Assembly (NCBI GenBank): GCA_965208675.1
Contig: OZ242351.1
Coordinates: 1,888,001 to 1,952,000 of the forward strand
Source: Candidatus Poribacteria bacterium
Lineage (GTDB): Bacteria; Poribacteria; WGA-4E; PCPOR2b
Length of the DNA: 64,000 nucleotides
Direction of reading: 5' to 3'
Positions 1 to 64,000 of the stretch are shown in pieces. The notes beneath the pieces were generated by a model. The model was not told the DNA's origin and did no database searches. It saw only the letters and a list, made by a program, of their open reading frames with translations. The translations under genes were made by a program, and so were the position numbers. Numbering within the stretch: position 1 is the first letter of the stretch; every line of letters begins with the position of its first letter.

Positions 1-1134
1 ATTAATGTCCGATGTCTGCGCAGTCTCGCAATCAGTGACAGCATTATTCGTGAAATAAAACATCAACATCGAGCCGACTCGGTTGTGGCAAGCATCAATG
101 CCGGCCCGATCCGTCGCATCTTTTAGCCCTTCAGCGAGTGCTTGCGCGCGACCTTCGAGTTGTTCGTAAACACCGGGTTCAGCAAGTGTTTTCAGCGCGG
201 CAATCCCGGCGGACATCGCCAGCGGATTGCCGGATAGCGTACCAGCCTGGTAAACATCGCCGATAGGGGCTACGCTTTGCATGATTTCTTTTTTTCCGCC
301 GTACGCGCCAACCGGCATCCCTCCTCCGATAATTTTGCCTAAACATGTCATATCGGGAATGGCGCCGTATCGGGATTGCGCCCCGCCGTACGCTACCCGA
401 AATCCGGTGATGACTTCGTCGAAAATCAGGAGAATGCCGTGTTCAGACGTAATCTCTCTAAGTTCAGCCAAGTAGCCGTCATGCGGCGGAATCACGCCCA
501 TATTTCCTGCAATCGGCTCGATGATTAGACAGGCAACTTGATTGTGGTTCGCTTCGATTGTTCGGCACACTGCGTCGGCGTCATTAAAAGGAACCACTAG
601 CGTGTGACTCGTAAAATCTGTGGGGACTCCCGCACAATCTGGAAGCCCAAACGTTGCGACACCGGAGCCGGCTTTGGCGAGTAGCGCATCAACATGCCCG
701 TGATAACAGCCTGCAATTTTGATGACCTTGTCGCGCCCCGTATACCCGCGCGCCACACGGATAGCGCTCATTGTCGCCTCCGTACCGGAATTGACCATCC
801 TAACCAACTCAATCGAGGGCACCGCATTCACGATTAGCTCGGCGAGTTCAGTTTCTAACGCCGTCGGTGCGCCGAAACTGGTGCCGTTCTCCATTGTGCC
901 GCTGATTGCGTCCACAACTCGCGGGTGGGCGTGTCCGAGGATTAATGGCCCCCACGACGCAACATAATCAATATACTCATTTCCATCAATGTCAACAATT
1001 GTCGATCCATTGCCGCTTTGAATAAAAAGGGGATTGCCGCCGACCGCGCGAAAGTTCCGCACCGGGCTATTGACGCCGCCGGGAATGAACTGTTGGGATT
1101 TTTTCCACGCTTCTAAGGACTTGGGGTTGTTCAA
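1..1134 (-). CDS. hemL: Glutamate-1-semialdehyde 2,1-aminomutase, 3' end runs off the window
   Basis: Not in the ORF track because it has no stop in the window. Manual translation from TTG at 1134 gives (M)[25 protein letters not shown]...[16 protein letters not shown]...[24 protein letters not shown]...[21 protein letters not shown] at 1141-1147; directly downstream of hemB. Confidence 0.96.
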
Positions 1135-1152
1135 CGGGTTCCTCCTCTGAGA

Positions 1153-2130
1153 TTATCCTTCAAGCCATTCCACAACCGACTTCGCAAAGTAAGTCAAAAT
1201 TATGTCCGCGCCTGCACGTTTAATGCTTGTGAGCACCTCAAGTGCAACCTGCCGTTCATCAATCCAACCGTTCTGTGCGGCGGCTTTAATCATCGCATAT
1301 TCCCCGCTCACGTTATACGCAGCAATCGGCACCTGAAAACTCTCTTTCACGCGCGAAATTACGTCAAGATAGGAAAGTGCAGGTTTGACCATGAGAATGT
1401 CTGCGCCTTCGTCAAGATCCAACCCCACCTCCCGCAGCGCTTCGTCAGAATTCGAAGGATCCATTTGATAAGAGCGGCGGTCGCCGAACTGAGGGGCGGA
1501 TTCCGCAGCCTCACGGAAGGGTCCGTAAAAGGCCGAGGCGTATTTCGCGGCGTACGCCATTATTGGAATCTGTTCGTATCCATTTTCATCCAGCGCCCTC
1601 CGAATAGCGCCAATTCGCCCGTCCATCATGTCCGAAGGCGCGATGACATCCGCTCCTGCACGGGCGTGGGACAGCGCTGCCTTGGCTAGCAGCGATAAAG
1701 TCGCATCATTCAGCACTTCTCCCTCATGAACAACACCGCAATGTCCGTGATCCGTATATTCGCAGAGACAGACATCGGTCATCACGAGGAGATTCGGTAC
1801 GGCATCCTTGACCGCTCGAATTGCTTGCTGGATAATCCCATCCTCAGCATAAGCCTGCGAGCCGGATGCATCCTTGTATTGTGGAATCCCGAAAAGGATG
1901 GTGCCCGGAATCCCAAGGCCAACCAATGTTCTCGCCGCCTTGACGAGCCGGTCGACGGAGTATTGAAAACATCCTGGCATTGACGGGATTTCATGCGCAA
2001 CATCTACTCCATGAACAACAAACATGGGGTAGATTAAGTCATCGGTGCACAGTGTCGTTTCACGAACCAATCGCCGCACGTTCTCGTTGGCACGCAGACG
2101 ACGTGGTCGGTAGATTGGAAATTGGCTCAT
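1153..2130 (-). CDS. hemB: Porphobilinogen synthase (ALA dehydratase)
   Basis: [20 protein letters not shown] Zn site, [35 protein letters not shown] motifs. Confidence 0.98.
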
Positions 2131-2405
2131 CCTTCATTCCTCGATTCAGGGATTTCGGTGTAACCCTACTCGCGTATCACCATCTACCTTACCAAAGTAA
2201 AATGTCCGAATCTCTTTACCGTCCGAACCGTAAATTGCTAATTTAAAATCTCCCGGTTCTGCCAACTGAAACGGAATCCATGTTTCAGGATTAAATGGAT
2301 TTTTGATTCCTCCCATTTGGGCGGCAGATTCCGTAAATTAGACCGTTCCTGAATCATAATCTGTCTCACGAAAATCTACCAAAACGTGCACGTATTCAGG
2401 AATCG

Positions 2406-3083
2406 TCAAACGACTGATTTCGAAGTCGTCTCGCATTCATGTTGCAAAAAGTAGGAGAGCCGTTCCAGTTCTATTGAAAAATCGACGTTCCTCAATTTGA
2501 TGCGACGAGGCGCCGACAGTCGAGCCGGGGCAAAATTAAGAATCGAGCGGACACCCGCTAAAACAAATACATCTAGTACATTCTGAGCCGCCTGCGGCGG
2601 AACTGCGATTATTCCAATCTCTATCTGCTCGCATTCGACAATCTGAGGCAGCCGATTAGGATTATAGATGACCACATTGTTGATGACCCGATCCCATTTT
2701 CGTGCATCGTTGTCAAACGCAGCGACAATTTCAAAATTGTGTTCACTCAGAACCCGGTAACCGAGCAAGGCACTGCCTAAATTCCCTACGCCGACAAGCG
2801 CAATCCTTCGGCGCACGTGAACGCCGAGAATCTCGTTAATCGACCGTCCGAGCGCGCAAACCTCATATCCAATCCCCCGCTTACCAAACTGCCCGAAATA
2901 GGCAAGATCCCTCCGAATCTGCGTTGCCGGAAAATTGATTCGTTCCGATAAATCACGTGACGAAACAACGGTCGTTCCCTCTTCCTCTAGTGTTGCGAGG
3001 AGTCGAGAGTATAGAGATAGCCGATGAATTGTCCCTTCGGAGATGGTTTCAGACTGAAAAGAACTTGGGCGCGATTCTAGCAT
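2406..3083 (-). CDS. rex: Redox-sensing transcriptional repressor Rex
   Basis: TIHRLSLY, QIRRDLAYFGQFGKRGIGY HTH, VGVGNLG Rossmann, ILNFAP. Start moved from 3167 to ATG 3083 because a sigma-70 promoter lies at 3118-3146. Confidence 0.95.
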   Translation of the reverse strand: MLESRPSSFQSETISEGTIHRLSLYSRLLATLEEEGTTVVSSRDLSERINFPATQIRRDLAYFGQFGKRGIGYEVCALGRSINEILGVHVRRRIALVGVGNLGSALLGYRVLSEHNFEIVAAFDNDARKWDRVINNVVIYNPNRLPQIVECEQIEIGIIAVPPQAAQNVLDVFVLAGVRSILNFAPARLSAPRRIKLRNVDFSIELERLSYFLQHECETTSKSVV

Positions 3084-3117
3084 TAGACCAAACTTCAAGG
3101 CGTAAAAAGATTGGTAC

Positions 3118-3146
3118 ATTATAACTGATCTATACATCGAGCGCAA
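3118..3146 (-). promoter_or_regulatory. Putative sigma-70 promoter of rex
   Basis: Minus strand TTGCGC-N17-TATAAT. Confidence 0.55.
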
Positions 3147-3331
3147 GAAAAAGCGGAAGTAAAACACGGAATCTCGTGGGCAGGTAAATCGACGTGGAGA
3201 ATGCCCGCGGCATCAACCTGCTGGACATGAAGTGAGGATAATGAAGTGAATAAAAGGGAAAAAATAACCGGGGAGATTACAGGCTGTTTACCATGAACGA
3301 ATGCGAATCCGAGCGTTTGTTTAGCGCACTG

Positions 3332-3934
3332 TTATGTGCCATTGGAAGCCAAATTCCAGAGCCGTTCGACCAAACTTGCCAGCGGCAGACCGACCACGTT
3401 GAAATAACAGCCTTCGATGCGTTCGACAAATGCAGCCGCCCGCCCTTGAACGCCATAAGCGCCTGCTTTATCCAACACCTCGCCGCTGCCGGCGTACGCC
3501 AATATTTCGCGTTGATGCAACTTCCTAAACTGAACCACAGTCTTTTCACGCCACACGATTTCACGCTTTCGCTCGAGATCCACCAGAGCGACGCCAGTTA
3601 TCACTTCATGGCGCACTCCGCTTAGTTGCGTCAGTATCTCAATCGCGTGTTCTTCGTGCTCCGGCTTGCCGATGACCTGCTGATTGATGACCACAATGGT
3701 GTCCGCACCGATGACAAGCCCGTGCTTGAGGTTCGCCGAAACTGCTTTAGCCTTCGCCAGAGCAAGTATCTGTACACCCGTATCGGGCGGCGCGTGAATG
3801 GTCTCCGATTCATCGACACCGCTCGGGCAGATTTGGAACTCAAACCCAATCTGTCTCAGTAGGTTAGCACGCCGTGGTGACGCCGAAGCGAGCACAATCT
3901 TGGGAAAATGTTCGAGCAAGTCAGATTTAATCAT
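3332..3934 (-). CDS. maf: Maf-family nucleoside triphosphate pyrophosphatase
   Basis: LASASPRR, IGADTIV, GKP, DKAGAYGVQG, NVVGLP motifs. Confidence 0.95.
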   Translation of the reverse strand: MIKSDLLEHFPKIVLASASPRRANLLRQIGFEFQICPSGVDESETIHAPPDTGVQILALAKAKAVSANLKHGLVIGADTIVVINQQVIGKPEHEEHAIEILTQLSGVRHEVITGVALVDLERKREIVWREKTVVQFRKLHQREILAYAGSGEVLDKAGAYGVQGRAAAFVERIEGCYFNVVGLPLASLVERLWNLASNGT

Positions 3935-3943
3935 GGAAGACGT

Positions 3944-4231
3944 TCAGTTTAACCGATACCACCGACGCTTACCTTCAGACCTAACCTGCACCAGCTCGGC
4001 TTTCATGAGCTCCTCCAAGCCCTGATCAATTTCTTCTTTGGATAGACCAGCAAACCGCCTCACTCGGTGATGCAGCCGAGGGGCGCGAAACCACTCCTGT
4101 ACTTTGGGCGGAACGTCTTTATCCCGAAAAACACCGAGTGCACTGTACAGGCAGAGCGCTGCCGAAGAAAGCTCTACCAACGGGTTAACAGTTGTGTTGT
4201 GGGGTTCGATTCCTGGCATAGCGGTCGTCAC
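3944..4231 (-). CDS. Hypothetical protein, possible winged helix-turn-helix
   Basis: GGAAGG RBS before GTG; tightly packed upstream of maf; C-terminus GLSKEEIDQGLEELMKAELVQVRSEGKRRWYRL resembles a recognition helix plus wing. Confidence 0.6.
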   Translation of the reverse strand: MTTAMPGIEPHNTTVNPLVELSSAALCLYSALGVFRDKDVPPKVQEWFRAPRLHHRVRRFAGLSKEEIDQGLEELMKAELVQVRSEGKRRWYRLN

Positions 4232-4487
4232 TTCCTTCCGTTAATTGCGTTGACATCGCAATTGATATACGTTCAAACCCAACAAACCGTTTCGATAATA
4301 AGCGTTAAAAGCGGAATCGTCCTAATTAACTTGGACGCAAATGTACACGATTCAGTTGAATCCGCTGATTTATTGTGTTAAAATTCCGTATTAACGTTAT
4401 GAAATAGGATTTTAGTTGCGAGAATCGGGATGGGCTGAAACTACCAGTTTATCCCAGCGATTCGGACAAGGAAGGAGGCAAACTACA

Positions 4488-4832
4488 ATGGCAAGTTTAT
4501 CAAATGAAAAATGTGTCGCCTGCCGCCGTGACGCACCGCTAGTCACGGAAGCGGAGATCGCCAAACTTAAACCGCAAATTCCCCAATGGCACCTAATCGA
4601 ACGAGCGGGCATCAATCGGTTGGAACACACATTTCAATTCTCGAATTTCGCCCAAGCGTTGACATTTACAGGCAGGGTCGGTGAGTTAGCGGAGACAGAA
4701 GGTCATCACCCGGCAATCCTGACGGAGTGGGGCAGCGTCACAGTGACGTGGTGGACACACAAGATTAGAGGGCTGCATCGCAACGATTTCATCATGGCCG
4801 CAAAGACCGATCAGATTTATTCATCGTTATAA
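4488..4832 (+). CDS. phhB: Pterin-4-alpha-carbinolamine dehydratase
   Basis: CVAC N-terminus, [26 protein letters not shown]; AGGAGG RBS before ATG 4488. Confidence 0.93.
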
Positions 4833-4849
4833 TATTAAGGCTGCTAATC

Positions 4850-5398
4850 ATGAGTGTCTTCCGTGACCATTACATCGGCGGGCTGGTCGCCTACGGCTGG
4901 TTTTTCGTTATTTCAGTCGGCGCATCGTTAACTAGCCATTATTTACTTCAATACCCAATAGATTGGAATCCAACTATCTCTTTGGACCCGTGGAAAATTG
5001 GGGGCTGTTTCACCATTGCTGTGCTGTCAGGGATGTGGCCCGACGTAGATATCAAGAGCAAGAGCCAATCCATCTTCTATCGAATCTTTCTTGCATTCAA
5101 CCTGATTTTGATTTGGCGTGAACACTATATCGAATCGGCGTTTCTCGGACTCTTCGCGATGCTGCCGCTCATCGGGAAACATCGGGGCTGGACGCATTCC
5201 CGGCTGACTATGCTGCTACTGCCTGCAATTTTTCTGATTATTCCATTTTGTTTGGAGCGTGAGATTTTCAATCCTATGCAACTCTTGTCCTCACTCAGCC
5301 TCGATCTGATTAAGGATGAACTGCCCTTCTACGCCGCTAGCGTCATCGGGTACGCAACCCACCTGCACCTTGATGGCATCCTTCTTCGTTTCCGCTAA
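4850..5398 (+). CDS. Inner-membrane metal-dependent hydrolase (YdjM-like)
   Basis: PDVD, HRGWTHS and GYATHLHLD motifs between hydrophobic segments. Confidence 0.8.
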   Translation: MSVFRDHYIGGLVAYGWFFVISVGASLTSHYLLQYPIDWNPTISLDPWKIGGCFTIAVLSGMWPDVDIKSKSQSIFYRIFLAFNLILIWREHYIESAFLGLFAMLPLIGKHRGWTHSRLTMLLLPAIFLIIPFCLEREIFNPMQLLSSLSLDLIKDELPFYAASVIGYATHLHLDGILLRFR

Positions 5399-5431
5399 GC
5401 GCAATGGCGTAGACGAAAAATCCCGCCATTT

Positions 5432-5830
5432 TCACCGTTGCTTGAGTTTCGCCCACATCATAAACCGCTTAACTCGCGGCTCCACCGTCCTTGGCGGCGG
5501 ATGCGATTCCGCATCCCACGGTTTTGTTGGCGGGTCTGCGTTGAATTCCTCGTCGTTCGTGAACCCATCCCCGTCCGAGTCCTTCTGGCCAAGTTCCTTC
5601 GTATACCGGTCGCCTGCGGGGAGAGCAATTTCTCTGTAATCATTGCCGAAGGCGTTTTGCGCCCCACCCCCAGCCGGATCATTGTGACATGTGGCGCAAT
5701 TCCAATTTTTCCCTTTGTCCGGCAGCTTTTCTAGTCGGAAAGCGCGGCTGCTCGAAACCGATACCCAAATCCACAAAAGGAAGCATGTTGAGACAATAAA
5801 CAAAAGCGAAATTAACTTGATCGATTTCAT
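5432..5830 (-). CDS. Small secreted CxxCH protein with DSDGDG calcium loop
   Basis: Signal peptide, CATCH, GGGAQNAFGNDY, DSDGDGFTNDEE, C-terminal VEPRVKRFMMWAKLKQR. Confidence 0.8.
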   Translation of the reverse strand: MKSIKLISLLFIVSTCFLLWIWVSVSSSRAFRLEKLPDKGKNWNCATCHNDPAGGGAQNAFGNDYREIALPAGDRYTKELGQKDSDGDGFTNDEEFNADPPTKPWDAESHPPPRTVEPRVKRFMMWAKLKQR

Positions 5831-5888
5831 CTTTAGGTTCCTTATTCATTTAGTTCTCGGTATGACTGCCACCATCTATCATTTGATA

Positions 5889-8800
5889 TTATTTTCTTAT
5901 TGACATCTTACGCGTCGCGGTGAAGTCGTTTGCCTTCAGCGTGCAAAAATAGAGTCCGCTAGCCACGGACTCTCCGCGCTGATTGCGACCGTCCCAATGG
6001 ACAGCGCGGTTGCGGTTTTGGTACAATCCCGCCGCGTGATGCCCCAACTCCAAAAGCCGAACCACCGCTCCGTTCATATCATAAATCGTTAGTGTCACCT
6101 CCGCGGGTGTTGCCAACTGATAAGGTATCCAAGTTTCCGGATTGAACGGATTCGGGTAGTTCGCTTGCAACAAGGTCTCTTGGGGGATTAGCGTGGCTAA
6201 CAGTGCCTCAAGGTTTTCAATGCCCTTTCGAAAGACAATCGAACCGTCATCTTCAAGCCGCGCCTGTGCAATCCACGCTTCTACCGTGGCGGCATCTATG
6301 TGTCCTTTCGCAACTGCAGGCGCGGCGACGCCGCCAAACCCCTTCGCTACTAGAGCAAGGTCGAAAATGTCAACCATCCCATCGCCATTAATATCCACGT
6401 CCGAATTGGCGGGCACGCTCTCGCCAAACTGTCGTGCAACCAGAATCAAATCAAAAATATCAATATCACCGTCACCATTTACATCTCCACTCCGTAGCCG
6501 TTGCTCCACAGTAATGAAAACTTCAAGCGGTGCCGCAGGAATGTTTTCTCCGGCGCTCGACCCAAATTTGAAGTTCTGCAATTCCTAATCCGTTTCGCCT
6601 ATAGATTTCGACTTAAAGGTCACGTGTAGGATGGCGCCGCTGCCACTCACGCCGCGTTCTGCAAGAAGCGCCGCTTTAAGCCCTGTAATTTTTCCCGCTG
6701 TGTTGTCAATGCGACCCACCTGAAAGAATGTTGCGCCGCCATCGGACTTCAGAAATTCACCTTCATTAACCTCAACAGCTTCAAGTCGAGCGGGGTCGAA
6801 GGCGATATCAAACTGCCAACCTGAAAAGTCGGAGACATTTTCTGCACGGACATCGAAGTTAAAGGTTCCGCCGAGGTAGATTGGCACCTCGGAAAATGCG
6901 TATCCTATACCGGTCGCTAACGTGTATTCGGTGCCGGGTTCAAATCCGAAAAAAGAATTATAGTTGGCTTCAATCGCCACTAGTAAGACATTTTTGCCTT
7001 GCCGAAGGGTGACCGGGAGAAAATCCGTGTAATCAAACGACGCATGGTAATCGAGGGACTCGTAAATCATATCTCCGTTGAGCAATACCCGAAAACTGTT
7101 ATGGCTGCCAACATATAACGTGGTTTCTTGTTGCCGCGGTGAATAAACGGACACGGTGCCATAGACGATGGCGCCATCAATGCGGCCGCCAAGCATTTGC
7201 TCCACGTTGTCATCCCCCGTAGGCGGCAATCGGCGGGAGGTCCAAACATCATTTCCGACCGAATCTCCAGCAGCTGCCCCTTGTGTAGCAACCTCGACTT
7301 CTGTCACTCTGCCTCTACTCGCTTTTGCCAATGAATCCGTATCCGCGAGAAGTCGCGTATCTGGTATTGTAACCCATAACCAGGGGCCCTCTATTTTCGG
7401 AGCTTCGGTGGGAAACACCGGATTACTGTGCCAAACGATCGTCGTATTCTCGCGTAACGCATTCAAAGGCGAAATATCAGAGATTTTGTTTACATAGAGC
7501 CCAAGCCATTTCAAGTTGGTTAACCCTGAAAGCGGCGTCACGTCCGAGATGTCGTTTTGTGCAACATTTAGCCACTTCAAGTTGGTTAACCCTGAAAGCG
7601 GCGATATATCGGATATGTCATTGACTGCAAGATTCAGATGATTTAATTCGGTTAGTCCTGAAAGAGGCGGTAAATCCGAGATTTGATTGGCATCAACGGC
7701 TAACCACTTCAAGTTGGTTAACCCTGAAAGCGGCGAAAGATTCGTTACCTGATTACTACCAAGGTGTAACCATTTCAGGTGAGTTAACTCCGCAAGGGGA
7801 TACAGGTCGGATACCTGATTACCACGAAAGTCTAGGCGCGTGACATTCGTTAACTCGATCAGCGGCGACAGATCTGACACCTGATTACCAGCAAGTTCAA
7901 GGTGCGTGAGGTTTGTTAACTTCCTTACGGGCGATAGGTCAGATATCTGATTAATTCGAGCCCAGAGTTCGCGTAATTCGATTAAGCCTGCGATTGGCGT
8001 TAGGTCGGATATGTTGTTACCCCAAATAGATAAAAACTCCAGATCTATCAATCTTGCAATTTCCGATAGGTCGGATACCTGATTATCACCAACATCTAGG
8101 TGTGTGAGATTCGTTAACCCCTTCACGGGCGATAGGTCGGATACTTGATTGTGAGGTATAATTAACCGAGTTAGCCCTTGTGCATGCTGCAACCCTGTCA
8201 AATTGCGCACACTCTTGTGCCGAATATCAATGATTCTCAGCTCTCCCATTTCCTCCACGGTAATCGGCGCGTTGGCGCTTTTGCCAAGCGACTCCGCAAT
8301 GGCTGCGCGCAGATTCGCATCCGGGATATTGACATGTGCACCCGGCAACTCATCTGGCGGCGTCACGTCGGAGGGCTCGCCAACCTCCAATGCATACATC
8401 ACATCTCGAAAACTTGTGGTCCAGACATCACGTTTCACGCTGCCGTTCGCACTATCTAAAGCTAACAAACCCAAGTTTTGTAACGCTATACTCTCACGAA
8501 TCTTCTGCAGGAAGGTCTCGACCTGCAACCCAACTACGGCAGCGGCATAGGCTGCGTCCACAGGTCCGTGAAACACGTCGTGGAAACGTGATATCGGCTC
8601 AACCCCGCCAAACTCACCACCCGTAGCTTCAAGCGCGTCACGGTAGCGGTTTATATCTTTTTCCACACGGGCATCCATGTCTGACTTTTGAACGTAGAGT
8701 CGTAATGCTTGCGCTTTGTCGTAAGGCGGGTTGGCGTGGCTTTCAATCGCGGAACGCACTTCGTCTTCGAATTTATTCATGCCCTCAATGTGGCAGCCAA

Positions 8801-10052
8801 AACAGGAAATTCCGTTGCGCACCGTCGGGTCGCTCGCGGCGGGGTTGGAAACGATGTTTATCGGGGCTTCATTCAACCGTTCTCCGGACTCATCGACAAT
8901 TAAGTATCCTTGCAAGCCGTTTGGCAGATTGAAGATAATCTCCCCGCCATCTTGCGTAAAATCCAGCGGGTGTGTAAAGATGTTTTGCGTTCCGATATTT
9001 CCGGCAAAGTCATAGCTTTTCCAATACGCCCCATATCGAGAGGCATGGCGTTCTACCACTCGGTTGTTATTAGAGACGCCTGAATTGTTGAACCCCGCCC
9101 GCCAAACGTGAACCCCCGGTGCATTGTTAAGGTTTCGTTCGACATTGACCTCCAATCGGCTTTCCAACTCACTGTCCGTAAACGGCAGAGAAAGCAGGTC
9201 GTGGTAGAGCGGAGGGCTAGACGCGGTTGCAAGAAACCAGTCAATATGAACCGACGGTATGACGCAGTTCATCTCCGTCTGTAACCTTGCCAGTTGTTCC
9301 TGCAGCGCGGTCTGTGCCGGTGCGTCAAACGAAATATGGTAGGGATACACATCTTCTATTTTCGTCCAGCCATCATCGACATCCCACTCGTAGTGCCGAA
9401 GATCGATGTAAAATATCGTCTGTTGCGGGTCAATGGGTTGTGGGTTGGTGACTTCACTCCCCCATGAGAGGCTATTGATTAGTTTGGAGAGTGCATTGCG
9501 GTACTCACGAAGTATCTCCACGCGCTCGTCTATGTTATAGAGATGAGTAAGTGTCAAGTAGCGGGCGAAGGATCGGTCAAACGGTGCGAGCGACATGAGG
9601 TGGGATTCAATGGTAACGAGTATTTCACCGGGGGAGATGAACTGCCTATCGGTTATTGGTGCCGCCGCCCAATCGCGCGCGCCGGTTAATATCCAGCGTC
9701 GAATGATGTCAATGGACTGGGCGGGCAAGGGCTCCGCTGCAAGTGGCATTTGTAACCCGCCGTCCTCAGTGGGACCTAGCAGGCGTTTGTACAAATCGGA
9801 GCCATCGGGGTTGCCTGGAATAACCGTACTCCCTTCTATGAGCAAGTCGTATTCCATAAGGAGTACGTCTCGGTAGGCGCCATCGGGACCGTGGCAGTTA
9901 AGACAGTTTTGCTCAAAGATGGCATAAGCATCTTGGGCTAGATGCGATTGGGCGAATATGTGTTGAGAACCTGCGATAATGAGAATTAGAGCGAAAAATG
10001 CGATGCGATACTGAGCCCCAATCGGAGTTGATGAAAAATTCAATTTGAACAT
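5889..10052 (-). pseudogene. Secreted cytochrome c/LRR/cohesin/dockerin/FlgD-CTD protein interrupted by one in-frame TAG (6585-6587)
   Basis: ORFs 6585-10052 and 5889-6581 are in the same frame: ...GAT TAG GAA TTG CAG AAC. Domains: signal peptide, CLNCH and CFGCH, about 12 internalin-type LRRs, cohesin-like GWQFDIAFDP, dockerin GDVNGDGDIDIFDL, NYPNPFNPETWIPYQL tail. Confidence 0.82.
7440..8300 (-). repeat. 66-bp (22-aa) leucine-rich repeat array
   Basis: LxxLxLxxNxISDLSPL period; a 34-nt block recurs almost identically at 7504, 7570 and 7702. Boundaries approximate. Confidence 0.9.
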
Positions 10053-10369
10053 ATTGTCCTCATTTTCACAAATTTAATTCAGAGGCGAGAAAAACAAGTC
10101 TATTTCAGAATTCTCTCATTCCGTTCCCCACTATTCATTACAAAAATAATAACTGAACCGCTATATCCTGTCAATATGAAATATTCTATTTGTTTTTTAT
10201 AATGCCAACTGTCACTTGCATAGGGACGCCGATTCTCGGGATAATTTTTCTCTATACGCTTCGCAATTATGCTACAATGTGATTTGTTGTGGGAGTGCGA
10301 GTCCATTCGGCAATGGATTAAATTGTTCATCGGACAAAATTACGTTCAATAAAGGGATTACTACATTAT

Positions 10370-13201
10370 ATGGCAAATCGCGAGAAATGTTCTTATCAAA
10401 ATTCACGTATCAATTTCAAAAAATCTGCGCTAATCTTTCTGATTTTTAGCATTTTGCAAGTGAATCAAATGAATCAAACCTACGCGGACATTGTCAAAAT
10501 CCAGTCAGGTGATTCGGTAAGCCGCGACAATTTGGGACACAGCGTATCCATCAGTGGAGAATACGCCATCGTTGGCGCTCCGGGACAAATCGGTGATTCC
10601 GGCACGGCGCAAATTTTCTCTCTGAGCGAAAGAGGTTGGGCTAGGCAAGTAAAACTCACCGGCAGCGATCCGGCGCCCAGCGACAGATTCGGTTCGAGTG
10701 TCTCTTTAAGAGGGGATTACGCCATTGTTGGCGCGCCGGGAGACGCAACACTAGGACCAGACGCAGGCGCAGCGTACGTCTTCATTAGCAAACAGACCGG
10801 TTGGGCACTACAGGCAAAACTAATCCCGTCCGACGGAGAGCCGGAAGACCTATTTGGATTCTCAGTCGCAATGGATGGCGATACCGTTATCGTTGGATCT
10901 CACCGGAGCAACGTGCCCGGTGCAGATGCCGGCAGTGCCTATATCTTTGTGCGCCGCGGGTCTGATTGGATTCAACAGGCAAGACTAATCGCCAATGATG
11001 CGAATGAATTTGAGTGGTTCGGTTACGCTGTCGCCATCAGCGGAGACACCGCCATCGTTGGAGCAATTCGATCCAATTCAACAGGTAAAGATTCGGGGGC
11101 GGCGTATATCTTCGTGCGGAACGGCGACCTTTGGACGCAACAGGCGAAACTTGTCGGAGATAACACAGAACCGCGAGACAACTTTGGATTCTCTGTTGCT
11201 GTCAGCGGAGATATTGTTGTCATTGGTTCGCCCGGCAACACCTCTACGGGTTCCGCATATATTTTTGAGCGTGAAGGCGCCGAATGGGTTCAGCGCAGGA
11301 ACCGTGTTCGGCTTCGGATGTTTCCATACGATCCAAGAGGCAAGGGGTTGATCCAAAAGTCAGCGTCAGGCTTCGGTTACTCCGTTGCAATCACCGGAAA
11401 GAAAATCATTATCGGATCGCAATCCACCAAGATAGGAACGGCGGCAGTGGGTACAGCGTACATCTTCGAGCCCGATGAAGGAACTTTTTGGAGACAATCA
11501 GAACAACTTGCCGCAAGCAACGGAAAAAGGGACGATAAATTTGGCGCCGCGGTTGACATCGGTGAAGACTACCTGATTGTCGGGGCGCCGTCGCACAGCG
11601 CCGGCGGGAGCGACTCCGGCGTGTCCTATATCTTTGCACTCCATGAGAATGGTTGGACGCAGCGCGGAATTCTTGTTGATGACGATACCGCAATAGATGA
11701 CCGGTTTGGCGGAGCAGTATCTATCAGTGGTAACACTGCTATTGTTGGCGCACAAGAAAATGACGATGCCGGAAGCAACGCCGGCGCCGCTTATGTCTTC
11801 GAGCGTCAAGGCACAAATTGGGCGTTGCAAGCCAAACTCTTTTCTAACGAGGCAACATTGGGTGAACTGTTCGGATGCGCCGTCTCAATAAGCGGTGATG
11901 TCGCGCTCATTGGCGCGTGCGGCAATGATGACAATGGTCCTAGCGCCGGCGCCGCCTATGTCTTCATGCGTCACGGTATCGATTGGATTCAGGCGGCGAA
12001 ACTCATAGGCGGCGACACAAGGATGTTTGACCATTTCGGCGCTTCTGTTGCTATCGACGGCACAACCGCCGTTATTGGGGCATTTGGCAACGACAATGCC
12101 GGAGAAAACTCCGGTGCGGCCTACATCTTCACAAGCAACGGAAATACCTGGACGCAACAAGCCAAAATTACGAGTGACGACGCCATTACAGAGGACCTGT
12201 TCGGATTCTCTGTATCGGTTAGCGGTGATACTGCCATCGTCGGCGCCCATCAGAATGACGCCGCTGGCCCTGATTCTGGCGCCGCCTACGTCTTCGCGCG
12301 CAACGGCACGCGTTGGCAGCAACAAACAAAACTGCAACCCAAAGATGCGGGAATCGGCGACGAATTTGGTTACGCGGTAGCTATCCACGAGAATTTGCTC
12401 GTCGTGGGAGCGCGCAAGGACGATCACGCGGAAATCGACGCCGGATCGGCGTATATCTTTATTCGAAACGAGGAAGGTTGGCAACAGGATGAGAAGATTG
12501 TCGCGGACGACGCCGGGTTAGCGGATGAATTCGGCGCAGCTGTCGCTATAAATGGAAATCGCGTTCTCGTTGGCGCGTGGAAGGACGATCACCCTTTACT
12601 CCGCGATACAGATGACCCAGCCGAGGAAATTGATAAAGGGTCGGTGTATCCCTTCTTGCGTAGCGGATTTTTCTGGACTCAGAAGGAGAGAATTAACGCG
12701 CTTAGTCCATTCCGCTATGAGCAATTTGGCGTGGCTGTCGCCATTAGCAGAAATTTTGCCATTGTTGGAGGGCCCGGCAACGATGAAGCCGGAAATGACG
12801 CAGGGGCGGCATATATCTTCAATCCCAGGTCGCTCAATTTTATCCTGCCCAACGAGTCGTTCGCCGTTGAACCGTCTTCGAAAAAGATAACATCGCTCGG
12901 ACAAATCAAACGATCATCGCTCCTCCAGAATTACCCCAATCCGTTTAATCCCGAAACCTGGATTCCCTATCGGCTCTCAACGGCGGCAAATGTTGAAATT
13001 TTAATCTATGGTATTACCGGAAATCACGTCCGCACGCTTCAGTTAGGCAATAAAGCCAGAGGAGCGTATACTGTAAAGGATGAAGCCGCTTACTGGGACG
13101 GCCGAAATGATACGGGTGAGCGGGTTTCCAGCGGGATATATTTCTATCGTTTGTCAGCGGGCGATTATGCTGCTACTCGGCGGATGGTGATTGTCGAATG
13201 A
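10370..13201 (+). CDS. FG-GAP repeat (integrin-like beta-propeller) protein with C-terminal FlgD/T9SS-like domain
   Basis: About 14 FGxSVAISGDTAIVGA...GAAYIF repeats; ends with NYPNPFNPETWIPY...YWDGRNDTGERVSSGIYFY. Start uncertain. Confidence 0.9.
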   Translation: MANREKCSYQNSRINFKKSALIFLIFSILQVNQMNQTYADIVKIQSGDSVSRDNLGHSVSISGEYAIVGAPGQIGDSGTAQIFSLSERGWARQVKLTGSDPAPSDRFGSSVSLRGDYAIVGAPGDATLGPDAGAAYVFISKQTGWALQAKLIPSDGEPEDLFGFSVAMDGDTVIVGSHRSNVPGADAGSAYIFVRRGSDWIQQARLIANDANEFEWFGYAVAISGDTAIVGAIRSNSTGKDSGAAYIFVRNGDLWTQQAKLVGDNTEPRDNFGFSVAVSGDIVVIGSPGNTSTGSAYIFEREGAEWVQRRNRVRLRMFPYDPRGKGLIQKSASGFGYSVAITGKKIIIGSQSTKIGTAAVGTAYIFEPDEGTFWRQSEQLAASNGKRDDKFGAAVDIGEDYLIVGAPSHSAGGSDSGVSYIFALHENGWTQRGILVDDDTAIDDRFGGAVSISGNTAIVGAQENDDAGSNAGAAYVFERQGTNWALQAKLFSNEATLGELFGCAVSISGDVALIGACGNDDNGPSAGAAYVFMRHGIDWIQAAKLIGGDTRMFDHFGASVAIDGTTAVIGAFGNDNAGENSGAAYIFTSNGNTWTQQAKITSDDAITEDLFGFSVSVSGDTAIVGAHQNDAAGPDSGAAYVFARNGTRWQQQTKLQPKDAGIGDEFGYAVAIHENLLVVGARKDDHAEIDAGSAYIFIRNEEGWQQDEKIVADDAGLADEFGAAVAINGNRVLVGAWKDDHPLLRDTDDPAEEIDKGSVYPFLRSGFFWTQKERINALSPFRYEQFGVAVAISRNFAIVGGPGNDEAGNDAGAAYIFNPRSLNFILPNESFAVEPSSKKITSLGQIKRSSLLQNYPNPFNPETWIPYRLSTAANVEILIYGITGNHVRTLQLGNKARGAYTVKDEAAYWDGRNDTGERVSSGIYFYRLSAGDYAATRRMVIVE

Positions 13202-13266
13202 GCGCAGCGGTCAACAACCACCATGGAAACCGAGTCGTAAGAAGTTGGCGCGGCAGCGGGCTTCAA

Positions 13267-15726
13267 TTAGCTTGTGTCTGTAATGATTAACGGATCAAGC
13301 TCGTGCGATGCTTTGATTTGGTCAATCAATTCCGCGGCTTTTTCCTTATCGCTAAACTGGCCGACAGTCACACGATACCACTGCTCAGAATCAATCATCA
13401 CCGGAGCAAGATGAACTGCTTCCTCCAAGCCTAACGATTGCAATAACTCAACGAGCACTTCAGCGTTCTCTCGGCTTTTGAATGAACTCACTAGCAGTGT
13501 GTACTTTGGCGCGTACATGGATTCAGCTTCAATCGCGTCTTTTTCAGTGTATTGCGATGCCGAAACCGCCGCGTTTTCCTGCTCTTGTGATTCCGCCTCA
13601 TCTTTGATTACTACTACTTCAACACGCCGATTTTTTCGTCGATTCGCCTCTGTTTCATTATCGGCGACGGGCCGCTCTTCACCATAGCCGATAGCCGACA
13701 ACTGCGATGGGTCGATATCAAATTCATCTACAAGATACATCATAACCGCATCCGCACGTTTTCGAGACAACTCGAGATTGAATGCGGCATCGCCGCGGTC
13801 GTCAGTGTGCCCTTCGATAACGGCTCGAGCGTACGGGTCAGCGTTGAGTGCTTCTGCCACTTTTTCGAGTGATGATCGAGACTCATCATTGATTTCGAAC
13901 GAGTTTGAGTCGAATGCCAATCCCGGCGTCGCCAGTATTTGTTCGCGCGCCTCACTTTGTTCAATCACGGCAGGCTCTTCGTCAAGCCCTCTCTGCAAAT
14001 CAATGAACGCGAAGGTGGTTTCGTTAGTTGAACGATTCCCCGCAAGGTCGTGGACCGTAAGTCCGCATCTGTATCGGGGATCCGCGCCCGCGGGAAGGCC
14101 GTGTCGGCGCCAGTTGTTCCAAACCATCGTATTCGGCGGAGTGCCCTCTCCTTTAATCTGGTCGATAGCGCGGCCGGTATCGTTGAAGAAATTAAACTCC
14201 CAGTGCGTAATCGGATTCTGGTCTGAAGCCTGCACATGAACGGTCGGCACGTTGACAACTAAGTCGTTGCTTGCAAATTCATCGTGAGGTTGTGCGCCCG
14301 CCTGCGTCGACAAAATCAGCGGTTCTGCGGATACTTTCAGCACAGCAGGGGTCGTATCAACGATAAATGCCATTTTGCGCTGTGGAAGTCGCTTGCCTGC
14401 CTCATCCGAATAGATGAGTTGCGCGGTGTACCGCCCATCACCCACTGGATTCCCTTCCACATCCTTCCCATTCCACTCAACGGCTTTCATCGGTTTTCCT
14501 GTGCCAGAAAACGTCTGTACCGTTTCGCGAAACTCGTTCCGGATTTCCAATTGCCAAGCGGCATCTTCAGCTACGTCAATTTCAAAAACCGCCATGTCCT
14601 TGACCCCATCGCCGTTTGGCGAGATGGCTTCTTCAGACATCCGCAAACCTGTTTGAACCTGCTGCGGCATCAATATCTGTGTCGGTTCCGGCAGTTCCGC
14701 GGGTTTCATCGGTTGCGCTTCTGCCGCGGTTACGATTGGCGGTTGATGCGCAGGCGTGCTTTCGGATCCGCCCCAACGTATCGTCGCCGAAATCCAATGG
14801 ATTCCCTGATCCAATTCATTTCCACTAACGTAAGCATAGTCAACCTGCCCGGAATCACTGCGAACCCCAAATCCCCTCGACCATTCACCTTCTGTGAATC
14901 GGTCGTAGTTGGCGATTCCCGTATAGCCGATTCGGAGGCCAAATCGATTATTGAATAACCATCTCTCTGCACCTAAATGCGTCCGAAAGCGATTCTGCCA
15001 ATGGTCTTGTTTATCGTTGTGGAGGACGATATCGCCGGAAAAGATAGTGTTGCCGTCGAGGCGGTAGGTCGTTCCGAGCCGGGTTATAGGCGCTATTTTT
15101 TTGACAAGCTGCCCGTTTTCAAAGAAATGCCCTCCCAACTCTTCAAAAGCCAAGCCGAAGGCGAGTCGACGACCTTCACGGTGCAAATCCCGTGAAAACG
15201 AAAAGCCCAAATCGAAACTCCATCCGAGCTGTGTCCGCAATGCAAAGTTTCGGCGATGATGGCGAATCGCCGCGCCGGCCGCAACATCCCGCCCTAACGA
15301 GAGGCCGTATCCGACCATCATGAGCCGGTTCACTTCAACATCGTTTCCCCATCCATCAAACCACGAGGATACAGACACATTCCCGATATTTTGCTTTGCA
15401 ATTCCTAATTCCTGCGGATTGAGTGCAAATGAAAAGGCGGCTTCACGTTTTCCAGCGGATTCCGAGAATGGCAACCCGACCAGCGTTGTCTCTGAACCGT
15501 TCAAGTAGCCTAACGCTGAAGCATTCCAAAAAAGGCTGTCACTCGACGATTCACCAGCGGTGAATGCGCTCCCCATTCCGAGCGCCCGAACATTAGTTCC
15601 AACGAATATCCGGCGGCGATGCTCGAAATCTGAATTTGTCAACCCAATTGATGTGAGCCCTAATGAGAAGATGAATATTGCCAATGCCAACTGTGCGTAA
15701 ACTGTAAGATTGTTGTGAGTTTTCAT
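13267..15726 (-). CDS. Outer-membrane protein: PorV/FadL-like barrel + FlgD-Ig + OmpA C-terminal domain + SPOR domain
   Basis: Signal peptide, RALGMGSAFTA..SLFWNASAL, ISPNGDGVKD..WNGKD, IEGHTD..NLELSRKRA..GYGEERP..NRRVE, YTLLVSSF..WYRVTVGQF. Confidence 0.85.
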   Translation of the reverse strand: MKTHNNLTVYAQLALAIFIFSLGLTSIGLTNSDFEHRRRIFVGTNVRALGMGSAFTAGESSSDSLFWNASALGYLNGSETTLVGLPFSESAGKREAAFSFALNPQELGIAKQNIGNVSVSSWFDGWGNDVEVNRLMMVGYGLSLGRDVAAGAAIRHHRRNFALRTQLGWSFDLGFSFSRDLHREGRRLAFGLAFEELGGHFFENGQLVKKIAPITRLGTTYRLDGNTIFSGDIVLHNDKQDHWQNRFRTHLGAERWLFNNRFGLRIGYTGIANYDRFTEGEWSRGFGVRSDSGQVDYAYVSGNELDQGIHWISATIRWGGSESTPAHQPPIVTAAEAQPMKPAELPEPTQILMPQQVQTGLRMSEEAISPNGDGVKDMAVFEIDVAEDAAWQLEIRNEFRETVQTFSGTGKPMKAVEWNGKDVEGNPVGDGRYTAQLIYSDEAGKRLPQRKMAFIVDTTPAVLKVSAEPLILSTQAGAQPHDEFASNDLVVNVPTVHVQASDQNPITHWEFNFFNDTGRAIDQIKGEGTPPNTMVWNNWRRHGLPAGADPRYRCGLTVHDLAGNRSTNETTFAFIDLQRGLDEEPAVIEQSEAREQILATPGLAFDSNSFEINDESRSSLEKVAEALNADPYARAVIEGHTDDRGDAAFNLELSRKRADAVMMYLVDEFDIDPSQLSAIGYGEERPVADNETEANRRKNRRVEVVVIKDEAESQEQENAAVSASQYTEKDAIEAESMYAPKYTLLVSSFKSRENAEVLVELLQSLGLEEAVHLAPVMIDSEQWYRVTVGQFSDKEKAAELIDQIKASHELDPLIITDTS

Positions 15727-15997
15727 GGTACAAGCTCCACTTCTGAGTTGTGTGTTGTATTGCGCTGCCGCGCCATACAGTGTCCTCTATTATATGAACA
15801 TTAACATCGCAGAACAATTTTGCCATACAAACGACTTTAATTGACTGATGGATACAAAAAAGGGGACGAATCATGGTCATACATGGGGTGGGGAGCTTGT
15901 GTCGTTTACGCCGCGGCTGCAACTAATCATGAAACGTCGAACGCAACAACTCAATGCCGCAAACGCAGTCAGGTTCGGCTATTGTGGTGAGAACGGC

Positions 15998-16891
15998 TTA
16001 ATTTGCGCTGCTAGATTTTGCAAGAAACTCTTCAGCGAACGCAATAATCGCTTCTGCGACCTTGATGCCGGTCGACGCTTCGACCTCCTCAAAGCCGGGC
16101 GATGGATTGACCTCTAATACCAGCGGGCCCGCGGATGTTTGCAACAAATCAACGCCAGCCACTTCTAGTCCCATCGCAGCCGTGGCGCGAAGCGCTGTGT
16201 CAATGTATTCGTCTGTGAGATGAATCGGATGTCCTTCCCCGCCGCGATGGATATTTGTCCTAAACTCCCCTGCGGGCGCCGTACGCCGCATCGCGGCGAC
16301 TACCTTTCCGCCGACAACAATTACGCGTGCATCATGTCCCGAAGATTCCTGGATAAACGGCTGAATAACGTAATCTTGATGCAGGTCGCACATTGCATCA
16401 ACCGCAGAGGCGAGGGAGGTCTGCGTATCCAGAAGTAGAAACGCCTTCCCGTGCGTTCCTTCGAACGGTTTCATGATGAACGGGAATTCGCCCGTCTCCT
16501 GGACGCATCGATCCAAAAATTGAGCTGAGCCGGCGGTGAAACTCGGCGGTACCGGCAAACCGTGTTGAGCGAGGATGCGGAGGGTTCGGAATTTGTTCCG
16601 GGCATTGGCAATCGATTGCGCCCGGTTGATGGCGGAGACGCCGGCCCATTCAAAGTGTGCAATGACCTCCTCGCCGTATTTCGCGGTGGAAGAACTCAGG
16701 CGAGGCAGAACGACATCGAAATCGTCGACCGGGGAATCTTCGTAGTAAATCTGCCTCCCTTCACCGCCAACGTGGAGGTAAAACCCGAATGGGTTGAGGA
16801 CAAATGGAGTATGCCCCATCGCACGGGAAGAATCAACCAATCGTCGGGTCGCATAATTCTGGCTGGCGAGGGAGAGGATAGCAATCTTCAT
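15998..16891 (-). CDS. rimK: RimK-family alpha-L-glutamate ligase (ATP-grasp)
   Basis: MKIAILS, DVVLPRL, KPFEGTHG, GEFRTNIHRGG, AGVDLL, LEVNPSPG. Confidence 0.88.
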   Translation of the reverse strand: MKIAILSLASQNYATRRLVDSSRAMGHTPFVLNPFGFYLHVGGEGRQIYYEDSPVDDFDVVLPRLSSSTAKYGEEVIAHFEWAGVSAINRAQSIANARNKFRTLRILAQHGLPVPPSFTAGSAQFLDRCVQETGEFPFIMKPFEGTHGKAFLLLDTQTSLASAVDAMCDLHQDYVIQPFIQESSGHDARVIVVGGKVVAAMRRTAPAGEFRTNIHRGGEGHPIHLTDEYIDTALRATAAMGLEVAGVDLLQTSAGPLVLEVNPSPGFEEVEASTGIKVAEAIIAFAEEFLAKSSSAN

Positions 16892-17059
16892 GTTTTCCTA
16901 ATGCGCAATATAACAGGAATGTGTCCGTTACGAAACACGCAAATAATAACACAAATTGACCCGAATATCAAAACCAAGCGGTCAGAGCGTTGTTACTCGT
17001 CGAGCCAAAGCCCAATCATACGAACGCTAAGCGAGCGCGATAGTCGTCGCCCGCTGGGA

Positions 17060-17090
17060 GAAACCAAGTTTTTTAGAAAAACTCGGTTTC
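17060..17090. repeat. Palindromic dispersed repeat GAAACC(A/G)AGTTTT..AAAACTCGGTTTC
   Basis: Imperfect hairpin; same family as the tandem pair at 38165-38246. Confidence 0.75.
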
Positions 17091-17220
17091 ATTCTGGACG
17101 CATTGAGAAACGGCGTTTTCCGCTTGACAGCCTCAACGGAACTGGGTCAAAATACGGCGAGTGACTACGGTTTAATCCGGGGCGCGACGGCATTTATGTG
17201 AAGCTGTCCGCAATCGTAGG

Positions 17221-17252
17221 GGATCAACCGAGTGAATAGCGAGGGCGATAGT
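17221..17252 (+). repeat. ~33-bp dispersed repeat GGATCAACYGA..GA.TAG.GA.GGCGATAGT
   Basis: Also at 29611-29642 (+) and as reverse complement at 33238, 33345 and 33467. Confidence 0.8.
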
Positions 17253-17464
17253 GTTTGTCTGGTCATCTCGCCCTTTGACCAACACCGCTATCGGCCCGCC
17301 GCCCATACAGATTTGATGTGTGAATAGAGGGTTAGGCGCCCCAACCCCTACGGTGGATTATGTGTCTGTGCGGTTATGATTTAACGCCGTCTGGACCTAA
17401 TGTCTGCCAATAACGCGGTCCCAGATGCACCATTTCCTATCATCAGCCAATCTTTGAACTGAAG

Positions 17465-18331
17465 ATGACCCACTATCAAGAGGTGCGTAAGTTTCTTAAC
17501 CGCACTGGAACCCGCCCTAGAAAAAGGCTAGGTCAGAATTTTTTGATTGAGCCAAGCGTTTTAGAAAAGATTGCCGACGCTGCAGCATTCACGGGCATAG
17601 ATTCTGTATTGGAGATCGGAGCAGGGTTGGGTTTTCTGACATCAGCACTGGCTGGAAAAGCCAAACAAGTCATTGCGATAGAGGTAGACAACGTATTATT
17701 TCGAGAATTACAGTGTAGATTTACGGATTTTCCGCAGGTTAGGTTGATTCACGGCGATGTTCTCAAAGTAAACCTCTCTCCTTTGCTCAACCAATTCTCT
17801 CGCTCCAATTCAAAAGTCATCGCAAATTTGCCTTATTCCATCACGACCCCAATCATCTGGAAGTTGTTGGGCCACCATAAACAGATTGGAATCTGTGTCC
17901 TGATGATGCAAAAGGAGGTTGCTGAACGAATTGTTGCACCACCGGGCCGCAAAACTTACGGGGCGCTCACAGTTGGAATTTCTTACTACGCCGAAACCGA
18001 GATTGTCGATGTTCTTCCACCAGATTGTTTCTATCCGGCGCCGCAGGTCGAATCTGCAATTGTCAAGCTCAAGATACGAGATGCACCGAAGGTTCGCGTC
18101 GCTGATGAAGCCTTATTCTTTCGGATTGTTCGCGCGTCGTTCCAAGCGCGCCGCAAAATGTTGCGAAACGCGCTGCTAAAAAATAACGTTCCTATCACCG
18201 CCGAAGCACTGGATTCCGTTTGTGACAAACTTGCAATTGATCCACGCCGGCGGGGCGAAACATTGGAAATTTCAGAGTTTGCCGCCCTTGCAAACGGCGT
18301 TGCGGAATTAAACAATGGCCCAGGACGTTAG
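17465..18331 (+). CDS. rsmA: 16S rRNA adenine dimethyltransferase KsgA/RsmA
   Basis: KRLGQNFL, LEIGAGLG, ANLPYSITTP, QKEVAERI, FYPAPQVES, RRKMLRN. Confidence 0.97.
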   Translation: MTHYQEVRKFLNRTGTRPRKRLGQNFLIEPSVLEKIADAAAFTGIDSVLEIGAGLGFLTSALAGKAKQVIAIEVDNVLFRELQCRFTDFPQVRLIHGDVLKVNLSPLLNQFSRSNSKVIANLPYSITTPIIWKLLGHHKQIGICVLMMQKEVAERIVAPPGRKTYGALTVGISYYAETEIVDVLPPDCFYPAPQVESAIVKLKIRDAPKVRVADEALFFRIVRASFQARRKMLRNALLKNNVPITAEALDSVCDKLAIDPRRRGETLEISEFAALANGVAELNNGPGR

Positions 18332-18445
18332 CTTCTAACGATTGAGCGCGCGGCGATTCTATTGCAACCAGCATTGACCCCCTACGACAAATGCAAACCC
18401 GCAAGCCAAAGTAAAAACGTCCGAACCGAACTAAAACTGTACATT

Positions 18446-19975
18446 ATGCAAAAAAATTACATTTACGTCCTCATATTAGCCGCGCCGCTGGTGTTTTCTT
18501 GCGCTCGCTCGAACCCTCCTCACGAGATTCAGCCTCCGGTTGTCCATGCCCCGGCGATTGACGCTGCATCCGCGGCGTATTCCGATGCTTCAACTAAACA
18601 CCGGCAAATGGCTCACGGTCGAGTTCCGGCGTCAAATGAGGCCTGGGCGTCTCTCATAGAGGAATTTCAGGGCATCATTGACGCAGATGCGAAAGGTGAA
18701 TGGGCGGACGATGCACAATACGCGATAGGTTCTTGCTGGATGTGGTTGAGACAGGACGCTGAGTTGCCGCCGATTCAGCGGGCGATTGGCGCGTTTCAAA
18801 AGTTGATTCAAGATTATCCCGAATCGCCGCATGTCCCTGAAGCGCACTACTGGCTAGGGCATTGCCACGCACTTCTCGGCGACCATAATCGGGCTGCGAC
18901 GTACTACCAGAAGGTGATTAGCCAATACCTCGATCATCCGATCGCCGATGAAGCACAGTTACAGCTCAGCCGGTCTTATGAACGCCAACGCCACTTTACC
19001 TTGGCAAAGACCACATACCAAGCCCTTTCGGAGCGTAGTAATAACCCTGAGATTATCGCCCAAGCTAAGGAACGCATTGCTAATCTGCAGTCTAAAGAGA
19101 TTGAACCTACCGCCGCTAACACGAGCAGTTTGCCGCCCAAACCAATCGAACGGGCGCCGGTACTTCCTAAGCCGCAACCACCAAAAAAGGCGCCAATATT
19201 ACGAAAGACAGCACCTACGCCTGCAAAAAAGGAGGCTGCGCCCGTCAAACCAATCGCCAATCCGTCGTTGATTCAACAACTCGGACTTGATGTAAAAACC
19301 ATCATCATAGATCCCGGGCACGGCGGAAGAGATCCCGGCGCGGTTAATCGGGCGAAGCAGGAAAAAAGTATTGTGCTAGGCATCTCAAAAATGCTCCGCG
19401 ATCTCTTGGTGGAAAAGGGGTATAAAGTTCGTATGACCCGTGAGACCGATGTCTATATCCCACTCGAAAATCGAGCAAAATTTGCAAAGAAGGGGCAAGG
19501 CGATCTTTTTATCAGCATTCATGCCAATGCCAGCCACAGCGCCAGCGCATCAGGAATCGAGACGTACTATCTCGCGCTCGCGTCCGATGAATCCGCGCGA
19601 ATAACCGCCGCACGAGAAAACGCAGGTACGAATTATAGCATTCAAGCACTCGATAAATTGGTGGGAGATATTCTCAAGGAAAGCAAGAGTTCAGAAAGCC
19701 GCAGCCTCGCACAGTTTATTCAAGAACAACTGGTTGCCGCAACGGGCGCAAGGAATCGCGGTGTAAAGCACGCGCCCTTTGTTGTGCTGATTGGCACCAA
19801 AGTGCCGTCGGTACTCGTCGAAATTGGGTTTCTATCCAATTCAACGGAAGCGAGAAAACTCGTTGCCAAGACTTACCAGCGTAAAATTGTCCGCGCGATT
19901 GCCGAGGGCATTGAGCGCTACGCCAGGAATTTTCCGCTTGCGGCGGCACATCTGAATCCAATAGCAAGCAACTAA
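18446..19975 (+). CDS. TPR-containing lipoprotein N-acetylmuramoyl-L-alanine amidase (Amidase_3)
   Basis: Lipobox LVFSC after ATG 18446, TPR repeats, Pro/Lys linker, IDPGHGGRDPGA, FISIHANA, PSVLVEIGFLSN. Confidence 0.9.
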   Translation: MQKNYIYVLILAAPLVFSCARSNPPHEIQPPVVHAPAIDAASAAYSDASTKHRQMAHGRVPASNEAWASLIEEFQGIIDADAKGEWADDAQYAIGSCWMWLRQDAELPPIQRAIGAFQKLIQDYPESPHVPEAHYWLGHCHALLGDHNRAATYYQKVISQYLDHPIADEAQLQLSRSYERQRHFTLAKTTYQALSERSNNPEIIAQAKERIANLQSKEIEPTAANTSSLPPKPIERAPVLPKPQPPKKAPILRKTAPTPAKKEAAPVKPIANPSLIQQLGLDVKTIIIDPGHGGRDPGAVNRAKQEKSIVLGISKMLRDLLVEKGYKVRMTRETDVYIPLENRAKFAKKGQGDLFISIHANASHSASASGIETYYLALASDESARITAARENAGTNYSIQALDKLVGDILKESKSSESRSLAQFIQEQLVAATGARNRGVKHAPFVVLIGTKVPSVLVEIGFLSNSTEARKLVAKTYQRKIVRAIAEGIERYARNFPLAAAHLNPIASN

Positions 19976-19990
19976 ATTACGAGGAACCCG

Positions 19991-21343
19991 ATGAAACAAG
20001 GTACTGCGCTGAAAATCCTAATCATCGACGACGAACCCAGCATCTGCGAATCGTTGCAAGGCGCCCTGCAAGACGAAGGATATTCTGCAGAGACCGCGCT
20101 TAGCGGGGAAGACGGGCTTCGCCGCGTGGCGACGAAACAAATCAACCTGGTGTTTTTGGATATTCTGATGCCGGGTGGAATTGATGGTCTCGAGACACTG
20201 CGGCGGATTAAACAACTTTCCCCTGACACGGAAGTCATCATGATCACTGGACACGGCACATTCGATCTTGCATTGGAAGCCGGGAAGCTGGGCGGGTTGG
20301 ATTTTCTCGGAAAACCCCTCTCGTTGGACACGGTTCTGCAGAAGGTTGAACGGGAGATTCAGAAGTTCGAGATTAGGCGGTCGCAAGCTAGCGAGGGTGC
20401 CAATCTTCAAATGATTGGGGACAGCGGCCCCATGCAAGGGATTATGGCGAAGATTCGACAGATAGCCCCAACTAGCGGGCGGGTACTAATCACCGGCGAA
20501 AGCGGTACCGGCAAGGAACTTATTGCGGATTCCATTCACGAACTTAGCGCCCGAAATCAAGCCCCTTTGGTTAAGGTGAACTGCGCCGCGCTGCCCGATG
20601 AACTGATCGAGTCGGAACTTTTTGGGCATGAGCGCGGGGCGTTTACGGGCGCCGCAAATCAACGCGCTGGTAAATTTGAACAAGCCGACGGCGGCACTAT
20701 CTTCCTTGACGAGATTGGGGATACAAGCGCATCAACTCAGGCAAAAGTGCTCCGCGTGATTGAGTATCAAGAATTCGAGCGAGTCGGCGGCGAAAAGACA
20801 ATTCACGTTGACGTCCGCATCATCTCAGCCACCAACCAAGACCTAAAAGCCTCAATCGGCGAGCACACCTTTCGAGAAGACCTGTATTACCGATTGAATG
20901 TTGTGCCCATCCATGTCCCGCCGTTACGGGAACGAAGAGACGATATCCCCTTGCTAGTCAATTTCTTCTTAAACCGGTTTTGCCAGGAAAACCGTAAACC
21001 TGAGATGGCATGCACCGAACCCGCCCTGACGATTCTCCGCGGCTATGATTGGCCCGGCAATGTGCGGCAACTCCGCAACCTCATTGAAAGACTCGTCATC
21101 TTATGCCCGCAACAACACATCGACGTTGAGGATATCCCCAATGATTTATTTTACACGGATGCAGACGGCATCAATACTCAATCCCCGCTAAGGGACGCCC
21201 GGCACGAATTTGAAGGGCGCTTTATCCTCAATTGCCTGCAGGCGAACGATTGGAACATCACCGAGACATCGAAACAACTCGGTATCGAACGCACGAATCT
21301 GCATCGCAAAATGCGCCATTTCAAACTTAAACGCGATGCGTGA
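19991..21343 (+). CDS. Sigma-54-dependent response regulator (NtrX/NtrC family)
   Basis: Receiver (IIDDE, LDILMP), GESGTGKE, ESELFGHERGAFTGA, FLDEIG, WPGNVRQL, Fis-type HTH. Confidence 0.95.
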   Translation: MKQGTALKILIIDDEPSICESLQGALQDEGYSAETALSGEDGLRRVATKQINLVFLDILMPGGIDGLETLRRIKQLSPDTEVIMITGHGTFDLALEAGKLGGLDFLGKPLSLDTVLQKVEREIQKFEIRRSQASEGANLQMIGDSGPMQGIMAKIRQIAPTSGRVLITGESGTGKELIADSIHELSARNQAPLVKVNCAALPDELIESELFGHERGAFTGAANQRAGKFEQADGGTIFLDEIGDTSASTQAKVLRVIEYQEFERVGGEKTIHVDVRIISATNQDLKASIGEHTFREDLYYRLNVVPIHVPPLRERRDDIPLLVNFFLNRFCQENRKPEMACTEPALTILRGYDWPGNVRQLRNLIERLVILCPQQHIDVEDIPNDLFYTDADGINTQSPLRDARHEFEGRFILNCLQANDWNITETSKQLGIERTNLHRKMRHFKLKRDA

Positions 21344-21434
21344 ACCACACGTACCCCACCTTCTCATCTTCAACCTCCGTCAATACCCCCTGTAAACGCG
21401 ATCTCCTAATCGCAACATTCACTTGCTAGTTCCT

Positions 21435-22034
21435 GTAGGTTGGGTTAAGCGGGTAACTGCTAATGCGCGCCATGCGAAAACCACGTTCCAGATCTGCGGC
21501 AACGTGCATCGCAGGATAACCGCAGCGAACCCGACGCTTTTCATATATCCGAACCGTTTCCGATAAACCAAATATTTTCCGACTAACCAAAAACATTGGG
21601 GGTACGTAAAGGAAAAGCAATGGAAAATGACCGCTTTCCGGGTGAGCCGATGTTGATGGTTACCTTTTTCGAATTGCGCCGACACGCTTGTGGCGCGGGC
21701 TCATTGGAAACGTGAGGTAACCAAAAGGTAACCAAGAAAAAAAGATCTTCAAGTCTTTTGAGCGGATAAATATGCTATTATATTAACATTAACAATGAGA
21801 GAGATTGAAGATTTTCACAGCATTTGCCGTTGAATCGGACAGAATGTCAACGCAATCGCGACGCGAACCCAACGTTTTTCATATTTCCAAACCGGGGCCG
21901 ATAACCCAAATACTTTCCGACTAGCCAAAACCGTTGGGTTACGCTACACGAACCATAAATCCTAACCCGTTCAAAACATCTAACGCACCCAACATACGCA
22001 CTTCTGTTCACCACAACCGCTTAACCCAACCTAC
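21435..22034. repeat. REP/MITE-like element copy 1, rearranged
   Basis: Ends GTAGGTTGGGTTAAGCGG / CCGCTTAACCCAACCTAC; central segment present twice, separated by about 255 bp of unrelated DNA. Confidence 0.85.
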
Positions 22035-22154
22035 AAAGGCTTCAACATCAAATAATTATTCCCTCCCCTAATCATAGCCTATCATCTAATCACACAGATC
22101 ACAGTTCAGACAACACAAATAATTTCTATCGAACATCACGGCCTGGCAGTTCCT

Positions 22155-22416
22155 GTAGGTTGGGTTAAGCGGGTAACTGCTAATGCGTGCCATGCGAAAA
22201 CCACGTCCCAGATTTGCGGCAACGTGCATCGCAAGATATCCGCAGCGAACCCAACGTTTTTCATATTTCCGAACCGGGTCCGATAACCCAAATACTTTCC
22301 GATTAACCAAAAACGTTGGGTTACGCTACACCTACCATAAATCCTAACCCGTTCAAAACATCTAACGCACCCAGCATACCCACCTCTGTTCACCACAACC
22401 GCTTAACCCAACCTAC
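22155..22416. mobile_element. Intact 262-bp non-autonomous REP/REPIN-like element
   Basis: Perfect 18-bp terminal inverted repeats beginning GTAG; internal GCGAACCCAACG / CGTTGGGTTACGC pair; closely similar to 21435-21606 and 21863-22034. Confidence 0.75.
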
Positions 22417-22471
22417 AAAGGCTAATCACACGGATCACAGTTCAGACAACACAAATAATTTCTATCGAACA

Positions 22472-25267
22472 TCACGGCGTGGCAGCCGGAATCGCGTACG
22501 GTTCATGACCGTAGACGACTTTGCCCTTAAACCGGAGCGGGTGGTTTTGCGAGCCGTCATGCGCGACCATCCAAAGCTGGCCGTTATTCTCATAAAGAAT
22601 CGTTGAACCGTTAGGCAGCCACATCGGCTTCTGCCCGCCGTACCGCGTTAATTGCTTTTCCGCCGGTACTCCCTCCGAATTGAATTCAGCAATCCAGATT
22701 TGGCGAAACCGCCCGTCGGCGCGGGAAAACGCCAAAACGTTAGGATGGGATGGCGACCATGCCGGCTCCGCGTCATCATCAGGGCTGATGGATACCGGAT
22801 CCAGCCGATGTGTTACCGTATCGTAAACATAGATATTCCGATCGTTCCCCGCGTCCGAATTTTCAATACTTCCTCTCGTGCTGTACGCGAGAAGCTCACC
22901 GCCGCTGTGCCAAGTCGGAGTAAACATCTCCCTCGCTGTTGACGGAAGCAGAATCTCCTCCTGGCTGGGAACATGCCGAATGTAGATTCGGCTGCGATTA
23001 ACACTGCGCCTTGCGAAGGCGATGTAATTTCCATCCGGAGAGATTGCCGCATCTGATGCCAATTCACGCTTGCTAAGCAGTAAAATTTCTTCGTCCCCGG
23101 CAGCGTCGCGGGCGATGACGTTCCCTTCGAGATCGATATAGGTGAGCGTATCGTCCAGTGAAGCCGTTGGACGCCTGCCCGCACCGAACGGCTGCAAGAC
23201 ATCGTTTGGCGCGTATCCCCAAATAATGTCATCATAACTATAGTAGATTATGGCGTTCAGGAGGGCTAGTTCCGGCTGGTGCTCTTCGTTGGCGTAAGAA
23301 GGGTTAGATGCCGTGTCCGTACTCCCATCTGCCGATTTTTCCGATGGAATTTCAAGGTCGCTTTGGGTTTGGGGCGGGGCAGATTTTGGCTCAAAATTCT
23401 GATGATCCTGCAACCGCCAACCGCCGCCAATCGCTTCAAAGATAAAACCAACGCCTTGATTCCAATACCACCACTGCTCAACCTCGCGCCCAAAGCGTGT
23501 GAAGTTTAACACGTCTTCCGGCTCACCGTATTGGAACTTAATTTCCGATCGGTGTCCATCCTCGATTTCAGCCATGTTACCCTCTTCGTCAATGTACATG
23601 GCGAAGATTTCGATGTCAATATAGGGGGTCGTGTATCCCCTAAACACGGACACCAACTGCGGCGTGCCCCGCACAGGAAAGCGTGTGCCGTAGATGCCAA
23701 CTCCGTCTTGCAAGCCCGCCTTGCGGTCGCCGTCGACATCTACCATCGCCATCACATAGTACGCGCCGGGCGGCACCGTCACCTCGTAGCGTCCATTGCC
23801 CTCCAAATTCAATGTAACTGGCATCGGCGATTCAAAATCGGGTGTTTTCGAAAGTGACAGAATGCCTTCTCTGAATGATTTTCCTTCCCAAATTACGCGC
23901 CCTGTAATTCCGCCTTCGGTGTTCTGGCTCAAATCGTTCAAGTCCGCCGTCCGAATCGCTTCGAGCTGACCACCGGCACTGTAGCGGGCAGTCACGTGGA
24001 GTTTGATGTCAAAACTCTCCGCCGGTTTCAAAACCAGCGTCGATGGCGGCATACTCGTCATATCGTTGCTGCCGTACGCGCCGATGCCGTCGCCTTGACT
24101 GTAGCTGCCGTCACCATCCGCATCAACATTAACAATAAGATAGTAGCCGCCCGGCGGCAGTTGCAGGGTGAATTTCCCTTCTTCATCTGCCTCAACCTTT
24201 TTCACAATTTTCACCAGCGCCGGGTCCTGGTACACATAGATTGCACTCCCTTTGAGCGATTTTTCATCCCACACGACTTCGCCCAACACACTCGCCGGTG
24301 CGCGTTCGGTTGCGCGCGGCGTTGGAGGCGTCTCCTTACCGAATTCCGCCAGCGGGACAATTTTCCCGCTCTCGGTCTGCTTCCCTGTCACCTCGATTTG
24401 AATATCCGCCGTAAATCTGTTTGGGTCCACCAAAATCGGCTGTGGGAATGCCCCTTGATTACGCAGATCGTCAATGCCGTAGATGCCTAATTCATCGCCG
24501 TGATCAAAAAGGTTGGTACGATTTGCATCAATGGTTGCCATTAGGTAATACTTACCGGGGGTTAATTTAAGCGTAAAGTTCCCGTCGCTTGCAATCTGTG
24601 CGCTCCCGGCGCGAAATTTCCACGAAAGATCGGTATATGCCAAAATGAGCGCGTCTTCGAACGATTCGTTCCCCTTCCGATGCAGCTGCCCTTTGATGCC
24701 GGAGGTAATCTTGGTCACATCCCTCTTGAATTCCTCAAATGGATTTTCGCGATAGTCATACGCTGCAACTATCTTCCCTTTTCCGTCAACGTTCTGCATT
24801 CTCGCCGTTATCTCGATGGCAAGGCCGCTGACTGTTTTGTGGGCACCGATGTTCACCAACTGCTTGCGCTGATTTGGGTGATTCCAATCTGTAATGCCGT
24901 AAATACCCATACCGTCGCCAATATCGAATTTTCCCGAGCGATCCAAATCCACGAAAGCAACGAGATAGTAGCCCCCCGGTTCGACGCGAATTTCAAACTC
25001 ACCGCCCCTCAACCCCGTAACACCCGTATATAACGACTTCAGGTCCTCATCACTATAGACCTGCACGGTTGCCTGCGACAAATCTTCGCCCGACCAGACA
25101 ATCTCGCCTTTGAGTGTAGCTGTCGCGCGTTTGCCAAAATCCTCCACCAAAGCCTTTTCCGCATCCGTTTGCGGTTTGTGTTGCGCCCAAAGTGCGCTAT
25201 TGGCAAGCATGAAAATCGCGATAGGTATTATTATGGGGAAAATGCGTCTGCGTTGAATCGGTGTCAT
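22472..25267 (-). CDS. Secreted protein with four Ig-like/DxDxxG repeats and a C-terminal TolB-like (PD40) propeller
   Basis: Signal peptide; four PGxYYL...DxDxxG...DGxGIYG units; ISPDGNYIAF, PAWSP and PMWLPNG blades. Confidence 0.8.
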   Translation of the reverse strand: MTPIQRRRIFPIIIPIAIFMLANSALWAQHKPQTDAEKALVEDFGKRATATLKGEIVWSGEDLSQATVQVYSDEDLKSLYTGVTGLRGGEFEIRVEPGGYYLVAFVDLDRSGKFDIGDGMGIYGITDWNHPNQRKQLVNIGAHKTVSGLAIEITARMQNVDGKGKIVAAYDYRENPFEEFKRDVTKITSGIKGQLHRKGNESFEDALILAYTDLSWKFRAGSAQIASDGNFTLKLTPGKYYLMATIDANRTNLFDHGDELGIYGIDDLRNQGAFPQPILVDPNRFTADIQIEVTGKQTESGKIVPLAEFGKETPPTPRATERAPASVLGEVVWDEKSLKGSAIYVYQDPALVKIVKKVEADEEGKFTLQLPPGGYYLIVNVDADGDGSYSQGDGIGAYGSNDMTSMPPSTLVLKPAESFDIKLHVTARYSAGGQLEAIRTADLNDLSQNTEGGITGRVIWEGKSFREGILSLSKTPDFESPMPVTLNLEGNGRYEVTVPPGAYYVMAMVDVDGDRKAGLQDGVGIYGTRFPVRGTPQLVSVFRGYTTPYIDIEIFAMYIDEEGNMAEIEDGHRSEIKFQYGEPEDVLNFTRFGREVEQWWYWNQGVGFIFEAIGGGWRLQDHQNFEPKSAPPQTQSDLEIPSEKSADGSTDTASNPSYANEEHQPELALLNAIIYYSYDDIIWGYAPNDVLQPFGAGRRPTASLDDTLTYIDLEGNVIARDAAGDEEILLLSKRELASDAAISPDGNYIAFARRSVNRSRIYIRHVPSQEEILLPSTAREMFTPTWHSGGELLAYSTRGSIENSDAGNDRNIYVYDTVTHRLDPVSISPDDDAEPAWSPSHPNVLAFSRADGRFRQIWIAEFNSEGVPAEKQLTRYGGQKPMWLPNGSTILYENNGQLWMVAHDGSQNHPLRFKGKVVYGHEPYAIPAATP

Positions 25268-25343
25268 CCGATGTTAGTGCTCCTGCGTTACGGTTACTCG
25301 GTTAAAACTACCCGATTACCCGAAGACCTCTATCGGCGCATAA

Positions 25344-26519
25344 CTATTGGTAGCCGGTCAGTTCGGTATACCCCCAACCGCTTACCGGTGCGCCGTTAAA
25401 CTCTCCCTCGACTCGCACTGCGCCTTCCCAGTAGGTGAACTCAGTGTGGAACTCTTGATTGGATATAAGCGGTTCAACGCTAACTTGGCAATTCAATTTG
25501 GGAAGTGCAACTTGCCAGCCAGAAGGATACCGTATGCCGGTTTCAGGGCTCTTCCAGTCGCGTGTAACGGTCAGTGTAAAATCCCCGGGACGAATGGCAA
25601 CCTGCACGCCATCGGGGTAAGCTAATGTGCCTTCAAACGTTTGTGAATCGCGCGTCTGATCCGCTCTACGAAAGCAATACAGCATCAGGGCGGCGCCGTT
25701 GTCCAACTGTATGCTAAACCAATCCCAACCCACCACGCCATCGGCGAGCGTGGTCGTTCCAAACTCATGATCCATCCAACTGACACCGCTGACCGCCTCT
25801 TTTTTACCGTCAACGGTGACAAAACCTGTCGTGCGCAAACCCACAAGGCTGTAATAGTAGTTTGCGTTGCCCGGTTCGGGTCCCTTTTGGCTTAAACCGC
25901 GATCGCCGTGCAGCACCGCGGGGCGAGTCTCCCGCAGCGTTAGATGAATCCCCGCTCCGGGATCGGTCTGATCATCGACCGCTGATAAGCGAACCACGCC
26001 CGAATCTGTTTCCCGCGCTGACCAGTCCTCAAGCCAAACGGAATATCTCGGTTCACCGGTCGCACCCGCGAGTCCGGCTGCACCCCGGCTAAAGCGTTCA
26101 AAACTGTAAAACTCGCCGCGTGACGCATCGGTCAACGCAAAGTGCGCCATATAGATTTGATTGGCGGAAAAGTTCGATGACCGTTCCTGTACCTGCGGCG
26201 TTAACGCACTGCGGAAAAACGTCAGTTGGTAGCCAAAATCTTTACCGCCGTCGGATTTTAAATTTCCGGTATAATACCACCATTCTATTTTATAGGGAGG
26301 ATGCGGCCCATGGTCGCGTGGAAATTCAAATTCCATCGGCTCAAACGCGCGCGCAAATCCCGCATCGGCGTCGCCGCGCATCACGCTGAGGAAATTGGAG
26401 GCGTCTTCCGTTCCGGTTCCGAACGCTGAACAGAGACTCAATAAAACCGGCGCCAAAAAAATGCAGAATATCAAACGCAAAAGCTGAATTCTGGATTTCG
26501 TTAATTGGATAGCTGGCAT
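25344..26519 (-). CDS. AttH/CrtC-like lipocalin-fold secreted protein
   Basis: FPRDHGPH..EWWYYTG, SWMDHEF, GWDWFSIQL, YWEG, GYTELTGY. Confidence 0.88.
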   Translation of the reverse strand: MPAIQLTKSRIQLLRLIFCIFLAPVLLSLCSAFGTGTEDASNFLSVMRGDADAGFARAFEPMEFEFPRDHGPHPPYKIEWWYYTGNLKSDGGKDFGYQLTFFRSALTPQVQERSSNFSANQIYMAHFALTDASRGEFYSFERFSRGAAGLAGATGEPRYSVWLEDWSARETDSGVVRLSAVDDQTDPGAGIHLTLRETRPAVLHGDRGLSQKGPEPGNANYYYSLVGLRTTGFVTVDGKKEAVSGVSWMDHEFGTTTLADGVVGWDWFSIQLDNGAALMLYCFRRADQTRDSQTFEGTLAYPDGVQVAIRPGDFTLTVTRDWKSPETGIRYPSGWQVALPKLNCQVSVEPLISNQEFHTEFTYWEGAVRVEGEFNGAPVSGWGYTELTGYQ

Positions 26520-26599
26520 CTCAATCTCACGAAAGCTCCCGTGTTGTGCGTAAACCGTTAACTAATTCCGCCGCACCAACCGGAAGTGCATAAATGCTA

Positions 26600-26628
26600 A
26601 TTATATCAAAATGCGGCTATATGTTCAA
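26600..26628 (-). promoter_or_regulatory. Putative sigma-70 promoter
   Basis: Minus strand TTGAAC-N17-TATAAT with TG extension. Confidence 0.55.
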
Positions 26629-26778
26629 CCTCCAAACCGTGCGGAACTACCCGACGTGACCCGCAACGGATTGGACGCCTAGGATGAACCTTTTCGAGCC
26701 GCGCGCACCACGATTATTCAATTTTCTCCCCGCGCTGCTCTGCTTGAACGCGCCGCACGGTTCCCATTCGCTTTTTTC

Positions 26779-26806
26779 TTGACACGGCACGGAATTCTGG
26801 TACAAT
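26779..26806 (+). promoter_or_regulatory. Putative sigma-70 promoter
   Basis: TTGACA-N16-TACAAT with TG extension, upstream of the HEAT-repeat gene. Confidence 0.55.
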
Positions 26807-26947
26807 ATTTCCGCCTTAATTTTTATGCTACGCCCATGGTACGCGGGGCATCGTGCCGCGCATTTGTTACGAATCATCGAATTACAACAAATAACCGTTC
26901 AATTGCGTAAATCCTATTCGTACGTAATTTAGCTAAGGAATCTAAAC

Positions 26948-28144
26948 ATGAGAAAGTTAATTGCAATATCAATACTCTTCATCTGGATTGTTGGCATCGG
27001 ATGCGAACAAAAACAGCGGGTCGACAATCTCAAAGTTGGGCGCGGAAAGTTGCTTAATGCAGGACTCGCGCTCGAAGCAGTCGAACCGCTTAAAATCGCG
27101 GTTACAGAAGAATACGACAAAACCGAACCCCGAACCCTCTTAATCCTCGCTTACTACCATGGGCTGTCCTCCGGCAGCGCTAAAACTCACGGTCTGGAAG
27201 AAGAGTTCAATCTCGAACGGGAGAAAAGGCTTGAAGCGCTCGGCGATGCGGAGATGAAATTCCTCCTCGACCTCTTGGTGAAACGCTCCCGCGTCCAGAA
27301 AGATGCAATGAAAGTCCTAACCGACAAAGGCGTCATTGCGACTCCCCTGCTAATTGATGCACTAGGCAAGGTCGAATATCAAAATATCCAACACAATGTC
27401 AGAGATATGCTGGCAACCATCGGTTCCGATGCGCTCAATCTGATTATATCCGAGATTAGTAATCCCGATACAGCGCCAGCAGTGAAGGTTTCGCTTGTCC
27501 GGTTGATTGGACGGATAGGCGATGCCGGCGTCGTTTCTGATGTGGAGGCGCTCGGCGATAGCACGACCGATGCCGGCTTGAAGATGGAAATCTACGCAGC
27601 GCTCTATAAACTAGGGAAGAGCAACTATAAGTCACAGATTCTGAAAGGCTTACGAGCTAGTGATGTGAACGTGCGCCGCGCCGCTGCGAAAGCAATTATT
27701 GATTTTGAGGAATATTCTGCGTCGGATGTCATCCAAGCGCTTGGAGATTCAGACGACCGGGTTCGAGAATATGTTGCGGCAGTCCTTCAGAAGCACCCGG
27801 ATAAGGCTGCGGTCCAGCCGCTTGTAGGAGTATTGAAGAGTGCTGCGGACCACGCCGCGAAACAGGCGGCGTTCGATGCGCTGAAGGTACACGTGGCGAA
27901 CGGGTTGGCGAGGCGGTTGGCGGCTGATTTAATCCGAAAGGAGTTATTAGGCGGGGACATCAGCAATCCTGAGGATAGGCTTCGCATTGTTCAACTGCTT
28001 CGGGAAAAGGAGTTAATACGCCAAATTGAGGCTGCGCCCGTGGAGTTGCAATTGAAATATGACCTCGAACAATACCGCCAAAACACGGAACAGCATGGAC
28101 TAGTGAAGAGCGAGTTGGGACGGCTGCTAGAGGTATTGAAGTAA
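26948..28144 (+). CDS. HEAT-repeat lipoprotein
   Basis: Lipobox GIGC; LIDALG, VRRAAAKA and ALGDSDDRVREY HEAT-like repeats. Confidence 0.82.
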   Translation: MRKLIAISILFIWIVGIGCEQKQRVDNLKVGRGKLLNAGLALEAVEPLKIAVTEEYDKTEPRTLLILAYYHGLSSGSAKTHGLEEEFNLEREKRLEALGDAEMKFLLDLLVKRSRVQKDAMKVLTDKGVIATPLLIDALGKVEYQNIQHNVRDMLATIGSDALNLIISEISNPDTAPAVKVSLVRLIGRIGDAGVVSDVEALGDSTTDAGLKMEIYAALYKLGKSNYKSQILKGLRASDVNVRRAAAKAIIDFEEYSASDVIQALGDSDDRVREYVAAVLQKHPDKAAVQPLVGVLKSAADHAAKQAAFDALKVHVANGLARRLAADLIRKELLGGDISNPEDRLRIVQLLREKELIRQIEAAPVELQLKYDLEQYRQNTEQHGLVKSELGRLLEVLK

Positions 28145-28195
28145 TCGCCGCACGGTATTAAGTCAAACGGGAATACGTTCAATAAGAAGAGATTC

Positions 28196-29221
28196 ATGGT
28201 TGGCACAGATCGAAGCCCCCTTATGCAGGCTGAAATCCGCACTCACACACCCTATCGGGTCAGCGTTAATCAATACAGCGAATTTCGGGGACGTGGGTTC
28301 CTGACCGTGCGCGGCTTAATCTCGCACGACGATGTCCAAGAACTGAACAATCACATGGACGACGTGTTGGCTGGGCGTGAGTCGTTCCCCGAAGTCCCGC
28401 CGGCGCCCGAGCACCTGCCGCCCAACGAAATTGCCAGTTACTGGGAGCGTGTCCATATGCTGCACCGGGTTTCGCCGCTGCACGAGCGGTATCTCCTCCA
28501 CCCCCGTATCCTCGACGTGCTTGAGGCGATTATCGGTCCGGATGTGCTCGCGCTCCAGACAATGTTGTTCTTCAAACAGCCGGGTCAACCCGGTCAGGGT
28601 TATCACCAGGATTCTTATTACATCCCGACGCTGCCGGACACATTGTGCGGCGCATGGCTCGCCCTTGAGCCGGCGACCGTGGAAAACGGCTGCATGTGGA
28701 TGGTCGCCGGGTCACAATGCGAGCCCATCTACCCGGACTTAGACGGCGTCACCGAGAACGGCGACTGGGGTCTGCGCGATATCCAACCGATTGCCGCCGC
28801 TAGCCATCCTGACGAATCGATCAACGGCTTAGCGCGGGTGGCGCACAAGTATGCCGGGAAAGAGGTGCAAGTCGAAGCACAACCCGGAGATGTGGTCTTC
28901 TTCAACGGTCACATTCTGCACCGTTCGCATGCCAACCGATCGAAGACGCAGTCCCGCCACACGTTCGTCGGCCACTACTGCAACGCCCGTTCGTTAGTGC
29001 CCTGGAACTACAAGAAGAACTCCTACGAAGGCGATTCGGCGAACTATCTGCATATCCTCGCGCGCGGATCGACTCACCTGCCCTACGCGCAACCGAACTT
29101 TGATACGCCCTGCGCCGCGAACCGCCCCGACCTTTACGGCAAACGCCCCAGCCGCGTTCAACCTGTTTCGATGACGCCGACCGACAAGGGAATTAGCGTG
29201 CTAGCGCCTGATTTGCAATGA
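28196..29221 (+). CDS. Phytanoyl-CoA dioxygenase (PhyH) family protein
   Basis: HQDSYY, WLALE.ATVENGCM, PGDVVFFNGHILHRSHANRS. Confidence 0.92.
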   Translation: MVGTDRSPLMQAEIRTHTPYRVSVNQYSEFRGRGFLTVRGLISHDDVQELNNHMDDVLAGRESFPEVPPAPEHLPPNEIASYWERVHMLHRVSPLHERYLLHPRILDVLEAIIGPDVLALQTMLFFKQPGQPGQGYHQDSYYIPTLPDTLCGAWLALEPATVENGCMWMVAGSQCEPIYPDLDGVTENGDWGLRDIQPIAAASHPDESINGLARVAHKYAGKEVQVEAQPGDVVFFNGHILHRSHANRSKTQSRHTFVGHYCNARSLVPWNYKKNSYEGDSANYLHILARGSTHLPYAQPNFDTPCAANRPDLYGKRPSRVQPVSMTPTDKGISVLAPDLQ

Positions 29222-29235
29222 GCTGCCGTCATCAT

Positions 29236-29655
29236 CGCTTAACCCAACCTACAAAAGCTGTCGGGACCTGCCTCCTTTAAAATCAATCTCGAAATCGCGG
29301 CACATAAACTATGGCAAACCACCCCCCTCAATCCCCCCTTATAAAGGGGGGAGGTTAGAATGTTTCCTCCCCTCATTCATGACGTAACCATGCTGTGAAG
29401 CACCTGTGGGAAGGGTTTCCTAGCCCTGATTACCGAGACAGGGATGTCCCTCCCACAGCGGGGATGTCTTGTTGATTCATTACAATTATCATTCCCCTCC
29501 TTACCAAGGAGGGGTTAGGGGAGGTTGAATCGACGATTTGACAGACCCCCTCTAACTCCCCCTTGGCAAGGGGGAGAATTTTTCTGTTTTATTCTCCTTC
29601 TTACTGAAGAGGATCAACTGACCGATTAGGGAAGGCGATAGTTTTTATAGTTCTT
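29236..29655. repeat. Cluster of short palindromic repeats
   Basis: Solo CGCTTAACCCAACCTAC end; CCCCCCTTATAAAGGGGGG, CCCCTCCTTACCAAGGAGGGG and TCCCCCTTGGCAAGGGGGA hairpins; 33-bp repeat at 29611. Confidence 0.75.
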
Positions 29656-30000
29656 ATAGGTTGGGTAGAGCGAATAATCCCAAAACGGTTCCGGTAGGAT
29701 TTAACCTTTCCGAATTTCCAAGGATGCTACTGTCAATACACGCGGAGCGAAACCCAACGCATTTGTAACCTCTCGCAACCCTAACAGGGTCCGGCTTCAA
29801 TACACCGCTTCGAATTTCAAAAATTCCCTTTGCATTTCCCTGTTCCTATTGTTCTGGCGATGACGTCTACCGTTAGGCTTTCCGAACATTTCAAAATCGT
29901 TGGGTTTCGCTCCACGATTACATTTACCAAACAATCTCAACAAATGTACTGCTTACGAAATACTGTGCATGTATCGCCAAATTCGCTCTACCCAACCTAC
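29656..30000. mobile_element. 345-bp REP/REPIN-like element
   Basis: 19/20 terminal inverted repeat (A/G)TAGGTTGGGTAGAGCGAAT; internal GGAGCGAAACCCAACG / CGTTGGGTTTCGCTCC pair. Confidence 0.72.
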
Positions 30001-30128
30001 AAAAACCATGCGTGAACATGCCCAATTATCGAATGTCTTTAATTCACGCCGTCATCGTTAATTGACATACCACCATAATATGTGTGAACATGAATGTAGA
30101 TGACTATTACTGCCGCCGGAACGATTTT

Positions 30129-32102
30129 ATGAACCTGCCGAATCAATCACACACAAATTTAACAAAAGGGCTCACTCTCCGAGCACTCGGCATCGGCATT
30201 GTTCTGATGGTTTTAAACGCATACTGGTTGAATGATGCCGCTTGGGGCGGTCGGACGTTGCACACCTACATCTCCTTGTTCGTCAATACGGTATTCTGCC
30301 TATTTGTGCTTGTACTGTTGAATCTTGTACTGAAGCGAACCTTCCCCCGCCATGCACTCCACAACACCGAACTCTTCGTTGTCTACGTCATGCTGGTCAC
30401 GGTTTCCACGCTCGGCGGTAACACAAATATGGGCTATCTGATATATCATTTGGCGCATCCGTTCTGGTTCGCCACGGCAGAAAATGACTGGCTACAGCTT
30501 TTCGGCGGACATATCCCCGACTGGTTCGCTGTCCGGGACAGAAACGTCCTACGCGGATTTTACGAGGGGGAGTCCTCTTTTCTTGCCGCCCAAAACCTCT
30601 CCGGCTGGCTGGTTCCAGCGTTCGCTTGGTCCGCCTTCATATTTGTCCTTTACTTTGTCCTAATCTGCATGAATGTGATCCTCAGAAGACAGTTCACAAC
30701 CCATGAACGGCTGACCTATCCCATCGCTCAACTGCCGCTGGAGATGGGACGCACGCCGGCACGCTTTTTTCGAAACCGACTGATGTGGATAGGGTTCGGA
30801 ATCGCAGGGGGGATTGAACTCATCAACGGATTTCATTTCCTATACCCCGCCCTCCCGTCTATCCCTGTGGGGCAACGCGTGTTCTCAGGCATATTTCAGG
30901 AAAAACCGTGGGACGCTGTCGGCAGCGTGCTTTTTTCGGTTTGGCCCTCAGTGGTCGGCTTGGCGTTTTTCCTGCCCCTAGATTTAGCGTTCTCCGCGCT
31001 GTTCTTTTACTTTTTCGGGAAAATACAACTCGTCGCGTGCAGTGCGTTCGGATGGCATACGACCCCTTACCTTGATGAACAATCGCAGGGGGGCTGGATC
31101 GGATTGGGGCTGCTCGCCTTATGGATTAGCCGCCGGCACCTGAAAACCGTCTTCGCCGCGGCGGCGGGTAGGCGCCCCAAATCGCCGGGTATGCCTGACC
31201 TAGAGGAAACCGCGCAGAGCCGGATAGACGATTTCTCGGAGCCGATGCCGTACCGGTACGCCGTCTGCGGAATGATAGGCGGGTTGCTCCTAATCATGCT
31301 GTTCGGCTACAAAGCCGGGGCTTCGCTTTGGGCGATTGCGGCCTTCTTTGGCATCTATATTATTATGGCGATTAGTCTGACAAAGGTTCGGGCGGGACTT
31401 GGACCGCCCCTGCACGAGATGTACGGAAAGGATCCCGGTGCAATAATGGTCTCCGCCTTTGGTGCGCGGCGCATCGGCGCGGCGAATTTAACTGTTTTGT
31501 CCTTCTTCTTTTGGTTGAACCGCGTCAACACTGCCCATCCGATGCCAAATCAATTGGAGGCATTTCACATCGGCCGCCAAACCGGGATAAATGGGCGACA
31601 CCTGCTCATTGCGATGTTAATTGCGCTAGGCGTCGGCATACCGCTGACATTTATCACCTATCTTCAACTCTCATACAATCTCGGCGGCCTCGGCGCATTT
31701 CACACGCATTTTCCCATGGCTTGGGGGTTCATTAGCTTAGAAAAGCGGCTGGTCCATCCCACGGGCACCGACTATGCCGCGGTGACTGCCATGGGAATAG
31801 GCTTCGGTTTCACCATGTTCCTCACCGCCATGAAAATGCGGTTTCTCTGGTGGCAGCTCCATCCAATCGGTTATGTGCTCGGCACAGGGCGATGGGGCGG
31901 GGATATGAATTTCTTCTGGTTCCCTGTTCTTGTCGGCTGGGCAATTAAATCTATCGTTCTGCGTTACGGCGGGCTGCGCACTTATCGAAGCGCAATTCCG
32001 TTCTTCGCCGGTCTAATCCTCGGCGACTACGTAATCGGCGCCGTTTGGAGCCTCATCGGTATCACCTTCCAAATCCCGACCTATAAGATTTTGATTGAGT
32101 GA
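30129..32102 (+). CDS. Multi-pass membrane protein, DUF6785/6784-like putative transporter
   Basis: More than 14 hydrophobic segments; ERLTYPIAQLP, WWQLHPIGY, RYGG..Y..AIPFFAGLILGD. Start either 30084/30090 or 30129. Confidence 0.75.
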   Translation: MNLPNQSHTNLTKGLTLRALGIGIVLMVLNAYWLNDAAWGGRTLHTYISLFVNTVFCLFVLVLLNLVLKRTFPRHALHNTELFVVYVMLVTVSTLGGNTNMGYLIYHLAHPFWFATAENDWLQLFGGHIPDWFAVRDRNVLRGFYEGESSFLAAQNLSGWLVPAFAWSAFIFVLYFVLICMNVILRRQFTTHERLTYPIAQLPLEMGRTPARFFRNRLMWIGFGIAGGIELINGFHFLYPALPSIPVGQRVFSGIFQEKPWDAVGSVLFSVWPSVVGLAFFLPLDLAFSALFFYFFGKIQLVACSAFGWHTTPYLDEQSQGGWIGLGLLALWISRRHLKTVFAAAAGRRPKSPGMPDLEETAQSRIDDFSEPMPYRYAVCGMIGGLLLIMLFGYKAGASLWAIAAFFGIYIIMAISLTKVRAGLGPPLHEMYGKDPGAIMVSAFGARRIGAANLTVLSFFFWLNRVNTAHPMPNQLEAFHIGRQTGINGRHLLIAMLIALGVGIPLTFITYLQLSYNLGGLGAFHTHFPMAWGFISLEKRLVHPTGTDYAAVTAMGIGFGFTMFLTAMKMRFLWWQLHPIGYVLGTGRWGGDMNFFWFPVLVGWAIKSIVLRYGGLRTYRSAIPFFAGLILGDYVIGAVWSLIGITFQIPTYKILIE

Positions 32103-32139
32103 TTTCTACTGAATATCGCACTAAACTATCATCAGTCTT

Positions 32140-32338
32140 TGTAGGACGGGTAGAGATCGACGCAGCGAATATTGACGGCGATAGTATTTAGTATCAAAAA
32201 CCTCCAGCAACCTATCAAATCCCGAATTCAACACGCCGTTCGGAGTTCTTATTTCTCTCATTGATTTTCCCTGTTCCTGTCGCTCTGGGGATGATATCCA
32301 CCGTTCGGTTATCCGAGAGTTTCAAAAACGTTGGGTTT
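32140..32338. repeat. Truncated REP-like element
   Basis: Starts GTAGGACGGGTAGAG; 32266-32338 is a diverged direct copy of 29835-29907; stops at the hic terminator. Confidence 0.7.
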
Positions 32339-32346
32339 ATTGCGGC

Positions 32347-32377
32347 AATAAAAAGCCGAGAGCATTCGCCCTCGGCT
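32347..32377 (-). terminator. Intrinsic terminator of hicB-hicA
   Basis: AGCCGAG...CTCGGCT stem followed by TTTTATT on the minus strand. Confidence 0.75.
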
Positions 32378-32383
32378 GAACGA

Positions 32384-32570
32384 TTAGATGCTTGGTATTC
32401 CTAAATACCTAACAAATTTTTTGAGCTGTTATATCAGCAATCTCAGTGTGCCGTGGTACAGTAGTTTTCAAATTAGATTCTGGGTTAATCCAAATAGAGT
32501 GGTTTCTTCCTTCTCTATGCAATTTACAGTTGTTCGCGCGTAAATGCTTTAGTAGTTTTTGTCGTTTCAT
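32384..32570 (-). pseudogene. hicA: HicA-family toxin with a C-terminal 1-nt frameshift
   Basis: Not in the ORF track. Translates as MKRQKLLKHLRANNCKLHREGRNHSIWINPESNLKTTVPRHTEIADITAQKIC* (stop 32409-32411). Removing one T restores ICRYLGIPSI*. Confidence 0.8.
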
Positions 32571-32582
32571 GCATAAATTGAC

Positions 32583-32825
32583 TCATAGGTAAATCGGCAC
32601 TTCCTGATAATCGTTTTTAGGTATGTTTCTTCTAGGTTTCTCGCTATCACAGTCTAGAATATCCTCTAACCCCAAATGTAGTGATTCGATAAGCTCTTCA
32701 TAAGTATGTTCTTGGCAAACTACGCCCGGAACTTCCTTAATCCAGCCTATCCACCATTTATCGTGTTGCTGGATAATGGCAGTATATTCTTTCTGGTTTT
32801 TACTTTTCACGTCACGTTCCCCCAT
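32583..32825 (-). CDS. hicB: HicB-family antitoxin (short, no DNA-binding domain evident)
   Basis: YTAIIQQHDKWWIGWIKEVPGVVCQEHTYEELIESL; adjacent to hicA; AT-rich. Confidence 0.85.
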   Translation of the reverse strand: MGERDVKSKNQKEYTAIIQQHDKWWIGWIKEVPGVVCQEHTYEELIESLHLGLEDILDCDSEKPRRNIPKNDYQEVPIYL

Positions 32826-33060
32826 TTTTTTCTACTGCGCAATGTTGCAATAATGCTGCATAATGTGAGCATTGCTGCTGTATTCTTTAGTATACTATAA
32901 TCATCTTTGTATGTGTCAAATTATTTCTTGTGAACTTTAGTTACCCCCAATGTTTAGACAGTAATGCTCGTCTATTAAGGTGTAATTGCTAGGCAATCCG
33001 GCTATGCTTCAATTTACTGTGAAAACTGTGAAATTAAAATGTCACCTGGTAAGAGTTCTT

Positions 33061-33523
33061 GTAGGCTGGGTAGAGCCGAAGGCGAAACCCTACGCTTTTA
33101 GATCCCCGCAACAACCACTCGGTGAATTACGCCAATACATTCATCGAACGGACGAAAAGCGTTGGGTTACGCAGCATATATTTCGCCAAGTGGGATGATT
33201 TGCCGCCGGAATTAGTTCTGGAGGTGAAGACTTGAAGACTATCGCCTTCGCTATTCGCTCAGTTGATTGCTTAACCCAACCTACGAAGACTTAATAGAGA
33301 GTGCTAGAAACAGCGCTCAACCCAACCTATAAGAACTGTAAAAAACTATCGCCTTCCCTAATCGGTCAGTTGATCCTCCTTAGTAAGGTGGGGAATGATT
33401 ATTGTAATAAACCGACAAGGCGTTCTCACTGTAGGAGAAGCATTTTTAGAGTAATGAAGGCGTAAAACTATCGCCCTCACTATTCATTCGGTTGATCCTT
33501 CGCTATCCGCGCAGTTGATTGCT
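33061..33523. repeat. REP-like element plus three and a half copies of the 33-bp repeat
   Basis: GTAGGCTGGGTAGAGC...GCTTAACCCAACCTAC (33061-33284), extra end at 33314-33330, ACTATCGCC..GTTGAT units at 33238, 33345, 33467 and a partial at 33497. Confidence 0.78.
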
Positions 33524-33832
33524 CCCTATTCCTCCGCTTGATTCTCGACAATCGGGAAAAGGATTTCCCTCCCACCGCGTGGCTCCGTGCGAATTCCTGG
33601 ACTTGCGGGTAATAGTACGCTTGGCAAACGGGAGGATTTACGTGTGATTCGCGTGAACAGAATCTGACATATAGTCACTTAAGCTCATATTTACACAAGG
33701 AGGGAGCGGCTGATGGATAATCGAAGCTAGGCAGTCTCTCCCACAAAACAATGCGTAGAAGAATTATTCCAATTTCGTCAGGTTGAATTGCGACTTGGGA
33801 TTGTCGCTTGGCGGGCGGGGTGGAAAACAAGA

Positions 33833-35632
33833 TCAGGCGATTTCTTGGCCTTTGTATTGAAGTTGATAGAGCCGATAATAGATGCCTTGCCGCTTAAGCA
33901 GTTCGGCGTGCGTGCCAATCTCGCGGATTTTGCCTCGGTGCATAACGAGGATTTTGTCCGCATTCCGGATGGTTGACAGCCGGTGGGCGACAACGATGGA
34001 GGTACGGTTTGCCATCAGGCGTTTAATCCCGTCTTGGATTAAGCCTTCAGTTTCCGTGTCTACACTTGATGTGGCTTCGTCGAGGATGAGAATGTCGGGA
34101 TTAAACGCCAAGGCGCGGGCAAAGGCGACGAGCTGTTTTTGACCCACGGAGAGTGCGCTGCCGCCCTCTTTGACCTCGGTGGCGTATCCGTCCGACATTT
34201 TTTGAACGAACGGATCCAGATGTACGTGTTTTGCTGCGGCGACCGCTTGAGCCGGCGTTATGTCCTCCGCGCCGAGGCGGAGGTTATTGTCGACTGTATC
34301 TGAAAACAGGAAGATATTCTGTTGCACGATACTGATAGCGCGGCGCAGGTCATATAGTCTCAAATCTCGGATTTCTACCCCATCAATCAGAATGCGCCCG
34401 CGGTTGACCTCGTAGAAACGGCACAGCAGGTTGATAATCGTGGTCTTGCCGGAGCCGGTTTGACCGACGATTGCGACCGTTTCGCCGGGGTTGACTTTGA
34501 AGGAGATGTCGCGAAGGACATAGTTATCATCTTCATAAGCGAACCAGACATTTTGAAATTCAATTTCACCTTTCATGGCTTCCAACCCTTTTGGTTCATC
34601 CGCATTGATTATTGCCGGCTGCTTATCCAAGAGGTCGAAAATTCTTTCAGACGACGCCATCGCGGATTGAAAAATCGTATACTGTTCGCTTAACTCGCGG
34701 ATGGGCCAGAACAGGCGTTGACTGAATTGGATGAAGGCGACTAAATCGCCGAACGTTAGCATACCCTTTAAACTCTGCACGCCGCCGTACCAGACGATAA
34801 TCGCCGTGCCTAGCGATCCGGCGACCTCAATCAACGGGAAGAAAATCGAGAAGTAGAATACGCTGCGCAGCCCCGCCTGCAGATACGCCTGATTGCGCTG
34901 ATCGAATTTTAGGAAGTTCCGCCGTTCTTGAGCGAACAATTGGACTGTTGTCATGCCAACGATATTTTCCTGTAAAAAGGCGTTGATGCGCGCCAGGTGT
35001 TTTCGCTGATCGCGAAAAGCGCGGCGGGAATAAATTTGATAAACGGTTGTGGCGCCAAAGATAATCGGCAACACCGTGAACATCGCCAGGGCGAGTTTCC
35101 AGTTCATGTACAGCATTATCACCATGATGCCGACGATTTTAATTAGAATGGTGAAGATCGTGATAACCCCTGACGTGAACAGCTCATTGAGCACCTGAAC
35201 ATCGCCCATCACGCGTGTCATGAGGCGTCCAACGGGGTTGCGGTCGAAGAAGGCTACCTCCATTTTCTGGAGATGTGAAAATATCCCCATACGCAAGTCA
35301 TACATAACCCGCTGCCCTAACATTTGCAACCGGTATTCTTCAAAATAGCTGAAAACCATGTCTGCCAACATGGCGAGAATCATAAGAAGCGCGATCCCGC
35401 TCAATCCGTCCAACGTCCCCGCTTTTATGTAACGGTCAATGCCATACCTCATGAGCAGGGGACCCGCCAATATCCCGCACGTGCTTCCGAGGTTTAGGAC
35501 CAAAATTAACACGACCTGGCGCCAGTACGGCTTCATGTAGGCACAGAGGCGTTTAATCAATACGCGATCATAGATTTTGCCGAGGTCGTCCTCATCTTTG
35601 CTGTAATCGTGAAGATGTTCGCCGTGAAGCAC
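33833..35632 (-). CDS. ABC exporter, fused permease/ATP-binding subunit
   Basis: TM domain, FFDRNPVGRLMTR, GQTGSGKTT, LSVGQKQL, ILDEATSSVD, VAHRLSTI. Confidence 0.95.
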   Translation of the reverse strand: MLHGEHLHDYSKDEDDLGKIYDRVLIKRLCAYMKPYWRQVVLILVLNLGSTCGILAGPLLMRYGIDRYIKAGTLDGLSGIALLMILAMLADMVFSYFEEYRLQMLGQRVMYDLRMGIFSHLQKMEVAFFDRNPVGRLMTRVMGDVQVLNELFTSGVITIFTILIKIVGIMVIMLYMNWKLALAMFTVLPIIFGATTVYQIYSRRAFRDQRKHLARINAFLQENIVGMTTVQLFAQERRNFLKFDQRNQAYLQAGLRSVFYFSIFFPLIEVAGSLGTAIIVWYGGVQSLKGMLTFGDLVAFIQFSQRLFWPIRELSEQYTIFQSAMASSERIFDLLDKQPAIINADEPKGLEAMKGEIEFQNVWFAYEDDNYVLRDISFKVNPGETVAIVGQTGSGKTTIINLLCRFYEVNRGRILIDGVEIRDLRLYDLRRAISIVQQNIFLFSDTVDNNLRLGAEDITPAQAVAAAKHVHLDPFVQKMSDGYATEVKEGGSALSVGQKQLVAFARALAFNPDILILDEATSSVDTETEGLIQDGIKRLMANRTSIVVAHRLSTIRNADKILVMHRGKIREIGTHAELLKRQGIYYRLYQLQYKGQEIA

Positions 35633-35654
35633 GGGTTACGCCTCCCAATAAAAT

Positions 35655-36458
35655 TCAAGTGCCATTAATGCAGCGTTCAAAGAAATAGAAGTGGTTTGTT
35701 GGGCCGTGACCGCGACCAACATCAAGAGAATACCGGATAGCATTCGTAATATAATCCTTCGCAGCGTCTATAGCGGCAATCAGGTCTTTGCCCTGACCGA
35801 GCTGGGCAGCAATGGCAGCGGAATACGTGCATCCGGTGCCGTGCGTATTTTTTGTTTCAATTCGCTCGGCTTCAAAAATGGTAAACTCGCCGTCGGATAA
35901 CAAGACATCCGACGCACGCTCCCCCGCAAGGTGACCGCCTTTAACCAGCACGCCTCCGCACCCGCAAGCCGATATTATCTTCGCGGCTCGCTTTGCGTCC
36001 GCTATCGTGTTGATTTCGCAATTTGCGAGCAGTTGGGCTTCGTCAACGTTGGGCGTAATCACCGTTGCCAGCGGCATCAGATCGGAAAATAGGCTATCGG
36101 CGGCTTCCGGCTTCAGAAGGGGGAACTTGCTTTTCGAAAGCATGACCGGATCGACGACGACGTTCATCGGCGAATAACGGCGCAGTTTCTTGGCGACCGT
36201 CTGCACAATTGCCGGTGAAGACAACATCCCGGTTTTTAGGGCTGCTACATCGAAGTCTGAAAAAATCGCATCAATCTGCGCCTCGATTATGCCGGTCGGC
36301 AGGTCAAAGGCGCGAATCACTTCCTGCGTGTTCTGTGCTGTGATTGAGGTAATGACGGACAAGCCGAAACCGCCATTGGCGTGGATGGCTTTAATATCGG
36401 CTTGAATGCCCGCGCCTCCTCCAGAATCAGAGCCGGCGATTGTCAAGATTTGTTTCAT
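35655..36458 (-). CDS. thiD: Hydroxymethylpyrimidine/phosphomethylpyrimidine kinase
   Basis: LTIAGSDSGGGAGIQAD, KTGML, VDPVM, KGGH, THGTGCT. Confidence 0.97.
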   Translation of the reverse strand: MKQILTIAGSDSGGGAGIQADIKAIHANGGFGLSVITSITAQNTQEVIRAFDLPTGIIEAQIDAIFSDFDVAALKTGMLSSPAIVQTVAKKLRRYSPMNVVVDPVMLSKSKFPLLKPEAADSLFSDLMPLATVITPNVDEAQLLANCEINTIADAKRAAKIISACGCGGVLVKGGHLAGERASDVLLSDGEFTIFEAERIETKNTHGTGCTYSAAIAAQLGQGKDLIAAIDAAKDYITNAIRYSLDVGRGHGPTNHFYFFERCINGT

Positions 36459-36460
36459 CG

Positions 36461-37132
36461 CTAAACGCCCACTCTATCTTGGACACGACAGAGTTGCCGA
36501 AGATATGCTCGTGCGTTCTGAATCCCGATGTCGGCGGACATGACGTTAGACATCACCGCAACTCCATACGCCCCGGCACCAATACAATCCGGAACCCGTT
36601 CAGGTGTTATACCTCCCAATGCGAAAACGGGAATTTTCACGCTCGCTGCGACCTTCCTGAGATTTTCTAATCCAACAGCCGGGCCGTATCCAGGCTTGCT
36701 TGCTGTCGGGAAGATGGGGCTATACGTCAAGAAATCCGCGCCTTCCAGTTCCCTCGTCCGCGCTTCATCACGGCTATGTACTGAACAACCTACAATGAGT
36801 CGGTTATCCGACTGTGGGACGACCTCCTCAACGGGCGCGGAATCCCCGGGCAGGTGCACACCATTCGCGCCTAGTTCGGCTGCAATTCCTGCGCGCGAGT
36901 TAATGAAGAGGTGCGCGGCATAGCCACGGCAAAGCTTGGCGATTGGTTTTGCTAAGTTGATGAACTCGGCATCGCTCAAGTCTTTTTCCCGAAGTTGAAT
37001 GGCGGATACTCGCGCATCCAAGAGGTCATGGATTACGCCGTACAGTGAACGCGGGGAACAGCGAAACCTGTCCGTGATGATGTACAGCTTGAATGGTATC
37101 ACGCTTCGTACCGAATCTAAAGCCGACTCCAA
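36461..37132 (-). CDS. thiE: Thiamine phosphate synthase (ThiE/TenI family)
   Basis: LYIITD, QLREK, GVHL, GCSVHS, PIFPTASKP, ALGGI; adjacent to thiD. Confidence 0.85.
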   Translation of the reverse strand: MESALDSVRSVIPFKLYIITDRFRCSPRSLYGVIHDLLDARVSAIQLREKDLSDAEFINLAKPIAKLCRGYAAHLFINSRAGIAAELGANGVHLPGDSAPVEEVVPQSDNRLIVGCSVHSRDEARTRELEGADFLTYSPIFPTASKPGYGPAVGLENLRKVAASVKIPVFALGGITPERVPDCIGAGAYGVAVMSNVMSADIGIQNARAYLRQLCRVQDRVGV

Positions 37133-38145
37133 TCGAATACAACACCTAGATAGGTGTCCTTCCGTTCGTGCAAGCCTAGGTAGGCGTTTTGGCAGGCTAG
37201 CGGCGAAAGCAGGTGCGTCAACAGCGGATCCGTCTTGAGGGCGCCGGATTCAATCCATCCGAGAATCTGTTGATAGTTGCGCGTGATACTGTGCCTTGAA
37301 TCATCGGTCTCGGGGATGGTATAAAGCCATTCGAGCGCGCCAATTAGTCGAATACCCAGCAGGTGGATCCGGCTTAACATAGGTGTGACATCCATTGTGA
37401 CACGTGCACGCGGGCTCCCCAGCAGAATAACCTCGCCCTTTCGGCGCGTCATCTGAACCGCTTGCGCAACCAGTTCTGACTTGCCGATGGCTTCAACGCT
37501 GATGTCTGCGCCGCGCCCACCGGTCCACTCCATCACGGCACCTTCTATTTGAGTATCACCGGGATTTATTGCGTTTGCGATGCCGCACTGTTTGGCGACC
37601 TGTATCCGATAGTTTGACAGATCGACCCCCATTACCTCCGCACCGGAAAGCGTGAAAAGCTGCGCAGCGAAATTTCCTACTAGACCGAGCCCGATGACGA
37701 TCACCTTGTCCCCCGGGGAAATGGACGCGGCGCGCAACGCGGTGATTGCCACGCCTGCCATCCGTGTGAAAACGGCTTTTTTCCCATCAAGTTCGGACGG
37801 CGTCTTCAGGCAAAACCGCCGCGCATCCACTTTGACATGTGAGGCGTGATTGGAAAAACTCAGGACGCGATCTCCCGTACGAAGGTCACCGCAGTTGCCG
37901 CCCAAGGCGATAATTTCCCCGTAATTTCCATACCCCGTCTGCATGGGATAGGTAAAGGGCCGGTCTCCTAAAGCGGGATGTTCTGCCTCCAGACCGGAAT
38001 AGTGCGCCCCTTCTGTACCGGCGCTAATGATGGAATACACAGTTTTAACAAGAACCTGACCGTTGCCGAGTTCTTCATCGCGTCTGAACGGCTCCAATAC
38101 CGCCTGTAACGGCGCTGTGAATATTATCCTATGCCCTTCCTGCAT
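37117..38145 (-). CDS. Medium-chain (zinc-binding family) dehydrogenase
   Basis: SIISAGTE, GYGNYG, GLGLVG Rossmann motif. Confidence 0.88.
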   Translation of the reverse strand: MQEGHRIIFTAPLQAVLEPFRRDEELGNGQVLVKTVYSIISAGTEGAHYSGLEAEHPALGDRPFTYPMQTGYGNYGEIIALGGNCGDLRTGDRVLSFSNHASHVKVDARRFCLKTPSELDGKKAVFTRMAGVAITALRAASISPGDKVIVIGLGLVGNFAAQLFTLSGAEVMGVDLSNYRIQVAKQCGIANAINPGDTQIEGAVMEWTGGRGADISVEAIGKSELVAQAVQMTRRKGEVILLGSPRARVTMDVTPMLSRIHLLGIRLIGALEWLYTIPETDDSRHSITRNYQQILGWIESGALKTDPLLTHLLSPLACQNAYLGLHERKDTYLGVVFDWSRL

Positions 38146-38164
38146 GTGCGGCTCCGAACCCGTT

Positions 38165-38246
38165 AAGAAACCGAGTTTTGAAGAAAAAACTCGGTTTAAA
38201 GGACTACTGAAGAAACCGGGGTTTGGGGAAAAAACTCGGTTTAAAG
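38165..38246. repeat. Tandem pair of 37-bp palindromic repeats (45-bp period)
   Basis: AAGAAACCG(A/G)G....AAAAAACTCGGTTTAAAG at 38165 and 38210. Confidence 0.85.
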
Positions 38247-38319
38247 AATCTCATTCTGCTCCGTTGGAACGCAAGAACAATACGTGTGCGTGCGTCTAAA
38301 TTTTACTTTGCCATTACAT

Positions 38320-39357
38320 TCAACCTTTGAATGGCGGCAAAAGTTGCGGCTTTTTAACGAGCCAAAATTCACCGCTGCTGGTGTCTGCGAGCATTTTCAA
38401 CAACACTGCGCCGGGGAAATCTTCAGCCATTTCGGTCGCCATCGTAAATATTTTCGTCCTGCCGCCAGTTTGTTTTTCGACTGCGTTGACATCCGGGAAA
38501 CCCGACGTCAAAATGCCGTCACTGAATAGGACGATGATTGTCGGCTGCACGTTGTTCGCGTCATGAAGCGCTTCGAACATATCCTTGTCGACATAACGCG
38601 CGCTTTTCTTGGGTTTCGCGGCTTCGAGGTACGCTATCGCGCTGGAGACATTTTCATCAGTTACAGCGAGAAAATTAGGTTGATAAAATTCGACCTCGCT
38701 ACTGAACGTCATGATGTTAAACTGGTCGTGCAGCTCAAGAAATGTCAACGAATCCTGCAAAATAGCAATTATCTTCTTTAGTTTACGCGGTTTTAAGCCG
38801 AGCATGCTTGATGAAAGGTCCACACAATAAATAATCTGCTGCGGATTCGGCTGTTTCTCAATGAACTTCACCAATCGGCTTTTTGGTCGCCCTTCCTCGA
38901 CCGGCACTGTCTTTACAGGAGAATTTGCCGTTTTGCGCACAGGCGGCGCAATTCTCACGGAGTTGGTAGTTAAGTTACCGCCGCTGAAATCAAGCGAGCC
39001 GAGATCGCCTAACTTTGTCGGCGCTGCCGCCGAAACAACGCCTCGCTGCGTTACCGGGGCGTTACTGGTCAGGATTTTTAGGTTCGGTTGGTTCGTTGTA
39101 ATGTTTGTCTCGGTACGATTCCGTATTCTAGCCCTTTTGGGACGGCTCATCCGTTTGACTCGCGGTTTTTCGACCTTCATCAGCACAGCGTTCACTGCCC
39201 CTTCATCCAATCGCAGGTCAGAGTTGGGCCAGAAAAAGAACCCAACGATACCGGCGATAATATGCACAAAGATCGATACAGCGAACGCTCTGCCTGATTT
39301 GTGTTTTGATTTCATTCGGGATAACCTTGTCATGAAATGGCACTCGAATGCACTCAC
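38320..39357 (-). CDS. Membrane-anchored VWA-domain protein
   Basis: N-terminal TM helix, basic/Pro linker, MIDAS DLSSS, FNIMTFS, LFSDG. True start may be 39333 or 39315. Confidence 0.82.
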   Translation of the reverse strand: MSAFECHFMTRLSRMKSKHKSGRAFAVSIFVHIIAGIVGFFFWPNSDLRLDEGAVNAVLMKVEKPRVKRMSRPKRARIRNRTETNITTNQPNLKILTSNAPVTQRGVVSAAAPTKLGDLGSLDFSGGNLTTNSVRIAPPVRKTANSPVKTVPVEEGRPKSRLVKFIEKQPNPQQIIYCVDLSSSMLGLKPRKLKKIIAILQDSLTFLELHDQFNIMTFSSEVEFYQPNFLAVTDENVSSAIAYLEAAKPKKSARYVDKDMFEALHDANNVQPTIIVLFSDGILTSGFPDVNAVEKQTGGRTKIFTMATEMAEDFPGAVLLKMLADTSSGEFWLVKKPQLLPPFKG

Positions 39358-39410
39358 ATTTTTCCCTTCGAACGCACGTGATGCCTCAAAACGCGAGCAC
39401 AGTTTTTCTT

Positions 39411-39439
39411 TTGATTCAGGGTGTGGATTCGAGTATAAT
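39411..39439 (+). promoter_or_regulatory. Putative sigma-70 promoter
   Basis: TTGATT-N17-TATAAT. Confidence 0.55.
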
Positions 39440-39495
39440 CGTGATTGCCGATACGTATTATAAACCTTTTAACGTCAATGAAACAAGGAGAAAAG

Positions 39496-40554
39496 ATGAT
39501 GGGGCGAACAGGCAGAGCAGTTATAGCACAAGGACAAGATTTCGAGGTTCGCGAGTATCCCGTGCCGGATCCGGAACCGGATACCGTTCTACTCCGACAG
39601 GAATTGGCGGGCATTTGCGGCACTGACTTACACTTCTGGCAAAAAGGGTTCGACGAAGAGGTTTTATTGGGGCATGAGAATGTAGGGATTGTGGAGGCAC
39701 TCGGGAAGGACGTAAAGACTGACTACGTCGGCAATCCCATCCGTGAAGGGGATCGTGTCATATTCGCACCGGCAGCAGACGACGGCGGGTACGGTTTCCA
39801 ATATAATCCGGATAAACCGCCGCATTTTCGCGGCGGGTTCGCCGATTACATTTACCTCTGTTGTCCGCGTACCTGTTTCATCAAAACAGACCTGCCGCAA
39901 GAAGCAGCCGTGATGACGGAGCCATTCACCATCGGCGTACATGCCGTGATGCGCGCCAAACTGCAGTTTGGAGATACGGTTGTTGTTCAGGGTTCCGGCG
40001 CAATCGGGTTGGTGACGTTGGCGTGCGCAAAGGTCAGCGGCGCTGCGAAGCTGATTATGGTTGGCGGACCCGCAGAAAGGCTCGAACTCGCCAGCCGGAT
40101 GGGCGCCGATGTTACTATTGACATCGAGAAGGTAACGTCGGCGGCTGAACGTACCGAGCTAGTCAAATCACATACCCCCAAAAACGCCGGCGCAGATGTT
40201 GTCTTTGAGTGCGCCGGGTTCCTACCAGCCATCCCGGAGGGATTGGGCTACGTTAAGCACAGCGGCACGTTTTGTGAGGTCGGCCATTTTGTCGATGTCG
40301 GTTCAATAGACTTCAATCCGAACCAACTGCTGATGGTTAATAATATCCGTTTAGAGGCAGTATGGGGAAGCTGGGATGAACATTTTGTACGCGGGTTCCC
40401 AATACTTGAGAAAAACGAGTTTCCTTTCGCCGACATGGTGAGCCATAAACTACCGCTTTCCCGCGTCCGGGAGGGTTTTGATGCGCTGGATGGAAAGTAT
40501 CGGTTAGGCGGCGAAACGGTCATAAAAATCGCCGTTGATGCGCAAGCGGAGTAA
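39496..40554 (+). CDS. Zinc-dependent alcohol dehydrogenase family protein
   Basis: GICGTDLH, GHE, GSGAIG, DVVFECAG; AGGAG RBS; lacks the 4-Cys structural zinc loop. Confidence 0.92.
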   Translation: MMGRTGRAVIAQGQDFEVREYPVPDPEPDTVLLRQELAGICGTDLHFWQKGFDEEVLLGHENVGIVEALGKDVKTDYVGNPIREGDRVIFAPAADDGGYGFQYNPDKPPHFRGGFADYIYLCCPRTCFIKTDLPQEAAVMTEPFTIGVHAVMRAKLQFGDTVVVQGSGAIGLVTLACAKVSGAAKLIMVGGPAERLELASRMGADVTIDIEKVTSAAERTELVKSHTPKNAGADVVFECAGFLPAIPEGLGYVKHSGTFCEVGHFVDVGSIDFNPNQLLMVNNIRLEAVWGSWDEHFVRGFPILEKNEFPFADMVSHKLPLSRVREGFDALDGKYRLGGETVIKIAVDAQAE

Positions 40555-40620
40555 TCTTTTTTGTTAAATCTTCGACCTCTCCACGTTTGCTGGTCAACTT
40601 TTGACATTTTGCAGCCGAGG

Positions 40621-41589
40621 TTATTCTGTGCTTTTTTCTATTCTTTCAACAATGGCGCCAGCCAATAGCGGAATCATGATTTCGTGGTGTCCGGTAAAGG
40701 CAAACCCCTTTCCGCCGATGATTGTCGGGCGTTTGACGACGTTTTCTAGGGGACGGTACTGCTGAATCATATCGAAATCCGCAGTGGTGAAGTGGGTGAC
40801 TTGATGTTCGAGATTTCGAGCGATTGTTAGCGCCTTGAGAAAGACTTCGGGCAGTATAACTGCAGAACCGAGGTTCAGGATTACCCCGCCATCACCGAGT
40901 TCAGCGACGACCGCAGTCAATATTCGAAAATCTGTGAAACTAGCCTCTCCGATAGATGCACCATTTGCCAACGGGTGTTGATGAATAATATCTGTCCCAA
41001 TTGCGACATGCACGGTAACGGGAATGCCGAGCCGGCAAGCTGCGGCGAGAAGGCTCTTATCCTGAAATTGTGCGTCCAGTTCAATCAATTTTCGTCCCAG
41101 ACCTTCTCCCATACCGATTCCCTTGGCGGCTGCGTCGCAGATGGCTTCATTCATGAATCGCCCGGTTTCTTCAACCATGCCAAACTCACCGGACTGAAGG
41201 TATCGACCGACGTCTTCGGAAGTCTCTCCGATGAGGGCGATTTCAAAATCGTGAATGCTCGTTGCGCCGTTGCACACAAGGGCAGTGATAATGCCGCGCT
41301 CCATCAGATCGATTAGAACTGTGCTCAATCCACACTTGACCACATGTCCGCCCGCCATGACGATGATCGGCTTTTGCCGCCGATAAGCCGCGGCGATTAG
41401 ATCGACGAGTTCCAAGAGATCGGCAGCTTTAAGGATTTTGGGCAAGCATGATAGATATTCGCGAATTTCCGTGTGCGATGAAAGAGGAACGGCAAAATCG
41501 CGGACTGACACCTTGTTGATTCGATCGCGAATGGGATAAGTCTTTACGCCGTCGAGATTAACTGGCTTCCAATTCCTATTCTCTTTCAT
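40621..41589 (-). CDS. Conserved hypothetical protein with deoxyhypusine-synthase-like fold
   Basis: GGHVVKCG, NGATSIHDFE, GEFGMVEETG, HVAIGTDIIHQHP, GSAVILPEVFLK, GHHEIMIP. Confidence 0.7.
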   Translation of the reverse strand: MKENRNWKPVNLDGVKTYPIRDRINKVSVRDFAVPLSSHTEIREYLSCLPKILKAADLLELVDLIAAAYRRQKPIIVMAGGHVVKCGLSTVLIDLMERGIITALVCNGATSIHDFEIALIGETSEDVGRYLQSGEFGMVEETGRFMNEAICDAAAKGIGMGEGLGRKLIELDAQFQDKSLLAAACRLGIPVTVHVAIGTDIIHQHPLANGASIGEASFTDFRILTAVVAELGDGGVILNLGSAVILPEVFLKALTIARNLEHQVTHFTTADFDMIQQYRPLENVVKRPTIIGGKGFAFTGHHEIMIPLLAGAIVERIEKSTE

Positions 41590-41662
41590 TTCGAATTGAG
41601 GGAGGGTTCATTTCAAGAATCCTGATTTCCTATTCAACGATGCGGCGATGCGGCGGAATTGT

Positions 41663-42412
41663 CTAACGCTTCCCCGTCAATGGAACAAACCGGACGTGCA
41701 TAATCTGTTTAGTCACGACGGAACCGTCGGCTTTTTTTTGCACAAGCATCAGGGATTGCACCTGAAACCGCCCGCCGACGGGGATGCACATTATCCCGCC
41801 AGGCTTGAGTTGGCGCACGAGGGGCGGCGGGATGTGATCCGCAGCGGCAGTGACGATAATGGCGTCGAACGGCGCATGTTTTTCCCAACCGTAGTAGCCG
41901 TCTCCAATCTTCACCGTCAGGTTTTTATATCCGAGTCCTTCCAGCCGATTCTTAGCTTTTTGACCCAATTTTTCAATTATCTCAATAGTAAAAACATGGT
42001 CGACCAACTCCGCCAAAACCGCCGCTTGATACCCTGACCCCGTGCCAATTTCGAGCACCTTGTGCTCCTTCTTGGGTTTCAGAAGTTCGGTCATAAATGC
42101 AACAATGTATGGCTGCGATATAGTCTGATCGTATCCGATCGGCAGTGGGTGATCGGCGTAGGCGCGGGGTTTGTCCACCTCACGGACAAATTCATGGCGA
42201 AGCACACGCCGCATGGCGTCTAGAACCCGATCGTCCGTCACACCTTTTCGGGTACCCCGGACGCCGCGTTGGTCAATTTGTGTCGCTACCATATGGTCGC
42301 GCTTGGTTTTGTAATGCGTCTCACCGCGATCGCCAATGCTGAGTTGCGGTATGGCGGCAAATAGAGAACAGCCAAGCAGAAAAAAGATGTTGATAGCATA
42401 CCTCGGTTTCAT
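41663..42412 (-). CDS. pcm: Protein-L-isoaspartate O-methyltransferase with N-terminal signal-like sequence
   Basis: QTISQPYIVA, VLEIGTGSGYQAA, GDGYYGW..APFDAI, VRFVPL. Confidence 0.96.
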   Translation of the reverse strand: MKPRYAINIFFLLGCSLFAAIPQLSIGDRGETHYKTKRDHMVATQIDQRGVRGTRKGVTDDRVLDAMRRVLRHEFVREVDKPRAYADHPLPIGYDQTISQPYIVAFMTELLKPKKEHKVLEIGTGSGYQAAVLAELVDHVFTIEIIEKLGQKAKNRLEGLGYKNLTVKIGDGYYGWEKHAPFDAIIVTAAADHIPPPLVRQLKPGGIMCIPVGGRFQVQSLMLVQKKADGSVVTKQIMHVRFVPLTGKR

Positions 42413-42504
42413 GTCAAACCTTATTTATTACGTGATTGGGGATTGGTGCAGACCAGACCTAGCGTATCCTCGTTAACGTACTAAGGATTTATGGCTTAAA
42501 AAGC

Positions 42505-42879
42505 GCTTGAGTTGGGAATAAGCCGGGTTCTGTCCCCTAATTTGCTTTCGCGCATCAGGGTGACGATCATTCATCTGGGATTGATGTTTCCATCAACCTC
42601 ATGCGGCTCACCCGAGGACTAGGCGGGCGCACCTATACACGTCCTTCTATTTGGCCTTGCTCCAGGCGGGGTTTACCTAGCTCCCGATGTCGCCACCGGG
42701 ACTGGTGCGCTTTTACCGCACCGTTTCACCTGTACAACGCATAGTGCGTTGTAGTCTACTCTCTGTTGCACTTTCCATAGCGTCACCGCTCCTGGGTGTT
42801 ACCCAGCGCCTCGCCCTGCGGAGCCCGGACTTTCCTCATCCCGACTTTATCGGAACGCGACCATCTACCCAACTCAAGC
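42505..42879 (-). ncRNA. rnpB: RNase P RNA (bacterial type A)
   Basis: Minus strand GAGGAAAGTCCGGGCTC, GGAAAGTGCAACAGA, GGTAAACCCCGCCTGGAGCAAGGCCAA and ACAGAACCCGGCTTAT; P1 pairing GCTTGAGTTGGG / CCCAACTCAAGC. Confidence 0.98.
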
Positions 42880-42886
42880 TGCATAA

Positions 42887-42915
42887 ATAATAACATACCG
42901 CACTTTACACGTCAA
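42887..42915 (-). promoter_or_regulatory. rnpB sigma-70 promoter
   Basis: TTGACG-N17-TATTAT ending 7 nt before the P1 helix. Confidence 0.7.
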
Positions 42916-43170
42916 CTATCCGGCTGTGTACGGCGAATTATATTGCATGAGAGGTTCGCCTGTTTGCGTCAGCACTTGGTGGGAACGGAGGTTCATTTCA
43001 TCGTTATTTGCACAAAAAAGAACATTTTTCGTCAAAAGTGCACCGTTTAGTGCAAGATCCACGAAGAATGCGGATTTGCCTATCATACCGCTTGAAGGCT
43101 TTTCCCGACGCCGAATAACAAAATCCTGCCCGTACGCCTTGTTAGATCGTGCCTTCTACTCGCTAACAGA

Positions 43171-43268
43171 GACTAATTTGACGGGACTTATGGGTTTTGG
43201 CATATAATTTGCGCTCAATCCTAGTCGAGCACCTGATTCAGTTTTGATTACTTTGGCAACCGTGCAAT
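43171..43268 (+). promoter_or_regulatory. Duplicated upstream block copy 1 with sigma-54-type motif
   Basis: TTGGCATATAATTTGC (GG-N10-GC) at 43197-43212; highly similar to 44337-44429. Confidence 0.65.
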
Positions 43269-43447
43269 GAAACTATTCAAATAGGCGGTGGGCATTTCGC
43301 CAGTTGAAGATTCACCGTATTCAACTGTCCGGCATTGGCGGATAGCAAAACACTGTTTCATCAGTTGGAAAAGCGGTTCCGAAGTATTTGACAATATATT
43401 CCTTGAGCGGCACTGGCACAGCGTCACGTATGAAAGGAGATAAAGCG

Positions 43448-44311
43448 ATGAGGTTCATTTTGGTTTTTGCAACAATTTTCTATCTCGGTTGTGAACACGA
43501 CCACGCAGAATTTTCACTACTTGACCACACCCATCAAGAGTATCCGGAGCTAAGCCATGAACACGATTTTGTTATACATGAGCACCCTGTACCTACACAC
43601 TCGCATGACTTAATTAGACATGAGCATAACTACGCTACCCCCACGCATAATCACCCTTTAACCGAACATGGGCATTCTGAATTGGCTATTGATATTCAAA
43701 ACGCAGAAGCACAAATTAGAAGCCTTGAAAAATTCCGTGAGCATACACACGTAAACTTACACGGCCAAATTCTTGTTCACGACCATGACTCGACTAAGCT
43801 AACCTTTGACGTTTGCCCAATCCCAAACTTCGATAAAGACTGGCAAGGTAAAGCCTATTTTGACTTTGGGCGCATATCGGAATGGGATCGTCAGCCTACA
43901 GGTAAACTCATACTCTCCGATGGGCTATACGCGGCCTTAGTGGAAACTAGCTATCTCCATATAGAAGATGAAGATGGTAATAGATATAAAGGTCCCGCAA
44001 TTGTGATGGGTGGATATGTAAGTGTACCGACGCGTGTTCGCTTTACCCATTACGCCACGAATAGCACTGATGATGGTAGGTTAACCGCCGATGAAGTGCT
44101 TACGACTAACGTTAAAAATTCATGGTTAGGCTTAGACCATAATAACACAGATATCCAATACCAGATTAGCATACAAGAGCCAGACGTATTTAGGCGCGGA
44201 AGCTCCAGTTGGGGTTGCCAAGAAAATCATGAAAAATATGCTAGAGACCTCGTTGAACAATTTTTAGTTTTGGCGCAAGACCTGATTGACATAATGAGAG
44301 GAAGGCGGTAG
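43448..44311 (+). CDS. HxH-repeat lipoprotein, paralog 1
   Basis: AAGGAG RBS, lipobox YLGC, 10 HxH motifs, C-terminal domain shared with the next gene. Confidence 0.85.
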   Translation: MRFILVFATIFYLGCEHDHAEFSLLDHTHQEYPELSHEHDFVIHEHPVPTHSHDLIRHEHNYATPTHNHPLTEHGHSELAIDIQNAEAQIRSLEKFREHTHVNLHGQILVHDHDSTKLTFDVCPIPNFDKDWQGKAYFDFGRISEWDRQPTGKLILSDGLYAALVETSYLHIEDEDGNRYKGPAIVMGGYVSVPTRVRFTHYATNSTDDGRLTADEVLTTNVKNSWLGLDHNNTDIQYQISIQEPDVFRRGSSSWGCQENHEKYARDLVEQFLVLAQDLIDIMRGRR

Positions 44312-44336
44312 GATCGATCTCCGAATCGCGAACTGC

Positions 44337-44429
44337 GACTAATTTGAAGGGACTTATGGGTTTTGGCATATAATTTGCGTCCAATTCGAGCACCAGATTC
44401 AGTTTCGATAACTTTGGCAACCTTGCAAT
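44337..44429 (+). promoter_or_regulatory. Duplicated upstream block copy 2 with sigma-54-type motif
   Basis: TTGGCATATAATTTGC at 44363-44378. Confidence 0.65.
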
Positions 44430-44586
44430 TCAAACCGTTTAAATTTGTGGAACGCCACTTTTCTAGTTCAGAATCAACCTTGTACACATGACGGGGCGCG
44501 TGAAAAATGTACTATGAACAAGCAAAACGCCATGGTTACATTCTTTGGCCCAATCACATAGCTGCACGTAATGAAAGGAGAATACG

Positions 44587-45384
44587 ATGAAATGTGTATT
44601 TGTCGTCTTGGCAATTTGTCTATTAGGTTGCGGACATGAACATCCTGAATATATTTTGACTGATCAGGATCGCGACTTAATTGAACACACACATGATTAT
44701 GCGTCAATAGGTCATGAACACGATTTAACTGAACACAATCACGACTATGCCTCGATTTCCCATAAACATGAATCAGCCCTGATTGAACACACTCACCCCG
44801 CAGTTCGTTCACGGCTAAATCGGCTTGAGTTAAACCGCAACCATACCCACACCGATTTACACTCACGGATAAACACTCACGATCATGAGGTACCTCAGTT
44901 AACCTTTGATACATGCCCAATTCCGCATTTAAATACGGATTGGAAAGGGAAATCTGCTTTCTTCTATTTCCCTGATGACTCAGGCAATATCTTGCTGTCG
45001 AACGGCGAATACGGCGCGTTAGCAATAAGCAGTTACGGGAGACCCGGTGATTACGATTACGTAGTTGGCGGACCGGTGATTAACTCCATTCGAATTTCGG
45101 TAAGCCATAGGGGTACCGACAGCGGGAATGAACACGGTGAACCGATCCCAGACGGCGAATTGACAGATGCTGAGGTAACCGAGTATGACTTGAATAATTC
45201 TTGGGTCGGTTTGGACCGAGATCATGAAATCCTGTTGTATAATTTGGCAAGCCAAGGTGACCTAAGTGGAGCGTCCGCATCAATTACGTGCGTGCCTGAA
45301 GAGGAAAAAGAGGCGCCCGACCTTGCTTTAAGGCTTACTAATTTAGCAAAGGATTTAATCGATATAATGGAGAGAAGTGAATGA
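44587..45384 (+). CDS. HxH-repeat lipoprotein, paralog 2
   Basis: AAGGAG RBS, lipobox LLGC, 8 HxH motifs; LTFDxCPIP, NSWxGLD and LAxDLIDIM shared with paralog 1. Confidence 0.85.
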   Translation: MKCVFVVLAICLLGCGHEHPEYILTDQDRDLIEHTHDYASIGHEHDLTEHNHDYASISHKHESALIEHTHPAVRSRLNRLELNRNHTHTDLHSRINTHDHEVPQLTFDTCPIPHLNTDWKGKSAFFYFPDDSGNILLSNGEYGALAISSYGRPGDYDYVVGGPVINSIRISVSHRGTDSGNEHGEPIPDGELTDAEVTEYDLNNSWVGLDRDHEILLYNLASQGDLSGASASITCVPEEEKEAPDLALRLTNLAKDLIDIMERSE

Positions 45385-45834
45385 CACTATACGGTGTACA
45401 AATACGAATAACCGTGAGTGCGGCGAATAAACCAGATTGTGACGCCGTATAGGGGAAGGCGCACTGATGTAGCCTCCTACACGGTGATTATAACCCCTGT
45501 CATGGTCACCGAATTACCTGTTTTTGCCGCTTCGCATGGGTGTTCGCGGTTTCATACTCATGGTTGTCCGTGAGGAAAATAAATCGCGCCAGAAAGCTGA
45601 GAGTTTTTCTCGGACTCGGAACAGTCTGTCCACAACTCTTCTGTTTCCGAACGGTTGGCGTGCAGTGACTCGACAAAGCCACGTTGACTGAAGTGTTGCA
45701 TGCTTGCGTCCTCGCTGTATTGTTATGCCGAACGGCATGATGACATTGACTAGTTCTTTTCGAAACAGTGCAATCCGTCTGTATCTTGTGATTCTGTCCT
45801 CATCAGAAACCAGAATCCTTTCTAACCTCTTGCT

Positions 45835-46887
45835 TTATCGCTTCCGCATTTCCGGATATAACGGTTGAATCTCGGTCCCAAATTGCAGTTCTGAGACCGA
45901 TCGATAGCGTTTAGAGAGATCGATGACAAGATAGGTCGGTACACCGGGCGATGCACCGTACCCGGTAGTGAAAATCAGTTGACCCCCGCCAAGTTTCGCC
46001 ACGCCGTCTTGGACAAATTCTTTTGGAAAGTACCTCAGCGGTGTATGCCCAACAATCAACACGCCGCCGCCGATGTGTTTAAGAAAGGTGTCCGTTTCTG
46101 TAGGCGTGTGCCCGCCAGCCTGAACAACGATAGAGCGGCCCCAAAGCAATTCTTCAAGCACCTTTGAACTCGGTTGCACAAGGCTAGAAAGGTTTTTTAC
46201 GGCGCGCGAAACTCCAGCATGGACGCCAACAACGCCGTTTTTCCCGACCACAGCGGTTGGTAGATTAAATAGGAATTCATAATGTTCGTCCGTCATCCGC
46301 TCGATAAAATTGAACTGCCGGAAATATGCGCCTTGCGGACTTCGATAAAGCGAATCAATCAGTTGTTCACGGTTGGCTGCGGTCAATCCGTGTTTCTTGA
46401 GCAGTGCATAAGTGTTTGCGGCTTCGAACTCGTGATTGCCTTTGAGGCAAATCAACCGCTCCCCCAATGTTCCAAGTTGCTTCTTGAGTTGCATCAACTT
46501 GTCAACAATTTTCGTATCGCCGTGCGGTTCAAAAACCGGATCGCCCGGTTTGTGGTCTACAACATCACCGAGAATCAATCCGTACACATCCGCCCCTGAT
46601 TCAATCTGCGAGATCAAGCCTGTTCGGTCAAGCCACTGATTAAAGTCACGCCAATGCGCATGAAAATCCGCCGCAATGTACACCGTTCCGTGATCTGGGA
46701 GGATAATCAACCCGCCGTCGCGCACCAGTTCATTCGGGTAATCGGCAAGCTGCTTATTACGTTGGGACGGGTTTGATTCCAAAACTTTGGTGGAAGCGCT
46801 CAATCCCATTGCTAACAGGCAGCAGAGCGCCATCCAAGTGGACAGATGGAATCGAAGCGCCGCAGATTTCATCGAATTGTTCTCCAT
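45835..46887 (-). CDS. Secreted calcineurin-like metallophosphoesterase
   Basis: DFHA, GDVVD, GNHE, VHAG and GHT motifs after a signal-like sequence. Confidence 0.85.
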   Translation of the reverse strand: MENNSMKSAALRFHLSTWMALCCLLAMGLSASTKVLESNPSQRNKQLADYPNELVRDGGLIILPDHGTVYIAADFHAHWRDFNQWLDRTGLISQIESGADVYGLILGDVVDHKPGDPVFEPHGDTKIVDKLMQLKKQLGTLGERLICLKGNHEFEAANTYALLKKHGLTAANREQLIDSLYRSPQGAYFRQFNFIERMTDEHYEFLFNLPTAVVGKNGVVGVHAGVSRAVKNLSSLVQPSSKVLEELLWGRSIVVQAGGHTPTETDTFLKHIGGGVLIVGHTPLRYFPKEFVQDGVAKLGGGQLIFTTGYGASPGVPTYLVIDLSKRYRSVSELQFGTEIQPLYPEMRKR

Positions 46888-47095
46888 TGCGCCAATTGAA
46901 CGGAGGATGAGTTATTCGGCACGACTGGCAACGCAACGTAATGCGTTCCGCTTGTGCTCAATGCCGAATTGACCTAGTAAATTATATCCTAGCCAATTGC
47001 CATAATCAACAAGTTCGATGCGCCTTTGAAAAGATTGACCATGTCTCCGATTCCGGAAACGCCGCCTGCTTTTTCGCTTTGCCCTTCAATATACC

Positions 47096-47124
47096 TTGAC
47101 ATACTTTTTCTACTGACGTATTCT
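47096..47124 (+). promoter_or_regulatory. Putative sigma-70 promoter
   Basis: TTGACA-N17-TATTCT. Confidence 0.5.
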
Positions 47125-47251
47125 AGATTGCTAAATCTGAATCCACCGGAATCACACCGAAACGATTTTTCATGTAAACAACCCGCTGCCAATTTCAACC
47201 CATTTTCCCAATTCAGATTTTACTAACGGTCAAGTGTAGAAAGGGGAACTC

Positions 47252-48532
47252 ATGAAAGTCATTGATGTGGAACGCACTATTGTCGATGTGCCGTATACGG
47301 CGCGGCAGAGCCAGATTACCATTGAGAGTGTATCGACAGTTTATAACTGGTCTGTTTTAGAGATGTGTAAAGTAACCACTGATACCGGACATGTTGGATG
47401 GGGTGAGACGGTGATTCACTACACCTATGGACGCACCACTGACGAGAGTGTGCAGCGTGTCTTGGGCGAAAGTCCTGCCAAATGGATGAACGACGATTCG
47501 ATTGGCGCAGGTTTGCAGATGGCGCTCTTCGATGTTGTCGGAAAAATCCTAGAAGTGCCAGTCTACGAATTGATTGGGACGAAGGTTAGGGATACGGTTC
47601 CTATTTCGTGGTGGTCGATAGACGCTTCACCGCAAAAATGGGCGGCTGAAGCCAAAGATGCCGCGGCGTGCGGTTATACCAGCTTCAAAAATAAGGTTCG
47701 TCCGTGGTGGGACATCGTCGAACAGGTTGATGCAATTTGCAATGTTGTTCCCCAGGATTTCGAACTCGATTTAGATCCAAACGCTTCTTTCCGAGATGCA
47801 GCGACCGCAATACCTATCATGGAAAAGTTGGCTAAATACGACAACGTAGCCATGTTTGAAACACCAATACCGCAGGAACATATAGCAGACAATAAGCGAA
47901 TTCGTGCGGAGACAGACCGTCCGATCGCGATGCACTTCGGATCGCCGCCCTACACCGTCAACGTCAGGGAATCCGTGTGCGACGGGTTTGTTATCAGCGG
48001 CGGAAAATCCGATGTCGTGCGGCAAGGGTTGTTAAGCGCTGAGGCTGATTTGCCTTTCTGGTTGCAGATAGTGGGAACCGGATTGACGACTACTTGGGCG
48101 GGGCATCTGGGCGCAGTTCTCACTCACGCCACTTGGCCTGCGATTACCTGCATAAACATTTACAGCCATCACTTGCTGACAAAGCCTGTTGAAGTCGTCG
48201 ACGGATGCCACAGAATTCCGGACGCTCCCGGTTTAGGCGTCGAAGTTGACGAAGATGCCGTCGAAAGGTACCGCGTGCCTGATGAAAAGCTTGACGCCGA
48301 GGGGCTTTACAAACATCCGGATCCGAGGATTATCAAGACGGTCGTATATCCAGATGGCAGTTGTATCCACATGGAGGGCGACCGCCTAGAATATTTCAAT
48401 AGCGGCGAAGGCGAAGCCCAAGTAGAGGGTGCGCGTTTGGAGGTGTGGTACGACGACGGCTCAAGTGAGTGGACCAGTCTGTTCCGGCGAGTGCAGAAGA
48501 GTCCGGAACCAGGCCGGTGGCAGGTGCGATAA
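47252..48532 (+). CDS. Mandelate racemase/muconate lactonizing (enolase superfamily) enzyme
   Basis: TDTGHVGWGE, MALFDVVGK, KNK, DPN, FETP, PDAPGLGVEVD. Confidence 0.9.
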   Translation: MKVIDVERTIVDVPYTARQSQITIESVSTVYNWSVLEMCKVTTDTGHVGWGETVIHYTYGRTTDESVQRVLGESPAKWMNDDSIGAGLQMALFDVVGKILEVPVYELIGTKVRDTVPISWWSIDASPQKWAAEAKDAAACGYTSFKNKVRPWWDIVEQVDAICNVVPQDFELDLDPNASFRDAATAIPIMEKLAKYDNVAMFETPIPQEHIADNKRIRAETDRPIAMHFGSPPYTVNVRESVCDGFVISGGKSDVVRQGLLSAEADLPFWLQIVGTGLTTTWAGHLGAVLTHATWPAITCINIYSHHLLTKPVEVVDGCHRIPDAPGLGVEVDEDAVERYRVPDEKLDAEGLYKHPDPRIIKTVVYPDGSCIHMEGDRLEYFNSGEGEAQVEGARLEVWYDDGSSEWTSLFRRVQKSPEPGRWQVR

Positions 48533-48824
48533 GTTAGTCGGAACACCTATTACTTCGTCCGTGTTTTTTGTAGGGCGGCAAAATAATTATCGCGTGGACC
48601 AATTCAGATTAAACTCTGTACCCTCCCAATCGTCCATGTTTATAACACCAGTTCAACCAGCCGGAATTAGCAGGTCACTGCAAGGAAAGCGTGTGCGCTA
48701 AGCGCAGTCCCGCCTAAATGTCCTAATTCAAGGATTTGTAACTGTAAAATCCGCGGTTGGATTCTCGCCCAAAATTTGGCACGATTCGCCAAACCACAAC
48801 AAAAAACACAATGAGGTAGAAAAA

Positions 48825-51800
48825 ATGACTGGACTGAATACGTTAATGGCCATCAGTCTTCTCGGCGGCATTGCCTTCGCACAGACGCCGCAGCCTATTG
48901 ACCCGATGGAAGAGGATGTCACTCAAGGTGCGTTGCGCGTCAATACCGACGAGGGAATCGTTGAATGCCCGCTGAAACACACGGATGTCAGTGCGAGCAT
49001 CTCCGGCTTCATTGCCCGCGTGACAGTGACCCAAACGTTCGACAACCCGTTCGACGAAAATATTGAGGCAGCTTATGTGTTCCCGCTGCCGCATACCGCC
49101 GCCGTGGATGATATGACAATGGTCATCGGCGAGCGGCGGATAGTGGGAATAATCAAGCGTCGGGATGAAGCGCGCGCTATGTATGACCAGGCAGTCAAAC
49201 GGGGATCGACAGCAAGCCTGCTAGAACAGGAACGCCCTAATATCTTTACCCAGTCGGTCGGCAACATTAAGCCCGGCAAAGAAATCCACATCGAAATTTC
49301 TTATGTTGATGTGCTCAACTACGACATGGGAACTTACGAATTTCATTTCCCGATGGTGGTCGGTCCCCGTTTTATACCGGGTGCACCGATTTCCAAGAAA
49401 CCGGAGCTGCCGAGCGAACTGAAGGGCAAGGTTGGCGAAATAGAAGAATCGGAAACGCTTACAGAAGAGGGACACCCGTCCGGCACAGGTTGGTCGCCGG
49501 ACACGACGCGGGTGACAGACGCCTCGCGAATTACTCCGCCGACGCTCAAGCCGGGCTACCGCACCGGACATGATATTAGTCTTTCAGTGACACTCGAAGC
49601 GGGTGTGCCGATTGGGGACATAAAGATTGTCAATCATGAAGCGACGCTTAAGCGCATGGGAGCATCAAGCGCCACGGCGGAAATTTCGCCTTCGGATTCA
49701 ATTCCAAATAAAGATTTTGTGATGAAATACACTGTCGCCGGTGAAAAGTCGGAGATGGCTGTTTTGGCGCACTCGAAAGGCACTGACCAAGGCTATTTCA
49801 TGCTCATGATCCAGCCAAAACTCCACGCCGAACTCGCCCAAGCACCCCCGCGCGACCTGGTTTTTCTCGTTGATGCCTCAGGTTCGATGAGCGGCGAACC
49901 TTTGGATAAAGTGAAAGAAGCGATGCGCCACTTTTTCCGCCTGAGTAAGCCGAACGACACTGTGCAGGTCATCACCTTTGCCAACCGCGCTGAGAATTTG
50001 TTTGAAAAACCGGTACCGGCGACTCAAGACAACGTCAAACGCGCCTTGAAGTTCACACAGCAGATTCAAGCTAGTGGCGGAACGGAGATGCTCACGGGTA
50101 TACAAAAAGTGCTCAACGAACCGGCGGACTCAGAACGGGTGCGTATCGTCGTGATGCTCACGGATGGCCAAATCGGCAATGAGGCGGAGATAATTGAAGA
50201 GGTTGGAAAGCACGCCGGAGACCAGATTCGGTTTTGGACAATCGGCATCGGCTCGTCCCCCAACCGGTTCTTAATTGATGGCGTGGCGAAACAGGGCGGC
50301 GGAATGTCAGGCGTACTTGAACTCAACACCGATCCAAAGGAACTGGTTTCACGGATTGTTCACCGAATCCATCGTGCACAACTCGCGAACATTCGGATCG
50401 ATTGGAACGATCTGTCCGTCTACGAAGTCTTTCCACGCCGCATCCCTGAATTGTGGACAGGAAGCCCGGTCATTTTATTTGGACGTTATGCGAATGGCGG
50501 AAAGACACAACTTGAGTTATCAGGCGCCGCGGAGGGAAAACCGCTCTCTTATTCGCTCGACGTAACGCTTCCGAATGTGAATCCCGAGCACGGCGTTCTC
50601 TCCACTGTGTGGGCGCGGAAGAAGATTGAGGACATCTCAGCGCAGATGTACTATGCCGACACCCCCGAAGTCAGAGAAGAAATTAAGCAGGTAGCGATTA
50701 CTTATCGGCTGATGAGCCAATACACGAGTTTCGTCGCAGTTGATGAAAGCGAAGTGCAGCTCGCGAGTGCGCAGGCGAAACCGCCCCGGCAGGTGGCTGT
50801 TCCTGTGCCAATACCAGCAGGAGTTGATTTTGAAGGCGTCTTTGGTAACAGACACAGTGTACGAATCGAAGTTGATGATGATTTTGACTTGGTAAATCGC
50901 AAAGTTCTTCGTAAACCTAAACCGTCCGCTCCAATGAGGGTATCTTCATCCGACACTACAATGGTTTCAAATCAAGCACACCGGATGAATTATTCCGCAC
51001 AACCAAACCGTCGGTCAGTAGTGAGGAGGAAAATTTTACGACAGGTAAAGCCTACTTTACCTACAAGTGCACTTAAAAGCGAGGAGCCACGGGGACTTGC
51101 TATGATGAAATCCACGATTGGCGAAACAAGCAAATTTCAGCAAGAAGCTCAAATCCCTACGCTGCGGTCAAGTGACACCTTGTATGAACGACCTCGCCTC
51201 CGTAGCGACGGTATTCAAGGCATTGCACGTGCCCTTTTCGCTCAGTGGGCGATGCAAAGGCACGAAGGGGTACAAGAGGCATTTGCGGAGGCAGAAGAAC
51301 TCCGTAAACGCGGCAAACTTGAAGCGGCACGACTCCGTTACCAGCACGTGTTGGGGTTGCTAGCAGGCATTGAGGATGAGGATGAAATATACCCCGCCGC
51401 TACCAAAGCCATTTTTTCAATAACGGAAGAGATTGGCCGGAATCGTGCCGGAACCCATTCGCGATTGAACCGAAAACTCGACCTCGTTATTCGACATCAG
51501 CCGCTCGGCAATGCAATCTGCACGGTTGCCAAAGCGAGTGGATTCGAACTTGACCTCATTGTCGGCAGCCTCGAAGATGTCGGAGAGTTGCTGAATTCGA
51601 CGGAACTTCGAGTGACGTATCTGGACTTACGCAATGCCACAGTGATTCAAGCGCTTGATTGGCTGCTCGCACCGTACCATCTAACATGGCAAATGAAAGG
51701 CGCGGACACCATTACAGTCGGCACATCGCGGCGTTTACAGACGCCCTCAGCATGGGGATACGAAGTTGCAGATCTCGCAATACCTTCGGAAAAAGAATTT

Positions 51801-52802
51801 AAGAAATTCAAGTCCGAGGAGGACGTTGAGAACGCGCTAAGCGTTTTCCTTCAAGGAGTCAGAATTGCCATCGACCAGAAGGACGATTCGGGACTCAAGC
51901 CGGGGTCCGCGGTGTTGATTGACTCTTCGCGATTACTCGTCTACGGCGAGCCGCACATTCACGCGAAAGTAAAGATGTTGCTCAAAGCGTTGCGCGACAA
52001 TCAACTTGACATCATGGGGACGGCTGCGCGAAACCTCTCAAACAAGGAGCGCGCATCACTGAAAGCCCTGCAGCAACTAACGGCGAAACGTTGGGAAATG
52101 GGGGCTAAGGATCGAGAAGAAGCGGCAGTAAAAGGTGCGCGTGAGCACGTTGAAAACTGCATGGACGACACGCCTTGGCAGTTGCTTGCTGAAGCGGTTC
52201 GGAGTAGTGTTGACCTTGAAGCACTCACCATACTCCAATCTGCATGGGACAATCCGCGCATCGGAGAGATAGATTCGGAGCTTTTGGCTCGAGCTGCTTG
52301 GTGTATCGGCATGGCAGCGAGAGCAATTCCCGAGGATGCCGAACTCACAACTCTTGCTGAAAATTCCGTCTCCACGGTTAAGGCTATGAAATTGTGGAAG
52401 CCAAAGGATGATGTGGACTACGATGATCTCACGCCTTTATACGCGGCGTTGCTGCTTCGAGACGGAGGCGCACGAAACAGCCAAGTTGATGACGCGGTAA
52501 AGTCGCTAGTGAAGTCAGACGATAGTTCTTGGGATGGGACGACGCGCCTCATCGCCCAAGGTTGGCTTTCCGCTTCGCCGGAAGTAGATCGCATGTTATC
52601 GAATGCAATCGCGGCACATAAAATTAACGGCGACAATAACGTTCTTTTGACTAGCCTGCTTGCAAAACGCCGCGGCGGGCAGTTGTGGCAGACCTTCCGC
52701 GAGGAGATGCCAAACATCGTTGGAAAACAGCGGTTGAACGGTCATTTAGTGGTTCTCGTCAATCGGCTAGAGGCAGGGCCGTTGGCATTTATGTCGAAAT
52801 GA
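48825..52802 (+). CDS. Secreted VIT + VWA domain protein with long C-terminal extension
   Basis: PLKHTDV..EAAYVFPLP..LLEQERPNIF (VIT), DASGS MIDAS, GGTEM, LTDG, MSQYTSFVAVD. Confidence 0.9.
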   Translation: MTGLNTLMAISLLGGIAFAQTPQPIDPMEEDVTQGALRVNTDEGIVECPLKHTDVSASISGFIARVTVTQTFDNPFDENIEAAYVFPLPHTAAVDDMTMVIGERRIVGIIKRRDEARAMYDQAVKRGSTASLLEQERPNIFTQSVGNIKPGKEIHIEISYVDVLNYDMGTYEFHFPMVVGPRFIPGAPISKKPELPSELKGKVGEIEESETLTEEGHPSGTGWSPDTTRVTDASRITPPTLKPGYRTGHDISLSVTLEAGVPIGDIKIVNHEATLKRMGASSATAEISPSDSIPNKDFVMKYTVAGEKSEMAVLAHSKGTDQGYFMLMIQPKLHAELAQAPPRDLVFLVDASGSMSGEPLDKVKEAMRHFFRLSKPNDTVQVITFANRAENLFEKPVPATQDNVKRALKFTQQIQASGGTEMLTGIQKVLNEPADSERVRIVVMLTDGQIGNEAEIIEEVGKHAGDQIRFWTIGIGSSPNRFLIDGVAKQGGGMSGVLELNTDPKELVSRIVHRIHRAQLANIRIDWNDLSVYEVFPRRIPELWTGSPVILFGRYANGGKTQLELSGAAEGKPLSYSLDVTLPNVNPEHGVLSTVWARKKIEDISAQMYYADTPEVREEIKQVAITYRLMSQYTSFVAVDESEVQLASAQAKPPRQVAVPVPIPAGVDFEGVFGNRHSVRIEVDDDFDLVNRKVLRKPKPSAPMRVSSSDTTMVSNQAHRMNYSAQPNRRSVVRRKILRQVKPTLPTSALKSEEPRGLAMMKSTIGETSKFQQEAQIPTLRSSDTLYERPRLRSDGIQGIARALFAQWAMQRHEGVQEAFAEAEELRKRGKLEAARLRYQHVLGLLAGIEDEDEIYPAATKAIFSITEEIGRNRAGTHSRLNRKLDLVIRHQPLGNAICTVAKASGFELDLIVGSLEDVGELLNSTELRVTYLDLRNATVIQALDWLLAPYHLTWQMKGADTITVGTSRRLQTPSAWGYEVADLAIPSEKEFKKFKSEEDVENALSVFLQGVRIAIDQKDDSGLKPGSAVLIDSSRLLVYGEPHIHAKVKMLLKALRDNQLDIMGTAARNLSNKERASLKALQQLTAKRWEMGAKDREEAAVKGAREHVENCMDDTPWQLLAEAVRSSVDLEALTILQSAWDNPRIGEIDSELLARAAWCIGMAARAIPEDAELTTLAENSVSTVKAMKLWKPKDDVDYDDLTPLYAALLLRDGGARNSQVDDAVKSLVKSDDSSWDGTTRLIAQGWLSASPEVDRMLSNAIAAHKINGDNNVLLTSLLAKRRGGQLWQTFREEMPNIVGKQRLNGHLVVLVNRLEAGPLAFMSK

Positions 52803-52894
52803 CTGAACTATTGGATTGGACTGGTTCTGAATTTCGAAAATTTTGCACTTACCTAGGATGCCATCCTTGAAGTGTGAGTGCTCAATGCAAATGG

Positions 52895-52930
52895 AAAAGC
52901 CCTGCTGGGGAATTCAACAGGGCTTTTTCT
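52895..52930 (+). terminator. Probable bidirectional intrinsic terminator
   Basis: AAAAGCCCTG...CAGGGCTTTTT. Confidence 0.65.
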
Positions 52931-52985
52931 AATGCATTGCGAATTGTAACCCAGCATAACCGTTCTCACATCAAAAGGACTTGTC

Positions 52986-53408
52986 GTGAAAAGAACCCGC
53001 TCCCAAATGCCGCAACAGATCTTGCCGTTAGTCGTCTTACTCAGCCTATCGCACTGCATCGGTTGCATGAACGTCATTGACAAAATCCTTGACGGCGGAG
53101 ATGAGGGATGGACTATTGTCGATATGCCTGTCAGAGATGTTTCGGTGCGTGTCGCTGAGAGTCAACCCGTCCAAGTCACCGTTGAGGTTATCGGGTACCT
53201 GCCGGACGGTTGTACAACGCGTCATGAGACGCATCACTCAAGGGAAGGGAACACTGTTACCATTCGGATGACAATGAAACGCAGTGAGGATAAGATATGC
53301 ACGAAGGTCGTGACAGATATTCGAGAGCAAATTTATATCGGGACGTTTGCGCCCGGCAATTACCACCTCATCGTTAACGGCGTGAAAAAGAAATTCCGCA
53401 TTGACTAA
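52986..53408 (+). CDS. Hypothetical lipoprotein, beta-sandwich with a Cys pair
   Basis: Signal ending CIGC; GYLPDGC...ICT...PGNYHLIVNG. Confidence 0.7.
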   Translation: MKRTRSQMPQQILPLVVLLSLSHCIGCMNVIDKILDGGDEGWTIVDMPVRDVSVRVAESQPVQVTVEVIGYLPDGCTTRHETHHSREGNTVTIRMTMKRSEDKICTKVVTDIREQIYIGTFAPGNYHLIVNGVKKKFRID

Positions 53409-53445
53409 TCTTGCGCCTTCCCAGCTCTACTTGTCCTACCTAAAA

Positions 53446-56040
53446 CTAAAACAACGTCCGATATAGAACCTTGATGTTACGCCCCGGCTCCGGCATCACC
53501 GATTTAATTCTCGATAGGTGTTGACGGTATTCAGTATTGAATATATTCTCGACAGTGGTTACCAACTGATGTTGAAGATGCCACATTGAGAACACTACCT
53601 GCAAACCGGCGTCGTACACGAGGTACCCATCTGTCTTTTCTTCAAATTCGCCGAGCCGCTGCTGGTCATCCGAAAACCGCGCTGTCAAATGCAAATTTAA
53701 CGGTAGGGTAACGTATCGCAATGCCACTCGTCCGTTGAGCGGCGGGATGCGTTCGAGCGGCAACCCGCTTGCCGCCAATGACCCTTTGACGTAACTCAAG
53801 TGCGACTCTACATGAATTCGCGGGAAAATTGCGCCGCCAATACCGATCTCGGCGCCGTCGAGGATAGCGTCTTGCCCCTGGTATTGATATATCCACAGCC
53901 ATCCCGCTGCGCCGCTACCCCATTCCTTTTCCCCGGTTTGGGTCGGACTCAGATAGCCGTAAATCTGGTTGCGAAAAACGGCGAGATTGAGCTTCATTCG
54001 GTTGCCTGAATAACGCAGAAATGCCTCCGTACCGAAGCCATCCTCCGAACCGAGTTCAGCGTTGCCGATTTCATATGAAAATACTGCGAGATGCGGACCG
54101 TCTGAAAAGAGCTCTTCGATTCCCGGCGTGCGGAATGTCCTCATGAAGGTGGCGCCCAACCCCAAGTTTTCGTTCCATTGATAGATGCTTGAGACAGCGC
54201 CAGACACGCCTCCGAAGTCACGCCGCTCGACCTTTCCTGCACGTATTTCAACACCGTCGACAAACGGCTCAACCCTTTTGGTGTCGTAACGAAGCGCTGC
54301 CTGTAGCGTGAAGTCGTTGTATCGTTTCTGTTTGAAAAAGAACCCCGCCAAAGATATCTCCCGCGTGTGGGGTGTCCAGTAAAACCCACCCGTCGCATGG
54401 TCGCGATACTCGGTCCAGATCCCTGCAACTGCATCGCCGCGCAAGTGCAGCAGTGCGGTTGTGTTGTACGTCAACAAACCGAACTCCACGCCGAGCGTAT
54501 TGTTGGACTCATACTCTTGATGTTGATAGCGCGCATAGGTCGAATACAGCTTAACTTTTTCGAGAAACGATTCCTCAAACGCGTATTCCAGATTGCCCTC
54601 ATACCGTTGGCGATCGAGGTCAATCGTAACGCCATTGATGTGGCCTTCGGGCGAGCCGGGGATTCCATAGTCTGAACGGTAGCGACCGCCTGAAAGCCCA
54701 ATGTGCCCCCAATCTTTTACCACTGAAGCACCCGTTGAAAAATTGGTGTTTGATAATGAGGTGTTTTCTAGTATACCGACCGGTGTGTGAATATCGCCGG
54801 CGCGGCGGCGGTTCAGCTCTAACCGCCACGCGAGGTTGCCGACCGGAATCGTCACTCCTGTTGTCCCGGTCAGCCCTGAGTTGACCGATTCACTCTGAAA
54901 CGTGAAGTTCATCGTCGGCTGGTTGGGGAGAGTTTGCGGGATGGTCTCGCGTTTGACATTGACGACGCCTCCGAGTGTGCTTGAACCGTAAAGCAGCGAC
55001 GCCGGACCGCGCGTGATTTCAATCCTTGCCGCCGTAGTTGGGTCAATCGCAACCGCATGGTCAGCAGACGATGCCGATTTATCGCCTGAACGTCCGCCGT
55101 CTTCTAGGATAAGCAGACGGCCGCCTCCCATGCCTCGAACGACCGGACGTGCTGCCGATCGCCCCATCGTCCGCTGGGCGATACCCAACTCTCCACTAAG
55201 GGTCTCGGCAATCGTTGCGCCCATTTGTTGATTTAGTTTCTTATCGGAGAGTTTGAGGTCGGTTGTTTTCTCAAACTTAGCGAGTTCGTCATCGTCAGGT
55301 GTGACAATGATTTCACCGAGTTGGACTGTGCTGGGCTTTAATTTTACGTCCAGCATTATCGGATCCGCATTGACAGCAATTTTCTGATTTAATACTTCAT
55401 AGCCAACGCACATGAATTGCAGCGCATGTGTTCCCAACACAATTTGACCAAACTGAAACCGCCCAGTTTCATCAGTTCGAGACTGAATAGTCCTCCCCGC
55501 AGCAACAAGCGTAACCTCGACTTCAGCGATTGGATTCTCTGTCTCCGCATCAATCACTTCTCCTGAAACGGAAACGGTGCGGGACAGCGAAACTGCGTCT
55601 GCGCCATGCGTAAAAAGTATGGCAAGCAGGGAAAATATGACGAGTTTAGATTGAGTGAATTCTTCAACAATTCGATGGCAGAGGCGGTGATTGATTAGGT
55701 GAACAACGGCGAGCAGAAGTCCGCCCAAAGCCATAAAAATGACCTCGGTTCCCTCTGAAGCGTAAAATCGTGCGATAAAGATTAGAAATAATGCACTACC
55801 GAGCATTAGAAACACTCGCCATTTTCGGTGGTTTCTATAGCCCCATGTGAAACTGCCCACAGCAACTCCCACTGCGCCGAATACCAACGCCAACTCCGCT
55901 GACTCGCTGACAATAAACCCAAGCCCAATCAGCGGCAATACGGTCATCAAGAGCTGGGCTGCCATACAGTGGACGGCACAAGCAAACGATAAGCATGCGC
56001 CTACATTGTCCACGACTGCGTGATTCAGATATCTATTCAA
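53446..56040 (-). CDS. MerC-domain / TonB-dependent receptor fusion (ZnuD-like receptor)
   Basis: aa 1-123 D..G..LS..CAVHC...GYRNH...HLIN (MerC-like); carboxypeptidase-regulatory-like domain; RPVVRGMGG, DHAV and RGPASLLYGS plug; MPEPGRN and terminal Phe. TTG start with AGGAG RBS. Confidence 0.9.
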   Translation of the reverse strand: MNRYLNHAVVDNVGACLSFACAVHCMAAQLLMTVLPLIGLGFIVSESAELALVFGAVGVAVGSFTWGYRNHRKWRVFLMLGSALFLIFIARFYASEGTEVIFMALGGLLLAVVHLINHRLCHRIVEEFTQSKLVIFSLLAILFTHGADAVSLSRTVSVSGEVIDAETENPIAEVEVTLVAAGRTIQSRTDETGRFQFGQIVLGTHALQFMCVGYEVLNQKIAVNADPIMLDVKLKPSTVQLGEIIVTPDDDELAKFEKTTDLKLSDKKLNQQMGATIAETLSGELGIAQRTMGRSAARPVVRGMGGGRLLILEDGGRSGDKSASSADHAVAIDPTTAARIEITRGPASLLYGSSTLGGVVNVKRETIPQTLPNQPTMNFTFQSESVNSGLTGTTGVTIPVGNLAWRLELNRRRAGDIHTPVGILENTSLSNTNFSTGASVVKDWGHIGLSGGRYRSDYGIPGSPEGHINGVTIDLDRQRYEGNLEYAFEESFLEKVKLYSTYARYQHQEYESNNTLGVEFGLLTYNTTALLHLRGDAVAGIWTEYRDHATGGFYWTPHTREISLAGFFFKQKRYNDFTLQAALRYDTKRVEPFVDGVEIRAGKVERRDFGGVSGAVSSIYQWNENLGLGATFMRTFRTPGIEELFSDGPHLAVFSYEIGNAELGSEDGFGTEAFLRYSGNRMKLNLAVFRNQIYGYLSPTQTGEKEWGSGAAGWLWIYQYQGQDAILDGAEIGIGGAIFPRIHVESHLSYVKGSLAASGLPLERIPPLNGRVALRYVTLPLNLHLTARFSDDQQRLGEFEEKTDGYLVYDAGLQVVFSMWHLQHQLVTTVENIFNTEYRQHLSRIKSVMPEPGRNIKVLYRTLF

Positions 56041-56095
56041 TTATTGGCTCCTAACGTCATTCGTTACTGTTACCGGTATCGGCTTTGCCGGTCCG

Positions 56096-56133
56096 GCGTG
56101 CCAAATCCGGATTCATCGTTGGATTTGGCACGC
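56096..56133. other. Perfect 13-bp intergenic hairpin
   Basis: GCGTGCCAAATCC-N12-GGATTTGGCACGC with no adjacent U-tract. Confidence 0.75.
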
Positions 56134-56157
56134 TGACAGGCAAACCAAAGTTTTCGG

Positions 56158-56817
56158 TTACGGCGTAACCGTCACGGGAATCAAGAGCGCCGCCGTGAAA
56201 TCGGGGTGGTCGCCGTGCATGAGTTGGAGCTTGATTTCCGTTTGACCGGCTTTAAGCCCCGCCACCTCAAAGGTGAATTGCTCGGCAAGCTCATCGCCGT
56301 GATCATCATGATCATCGTCCTCATCGTGATCGTCATGTTCGTCGTGTTCATCGTCCTCATCGTGATCGTCCTCATCGTGATCATCGTGATCATCATGATC
56401 GTCGTGATCGTCGTGATCGTCGTGGTAAAGGTGTACCTCAATGATAGATGAATCATATCCGCTGAGCGCTAAAGCAAACACCTCTTCCTCGCCATGTTCA
56501 TGGTCGTGGTCGTGGTCGTCTTCCTCTTCCTCTTCCGGATTCTCAGGAAAAAATTCATGGCTGTCGTGGTCAAGGAACGCCGTCAGTACGTCGAGTTCCT
56601 CTCCGACTTTGAGCGTGATACCTCCCGTGTGCGCCCCTTCAAATTGACGGTATATCTCGTTCCCGTCAACCTTGAGCACAAAACCGTCCGCATCGGCATG
56701 AAAGGGTTCATCGTCATGGCCATCTTCGACAATAGGATTGTCGTCTTCGCCGCAAGCAGCGAAAAGTGCAACAGATACGAGTAACAAAAACGTAAAACGT
56801 AAAACAGGTGTAAACAT
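56158..56817 (-). CDS. His/Asp-rich lipoprotein, putative metal scavenger
   Basis: GGAGG RBS before ATG 56817, lipobox FAAC, DHDHDHEH and (HDD)n tracts, LMHGDHPDF motif. Confidence 0.85.
   Translation of the reverse strand: MFTPVLRFTFLLLVSVALFAACGEDDNPIVEDGHDDEPFHADADGFVLKVDGNEIYRQFEGAHTGGITLKVGEELDVLTAFLDHDSHEFFPENPEEEEEDDHDHDHEHGEEEVFALALSGYDSSIIEVHLYHDDHDDHDDHDDHDDHDEDDHDEDDEHDEHDDHDEDDDHDDHGDELAEQFTFEVAGLKAGQTEIKLQLMHGDHPDFTAALLIPVTVTP
56295..56425. repeat. 9-bp-period low-complexity repeat encoding (HDD/HDE)n
   Basis: TCRTCRTGA units in tandem. Confidence 0.85.
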
Positions 56818-56976
56818 TATTACCTCCAGATATAGATAGGCTGTATTTCCCGGCATCACGACTGGTGATACCACGAAAAATAGGCAGACTACCGCCGAGA
56901 CTGTATACAACTCAGCCGGGAAAGACAGATAATGATATGGTCAAATAAAACAGAGATTATGAGAACAACGAGCAGT

Positions 56977-57285
56977 TTAAACGGGGATAGTCGGCGGGGC
57001 ACGACTCCGGACACCCTTGTCAAGAATCGTGGAAATGAAATGTAATTTGATGATGGGTCTGTGAATTGAGATGCAGGTATTAAGATTGTTGACGTCAACG
57101 GCTTTAAGCTCTATGCCGACGTGGTTGGCATTGAAGAAACAAGCGGAGCAGTGTTCTGAACAGCAATCGACGTGCTCATGGTCGTGGGTAAGTGCAACAA
57201 GGTTTACCGTTATCAGATAATAAACGATTCCAATCGCTATTACCCAAGCCACGCTGTTCGGATTTATTCTAATCTTCCGCAACAC
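56977..57285 (-). CDS. DUF2946-like leader protein with CxxC and C-terminal RAPP motif
   Basis: N-terminal hydrophobic helix, HDHEHVDCCSEHCSAC, ends GVRSRAPPTIPV; GAGG RBS. Confidence 0.82.
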   Translation of the reverse strand: MLRKIRINPNSVAWVIAIGIVYYLITVNLVALTHDHEHVDCCSEHCSACFFNANHVGIELKAVDVNNLNTCISIHRPIIKLHFISTILDKGVRSRAPPTIPV

Positions 57286-57331
57286 TCCTCACCTCATTCA
57301 AACGTCCAAAAATTCGCAAACACAAAGCAGT

Positions 57332-57361
57332 ATGCTATCACAAGCAGATTAGCATTGTCAA
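57332..57361 (-). promoter_or_regulatory. Promoter of the metal-uptake operon with overlapping dyad
   Basis: Minus strand TTGACA-N18-TAGCAT with TG extension; ATGCTA-N12-TAGCAT inverted repeat at 57332-57355. Confidence 0.55.
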
Positions 57362-57540
57362 ATTTATTTGTTTCAAAAATCGAACCCAGTGGGTATCATA
57401 CCCAGTTCATCACACTGATTGCGCTAATAAAATTGATGATAATTCCGACATCGGCAATAAAGTTCAGATTGAATGATTTCTGTCCTGTCTCTCCTAAAAA
57501 ACAGTACTATTTCCAATTTGGATTTAGCCTGCGCTTTGGC

Positions 57541-58830
57541 TTATTGGGGGTGCCTTTCGCTCCCGATAGTGTGGACGATCAGGTTAACACCCCATTCTAA
57601 CCACTTTTCATTCTCAGAATTTTCTCCCCACTTTAATCCAATCCCAGCGGCGTCGTAGTATACAGCGGTTCGTCCATTGAGTCTAAGCGCATAAAATTCG
57701 CCGCGCTTTTTGGCGACGCGCGGCACACCCTTCTTAAATTCAAAAAAGCTGCGGCAGACCGCATCCTTTCGATTAATCGGCACGAAATGTGCTGTTTGAC
57801 CGACAATCTTCCAGACCTCGAAGCGAATGGAGTTTGCCACCGGCCCATCAATCCCCCATGCGGTGGATATGTCCGAAAAAAGGAGCGTTCCGCCGCTCTG
57901 CAGGTAGGCTCGCAGATTCGCACGCTCCGTTTCGGAGAATGTAAACGCATCTCGTGCAGCGACGTAGATCAGTGGAATTTGGAGAATATCGGGGGAAGCG
58001 AGCGGCATCGTCTCAGGCAAAAGCTGCGTCCGTACCTTCGTCCATCTATTCATCGCATACACCAAGCGGTTCAAAGCTTGGGCACGAATGGCATCTGCCG
58101 CGTCCTCGTATTGGACAACCACGATATTGTAATACCCTGTAATCTCACGTCCGGTACCGCGTACCTCCACCTGAACCGCGGTTCCCGCGTTACTTTGAAT
58201 TTTGTCAAGGATGCCGGCGGCACGGCTTGGCGCAATTACCTTTCCCTCCGAAGCCATTCGTCCAACTATCGGCAAACTGCTCACTGACAAGTTGGGTTGG
58301 GAAACCGCATCCGCACTCAGCTCAACGTTCGTTTGGAATTCGGTTTCCGCCACCGGATTCAAGCTTACCCGAGCGGGGGAGTGCACGACTGTTGCTGATT
58401 GCGTTGCCTGGGGCCCCGTGCGAAGCGGCACCGCAGCAACACGCCGGGTAATTGGGCTCTTTCGATCCATGTCAACCGCGGCAATCTGCCGGGGTGGCCG
58501 TTTTCGGCGTTTGAGCGGCGATGGGTTCGGCAACGGCACAACAGCAACTTGTATGGCAGACTCCGCAATTGGGTGCGGAGTAGGCAACATCGCCACCCAT
58601 AAAAGGATAAAGGCGTTCAGCACAAGTGATAACAGCCACGCTGTTGCGGCGATTTTCCTCCGACGGGCGACCGTAGATAAGCGAGGCGCGGCTAATACTT
58701 CCTTTTTACGTCCGGCAGTGAACTCGGGGCGTGCCGGAAGCGATTCGAAATTTCGGTGCACCTTACGGCGTCTACGCTTTGCCCGAGTGTAATTCAAGCG
58801 AGCAACTTGCCGATAACGTGAGTGATACAT
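57541..58830 (-). CDS. Membrane-anchored DUF4159-like protein
   Basis: TM helix plus Pro-rich linker; PLIYV..FTFSETERANLRAYLQSGGTLLFSD; WGVNLIV. Confidence 0.75.
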   Translation of the reverse strand: MYHSRYRQVARLNYTRAKRRRRKVHRNFESLPARPEFTAGRKKEVLAAPRLSTVARRRKIAATAWLLSLVLNAFILLWVAMLPTPHPIAESAIQVAVVPLPNPSPLKRRKRPPRQIAAVDMDRKSPITRRVAAVPLRTGPQATQSATVVHSPARVSLNPVAETEFQTNVELSADAVSQPNLSVSSLPIVGRMASEGKVIAPSRAAGILDKIQSNAGTAVQVEVRGTGREITGYYNIVVVQYEDAADAIRAQALNRLVYAMNRWTKVRTQLLPETMPLASPDILQIPLIYVAARDAFTFSETERANLRAYLQSGGTLLFSDISTAWGIDGPVANSIRFEVWKIVGQTAHFVPINRKDAVCRSFFEFKKGVPRVAKKRGEFYALRLNGRTAVYYDAAGIGLKWGENSENEKWLEWGVNLIVHTIGSERHPQ

Positions 58831-59094
58831 AGGCGAAATCCAAAGACGTTACTGTTTCTCGGTTTCCGGACATGAGAAGACCGTCAAATTAGATACGAAC
58901 AGATGTATTTTTCAGCCGCAGGGTAGGTAATCGCGTCCCGAGAATTGGGTGGGAAGACATCACGCCTGCAAACATCGTCAAGACTCTTCTGCAGCAGAAT
59001 TAAGCATGTTCCCTGAGAAACAGATTGACAAGGAATCTGCTTTCACGCCACAGATTCTGCGTGCGTCAATCTTATCGGCAAAAAGTACAAGACC

Positions 59095-62000
59095 CTATCT
59101 TTCACTTGCGAACGCGCGATAATCCTCTGTACGGAAGATTGTCCACAGTTCAGTCGACAAATCATAACGACAAACACCGGCAGAAAATGTACCGACCCAA
59201 ACGTATTTGCCATCCAGGCTAATGCTGCGAATATTGTTGTCGGATAAACCGTTGTCAATGTTGAATCCATCCCACCGCTCTTCGGCGCGGTTGTATCGGC
59301 TGAGTCCTTCGCCGGCGGTTCCAACCCAGACGTATTTTTCGCCTGCGGTGATTGTACTGATGTCGTTTCCGATGAGTCCATCTAGGACTGTTAGCGTTAC
59401 CCATCGCCCTTCCGGCGCATTGTACCGGAATACGCCTTGTCTCGTGCCGACCCACATGTTTTCGGGGTCCGACGCCAGTGCGGTAATTTCGGCATTCTTC
59501 AGATATGAAGGAATTTCAAACGTATGCGCCGGCGTCAGTCGGCGAAAATTTATTTCAAAAACTTTCAATCCGATTTCCCGTCCAAGCCAGAGTTGATTGT
59601 TTAGAAAGTCCATCGCCGTGCAGCTGATTATCCCTAAATCTTCGGGGGTGGTTTCTAAGCTTTCGGTCAATCCAGCCCCGGTTTGCACGCGAGTGTGTTC
59701 AACGATTTGAGCGTTCGTTATCAAAATCCAAGAGTCCGCTTTCCGGTCATAAATTGCGATTTGGTTGTCGCTGAGCACCCAAACCTTACCGTCTCGCTGC
59801 TGAATATGGCGCACCCACGGTAGCAGCGGGTGGATTTCCCTAGCCGCATTTGCGGCTTTATCGTAGATGATGACGCCCGCTTCCGTGCCAAGCCAGAGTT
59901 GGCCGAGGACGGGGGCGATCGTACGTACGGTCGGCATCGGCGGGAATTCGACGTTCACCGTTATGAGCGGCGACGGTACAGTCGGGTCCCCTGGTTGTGG
60001 GGTTCTCCCTTCCACTATACGCTGAATGATTGAAATCGCTTCCTCGCGTGCAACTTCTGGATGGTAATCGACGTAAACCTTGCGCGTTCGGACGGGATTA
60101 TTAGCTTGTAAAGCGGATTCAACCGCCTGTGCATTTTCAGCCACACGCCGTTGTAAATTGGCTAACTCTTCATTTTCCGCGTCATCACTTGGAAAACCTA
60201 AATTCGCAATACGCCATGAGTGCGAGATTTTGTCATATTTGGCTAAACCGAGACGTGTACCCACCCACAGATAATCGCCGTCCGTCACGACGGTTTTGAT
60301 GTTGTTACTAATCAAGTCCGAGGCATTTGATTCGATGTCTTCGAGGGCTTCCGAATAAGTTGTCCAATCGCCCTGAACCCAGTGATACCGCGCTAATCCG
60401 GCATTCGTGCCGAACCAGATTTCATCGCCGTCAATCGCGACGACCTGCACGTTGTTTGAGGGGAGCCCCTGCGCCTCGGTAAAATCACTGGACAGGTCAG
60501 TAATCTGATTGTAAAGCGTTATGCCGTCGGAGGTGCCGATCCAGTGATATTTCTCCTTTGAACCGATGCTTTTGGCGTCTGTGGCGGCGAGGCCGTCCGC
60601 CTGTGAATACGGCGTCAGGGATTCGACCTCCTTGTCGTACATGGTGACGCCGCCCGGCGTGGCGAGGAAGATGTACTTCTCTTCGACATTTATTGAGGTG
60701 ACGATGTTGTTGATCAAGCCGTCGTCGGTGGTGTAGACCGCCCACTGACTCTCATCGGGTGTGTATTTCGCCGCTCCCTGATTTGTGCCGAACCAGACGT
60801 AATCCCCATCAACCGCGACCGACCAAACAACATCATCGGGAAGCCCGTCTTTTTTTGTCAGTGTTTGCCAGGTCCCCGCCTTGGTGTCGAATCGCGAGAC
60901 ACCGCTCTGTGTGGTTATCCACAAGCTGTATCCGTCTCGCGCGAGCGCGTTTACGCGATTGTCGCAAAGCCCATCGGCAGTGGTTAGGGATGTCCACCTG
61001 TCTAAGCCCCAGTTGTATCGGCTGACACCGCCGTGTGTTCCGACCCACAGTTCGTTTTCCAACAGCAACAGACTCGACACGCAATTGTGTTGAAGTCCAT
61101 CGCGTTTTGTATAGTTGAGCCAAGTATCCGCCGTTTTATCGTACCGGCTGATTCCCCGGGGCGTGCCGAAAAAAGCGTAATCATCGTTGATGACGATGGC
61201 GCGAATATCTTTGGCGACAAGTACTTCTTCATGACCGCGCTCGCGGCTTGGGGCGTATGCCCACCACGAATCGTTGGGCTTGTTGTACCGGTAGATACCG
61301 CTATCCGTCGCAACCCAGACGTATTCATGCGACGGGTGAATATCATGAATGCGTACTGTTGAAAGCCCCGGCGCATCATCGTCCGTGAACTCCCGCGTTT
61401 GCCCGGTTGCCAAGTCGTACCGTATCAGATTTCGCCAACCGCCGCCCCAAATTTCTCTGCCGTCCATGGCGACGACATCAATACTCGCTTCGCGGCCGAT
61501 TTCCAGCTTTTGCCAGTTATCACCTGATTTATCGTCGTGTAGATAAACGCCTGTTTCAGTGGCGACACAGGTGGTACCGCCGGATCGATCTAAAGCCAGA
61601 ATAGGCATGCCTTCAAAGGCATGCGTGGTGTGCCATTTCTGCGCCGATTTTTCGTACCGAGACAGCCCGCTTCCCGTGCCGACCCAGAGGTATTGCGAAC
61701 TCGCGGCGAGGTCTGTGATTTTGTCATTGGATAACCCTAACCGACTTGAGAACGCGGTCCACTCATGCGTCGAATTGTCGTATCGGTTCAAGCCGCGTGT
61801 GGTGCCGACCCAAATCGACTTACCATCAACCCGGATTTTCGTAATTTCATCGGCAACCAACCCACTTTTCGCCGCCCGAAAATAATCCCACTTTTTATTG
61901 AATTTATCGAACCGCGAAATTCCACGGTCGCTGCCTATCCATACGTAGTTGCCCACGACATCAAGACAGGAGATAGCCCCGGCGCCCAAGCCATCTTCGT

Positions 62001-63444
62001 TAGTATAGGATTTCCACCGTTCGGTTTTTGGATTAAACCGACTTATCGCTCTCTGTGTCGCCAGCCAAACGCCATCGGTGTCCTCACCAATTGCCAGCAC
62101 ATAAGCGGAGGGAAGCGTTTTCTCTTTACGGTACGTTTTCCACCGGCCAGAAACCGAGTGAAACTGCGAAAGCCCGTGTATAGTTCCAATCCAGATGGTG
62201 TTCCCTTTGACCGCGAGAGACTTAATCTCGTTTGATGCCAATCCCATATCTTGATGGAACCACTGCATGGTTCCGAGTTTTGTATCGAAATTGAGGAGTC
62301 CGTTTCCCGTCGCCATCCAGACTCGGCCCGCCGAGATTGCCAGGGCTGCAATCTGATTCGGTATCAACTCCTGAGTTTCACGATTCTGTACGGCGTTCGA
62401 TGGGACGAAGACCTCCCAGCCGAGCGTTTTCCATGTGTCGACCTCGCGTTTGTTGAAAGCACGCATGGCGCGTTCATATTCCGAATCGGCAGCCCGCGCC
62501 TGGGCCCGCGTTGGATTCCGCGAAAATTGCCGGTTTCTTGCCCGCACAGAGGCCGCGAATTGTTGCGGCTCTTTCAGTTTGCTATAGGCTTTGTCCTCGT
62601 TGGCGAGGTCTGTGGGGTTCATAAATTTCTTGTTAACGGTGCGGACAAGCCCCGAATTCGTCGCAATATATACGCTATCGCCACTCGCTTCAATGTCCGT
62701 AATCGAATCGCCCAGAATGTCCATAATCGAATTGGGCACTATCTCTGGGCCGGGGCGCGGGACCGAGCGATTGCCGCCCCGGGTGCTCACCCAAAAGGCA
62801 CTCTGATTGGTGAAATACTCCCACTCATCATACTTAACGTTATATCTCGATAGTCCGCCGGGGGTTCCAAGCCATACGTACTTTGAATCGTGATGAATCG
62901 CTGTTACGGCCGCCGTTTTAATTCCCAAAAAATCTGTGTATGAACGCCACCGATTCTTCTTCAATTGAAACGCACTCGCCCCCTTTTCGGTGCCCACCCA
63001 GATCCAGTCGCCGCGCGCCGAAATACACCGAATCTTGTTTGCAACCAGCCCGTCCTTGACAGTATAGCTTCTCCATTCGTCTCGGTTCATGTCAAAAACC
63101 GATAGCCCGGAATCTGTGCCGAACCACACGCGCCCGGATGGTTTTCGATCGAACACCCCCTGCTTCCACTCAATGCCGATGCAATTCACTTCGTTGCTGA
63201 CAAGCCCATCCTTCGTTGTGAAAAAATCCCATGTTTTCGCATCAAAATTGTACCGGCTGACGCCGGCACCGGTTGAAAGCCACAGGTAATCACCGCCTAT
63301 CTCGACCCCGCGCACATCCTCGCCAATTAACACCTCGCCCATCTCGTCTTCATCGGACTCTGTCTCCGGCACGCCGATGGTGAACAGTACGCTCAACAAA
63401 ATCAACATTGTGCATACGCATTTGACACATTTTGAAATAGTCAT
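59095..63444 (-). CDS. Large secreted multi-beta-propeller protein (two-component-regulator propeller-type repeats)
   Basis: More than 25 repeats of WVGTxxGLSRY...W..YT..DGL..N.I; signal-like N-terminus; no kinase domain. Confidence 0.88.
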   Translation of the reverse strand: MTISKCVKCVCTMLILLSVLFTIGVPETESDEDEMGEVLIGEDVRGVEIGGDYLWLSTGAGVSRYNFDAKTWDFFTTKDGLVSNEVNCIGIEWKQGVFDRKPSGRVWFGTDSGLSVFDMNRDEWRSYTVKDGLVANKIRCISARGDWIWVGTEKGASAFQLKKNRWRSYTDFLGIKTAAVTAIHHDSKYVWLGTPGGLSRYNVKYDEWEYFTNQSAFWVSTRGGNRSVPRPGPEIVPNSIMDILGDSITDIEASGDSVYIATNSGLVRTVNKKFMNPTDLANEDKAYSKLKEPQQFAASVRARNRQFSRNPTRAQARAADSEYERAMRAFNKREVDTWKTLGWEVFVPSNAVQNRETQELIPNQIAALAISAGRVWMATGNGLLNFDTKLGTMQWFHQDMGLASNEIKSLAVKGNTIWIGTIHGLSQFHSVSGRWKTYRKEKTLPSAYVLAIGEDTDGVWLATQRAISRFNPKTERWKSYTNEDGLGAGAISCLDVVGNYVWIGSDRGISRFDKFNKKWDYFRAAKSGLVADEITKIRVDGKSIWVGTTRGLNRYDNSTHEWTAFSSRLGLSNDKITDLAASSQYLWVGTGSGLSRYEKSAQKWHTTHAFEGMPILALDRSGGTTCVATETGVYLHDDKSGDNWQKLEIGREASIDVVAMDGREIWGGGWRNLIRYDLATGQTREFTDDDAPGLSTVRIHDIHPSHEYVWVATDSGIYRYNKPNDSWWAYAPSRERGHEEVLVAKDIRAIVINDDYAFFGTPRGISRYDKTADTWLNYTKRDGLQHNCVSSLLLLENELWVGTHGGVSRYNWGLDRWTSLTTADGLCDNRVNALARDGYSLWITTQSGVSRFDTKAGTWQTLTKKDGLPDDVVWSVAVDGDYVWFGTNQGAAKYTPDESQWAVYTTDDGLINNIVTSINVEEKYIFLATPGGVTMYDKEVESLTPYSQADGLAATDAKSIGSKEKYHWIGTSDGITLYNQITDLSSDFTEAQGLPSNNVQVVAIDGDEIWFGTNAGLARYHWVQGDWTTYSEALEDIESNASDLISNNIKTVVTDGDYLWVGTRLGLAKYDKISHSWRIANLGFPSDDAENEELANLQRRVAENAQAVESALQANNPVRTRKVYVDYHPEVAREEAISIIQRIVEGRTPQPGDPTVPSPLITVNVEFPPMPTVRTIAPVLGQLWLGTEAGVIIYDKAANAAREIHPLLPWVRHIQQRDGKVWVLSDNQIAIYDRKADSWILITNAQIVEHTRVQTGAGLTESLETTPEDLGIISCTAMDFLNNQLWLGREIGLKVFEINFRRLTPAHTFEIPSYLKNAEITALASDPENMWVGTRQGVFRYNAPEGRWVTLTVLDGLIGNDISTITAGEKYVWVGTAGEGLSRYNRAEERWDGFNIDNGLSDNNIRSISLDGKYVWVGTFSAGVCRYDLSTELWTIFRTEDYRAFASER

Positions 63445-64000
63445 GAGTATCGCCTGTATTCGGTATTGGAACGTATTCGCTTATGTATAGATTAAGTTAT
63501 TTGCCGACAGCGGGAATATGCGCAAAGGTCTGTGCGGGTTTAATTGGCCAGTCCGCATCCGGATAGCCGAATTAGACCGTAAACCTATCATAGCACCATA
63601 CGCTCCGGTTTTTGACGTTTGCCGGATGCTAAGCAATAGTGATGCCAATGTCTTTCGGCAAGCTAACCGAAGCGAAATTGAACACTGAATTTATGCGGCC
63701 GGTGTGGAAACACTAAGGGTTAGACTACGGGACGAAACTCACCGCGGAACGGCTTAGCAACAAATACAGTCGTTACATCAAATGGGGTCGTGCTACGCCC
63801 TCGCTGCAAAGATCTTTGACTCGCTCGAATCGGGCAAAGTGCAATTGAGAAATGTAGACAAGTTCCTACCGGAAACCGTCGGCGCATGTGTTGTATTAAT
63901 TAGACACACCTGTTATATTGCGGATACACCTAATTTTTGCTTAAACATCAATTTCTACAGAACAGATTCGTGAAATCTCCCGCTTTAAAATTTTGCTTTG

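What the first reader, a model, noticed from the sequence alone, without database searches (positions are those of the whole stretch)
53446..57361. Candidate metal-sensing ribosome-stalling uptake system: RAPP leader, His-rich lipoprotein, MerC-TonB receptor fusion
Seen: three co-oriented genes behind one promoter. The first encodes a 102-aa protein with an export-type hydrophobic helix, HDHEHVDCCSEHCSAC, and RAPP four residues before the stop. Established: RAPP/RAGP motifs stall ribosomes (ApdA, ApdP, SecM), and DUF2946 leaders with CxxC and RAPP control downstream copper-related genes (CruR upstream of the TonB receptor BfrG in Bordetella; CutF in Rhodobacter). Inference: the nascent leader senses periplasmic metal during export and gates a scavenger, receptor and permease module. 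The extra His/Cys ligands and ZnuD-like receptor suggest Zn, Ni or Co rather than Cu. I know of no description of this architecture in this lineage.
Basis: partly seen in the sequence, partly recalled or inferred. Interest (0 to 1): 0.88.

Follow-up and report, generated by a model that had tools for sequence, protein, structure and literature searches.

The report
Metal-sensing stalling leader of zinc-uptake operon
A sponge-symbiont (Poribacteria) operon for scavenging a metal, most likely zinc, starts with a small gene whose product probably stalls its own ribosome to switch the downstream uptake genes on or off, a divergent relative of the known copper-sensing leaders CruR and CutF.

Summary
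On the minus strand, one sigma-70-like promoter precedes three genes. The first is a 101/102-aa leader with a TM helix, a His-rich stretch, CSAC, and RAPP four residues before the stop. The second is a His/Asp-rich lipoprotein. The third is one 864-aa ORF joining MerC to a ZnuD-like TonB-dependent receptor.

The leader recurs in 51 of 61 related genomes. H36, C46, C49, H55 and RAPP are invariant in 30 aligned copies. The CxxC-RAPP gap is 44 residues in 32 of 33 copies and 45 here, matching the published DUF2946/CruR spacing.

Pfam's DUF2946 model does not hit this protein. It hits 8 of 30 relatives and 26 of 56 profile hits, all that I saw scored below cut-off. I call it a divergent CutF/CruR-like branch.

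Context points to zinc. The longer operon form runs collinear with Vibrio zrgDACBE. Verrucomicrobial relatives head ZnuA-family ABC, MacB/DUF3299/MerC and TonB-receptor operons.

The MerC-receptor fusion is derived: three different junctions, each keeping the receptor's signal peptide.

Stalling, the metal and the read-out (Rho attenuation or SD occlusion) remain inferred. This is a new variant of a known kind.

The parts
57332..57361 (-). Sigma-70-type promoter: -35 TTGACA, 18-nt spacer, TG-extended -10 TAGCAT
   Evidence: 10 of 12 matches, TG present. The same -35 / TGn-10 block is conserved upstream of most leader copies in relatives.
56977..57285 (-). Leader ORF: 102 aa from GTG 57285, probably 101 aa from the conserved TTG 57282. 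A CruR/CutF-like candidate arrest peptide.
   Evidence: Homologues in 51 of 61 related genomes. Alignments A1 and A2. AlphaFold shows TM helix 9-33, a short helix 47-54 and coil elsewhere, pLDDT 75.
57121..57186 (-). Candidate metal-binding segment, residues 34-55 (HDHEHVDCCSEHCSACFFNANH). H36, C46, C49 and H55 are invariant; H34 is present in at least 90% of copies.
   Evidence: 30 sequences.
56992..57003 (-). RAPP arrest motif (codons CGT GCC CCG CCG), followed by four codons and TAA
   Evidence: The codons vary synonymously among relatives, so selection acts on the peptide.
56818..56976 (-). 159-nt leader-lipoprotein spacer: a pyrimidine-rich, G-poor first 60 nt (C15 G7 T28 A10), conserved complementary blocks TTTCCCGGC (56923..56915) and GCCGGGAAA (56854..56846), and SD GGAGG at 56827..56823
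   Evidence: RNAalifold finds no consensus structure. The hand-drawn helix is 86.5% paired but its covariation is not significant.
56158..56817 (-). His/Asp/Glu-rich lipoprotein (219 aa, lipobox LFAAC): an Ig-like beta-sandwich core with two disordered acidic His-rich insertions
   Evidence: AlphaFold gives pLDDT 66 with low-confidence loops. No specific PDB fold match, no PDB sequence match and no Pfam match.
56096..56133 (-). Stable intercistronic stem-loop (13-bp arms GCGTGCCAAATCC / GGATTTGGCACGC) between the lipoprotein gene and MerC
   Evidence: -48.2 kcal/mol, z -5.4, 0 of 200 shuffles fold as well. A hairpin sits at the same place with different arm sequences in other genera.
55684..56040 (-). 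MerC domain (four TM helices) of the fusion ORF, TTG start
   Evidence: Pfam PF03203, 75.1 bits. The stand-alone 132-aa paralogue in the second module scores 79.1 bits.
55594..55644 (-). Retained signal-peptide-like segment (LVIFSLLAILFTHGADA) at the MerC/receptor junction. There is no in-frame ATG, GTG or TTG between MerC and this segment.
   Evidence: The stand-alone orthologue in G006 begins MKRLIFCLFTILLTHNVDG.
53446..55593 (-). TonB-dependent receptor part: CarboxypepD_reg 157-246, Plug 264-359, barrel to residue 864. ZnuD-like.
   Evidence: Pfam. NCBIfam ZnuD at 184.8 bits, E 3e-54, is the best hit but far below the 950 cut-off. The best solved relative is ZnuD 4rdr at 1.6e-29, against OprC at 3e-8.

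Best explanation
The first gene encodes a regulatory nascent peptide of the CruR/CutF (DUF2946-like) kind. The rest of this statement is inferred by analogy; nothing about function was measured.

A strong, probably unregulated promoter transcribes the leader. The leader's N-terminal helix takes the chain to the membrane. A Cys2His2-type site (H36, C46, C49, H55) emerges from the ribosome exactly when the ribosome reaches RAPP 44-45 residues later. There peptidyl-RAP-tRNA and Pro-tRNA fail to form a peptide bond.

Whether the site is metal-loaded decides how long the stall lasts. The stall decides whether the downstream uptake genes are expressed. I favour the CruR polarity: the apo peptide keeps the ribosome stalled, and this protects the nascent RNA from Rho in the 159-nt G-poor spacer, so the genes are ON. 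Metal binding releases the stall, so the genes are OFF.

The metal is most likely zinc. The cargo genes form an envelope-spanning import route:
- a His/Asp-rich lipoprotein acts as periplasmic or surface scavenger;
- a ZnuD-like TonB-dependent receptor crosses the outer membrane;
- MerC serves as inner-membrane permease.

In this genus MerC and the receptor are one ORF. The receptor's own signal peptide would act as a fifth helix, cleaved after export.

My odds for the separate steps: arrest-peptide regulator about 0.8, zinc about 0.6, CruR polarity with a Rho read-out about 0.45.
For: SHOWN

(1) Leader anatomy is as described.

(2) Conservation.
- Homologues occur in 51 of 61 related genomes, often 2-5 copies each.
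- H36, C46, C49, H55 and R-A-P-P are invariant in 30 aligned copies with 45% mean column identity.
- The CxxC-RAPP gap is 44 in 32 of 33 copies and 45 here. The tail after RAPP is 4 residues in 29 of 33.
- PMC9426467 (passages read) reports 45 intervening residues in CruR, conserved to within 1-2 in more than 2000 DUF2946 proteins, RAPP three residues from the end, and a 162-nt spacer.

(3) Link to DUF2946.
- A profile of the 30 leaders found 57 proteins in 1.84 billion.
- 26 of 56 of these match PF11162 at E<=0.1, best 5.5e-6. In the 4 of 10 scanned singly that matched, the CxxC-to-RAPP part aligned to the C-terminal half of the profile.
- 8 of 30 Poribacteria leaders match at E<=10, best 3e-4.
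- 12 of 30 named Atlas neighbours are DUF2946 clusters.

(4) RAPP is depleted in this genome, 5 observed against 17.4 expected. This fits PMC12992588, which also reports that CruR stalls in vitro at RAPP. PMC10951233 gives the stall chemistry.

(5) Synteny. 21 of 23 leader copies in 20 fetched loci are followed by the lipoprotein plus a receptor and/or a MacB-type ABC system.

(6) Zinc pointers.
- ZnuD is the best NCBIfam and PDB match for the receptor.
- The long operon form runs leader, His-rich lipoprotein, MerC, ABC ATPase, FtsX/MacB permease, lipoprotein, DUF3299, receptor. This is collinear with Vibrio zrgD-zrgA-ATPase-permease-zrgE(DUF3299), a Zur-regulated zinc importer (PMC9817125, passages).
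- Verrucomicrobial relatives of the leader head three kinds of operon: a ZnuA-family SBP (PF01297, 4.8e-56; best NCBIfam AztC) with ABC-3; an ABC/MacB-DUF3299-MerC operon; and receptor-TonB operons.
- In relative G053 a box nearly identical to the one between zur and znuA of this genome lies about 190 nt upstream of the leader.

(7) Rho is encoded in this genome (611 bits). The first 60 nt of the spacer have C>G in 22 of 22 copies.
Against: - PF11162 does not hit this protein at E<=10 or anywhere in this genome. None of the 91 word-search relatives carries a precomputed Pfam label. Every bit score I saw was below the 23.7 cut-off (14.9-18.2 bits).
- No experiment: stalling, metal binding and regulation are all inferred.
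- No RNA data set was listed.
- The spacer has no supported consensus structure, and covariation in the hand-drawn helices is not significant. The C>G tract is U-rich rather than C-rich, so a rut site is only plausible.
- CxxC is a classic Cu(I) ligand, all characterised family members sense copper, and MerC is a thiophilic-metal permease. The receptor also scores 55.8 bits to the TonB-copper model.
- The ZnuA-family SBP scores are Zn-leaning but below cut-off, with a Mn model second.
- No Zur-type box lies near either module in this genome. This fits leader-only control but removes a direct zinc marker.
- CutF shows the opposite polarity is possible.
Confidence: 0.55

Rival explanations
1. 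The same arrest-peptide leader, but it senses copper or another thiophilic metal such as Cd, Ni or Co. The module would then import that metal.
For: - All characterised DUF2946 members (CruR, CutF) respond to Cu.
- CxxC is a Cu(I) motif.
- MerC family.
- The TonB-copper model scores 55.8 bits.
- PMC9973294 links His-rich CutF-like clusters to Ni/Co genes.
Against: - ZnuD far outscores the copper models (184.8 against 55.8 bits; 1.6e-29 against 3e-8).
- The context is Zrg-like ABC/DUF3299 and a ZnuA-family SBP.
- A Zur-type box sits upstream in G053.
- No copper chaperone, oxidase or PepSY gene was found in any of the 20 loci.
Confidence: 0.2
2. The same leader with CutF-like polarity or an SD-occlusion read-out. 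Metal binding would prolong the stall, or ribosome passage would open a pairing between the pyrimidine tract (UCUCU, 20-25 nt after the stop) and the lipoprotein SD. Control would be translational rather than Rho-dependent.
For: - The single-sequence MFE pairs the SD and start codon with spacer nt 7-25.
- That pairing is possible in 76.7% of cells across 20 spacers.
- CutF works through an SD-shielding stem-loop.
Against: - The fold is no better than shuffles (z -1.05).
- There is no covariation, because the SD is invariant.
- The candidate anti-SD starts about 40 nt 3' of the stalled P-site, beyond a ribosome footprint (my inference).
- Metal-induced ON makes little sense for an uptake system.
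Confidence: 0.2
3. The 101-aa product is a stable small membrane-anchored metal-binding protein, a chaperone or accessory subunit like ZrgD. On this reading RAPP is a structural C-terminal motif with no regulatory stall.
For: - It occupies the position of ZrgD (DUF2607), a protein of unknown function, in the Vibrio operon.
- 4 of 30 Atlas neighbours are DUF2607 clusters.
Against: - Residues 56-94 are predicted coil and poorly conserved, while RAPP and its distance from CxxC are fixed.
- RAPP is counter-selected genome-wide.
- The start is a TTG in nearly all copies, followed by a long conserved spacer.
- The DUF2607 model does not hit the leader.
Confidence: 0.08

Closest known systems
CruR (Bp2923) of Bordetella pertussis, DUF2946 / PF11162 (PMC9426467; passages read)
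   Same: - First gene of a TonB-receptor uptake operon.
- N-terminal hydrophobic segment and CxxC.
- 44-45 residues to RAPP, and 3-4 residues from RAPP to the stop.
- A spacer of about 160 nt (159 here, 162 in CruR).
- A poorly structured C-terminal half.
   Different: - The Pfam model does not reach this protein.
- It has invariant His residues (H36, H55) giving a Cys2His2 set.
- Cargo is a His-rich lipoprotein, MerC and a ZnuD-like receptor, not BfrG plus a PepSY_TM protein.
- The likely metal is zinc, not copper.
- The phylum is Poribacteria. The paper's passages list mainly Proteobacteria, with a few Planctomycetes, Firmicutes and Deinococcus.
CutF of Rhodobacter capsulatus and the 'CutF-like' set (PMC9973294; bioRxiv 10.1101/2025.02.05.636593; passages read)
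   Same: - A signal or TM segment, a Cys/His metal motif and a C-terminal proline stall motif.
- Acts in cis on the next gene.
- That paper already notes TonB-like neighbours and non-copper subfamilies.
   Different: - CutF uses CxxxC and PPP.
- Copper induces its stall, which melts a stem-loop directly upstream of a detoxifying oxidase gene.
- Here the cargo is an uptake system behind a long spacer.
- 'Zinc' does not occur in the main text of either the CruR or the 2023 CutF paper.
ZrgABCDE zinc importer of Vibrio (PMC9817125; passages read)
   Same: The gene order is small membrane protein, His-rich periplasmic binder, ABC ATPase, permease, DUF3299. This matches the long Poribacteria operon and this genome's second module.
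   Different: - Pfam does not recognise the leader as DUF2607 or the lipoprotein as DUF2796.
- The Poribacteria version adds MerC, an extra lipoprotein, a YceI-DUF3299 protein and a receptor.
- The window's own module has lost the ABC part.
- Vibrio control is by Zur; no Zur box was found here.
ZnuD of Neisseria meningitidis (PDB 4rdr)
   Same: It is the best solved relative (1.6e-29) and the best NCBIfam model (184.8 bits) for the receptor part.
   Different: - The score is far below the equivalog cut-off of 950.
- This receptor has an N-terminal CarboxypepD_reg domain.
- In this genus it also has an in-frame MerC.
SecM / ApdA / ApdP monitoring substrates (PMC10951233, PMC7897499 listing, PMC12992588)
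   Same: A RAPP or RAGP motif near the C-terminus of a small exported protein that heads an operon.
   Different: The downstream genes are not Sec or YidC components. A conserved metal site replaces the secretion-force sensor.

Membership tests
DUF2946 (Pfam PF11162) | Match to the Pfam HMM at or above the gathering score (23.7 bits) | tested here: not met
   The window leader has no hit at E<=10, and the genome has none. 8 of 30 Poribacteria leaders hit (best E 3e-4), as do 26 of 56 profile hits at E<=0.1 (best 5.5e-6). The scores I saw were 14.9-18.2 bits.
DUF2946 / CruR-type leaders (operational definition in PMC9426467) | [quoted passage not shown] | tested here: met
   The gap is 45 here and 44 in 32 of 33 distinct copies. 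CxxC and RAPP are invariant in 30 of 30.
CutF-like proteins (PMC9973294) | A signal peptide or TM segment, a Cys/His motif and a C-terminal proline stall motif, encoded upstream on the same strand as a metal-homeostasis gene | tested here: met
   Helix 9-33, motifs, operon position. Signal-peptidase cleavage could not be predicted here.
Ribosome arrest peptides (RAPP class) | Sequence-dependent translation arrest at RAP/P shown by toeprint or peptidyl-tRNA accumulation | not testable with these tools
   Only the motif, its position and its counter-selection in the genome could be shown.
Sec/YidC monitoring substrates (SecM, ApdA, ApdP) | The downstream gene encodes a protein-localisation component | tested here: not met
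   The downstream genes are a lipoprotein, MerC and a TonB-dependent receptor.
ZrgABCDE-like zinc importer | ABC ATPase, FtsX/MacB-type permease and a DUF3299 protein in one operon with a His-rich binder | tested here: inconclusive
   Met in this genome's second module and in the long operons of relatives. Not met in the window's own module, which has lost these genes. Pfam does not recognise the lipoprotein as DUF2796 or the leader as DUF2607.
ZnuD (NCBIfam NF038289) | Score at or above the curated cut-off (950 bits) | tested here: not met
   184.8 bits. It is the best-scoring model, but this is not an equivalog.
MerC (Pfam PF03203) | HMM match above the gathering score | tested here: met
   75.1 bits against 27.6, over residues 11-119.
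Zur regulon | A Zur operator overlapping the promoter | tested here: not met
   No TGTTAT-Nn-ATAACA match with 1 mismatch or fewer lies near either module in this genome. The 2-mismatch match inside the leader ORF is at chance level: 2 found, 1.92 expected. A box is present upstream in G053 only.

The most novel reading that the evidence does not exclude
These leaders form a distinct, Pfam-invisible family found in Poribacteria, Verrucomicrobiia and metagenomes. They would be natural zinc-sensing nascent chains. Zinc-dependent co-translational folding of a Cys2His2 site placed 44 residues from RAPP pulls the chain and releases the arrest. This would replace or supplement Zur as the switch for zinc import.

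It would be the natural counterpart of the engineered zinc-finger/SecM force-sensor experiments (recalled, not read here).

By position, ZrgD (DUF2607) of the Vibrio zrg operon may be the same kind of element. That would explain a component whose function is still unknown.
Probability: 0.3. Interest if true: 0.75.

Novelty: new variant of a known kind. Interest (0 to 1): 0.62.

Why it matters
Metal-sensing arrest peptides have so far been shown only for copper, in Proteobacteria. This locus and its relatives would extend the principle in four ways:
- to a probable zinc uptake regulon;
- to a different ligand set (Cys2His2);
- to candidate phyla with no genetic system;
- to a sequence family that the Pfam model misses, so surveys based on PF11162 undercount it.

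The fixed 44-residue ruler between ligand site and stall site gives a directly testable prediction about force transmission through the exit tunnel.

The independent in-frame MerC-receptor fusions are a natural experiment. They ask whether an inner-membrane permease and an outer-membrane receptor can be made from one polypeptide through an internal cleavable signal peptide.

For sponge symbionts, the duplicated modules suggest that zinc scavenging matters in the host.

Tried and rejected
- Direct Pfam and NCBIfam scans of the leader gave nothing. PF11162 and PF10795 searched over the whole genome gave no hit at the leader.
- RNAalifold on 20 spacers predicted 0 pairs. A hand-drawn long-range helix plus inner hairpin had non-significant covariation: 58 of 500 shuffles reach the score. 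The anti-SD helix could not be tested because the SD is invariant. The single-sequence fold of the spacer is not better than shuffles (z -1.05).
- The terminator-like hairpin at 56896..56883 was rejected. The count is at chance level (7 found, 5.4 expected), and the T-run is deleted in G017, G006, G010 and G007.
- The Zur-like palindrome inside the leader ORF (57222..57208) is at chance level.
- The lipoprotein has no PDB sequence match. Foldseek gave only generic Ig-like folds with no hit at E<=0.001, so no link to ZrgA or PA4063 could be made.
- No RNA holder was listed for the locus, so expression and attenuation could not be examined. Read laying used contigs only.
- I could not run a profile-profile comparison with bona fide DUF2946 or DUF2607 seed alignments, because no tool gave me such sequences.
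- Supplementary tables of PMC9426467 and PMC9973294 list family members and phyla.
- Literature searches for prior description: 'DUF2946'+'zinc' gave 5 papers, none on a zinc-sensing leader. One of them lists Caulobacter CC2720 (DUF2946) as heading a Zur-activated efflux operon. 'arrest peptide'+'zinc'+'TonB-dependent' gave 0 papers. 'Poribacteria'+'TonB-dependent'+'zinc' gave 1 unrelated paper.

Full report
WHAT IS THERE

All genes of the finding lie on the minus strand.

The promoter is a sigma-70-type site: TTGACA, 18 nt, TG-extended TAGCAT at 57361..57332. It scores 10 of 12 and is the best of the 8 promoter-like sites in 53000-58000. It precedes three genes.

- The leader ORF runs 57285..56977 (102 aa from GTG). 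In nearly all relatives the start is a TTG preceded by GAGG at 9 nt. In the window that corresponds to TTG 57282, giving 101 aa.
- A 159-nt spacer follows. The lipoprotein gene then starts at ATG 56817 behind GGAGG (219 aa, lipobox LFAAC).
- A 117-nt spacer follows. One 864-aa frame, 56040..53446, carries MerC (res 11-119), CarboxypepD_reg, Plug and a TonB-dependent barrel.
- The scan finds no promoter-like site on this strand in either spacer.

THE LEADER

- Its sequence has a hydrophobic helix, which AlphaFold with 56 sequences places at 9-33. A short helix spans 47-54, the rest is coil, and mean pLDDT is 75.
- HDHEHVDCCSEHCSAC occupies residues 34-49. RAPP occupies 95-98, followed by TIPV and the stop.
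- A tblastn-type search of 61 genomes (this one plus 60 relatives) found the gene in 51. Copy numbers were often 2 to 5, and this genome has a second copy about 24 kb away, outside the window.
- In 30 aligned copies from four families (mean column identity 45%) the invariant positions are H36, C46, C49, H55, R95, A96, P97 and P98. H34 and S94 are nearly invariant.
- Among 33 distinct copies the number of residues between CxxC and RAPP is 44 in 32 and 45 in the window copy. The tail after RAPP is 4 residues in 29.
- The RAPP codons differ synonymously between copies, so the constraint is on the peptide.
- RAPP is depleted in this genome: 5 observed against 17.4 expected in ORFs of 150 aa or more. 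The two leaders are the only credible small ORFs that end with it.

RELATION TO DUF2946

[quoted passage not shown] All of these are met here.

The Pfam model itself does not hit the window protein at E<=10 or anything in the genome. At family level the link is visible but sub-threshold.

- 8 of 30 Poribacteria leaders match PF11162, best E 3e-4. It is the commonest family by far.
- A profile of the 30 leaders searched against 1.84 billion representatives gave 57 proteins at E<=1e-3.
- Of 56 sequences aligned (the window leader and 55 of those hits), 26 match PF11162 at E<=0.1, best 5.5e-6.
- Of ten scanned singly, four match at 14.9-18.2 bits, below the 23.7 cut-off. In each, the CxxC-to-RAPP part aligns to profile positions about 51-117 of 117.
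- The language-model Atlas puts DUF2946 clusters among the nearest named neighbours: 12 of 30 hits, score 0.94.
- None of the 91 relatives from the word-based search carries a precomputed Pfam label.

I therefore treat this as a divergent branch of the CutF/CruR-like kind that the Pfam model misses. I do not file it as a Pfam-defined member.

The extended family shares one plan: a TM or signal segment, HxH at the end of the helix, CxxC about 10 residues later, 43-49 (mostly 44) residues, then (S)RAPP and a short tail.

WHAT THE LEADER CONTROLS

Twenty loci from relatives were fetched and compared. Of 23 leader copies, 21 are followed by the His-rich lipoprotein and a receptor and/or an ABC system.

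- The longest form (G017, G007, G010) runs leader, lipoprotein, MerC, ABC ATPase, FtsX/MacB-type permease, a 173-aa His-containing lipoprotein, a DUF3299 protein, a YceI-DUF3299 protein, and the receptor.
- This genome carries two reduced modules. The window's is leader, lipoprotein, MerC::receptor. The second, at G000 1963803-1969207, is leader, lipoprotein, stand-alone MerC, ATPase, permease, lipoprotein, DUF3299.
- The long form is collinear with the Vibrio zinc importer. That operon is transcribed from VP_RS01475 to VP_RS01455 as zrgD (DUF2607), zrgA (His-rich binder), ATPase, permease, zrgE (DUF3299) (PMC9817125, passages).

WHICH METAL

Pointers to zinc:

- The receptor's best curated model is ZnuD (184.8 bits, E 3e-54, far below the 950 cut-off). 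The copper-receptor model scores 55.8 bits.
- Its best solved relative is ZnuD 4rdr (1.6e-29), against OprC at 3e-8.
- Eight loci in Verrucomicrobiia encode relatives of the leader; ORFs were listed for seven of them and proteins from three were scanned. Their downstream genes are of three kinds: a ZnuA-family binding protein (PF01297, 4.8e-56; best NCBIfam AztC at 109.5 bits, with a Mn model second) with ABC-3; an ABC ATPase, MacB permease, DUF3299 and MerC; and a receptor with TonB (Pfam-confirmed), followed by ORFs I took by eye for ExbB and ExbD.
- This genome has a canonical Zur locus. By sequence inspection, without a family scan, I read a Fur-family gene divergent from a ZnuA-like lipoprotein gene and a COG0523-like GTPase gene. 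A TGTTATATTATAACA box lies between them. No such box lies near either leader module.
- In relative G053 a nearly identical box lies about 190 nt upstream of the leader, in promoter-like context.
- The invariant Cys2His2 set would suit Zn(II).

Pointers against zinc, towards copper or another thiophilic metal: all characterised relatives sense copper, CxxC binds Cu(I), and MerC is a thiophilic-metal permease. I put zinc at about 0.6.

HOW IT PROBABLY WORKS (INFERRED)

[quoted passage not shown] CruR does so in vitro (PMC12992588).
- At that moment residues 34-55 are 42-63 residues from the peptidyl-transferase centre, so they are just outside the tunnel.
- Metal binding there could change the pulling force on the chain, as proposed for CruR and CutF.
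- For an uptake system the CruR polarity is the sensible one: apo gives a persistent stall and genes ON; metal gives release and genes OFF.
- Supporting a Rho read-out: the spacer is 159 nt (130-164 nt in the 19 other Poribacteria spacers aligned; two more divergent ones are 199 and 224 nt). Its first 60 nt have C>G in 22 of 22 copies (C 11-19, G 3-10, T-rich). Rho is encoded.
- Against it, no structure in the spacer is supported. An alternative pairing of the pyrimidine tract with the SD is possible but untestable by covariation.

THE FUSION

The MerC-receptor ORF is real as sequence.

- Contigs from runs of two studies bridge the junction with no indel listed there. X1 may be the source sample.
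- It is derived. In-frame MerC::receptor fusions occur in this genome, G002 (872 aa) and G005 (865 aa), with three different junction sequences. G003 has an ABC-ATPase N-terminal fragment fused to the receptor.
- Of the ten other receptor orthologues whose N-termini were printed, none is fused to MerC. The clearest stand-alone form, in G006, begins with its own Met-Lys signal peptide.
- Each fusion keeps the receptor's signal-peptide-like segment (LVIFSLLAILFTHGADA here). No canonical in-frame start lies between MerC and it.
- MerC is expected to have four helices with both ends in the cytoplasm (recalled). On that topology the segment would insert as a fifth helix and be cleaved, releasing the receptor. 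This is inference.

COMPARISON AND NOVELTY

- The kind of element is known: CruR, CutF and the 5,334 'CutF-like' proteins of PMC9973294. That paper already notes TonB-like neighbours and possible Ni/Co subfamilies.
- PMC12992588 reports RAPP leaders upstream of metal genes in Streptomyces.
- A DUF2946 gene heads a Zur-activated efflux operon in Caulobacter.
- The following I did not find in print: a zinc-uptake (Zrg/ZnuD/ZnuA-type) cargo, the Cys2His2 signature, the Poribacteria and Verrucomicrobiia range, and the MerC-receptor fusions. 'Zinc' occurs 0 times in the main texts of the CruR and 2023 CutF papers. Supplements were not visible to me.
- Verdict: a new variant of a known kind. Interest is moderate to high for people who work on arrest peptides and metal homeostasis.

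Noticed in passing
G000:C1:1963803-1969207 (outside the window; locus L044:3803-9207): A second, paralogous module: leader (101 aa), His-rich lipoprotein, stand-alone MerC (132 aa), ABC ATPase, FtsX/MacB permease, a 173-aa His-containing lipoprotein, and a DUF3299 protein. In other genomes two leader copies often lie about 6 kb apart.
   Followed up: yes
window 56096-56133 (minus strand): A very stable stem-loop between the lipoprotein gene and MerC (z -5.4). A hairpin sits at the same place in other genera with different arm sequences. It is probably a transcript-stabilising or partial-termination element that sets the lipoprotein-to-transporter ratio.
   Followed up: partly
G000:C1:2661072-2664772: A canonical zinc locus, read by eye from the sequences. 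A Fur-family (Zur-like) gene is divergent from a ZnuA-like lipoprotein gene and a COG0523-type GTPase gene. A TGTTATATTATAACATAACA box lies between them at about 2663909. The leader modules of this genome lack such a box.
   Followed up: partly
L034:1499-1518 and L032:17266-17285 (genome G053): A near-identical Zur-type box (GGTTATGTTATAACATAACA) lies behind a TTGACT about 190 nt upstream of the leader, in one relative. It may be a second, Zur-controlled promoter.
   Followed up: partly
L046, L047, L049-L053 (Verrucomicrobiia MAG contigs): Relatives of the leader (HxH, CAAC, 44 residues, SRAPP) head three kinds of operon: ZnuA-family/ABC-3; ABC/MacB-DUF3299-MerC; and TonB-receptor/TonB followed by ORFs that look like ExbB and ExbD by eye. 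L052 has two leader copies.
   Followed up: partly
Vibrio zrg operon (literature, PMC9817125): ZrgD (DUF2607, function unknown) is the first gene of zrgD-A-C-B-E, so it holds the leader's position. DUF2607 clusters are 4 of 30 Atlas neighbours of the leader, but the Pfam model does not hit the leader. I could not check whether ZrgD carries a stall motif.
   Followed up: no
window 52986-53408 (plus strand): A 140-aa exported or lipoprotein-like ORF, convergent with the receptor gene, has no family match. It is kept next to the receptor in G002, G003, G017, G006, G010 and G007 (43-74% identity), so it may belong to the system.
   Followed up: partly
window 56369-56519: The His/Asp-rich repeat region of the lipoprotein shows in-frame length differences (3- and 6-base indels) between sponge metagenome contigs. 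It also varies in length among relatives.
   Followed up: partly
L029 (G006:C1:3642000-3654500) and G016:C27:14801-15100: Some leader copies carry an in-frame TGA or are truncated. Some modules (L025, L031) look degraded, with a short MerC or ATPase fragments. This points to ongoing turnover of duplicated modules.
   Followed up: no
L021:4104-6971 and L032/L033 (979-aa receptors): A second type of receptor has an N-terminal extension of about 300 aa and a barrel 68-70% identical to this one. It follows the fusion gene in G002, and in G053 it has its own leader directly upstream.
   Followed up: no

What the first reader, a model, noticed from the sequence alone, without database searches (positions are those of the whole stretch)
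55560..56040. Inner-membrane MerC domain fused to an outer-membrane receptor through an internal signal peptide: possible polyprotein
Seen: one uninterrupted frame carries a 4-TM MerC-like domain (CAVHC, aa 1-123), then KLVIFSLLAILFTHG-ADA|V (aa 132-150), then a complete TonB-dependent receptor. There is no ATG between the MerC end and the hydrophobic segment. Established: MerC proteins are inner-membrane metal permeases and TonB receptors must reach the outer membrane. Inference: signal peptidase I cleaves after ADA and gives two proteins in two membranes at 1:1 stoichiometry from one gene.
Basis: partly seen in the sequence, partly recalled or inferred. Interest (0 to 1): 0.8.

Follow-up and report, generated by a model that had tools for sequence, protein, structure and literature searches.

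The report
MerC fused to a TonB receptor
One gene of a sponge-associated bacterium joins an inner-membrane metal permease to an outer-membrane metal receptor through the receptor's own export signal, so the cell probably has to cut one protein into two that end up in different membranes.

Summary
Window 53446-56040 (-) is one 864-aa frame: MerC (aa 11-119), a signal-peptide-like segment (K132-A149, A-D-A before V150), then a complete ZnuD-like TonB-dependent receptor. There is no ATG, GTG or TTG between aa 106 and 150.

It is not an assembly error. A contig of another study bridges the junction without indels. The same architecture occurs in 3 of 176 genomes of the phylum and in 5 protein clusters.

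The fusion arose by in-frame deletion inside a duplicated metal-uptake cluster (small protein, His-rich lipoprotein, MerC, ABC ATPase). The window and a congener have different deletion end points, and a third junction exists in another genus. Both halves show purifying selection, dN/dS 0.11-0.23.

MerC's C-terminus is cytoplasmic by the positive-inside rule and by natural MerC::ABC-ATPase fusions, so the signal segment would place its cleavage site in the periplasm.

Cleavage by signal peptidase I is the best reading (about 0.55). It is inferred, not shown: I had no RNA, proteome or SignalP-type evidence. The gene context points to zinc uptake, not mercury resistance.

The parts
53446..56040 (-). 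Whole fused ORF, 864 aa, TTG start
   Evidence: An identical protein is on record once (P0002).
56048..56052 (-). Shine-Dalgarno AGGAG, 7 nt before the TTG start
   Evidence: The same motif lies before the G002 orthologue.
55678..56040 (-). MerC domain, aa 1-121, four hydrophobic helices, C21xxxC25
   Evidence: Pfam PF03203; hydropathy. It keeps all 40 columns invariant among 14 MerC sequences. Homology to the paralogue ends at 55677 (loose ends).
55648..55677 (-). Linker aa 122-131 (HRIVEEFTQS). RIV is a remnant of the ABC ATPase gene; the rest is the n-region of the receptor's signal peptide.
   Evidence: DNA junction alignment; comparison with G003 and G001.
55594..55647 (-). Internal signal-peptide-like segment aa 132-149 (K, h-region LVIFSLLAILFT, c-region HGADA). 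Predicted signal peptidase I site between A149 and V150 (55594|55593).
   Evidence: Homologous to the N-terminal signal peptides of unfused orthologues. Cleavage is inferred.
53446..55593 (-). Mature TonB-dependent receptor, aa 150-864: CarbopepD_reg 55303-55572, Plug 54964-55251, barrel 53599-54720, C-terminal Phe
   Evidence: Pfam. NCBIfam best match is ZnuD, 184.8 bits, below the cut-off of 950.
56158..56817 (-). Upstream His/Asp-rich putative lipoprotein. The likely start is the ATG at 56817 (signal ending LFAAC); the mechanical ORF runs to 56910.
   Evidence: no Pfam. It is syntenic in relatives. Indels in multiples of 3 occur in the repeat in other samples.
56977..57285 (-). First gene of the cluster: small membrane protein (102 aa) with HDHEH and CSAC motifs
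   Evidence: no Pfam. It is syntenic in relatives.
57332..57361 (-). Promoter-like site (TTGACA, 18 nt, TG-TAGCAT; 10 of 12) upstream of the small gene
   Evidence: The same region is conserved upstream of the small gene in relatives. It is a consensus match only.

Best explanation
A genuine in-frame gene fusion in a Poribacteria-type sponge symbiont. A deletion inside a duplicated metal-uptake cluster removed the end of merC, the remnant of an ABC ATPase gene and the receptor's own start codon. As a result the ZnuD-like TonB-dependent receptor can only be translated from the merC start.

Inferred mechanism: the four MerC helices insert into the inner membrane with the C-terminus in the cytoplasm. 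The retained signal peptide then acts as a fifth, in-to-out segment and starts Sec translocation of the 715-residue receptor part. Signal peptidase I cuts after A-D-A149. MerC, now carrying the signal peptide as an extra C-terminal helix, stays in the inner membrane. The receptor is released to the periplasm and is assembled into the outer membrane.

The cluster most likely serves zinc (or related divalent metal) acquisition, not mercury resistance.

Shown: the fusion, its recurrence, its selection pattern and the sequence features. Inferred: translocation, cleavage, activity of each half and the substrate.
For: (1) The fusion is real.
- A contig of run X1, probably the source sample, is identical over 55000-55827.
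- A contig of X8, from another study, covers 55004-55747 with 27 substitutions and 0 gaps.
- No indel is listed inside the ORF. The 15 listed substitutions that I checked give no stop; 86 further differences were not shown.

(2) The fusion recurs.
- In the phylum scan, 105 of 176 genomes have MerC. It lies in a long open frame in 3 of them: G000 (864 aa), G002 (872 aa) and G005 (876 aa).
- Five protein clusters carry the fusion: P0002, P0003, P0004, P0008 and P0005, the last N-truncated.

(3) The junctions are independent.
- The window keeps CGA-ATT-GTT of the ATPase remnant and lacks the MerC tail.
- G002 keeps the MerC tail and lacks CGN-ATT, so neither derives from the other by simple deletion.
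- G003 shows the intermediate state: MerC, then an ATPase fragment fused to the receptor.
- G005, in another genus, has a third junction and a different neighbourhood.

(4) Both halves show purifying selection.
- Receptor dN/dS is 0.11-0.19, and 0.114 between the two fused orthologues.
- For the fused MerC it is 0.14-0.23, against 0.14-0.25 for the standalone copies among themselves.
- dN to the outgroup G018 is 0.231 for the fused copy and 0.221 for the standalone copy of the same genome.

(5) No other start is evident.
- No canonical start codon lies between aa 106 and 150.
- I saw no GGAG/GAGG/AGGA-type Shine-Dalgarno motif in the junction DNA printed.
- No promoter-like site is listed on the minus strand at the junction.

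(6) The segment keeps the features of a cleavable signal peptide.
- K132; an h-region of 11-12 residues; Gly at -4; Ala at -3 and -1; an acidic mature N-terminus.
- It aligns with the N-terminal signal peptides of unfused orthologues.
- A review (PMC9360617, passages) states that uncleaved signals have longer hydrophobic stretches, and that positive charges before the stretch put its C-terminus in the periplasm.

(7) The topology fits.
- The 67-75 loop has 4 K/R and the 117-132 loop has 3 K/R, while the 92-100 loop is acidic.
- Natural MerC::ABC_tran fusions (P0142, P0162) require a cytoplasmic MerC C-terminus.

(8) The machinery is present: two Peptidase_S26 genes and two TonB_C genes.

(9) The receptor is the only close orthologue in this genome. 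The next G000 receptor match listed is 26% identical. A close orthologue (best E of 1e-260 or lower) is present in 48 of 61 genomes searched.

(10) MerC and the receptor are linked across the order (coordinates).
- In 14 genomes of genus g5, MerC lies 5-8 kb upstream of the receptor on the same strand.
- In 7 genomes of family f2, MerC lies directly downstream of the receptor.
Against: - No call shows cleavage, export or expression, and no RNA run was listed.
- I could not run SignalP or DeepTMHMM. The topology rests on hydropathy and a low-confidence fold (mean pLDDT 53.3).
- Cleavage of an internal signal peptide after a four-helix domain has few bacterial precedents. The one I know (FbcH) is recalled, and my searches did not retrieve it.
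- An in-frame ATG (M103, inside helix 4) has a GAGG 8 nt upstream (sequence), and ATT124 is a near-cognate start. G002 and G005 have an in-frame TTG, and P0003 an ATG, just before the signal segment.
- The region is in flux. MerC and the ABC genes are truncated in the congeners G001 and G003, so the fusion could be a tolerated step in decay.
- The window's MerC has Gln at a position that is Pro in the 13 other aligned MerC sequences and in the contigs of X5, X6 and X8.
- The window's MerC has also lost the cysteine-rich C-terminal tail.
- In G002 the fused MerC is 97% identical to its paralogue (dS 0.096). Gene conversion could therefore mimic constraint there.
Confidence: 0.55

Rival explanations
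1. The receptor is made separately by internal translation initiation, at M103/L105 inside helix 4 or at the near-cognate ATT124. The full-length fusion would then be a minor or irrelevant product.
For: An in-frame ATG at aa 103 is preceded by GAGG at 8 nt, and ATT lies at aa 124. Other fused genes have an in-frame TTG (G002, G005) or ATG (P0003) shortly before the signal segment.
Against: The GAGG/ATG pair lies in a conserved MerC coding stretch and is equally present in standalone MerC genes. A start at M103 would still need the same internal signal and cleavage. I saw no Shine-Dalgarno motif before ATT124. If internal starts sufficed, out-of-frame junctions would be tolerated, yet all three junction types are in frame.
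Confidence: 0.15
2. The fusion is cleaved and gives a working receptor, but the MerC half is a functionless leader that only supplies the start codon and membrane targeting. The standalone paralogue 24 kb away does the MerC job.
For: A standalone MerC, about 87-89% identical to the fused one, sits in the paralogous cluster. The window's fused MerC has lost its Cys-rich tail and carries P29Q. MerC is dispensable in many relatives: 71 of 176 genomes lack it.
Against: The fused MerC has dN/dS of 0.19-0.20 against its paralogue and its orthologue. It shows no rate acceleration relative to the standalone copy. It keeps all 40 invariant columns. In G005 the fused copy is the only MerC match.
Confidence: 0.13
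3. The fusion is a non-functional by-product of decay of a duplicated cluster. The protein is not exported correctly and the receptor is lost in these lineages.
For: The congeners G001 and G003 carry truncated MerC and ABC genes. Restriction-modification genes lie beside the cluster in G000 and G005.
Against: An 864-codon frame stays intact in three species-level genomes. Receptor dN/dS is 0.114 over dS 0.27 between the two fused orthologues. The junction stays in frame across strain variants in other samples.
Confidence: 0.12
4. Sequencing or assembly artefact: a missed stop or frameshift hides two genes.
For: None found.
Against: The genome is one 4.89-Mb contig. Contigs of two studies cross the junction without indels. 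Independent genomes and metagenome proteins share the architecture.
Confidence: 0.01

Closest known systems
FbcH cytochrome b/c1 precursor of Bradyrhizobium japonicum (recalled from memory; not retrieved)
   Same: One gene, with a polytopic inner-membrane part followed by an internal signal peptide whose cleavage gives two proteins.
   Different: Both FbcH products stay in the same inner-membrane complex. Here the second product would have to cross the periplasm and fold into the outer membrane, and the two halves are not known to form a complex.
ZnuD, the zinc-piracy TonB-dependent receptor of Neisseria (NF038289; PMC4557270 and PMC2895646 seen as search listing and abstract only)
   Same: It is the best NCBIfam match of the receptor part (E 3.1e-54). 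The gene context is zinc-type: ZnuA and COG0523 sit beside the orthologue in G050.
   Different: The score of 184.8 is far below the cut-off of 950, so this is not an equivalog. The receptor carries an extra N-terminal CarboxypepD_reg-like domain and is fused to MerC.
MerC of mer operons (PF03203). PMC3466566, passages: an inner-membrane Hg(II) transporter with four predicted membrane-spanning domains.
   Same: Pfam match above the cut-off, four hydrophobic helices and a Cys pair in helix 1.
   Different: None of the seven neighbouring ORFs scanned matches a mer family. The conserved partners are a ZnuD-like receptor, His-rich lipoproteins, a MacB-type ABC system, DUF3299, ZnuA and COG0523.
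PA4063-PA4066 Zur-regulated cluster of Pseudomonas aeruginosa (PMC11481552 and PMC8561739, passages)
   Same: The paralogous locus B has a separate ABC ATPase, a permease with FtsX and MacB_PCD domains, a His-rich protein, and a DUF3299 protein that matches PDB 4hsp. That entry is PA4066 according to PMC8561739.
   Different: The Pseudomonas cluster has no MerC, no small HDHEH protein and no receptor. Its function is disputed (import or export), so the zinc link is by association.
Streptomyces Rieske protein with an internal Tat signal (PMC13186574 and PMC9360617, passages)
   Same: A polytopic protein in which an internal signal peptide directs export of the C-terminal domain.
   Different: It uses the Tat pathway, the signal is not cleaved and there is a single product.

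Membership tests
MerC (Pfam PF03203) | Profile match above the gathering score | tested here: met
   75.1 bits against a cut-off of 27.6, aa 11-119, profile positions 1-108 of 108.
MerC (Pfam PF03203) | Four transmembrane helices with cytoplasmic termini | tested here: inconclusive
   Four hydrophobic segments and a positive-inside pattern. Helices 3-39, 46-70, 74-92 and 96-121 appear in a low-confidence model, pLDDT 53. MerC::ABC_tran fusions imply a cytoplasmic C-terminus. No dedicated topology predictor was available.
MerC (Pfam PF03203) | Cysteine pair in helix 1. Its role as the metal site is recalled from Tn21 MerC, not tested here. | tested here: met
   C21 and C25, together with C16 and H24, are invariant in 14 of 14 aligned sequences.
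Mercury-resistance MerC (functional sense) | Location in a mer operon with merR, merA or merP | tested here: not met
   I scanned seven neighbouring ORFs. Four have Pfam matches: Metallophos, MR_MLE, VIT/VWA and DUF4159. Three have none: the His-rich lipoprotein, the 140-aa ORF at 52986-53408 and the small protein. None matches a mer family. The conserved partners are zinc-type.
TonB-dependent receptor | Plug domain plus 22-strand barrel domain | tested here: met
   PF07715 at 59.2 bits and PF00593 at 100.5 bits.
TonB-dependent receptor | TonB box before the plug, and a TonB system in the genome | tested here: inconclusive
   There are two TonB_C matches in the genome. GEIIVTP (about aa 241-247) resembles a TonB box by my recollection of the consensus. 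No tool scored it.
TonB-dependent receptor | C-terminal aromatic residue of the barrel (recalled feature) | tested here: met
   The protein ends in ...LYRTLF.
ZnuD equivalog (NF038289) | Score above the curated cut-off | tested here: not met
   184.8 bits against a cut-off of 950.
Sec-type cleavable signal peptide (signal peptidase I substrate) | Positive n-region, h-region of about 7-15 residues, small residues at -3 and -1 | tested here: met
   K132; LVIFSLLAILFT (12 residues); G at -4, A at -3, A at -1; V at +1. It is homologous to the N-terminal signal peptides of orthologues.
Sec-type cleavable signal peptide (signal peptidase I substrate) | Located at the N-terminus of the precursor | tested here: not met
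   It begins at residue 132, after four helices, with no canonical start codon in between.
Polyprotein resolved at an internal signal peptide (FbcH-like) | Cleavage into two stable products | not testable with these tools
   This needs expression, fractionation and N-terminal sequencing. No RNA or protein data were available.

The most novel reading that the evidence does not exclude
Bacteria can make an inner-membrane permease and an outer-membrane beta-barrel receptor from one translation product. Signal peptidase I resolves a polytopic::OMP fusion at a retained internal signal peptide. This state arose at least three times by in-frame deletion in sponge-associated Poribacteria and is kept by selection. 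In addition, this branch of the MerC family would be the inner-membrane leg of a zinc-uptake route (ZnuD-like receptor, His-rich lipoproteins, MacB-type ABC system) rather than a mercury transporter.
Probability: 0.4. Interest if true: 0.75.

Novelty: new variant of a known kind. Interest (0 to 1): 0.55.

Why it matters
If the protein is cleaved as inferred, it is a natural case in which an outer-membrane barrel protein starts life as the C-terminal part of a polytopic inner-membrane protein. It would show that co-translational membrane targeting, SecA-driven translocation, signal peptidase I and the barrel-assembly machinery can work in series on one chain. It would also give a ready construct for studying internal signal-peptide cleavage.

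The comparative data also tie a branch of the MerC family to zinc-type acquisition clusters in three ways:
- conserved synteny with a ZnuD-like receptor;
- neighbouring ZnuA, COG0523 and a PA4064-66-like ABC system;
- natural fusions of MerC to an ABC ATPase and to a cation-efflux domain.

My searches for MerC together with Zur and TonB-dependent (2 papers listed; I did not open them) and with COG0523 (0 papers) brought up no paper that I could tie to this link. In many genomes, annotation of such genes as 'mercury resistance' is probably misleading.

The scope is modest. The fusion occurs in 3 of 176 species-level genomes of one uncultured phylum.

Tried and rejected
- Assembly artefact: rejected.
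- Expression: the look-up of sequencing runs listed no RNA holder, so nothing can be said.
- Contig X6 reaches only 27 nt past the 55677 breakpoint, so I do not count it as bridging. X5's contigs stop at 55638 and at 55677.
- ESM Atlas, residues 1-260: all hits scored 0.86-0.87 and were CarboxypepD_reg fragments. Uninformative.
- AlphaFold2 of aa 1-170 with 14 sequences: mean pLDDT 53.3. I used it only for helix positions and ran no fold search.
- PDB sequence searches with the His-rich lipoprotein paralogue and the 173-aa His-rich protein: nothing below E 0.1.
- Representative-library search with aa 1-150: 1781 hits, and the best 150 are 83-394 aa, none of receptor size. Clustering at 50% identity can hide fused forms behind unfused representatives, so this is weak evidence on distribution outside the phylum.
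- Zur-box-like palindrome upstream of the small gene: I found only a conserved -35/-10 promoter and no convincing shared palindrome.
- I first thought G050 had a 1023-aa MerC fusion (open-frame figure). The ORF listing shows a normal 132-aa MerC.
- I dropped the argument that G005 must rely on its fused MerC. Its ABC permease is displaced by restriction-modification genes, so a need for MerC there is unclear.
None returned a paper on a MerC-receptor fusion or the FbcH precedent. Supplements were not consulted.
Full report
**Observation.** The window has one open frame at 53446..56040 on the minus strand: 864 aa with a TTG start. An AGGAG lies 7 nt upstream of the start.
- Pfam places MerC at aa 11-119 (75.1 bits, cut-off 27.6), CarbopepD_reg_2 at 158-246, Plug at 264-359 and the TonB barrel at 441-814.
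- The best NCBIfam model for the receptor part is ZnuD, at 184.8 bits, far below its cut-off of 950.
- Between the fourth MerC helix and the receptor lies NHRLCHRIVEEFTQSK-LVIFSLLAILFT-HGADA|VS.
- Read codon by codon, there is no ATG, GTG or TTG in frame from aa 106 to aa 150. Only ATT (124) and ATA (135) are near-cognate.

**Is it real?** Yes.
- The genome is a single 4.89-Mb contig, 96.4% complete.
- A contig of run X1, probably the source sample, is identical over 55000-55827.
- A contig of X8, a sponge metagenome from another study, covers 55004-55747 with 27 substitutions and no gap.
- No indel is listed inside the ORF.
- The 15 listed substitutions that I translated give no stop. A further 86 differences were not shown.
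- Loose ends at 55677 in X1 and X5 read as the tail of the paralogous standalone MerC. This marks exactly where homology to MerC stops.

**Distribution.** A word-based protein search found the MerC Pfam domain together with the receptor domains in P0002 (self), P0003, P0004 and P0008. P0005 begins inside MerC but shows the same junction type as the window.
- A search for long proteins containing this MerC found only these five.
- In a scan of 176 genomes of the phylum, 105 have MerC. It lies in a long open frame only in G000 (864 aa), G002 (872 aa) and G005 (876 aa).
- One source names a relative as Candidatus Poribacteria. The runs that hold the sequence are mostly sponge metagenomes.

**Origin.** tblastn with the genome's own proteins against 20 stretches gives these cluster orders:
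- Genus g5 (G007, G018): small protein, His-rich lipoprotein, MerC, ABC ATPase, MacB-like permease, His-rich protein, DUF3299 protein, then the receptor, all on one strand.
- Family f2 (G050, G058, G041, G038): small, lipoprotein, receptor, MerC.
- G006 and G019: small, lipoprotein, receptor.

The own genome holds two copies of the first part. Locus B, 24 kb away, runs small, lipoprotein, MerC (132 aa), ATPase, permease, and so on. The window's locus runs small, lipoprotein, MerC::receptor.

The congener G003 shows an intermediate state: a damaged MerC, then a fragment of the ATPase gene fused in frame to the receptor's signal peptide.

The DNA alignment of the junctions shows two things:
- The window retains CGA-ATT-GTT of the ATPase remnant (G003 has CGC-ATT-GTT) but lacks the MerC tail.
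- G002 retains the whole MerC tail but lacks those six bases.

So the two fusions have different deletion end points, and neither can derive from the other by a simple deletion. G005, in another genus, has a third junction (…CKTSKWLWCFLF…) and a different neighbourhood. Its MerC part is closest to the standalone MerC of g5 (87% and 83%). I therefore read the data as three in-frame fusion events.

**Selection** (all).
- Receptor dN/dS is 0.11-0.19 in all pairs, and 0.114 between the two fused orthologues (dS 0.27).
- The fused MerC has dN/dS of 0.19-0.20 against its paralogue and its orthologue. Standalone copies give 0.14-0.25 among themselves.
- dN to the outgroup G018 is 0.231 for the fused copy and 0.221 for the standalone copy.
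- The fused MerC keeps all 40 columns that are invariant in 14 sequences, including C16, C21, H24 and C25.

Caveats:
- The window has Gln29 where all 13 other sequences have Pro. Contigs of X5, X6 and X8 also have Pro there.
- The window has lost the Cys-rich tail.
- In G002 the two MerC copies are 97% identical, so gene conversion may contribute to the apparent constraint.

**Topology and the signal segment.** Hydropathy gives four segments, roughly 14-40, 47-66, 75-93 and 99-117.
- The 67-75 loop has 4 K/R, the 92-100 loop is acidic, and the 117-132 loop has 3 K/R. Both termini of MerC therefore face the cytoplasm.
- Independent support comes from the representative library, which holds natural MerC::ABC_tran fusions (P0142, P0162) and a MerC::Cation_efflux fusion (P0218). 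An ABC ATPase domain must be cytoplasmic.
- The next hydrophobic stretch has only 11-12 residues, followed by Gly at -4, Ala at -3 and Ala at -1, and then an acidic mature N-terminus.
- It is homologous to the ordinary N-terminal signal peptides of unfused orthologues, for example …LLTHNVDG|VS in G001 and G006.
- A review states that uncleaved signal anchors have longer hydrophobic stretches. It also states that positive charges before the stretch put its C-terminus in the periplasm, and that signal peptidase I releases exported proteins from the membrane (PMC9360617, passages).
- The genome has two Peptidase_S26 genes and two TonB_C genes.
- The AlphaFold2 model of aa 1-170 is of low confidence (pLDDT 53.3) and only agrees on five helices.

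**Mechanism.**
- Shown: the receptor has no start codon of its own, it is the only close orthologue in the genome, and it is under purifying selection.
- Inferred: it is translated from the merC start. The internal signal starts translocation, signal peptidase I cuts after A149, MerC plus the signal helix stays in the inner membrane, and the receptor goes on to the outer membrane.
- I put this at about 0.55.
- The rivals are internal initiation (M103 with a GAGG 8 nt upstream, or ATT124), a functionless MerC leader, decay, and artefact.

**What the cluster does.** None of the seven neighbouring ORFs scanned matches a mer family. The conserved partners are zinc-type:
- The receptor's best model is ZnuD.
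- In G050 the receptor and MerC are followed by ZnuA (PF01297, 262 bits) and a COG0523-type CobW protein.
- Locus B has a split MacB-type ABC system (FtsX plus MacB_PCD) and a DUF3299 protein that matches PDB 4hsp.
- PMC8561739 identifies 4hsp as PA4066 of the Zur-regulated PA4063-66 operon. PMC11481552 describes PA4064/65 as a split MacB-type transporter (passages).
- The function of that Pseudomonas system is itself disputed, so zinc is an inference from association.

**Novelty.** My searches returned no paper on a MerC-receptor fusion. The nearest precedent I know, the FbcH cytochrome b/c1 precursor, is recalled only (searches did not retrieve it). I rate the finding a new variant of a known kind: a gene fusion resolved at an internal signal peptide, here spanning two membranes. 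Interest is moderate to high for protein-export specialists, limited by the narrow distribution and the lack of experimental evidence.

Noticed in passing
G000:C1:1963026-1969207 (locus L051, about 24 kb beyond the window's fusion gene): A paralogous cluster on the minus strand: small HDHEH protein, His-rich lipoprotein, standalone MerC (132 aa), ABC ATPase, FtsX/MacB_PCD permease, 173-aa His-rich lipoprotein and a DUF3299 protein (matches PDB 4hsp = PA4066). It is followed by a DNA methyltransferase-like gene.
   Followed up: partly
window 56158-56817 (-): A His/Asp-rich putative lipoprotein with long HDDHDD-type repeats and no Pfam family. Contigs from other samples differ by indels of 3 or 6 bases in the repeat at 56369-56519.
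   Followed up: partly
window 56977-57285 (-): A 102-aa membrane protein with HDHEH and CSACFF motifs and no Pfam match. It is the first gene of the cluster in most of the stretches compared. A conserved -35/-10 promoter lies upstream.
   Followed up: partly
P0142, P0162, P0218 (representative library): Natural fusions of MerC to an ABC ATPase domain (two proteins) and to a Cation_efflux (CDF) domain (one protein). Their organisms are unknown.
   Followed up: partly
L042 (G050:C27) 3093-10257: The receptor, MerC, ZnuA, a COG0523-type CobW GTPase, a WD40 protein and a second MerC lie in one row on one strand.
   Followed up: partly
L034 (G003) about 7790-8240: The congener has a MerC with an internal deletion of about 44 aa. 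It also has an ORF in which 50-odd residues of the ABC ATPase, including the Walker A motif, precede the receptor's signal peptide.
   Followed up: partly
P0096 (810 aa, metagenome protein): The N-terminal part of the His-rich lipoprotein is fused directly to the receptor. This is another in-frame rearrangement at the same spot.
   Followed up: no
window 55955 (codon 29 of the fusion): The window has Gln where all 13 other aligned MerC sequences, and contigs of three other runs, have Pro.
   Followed up: partly
L036 (G005) 434-3709: Restriction-modification-type genes sit where the ABC permease would be expected, downstream of the ABC ATPase.
   Followed up: no
window 48825-52802 (+), 57541-58830 (-), 59095-63444 (-): Neighbours not linked to the finding: a 1325-aa VIT/VWA protein with a weak STN match, a DUF4159 protein and a 1449-aa protein that I did not scan.
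   Followed up: no
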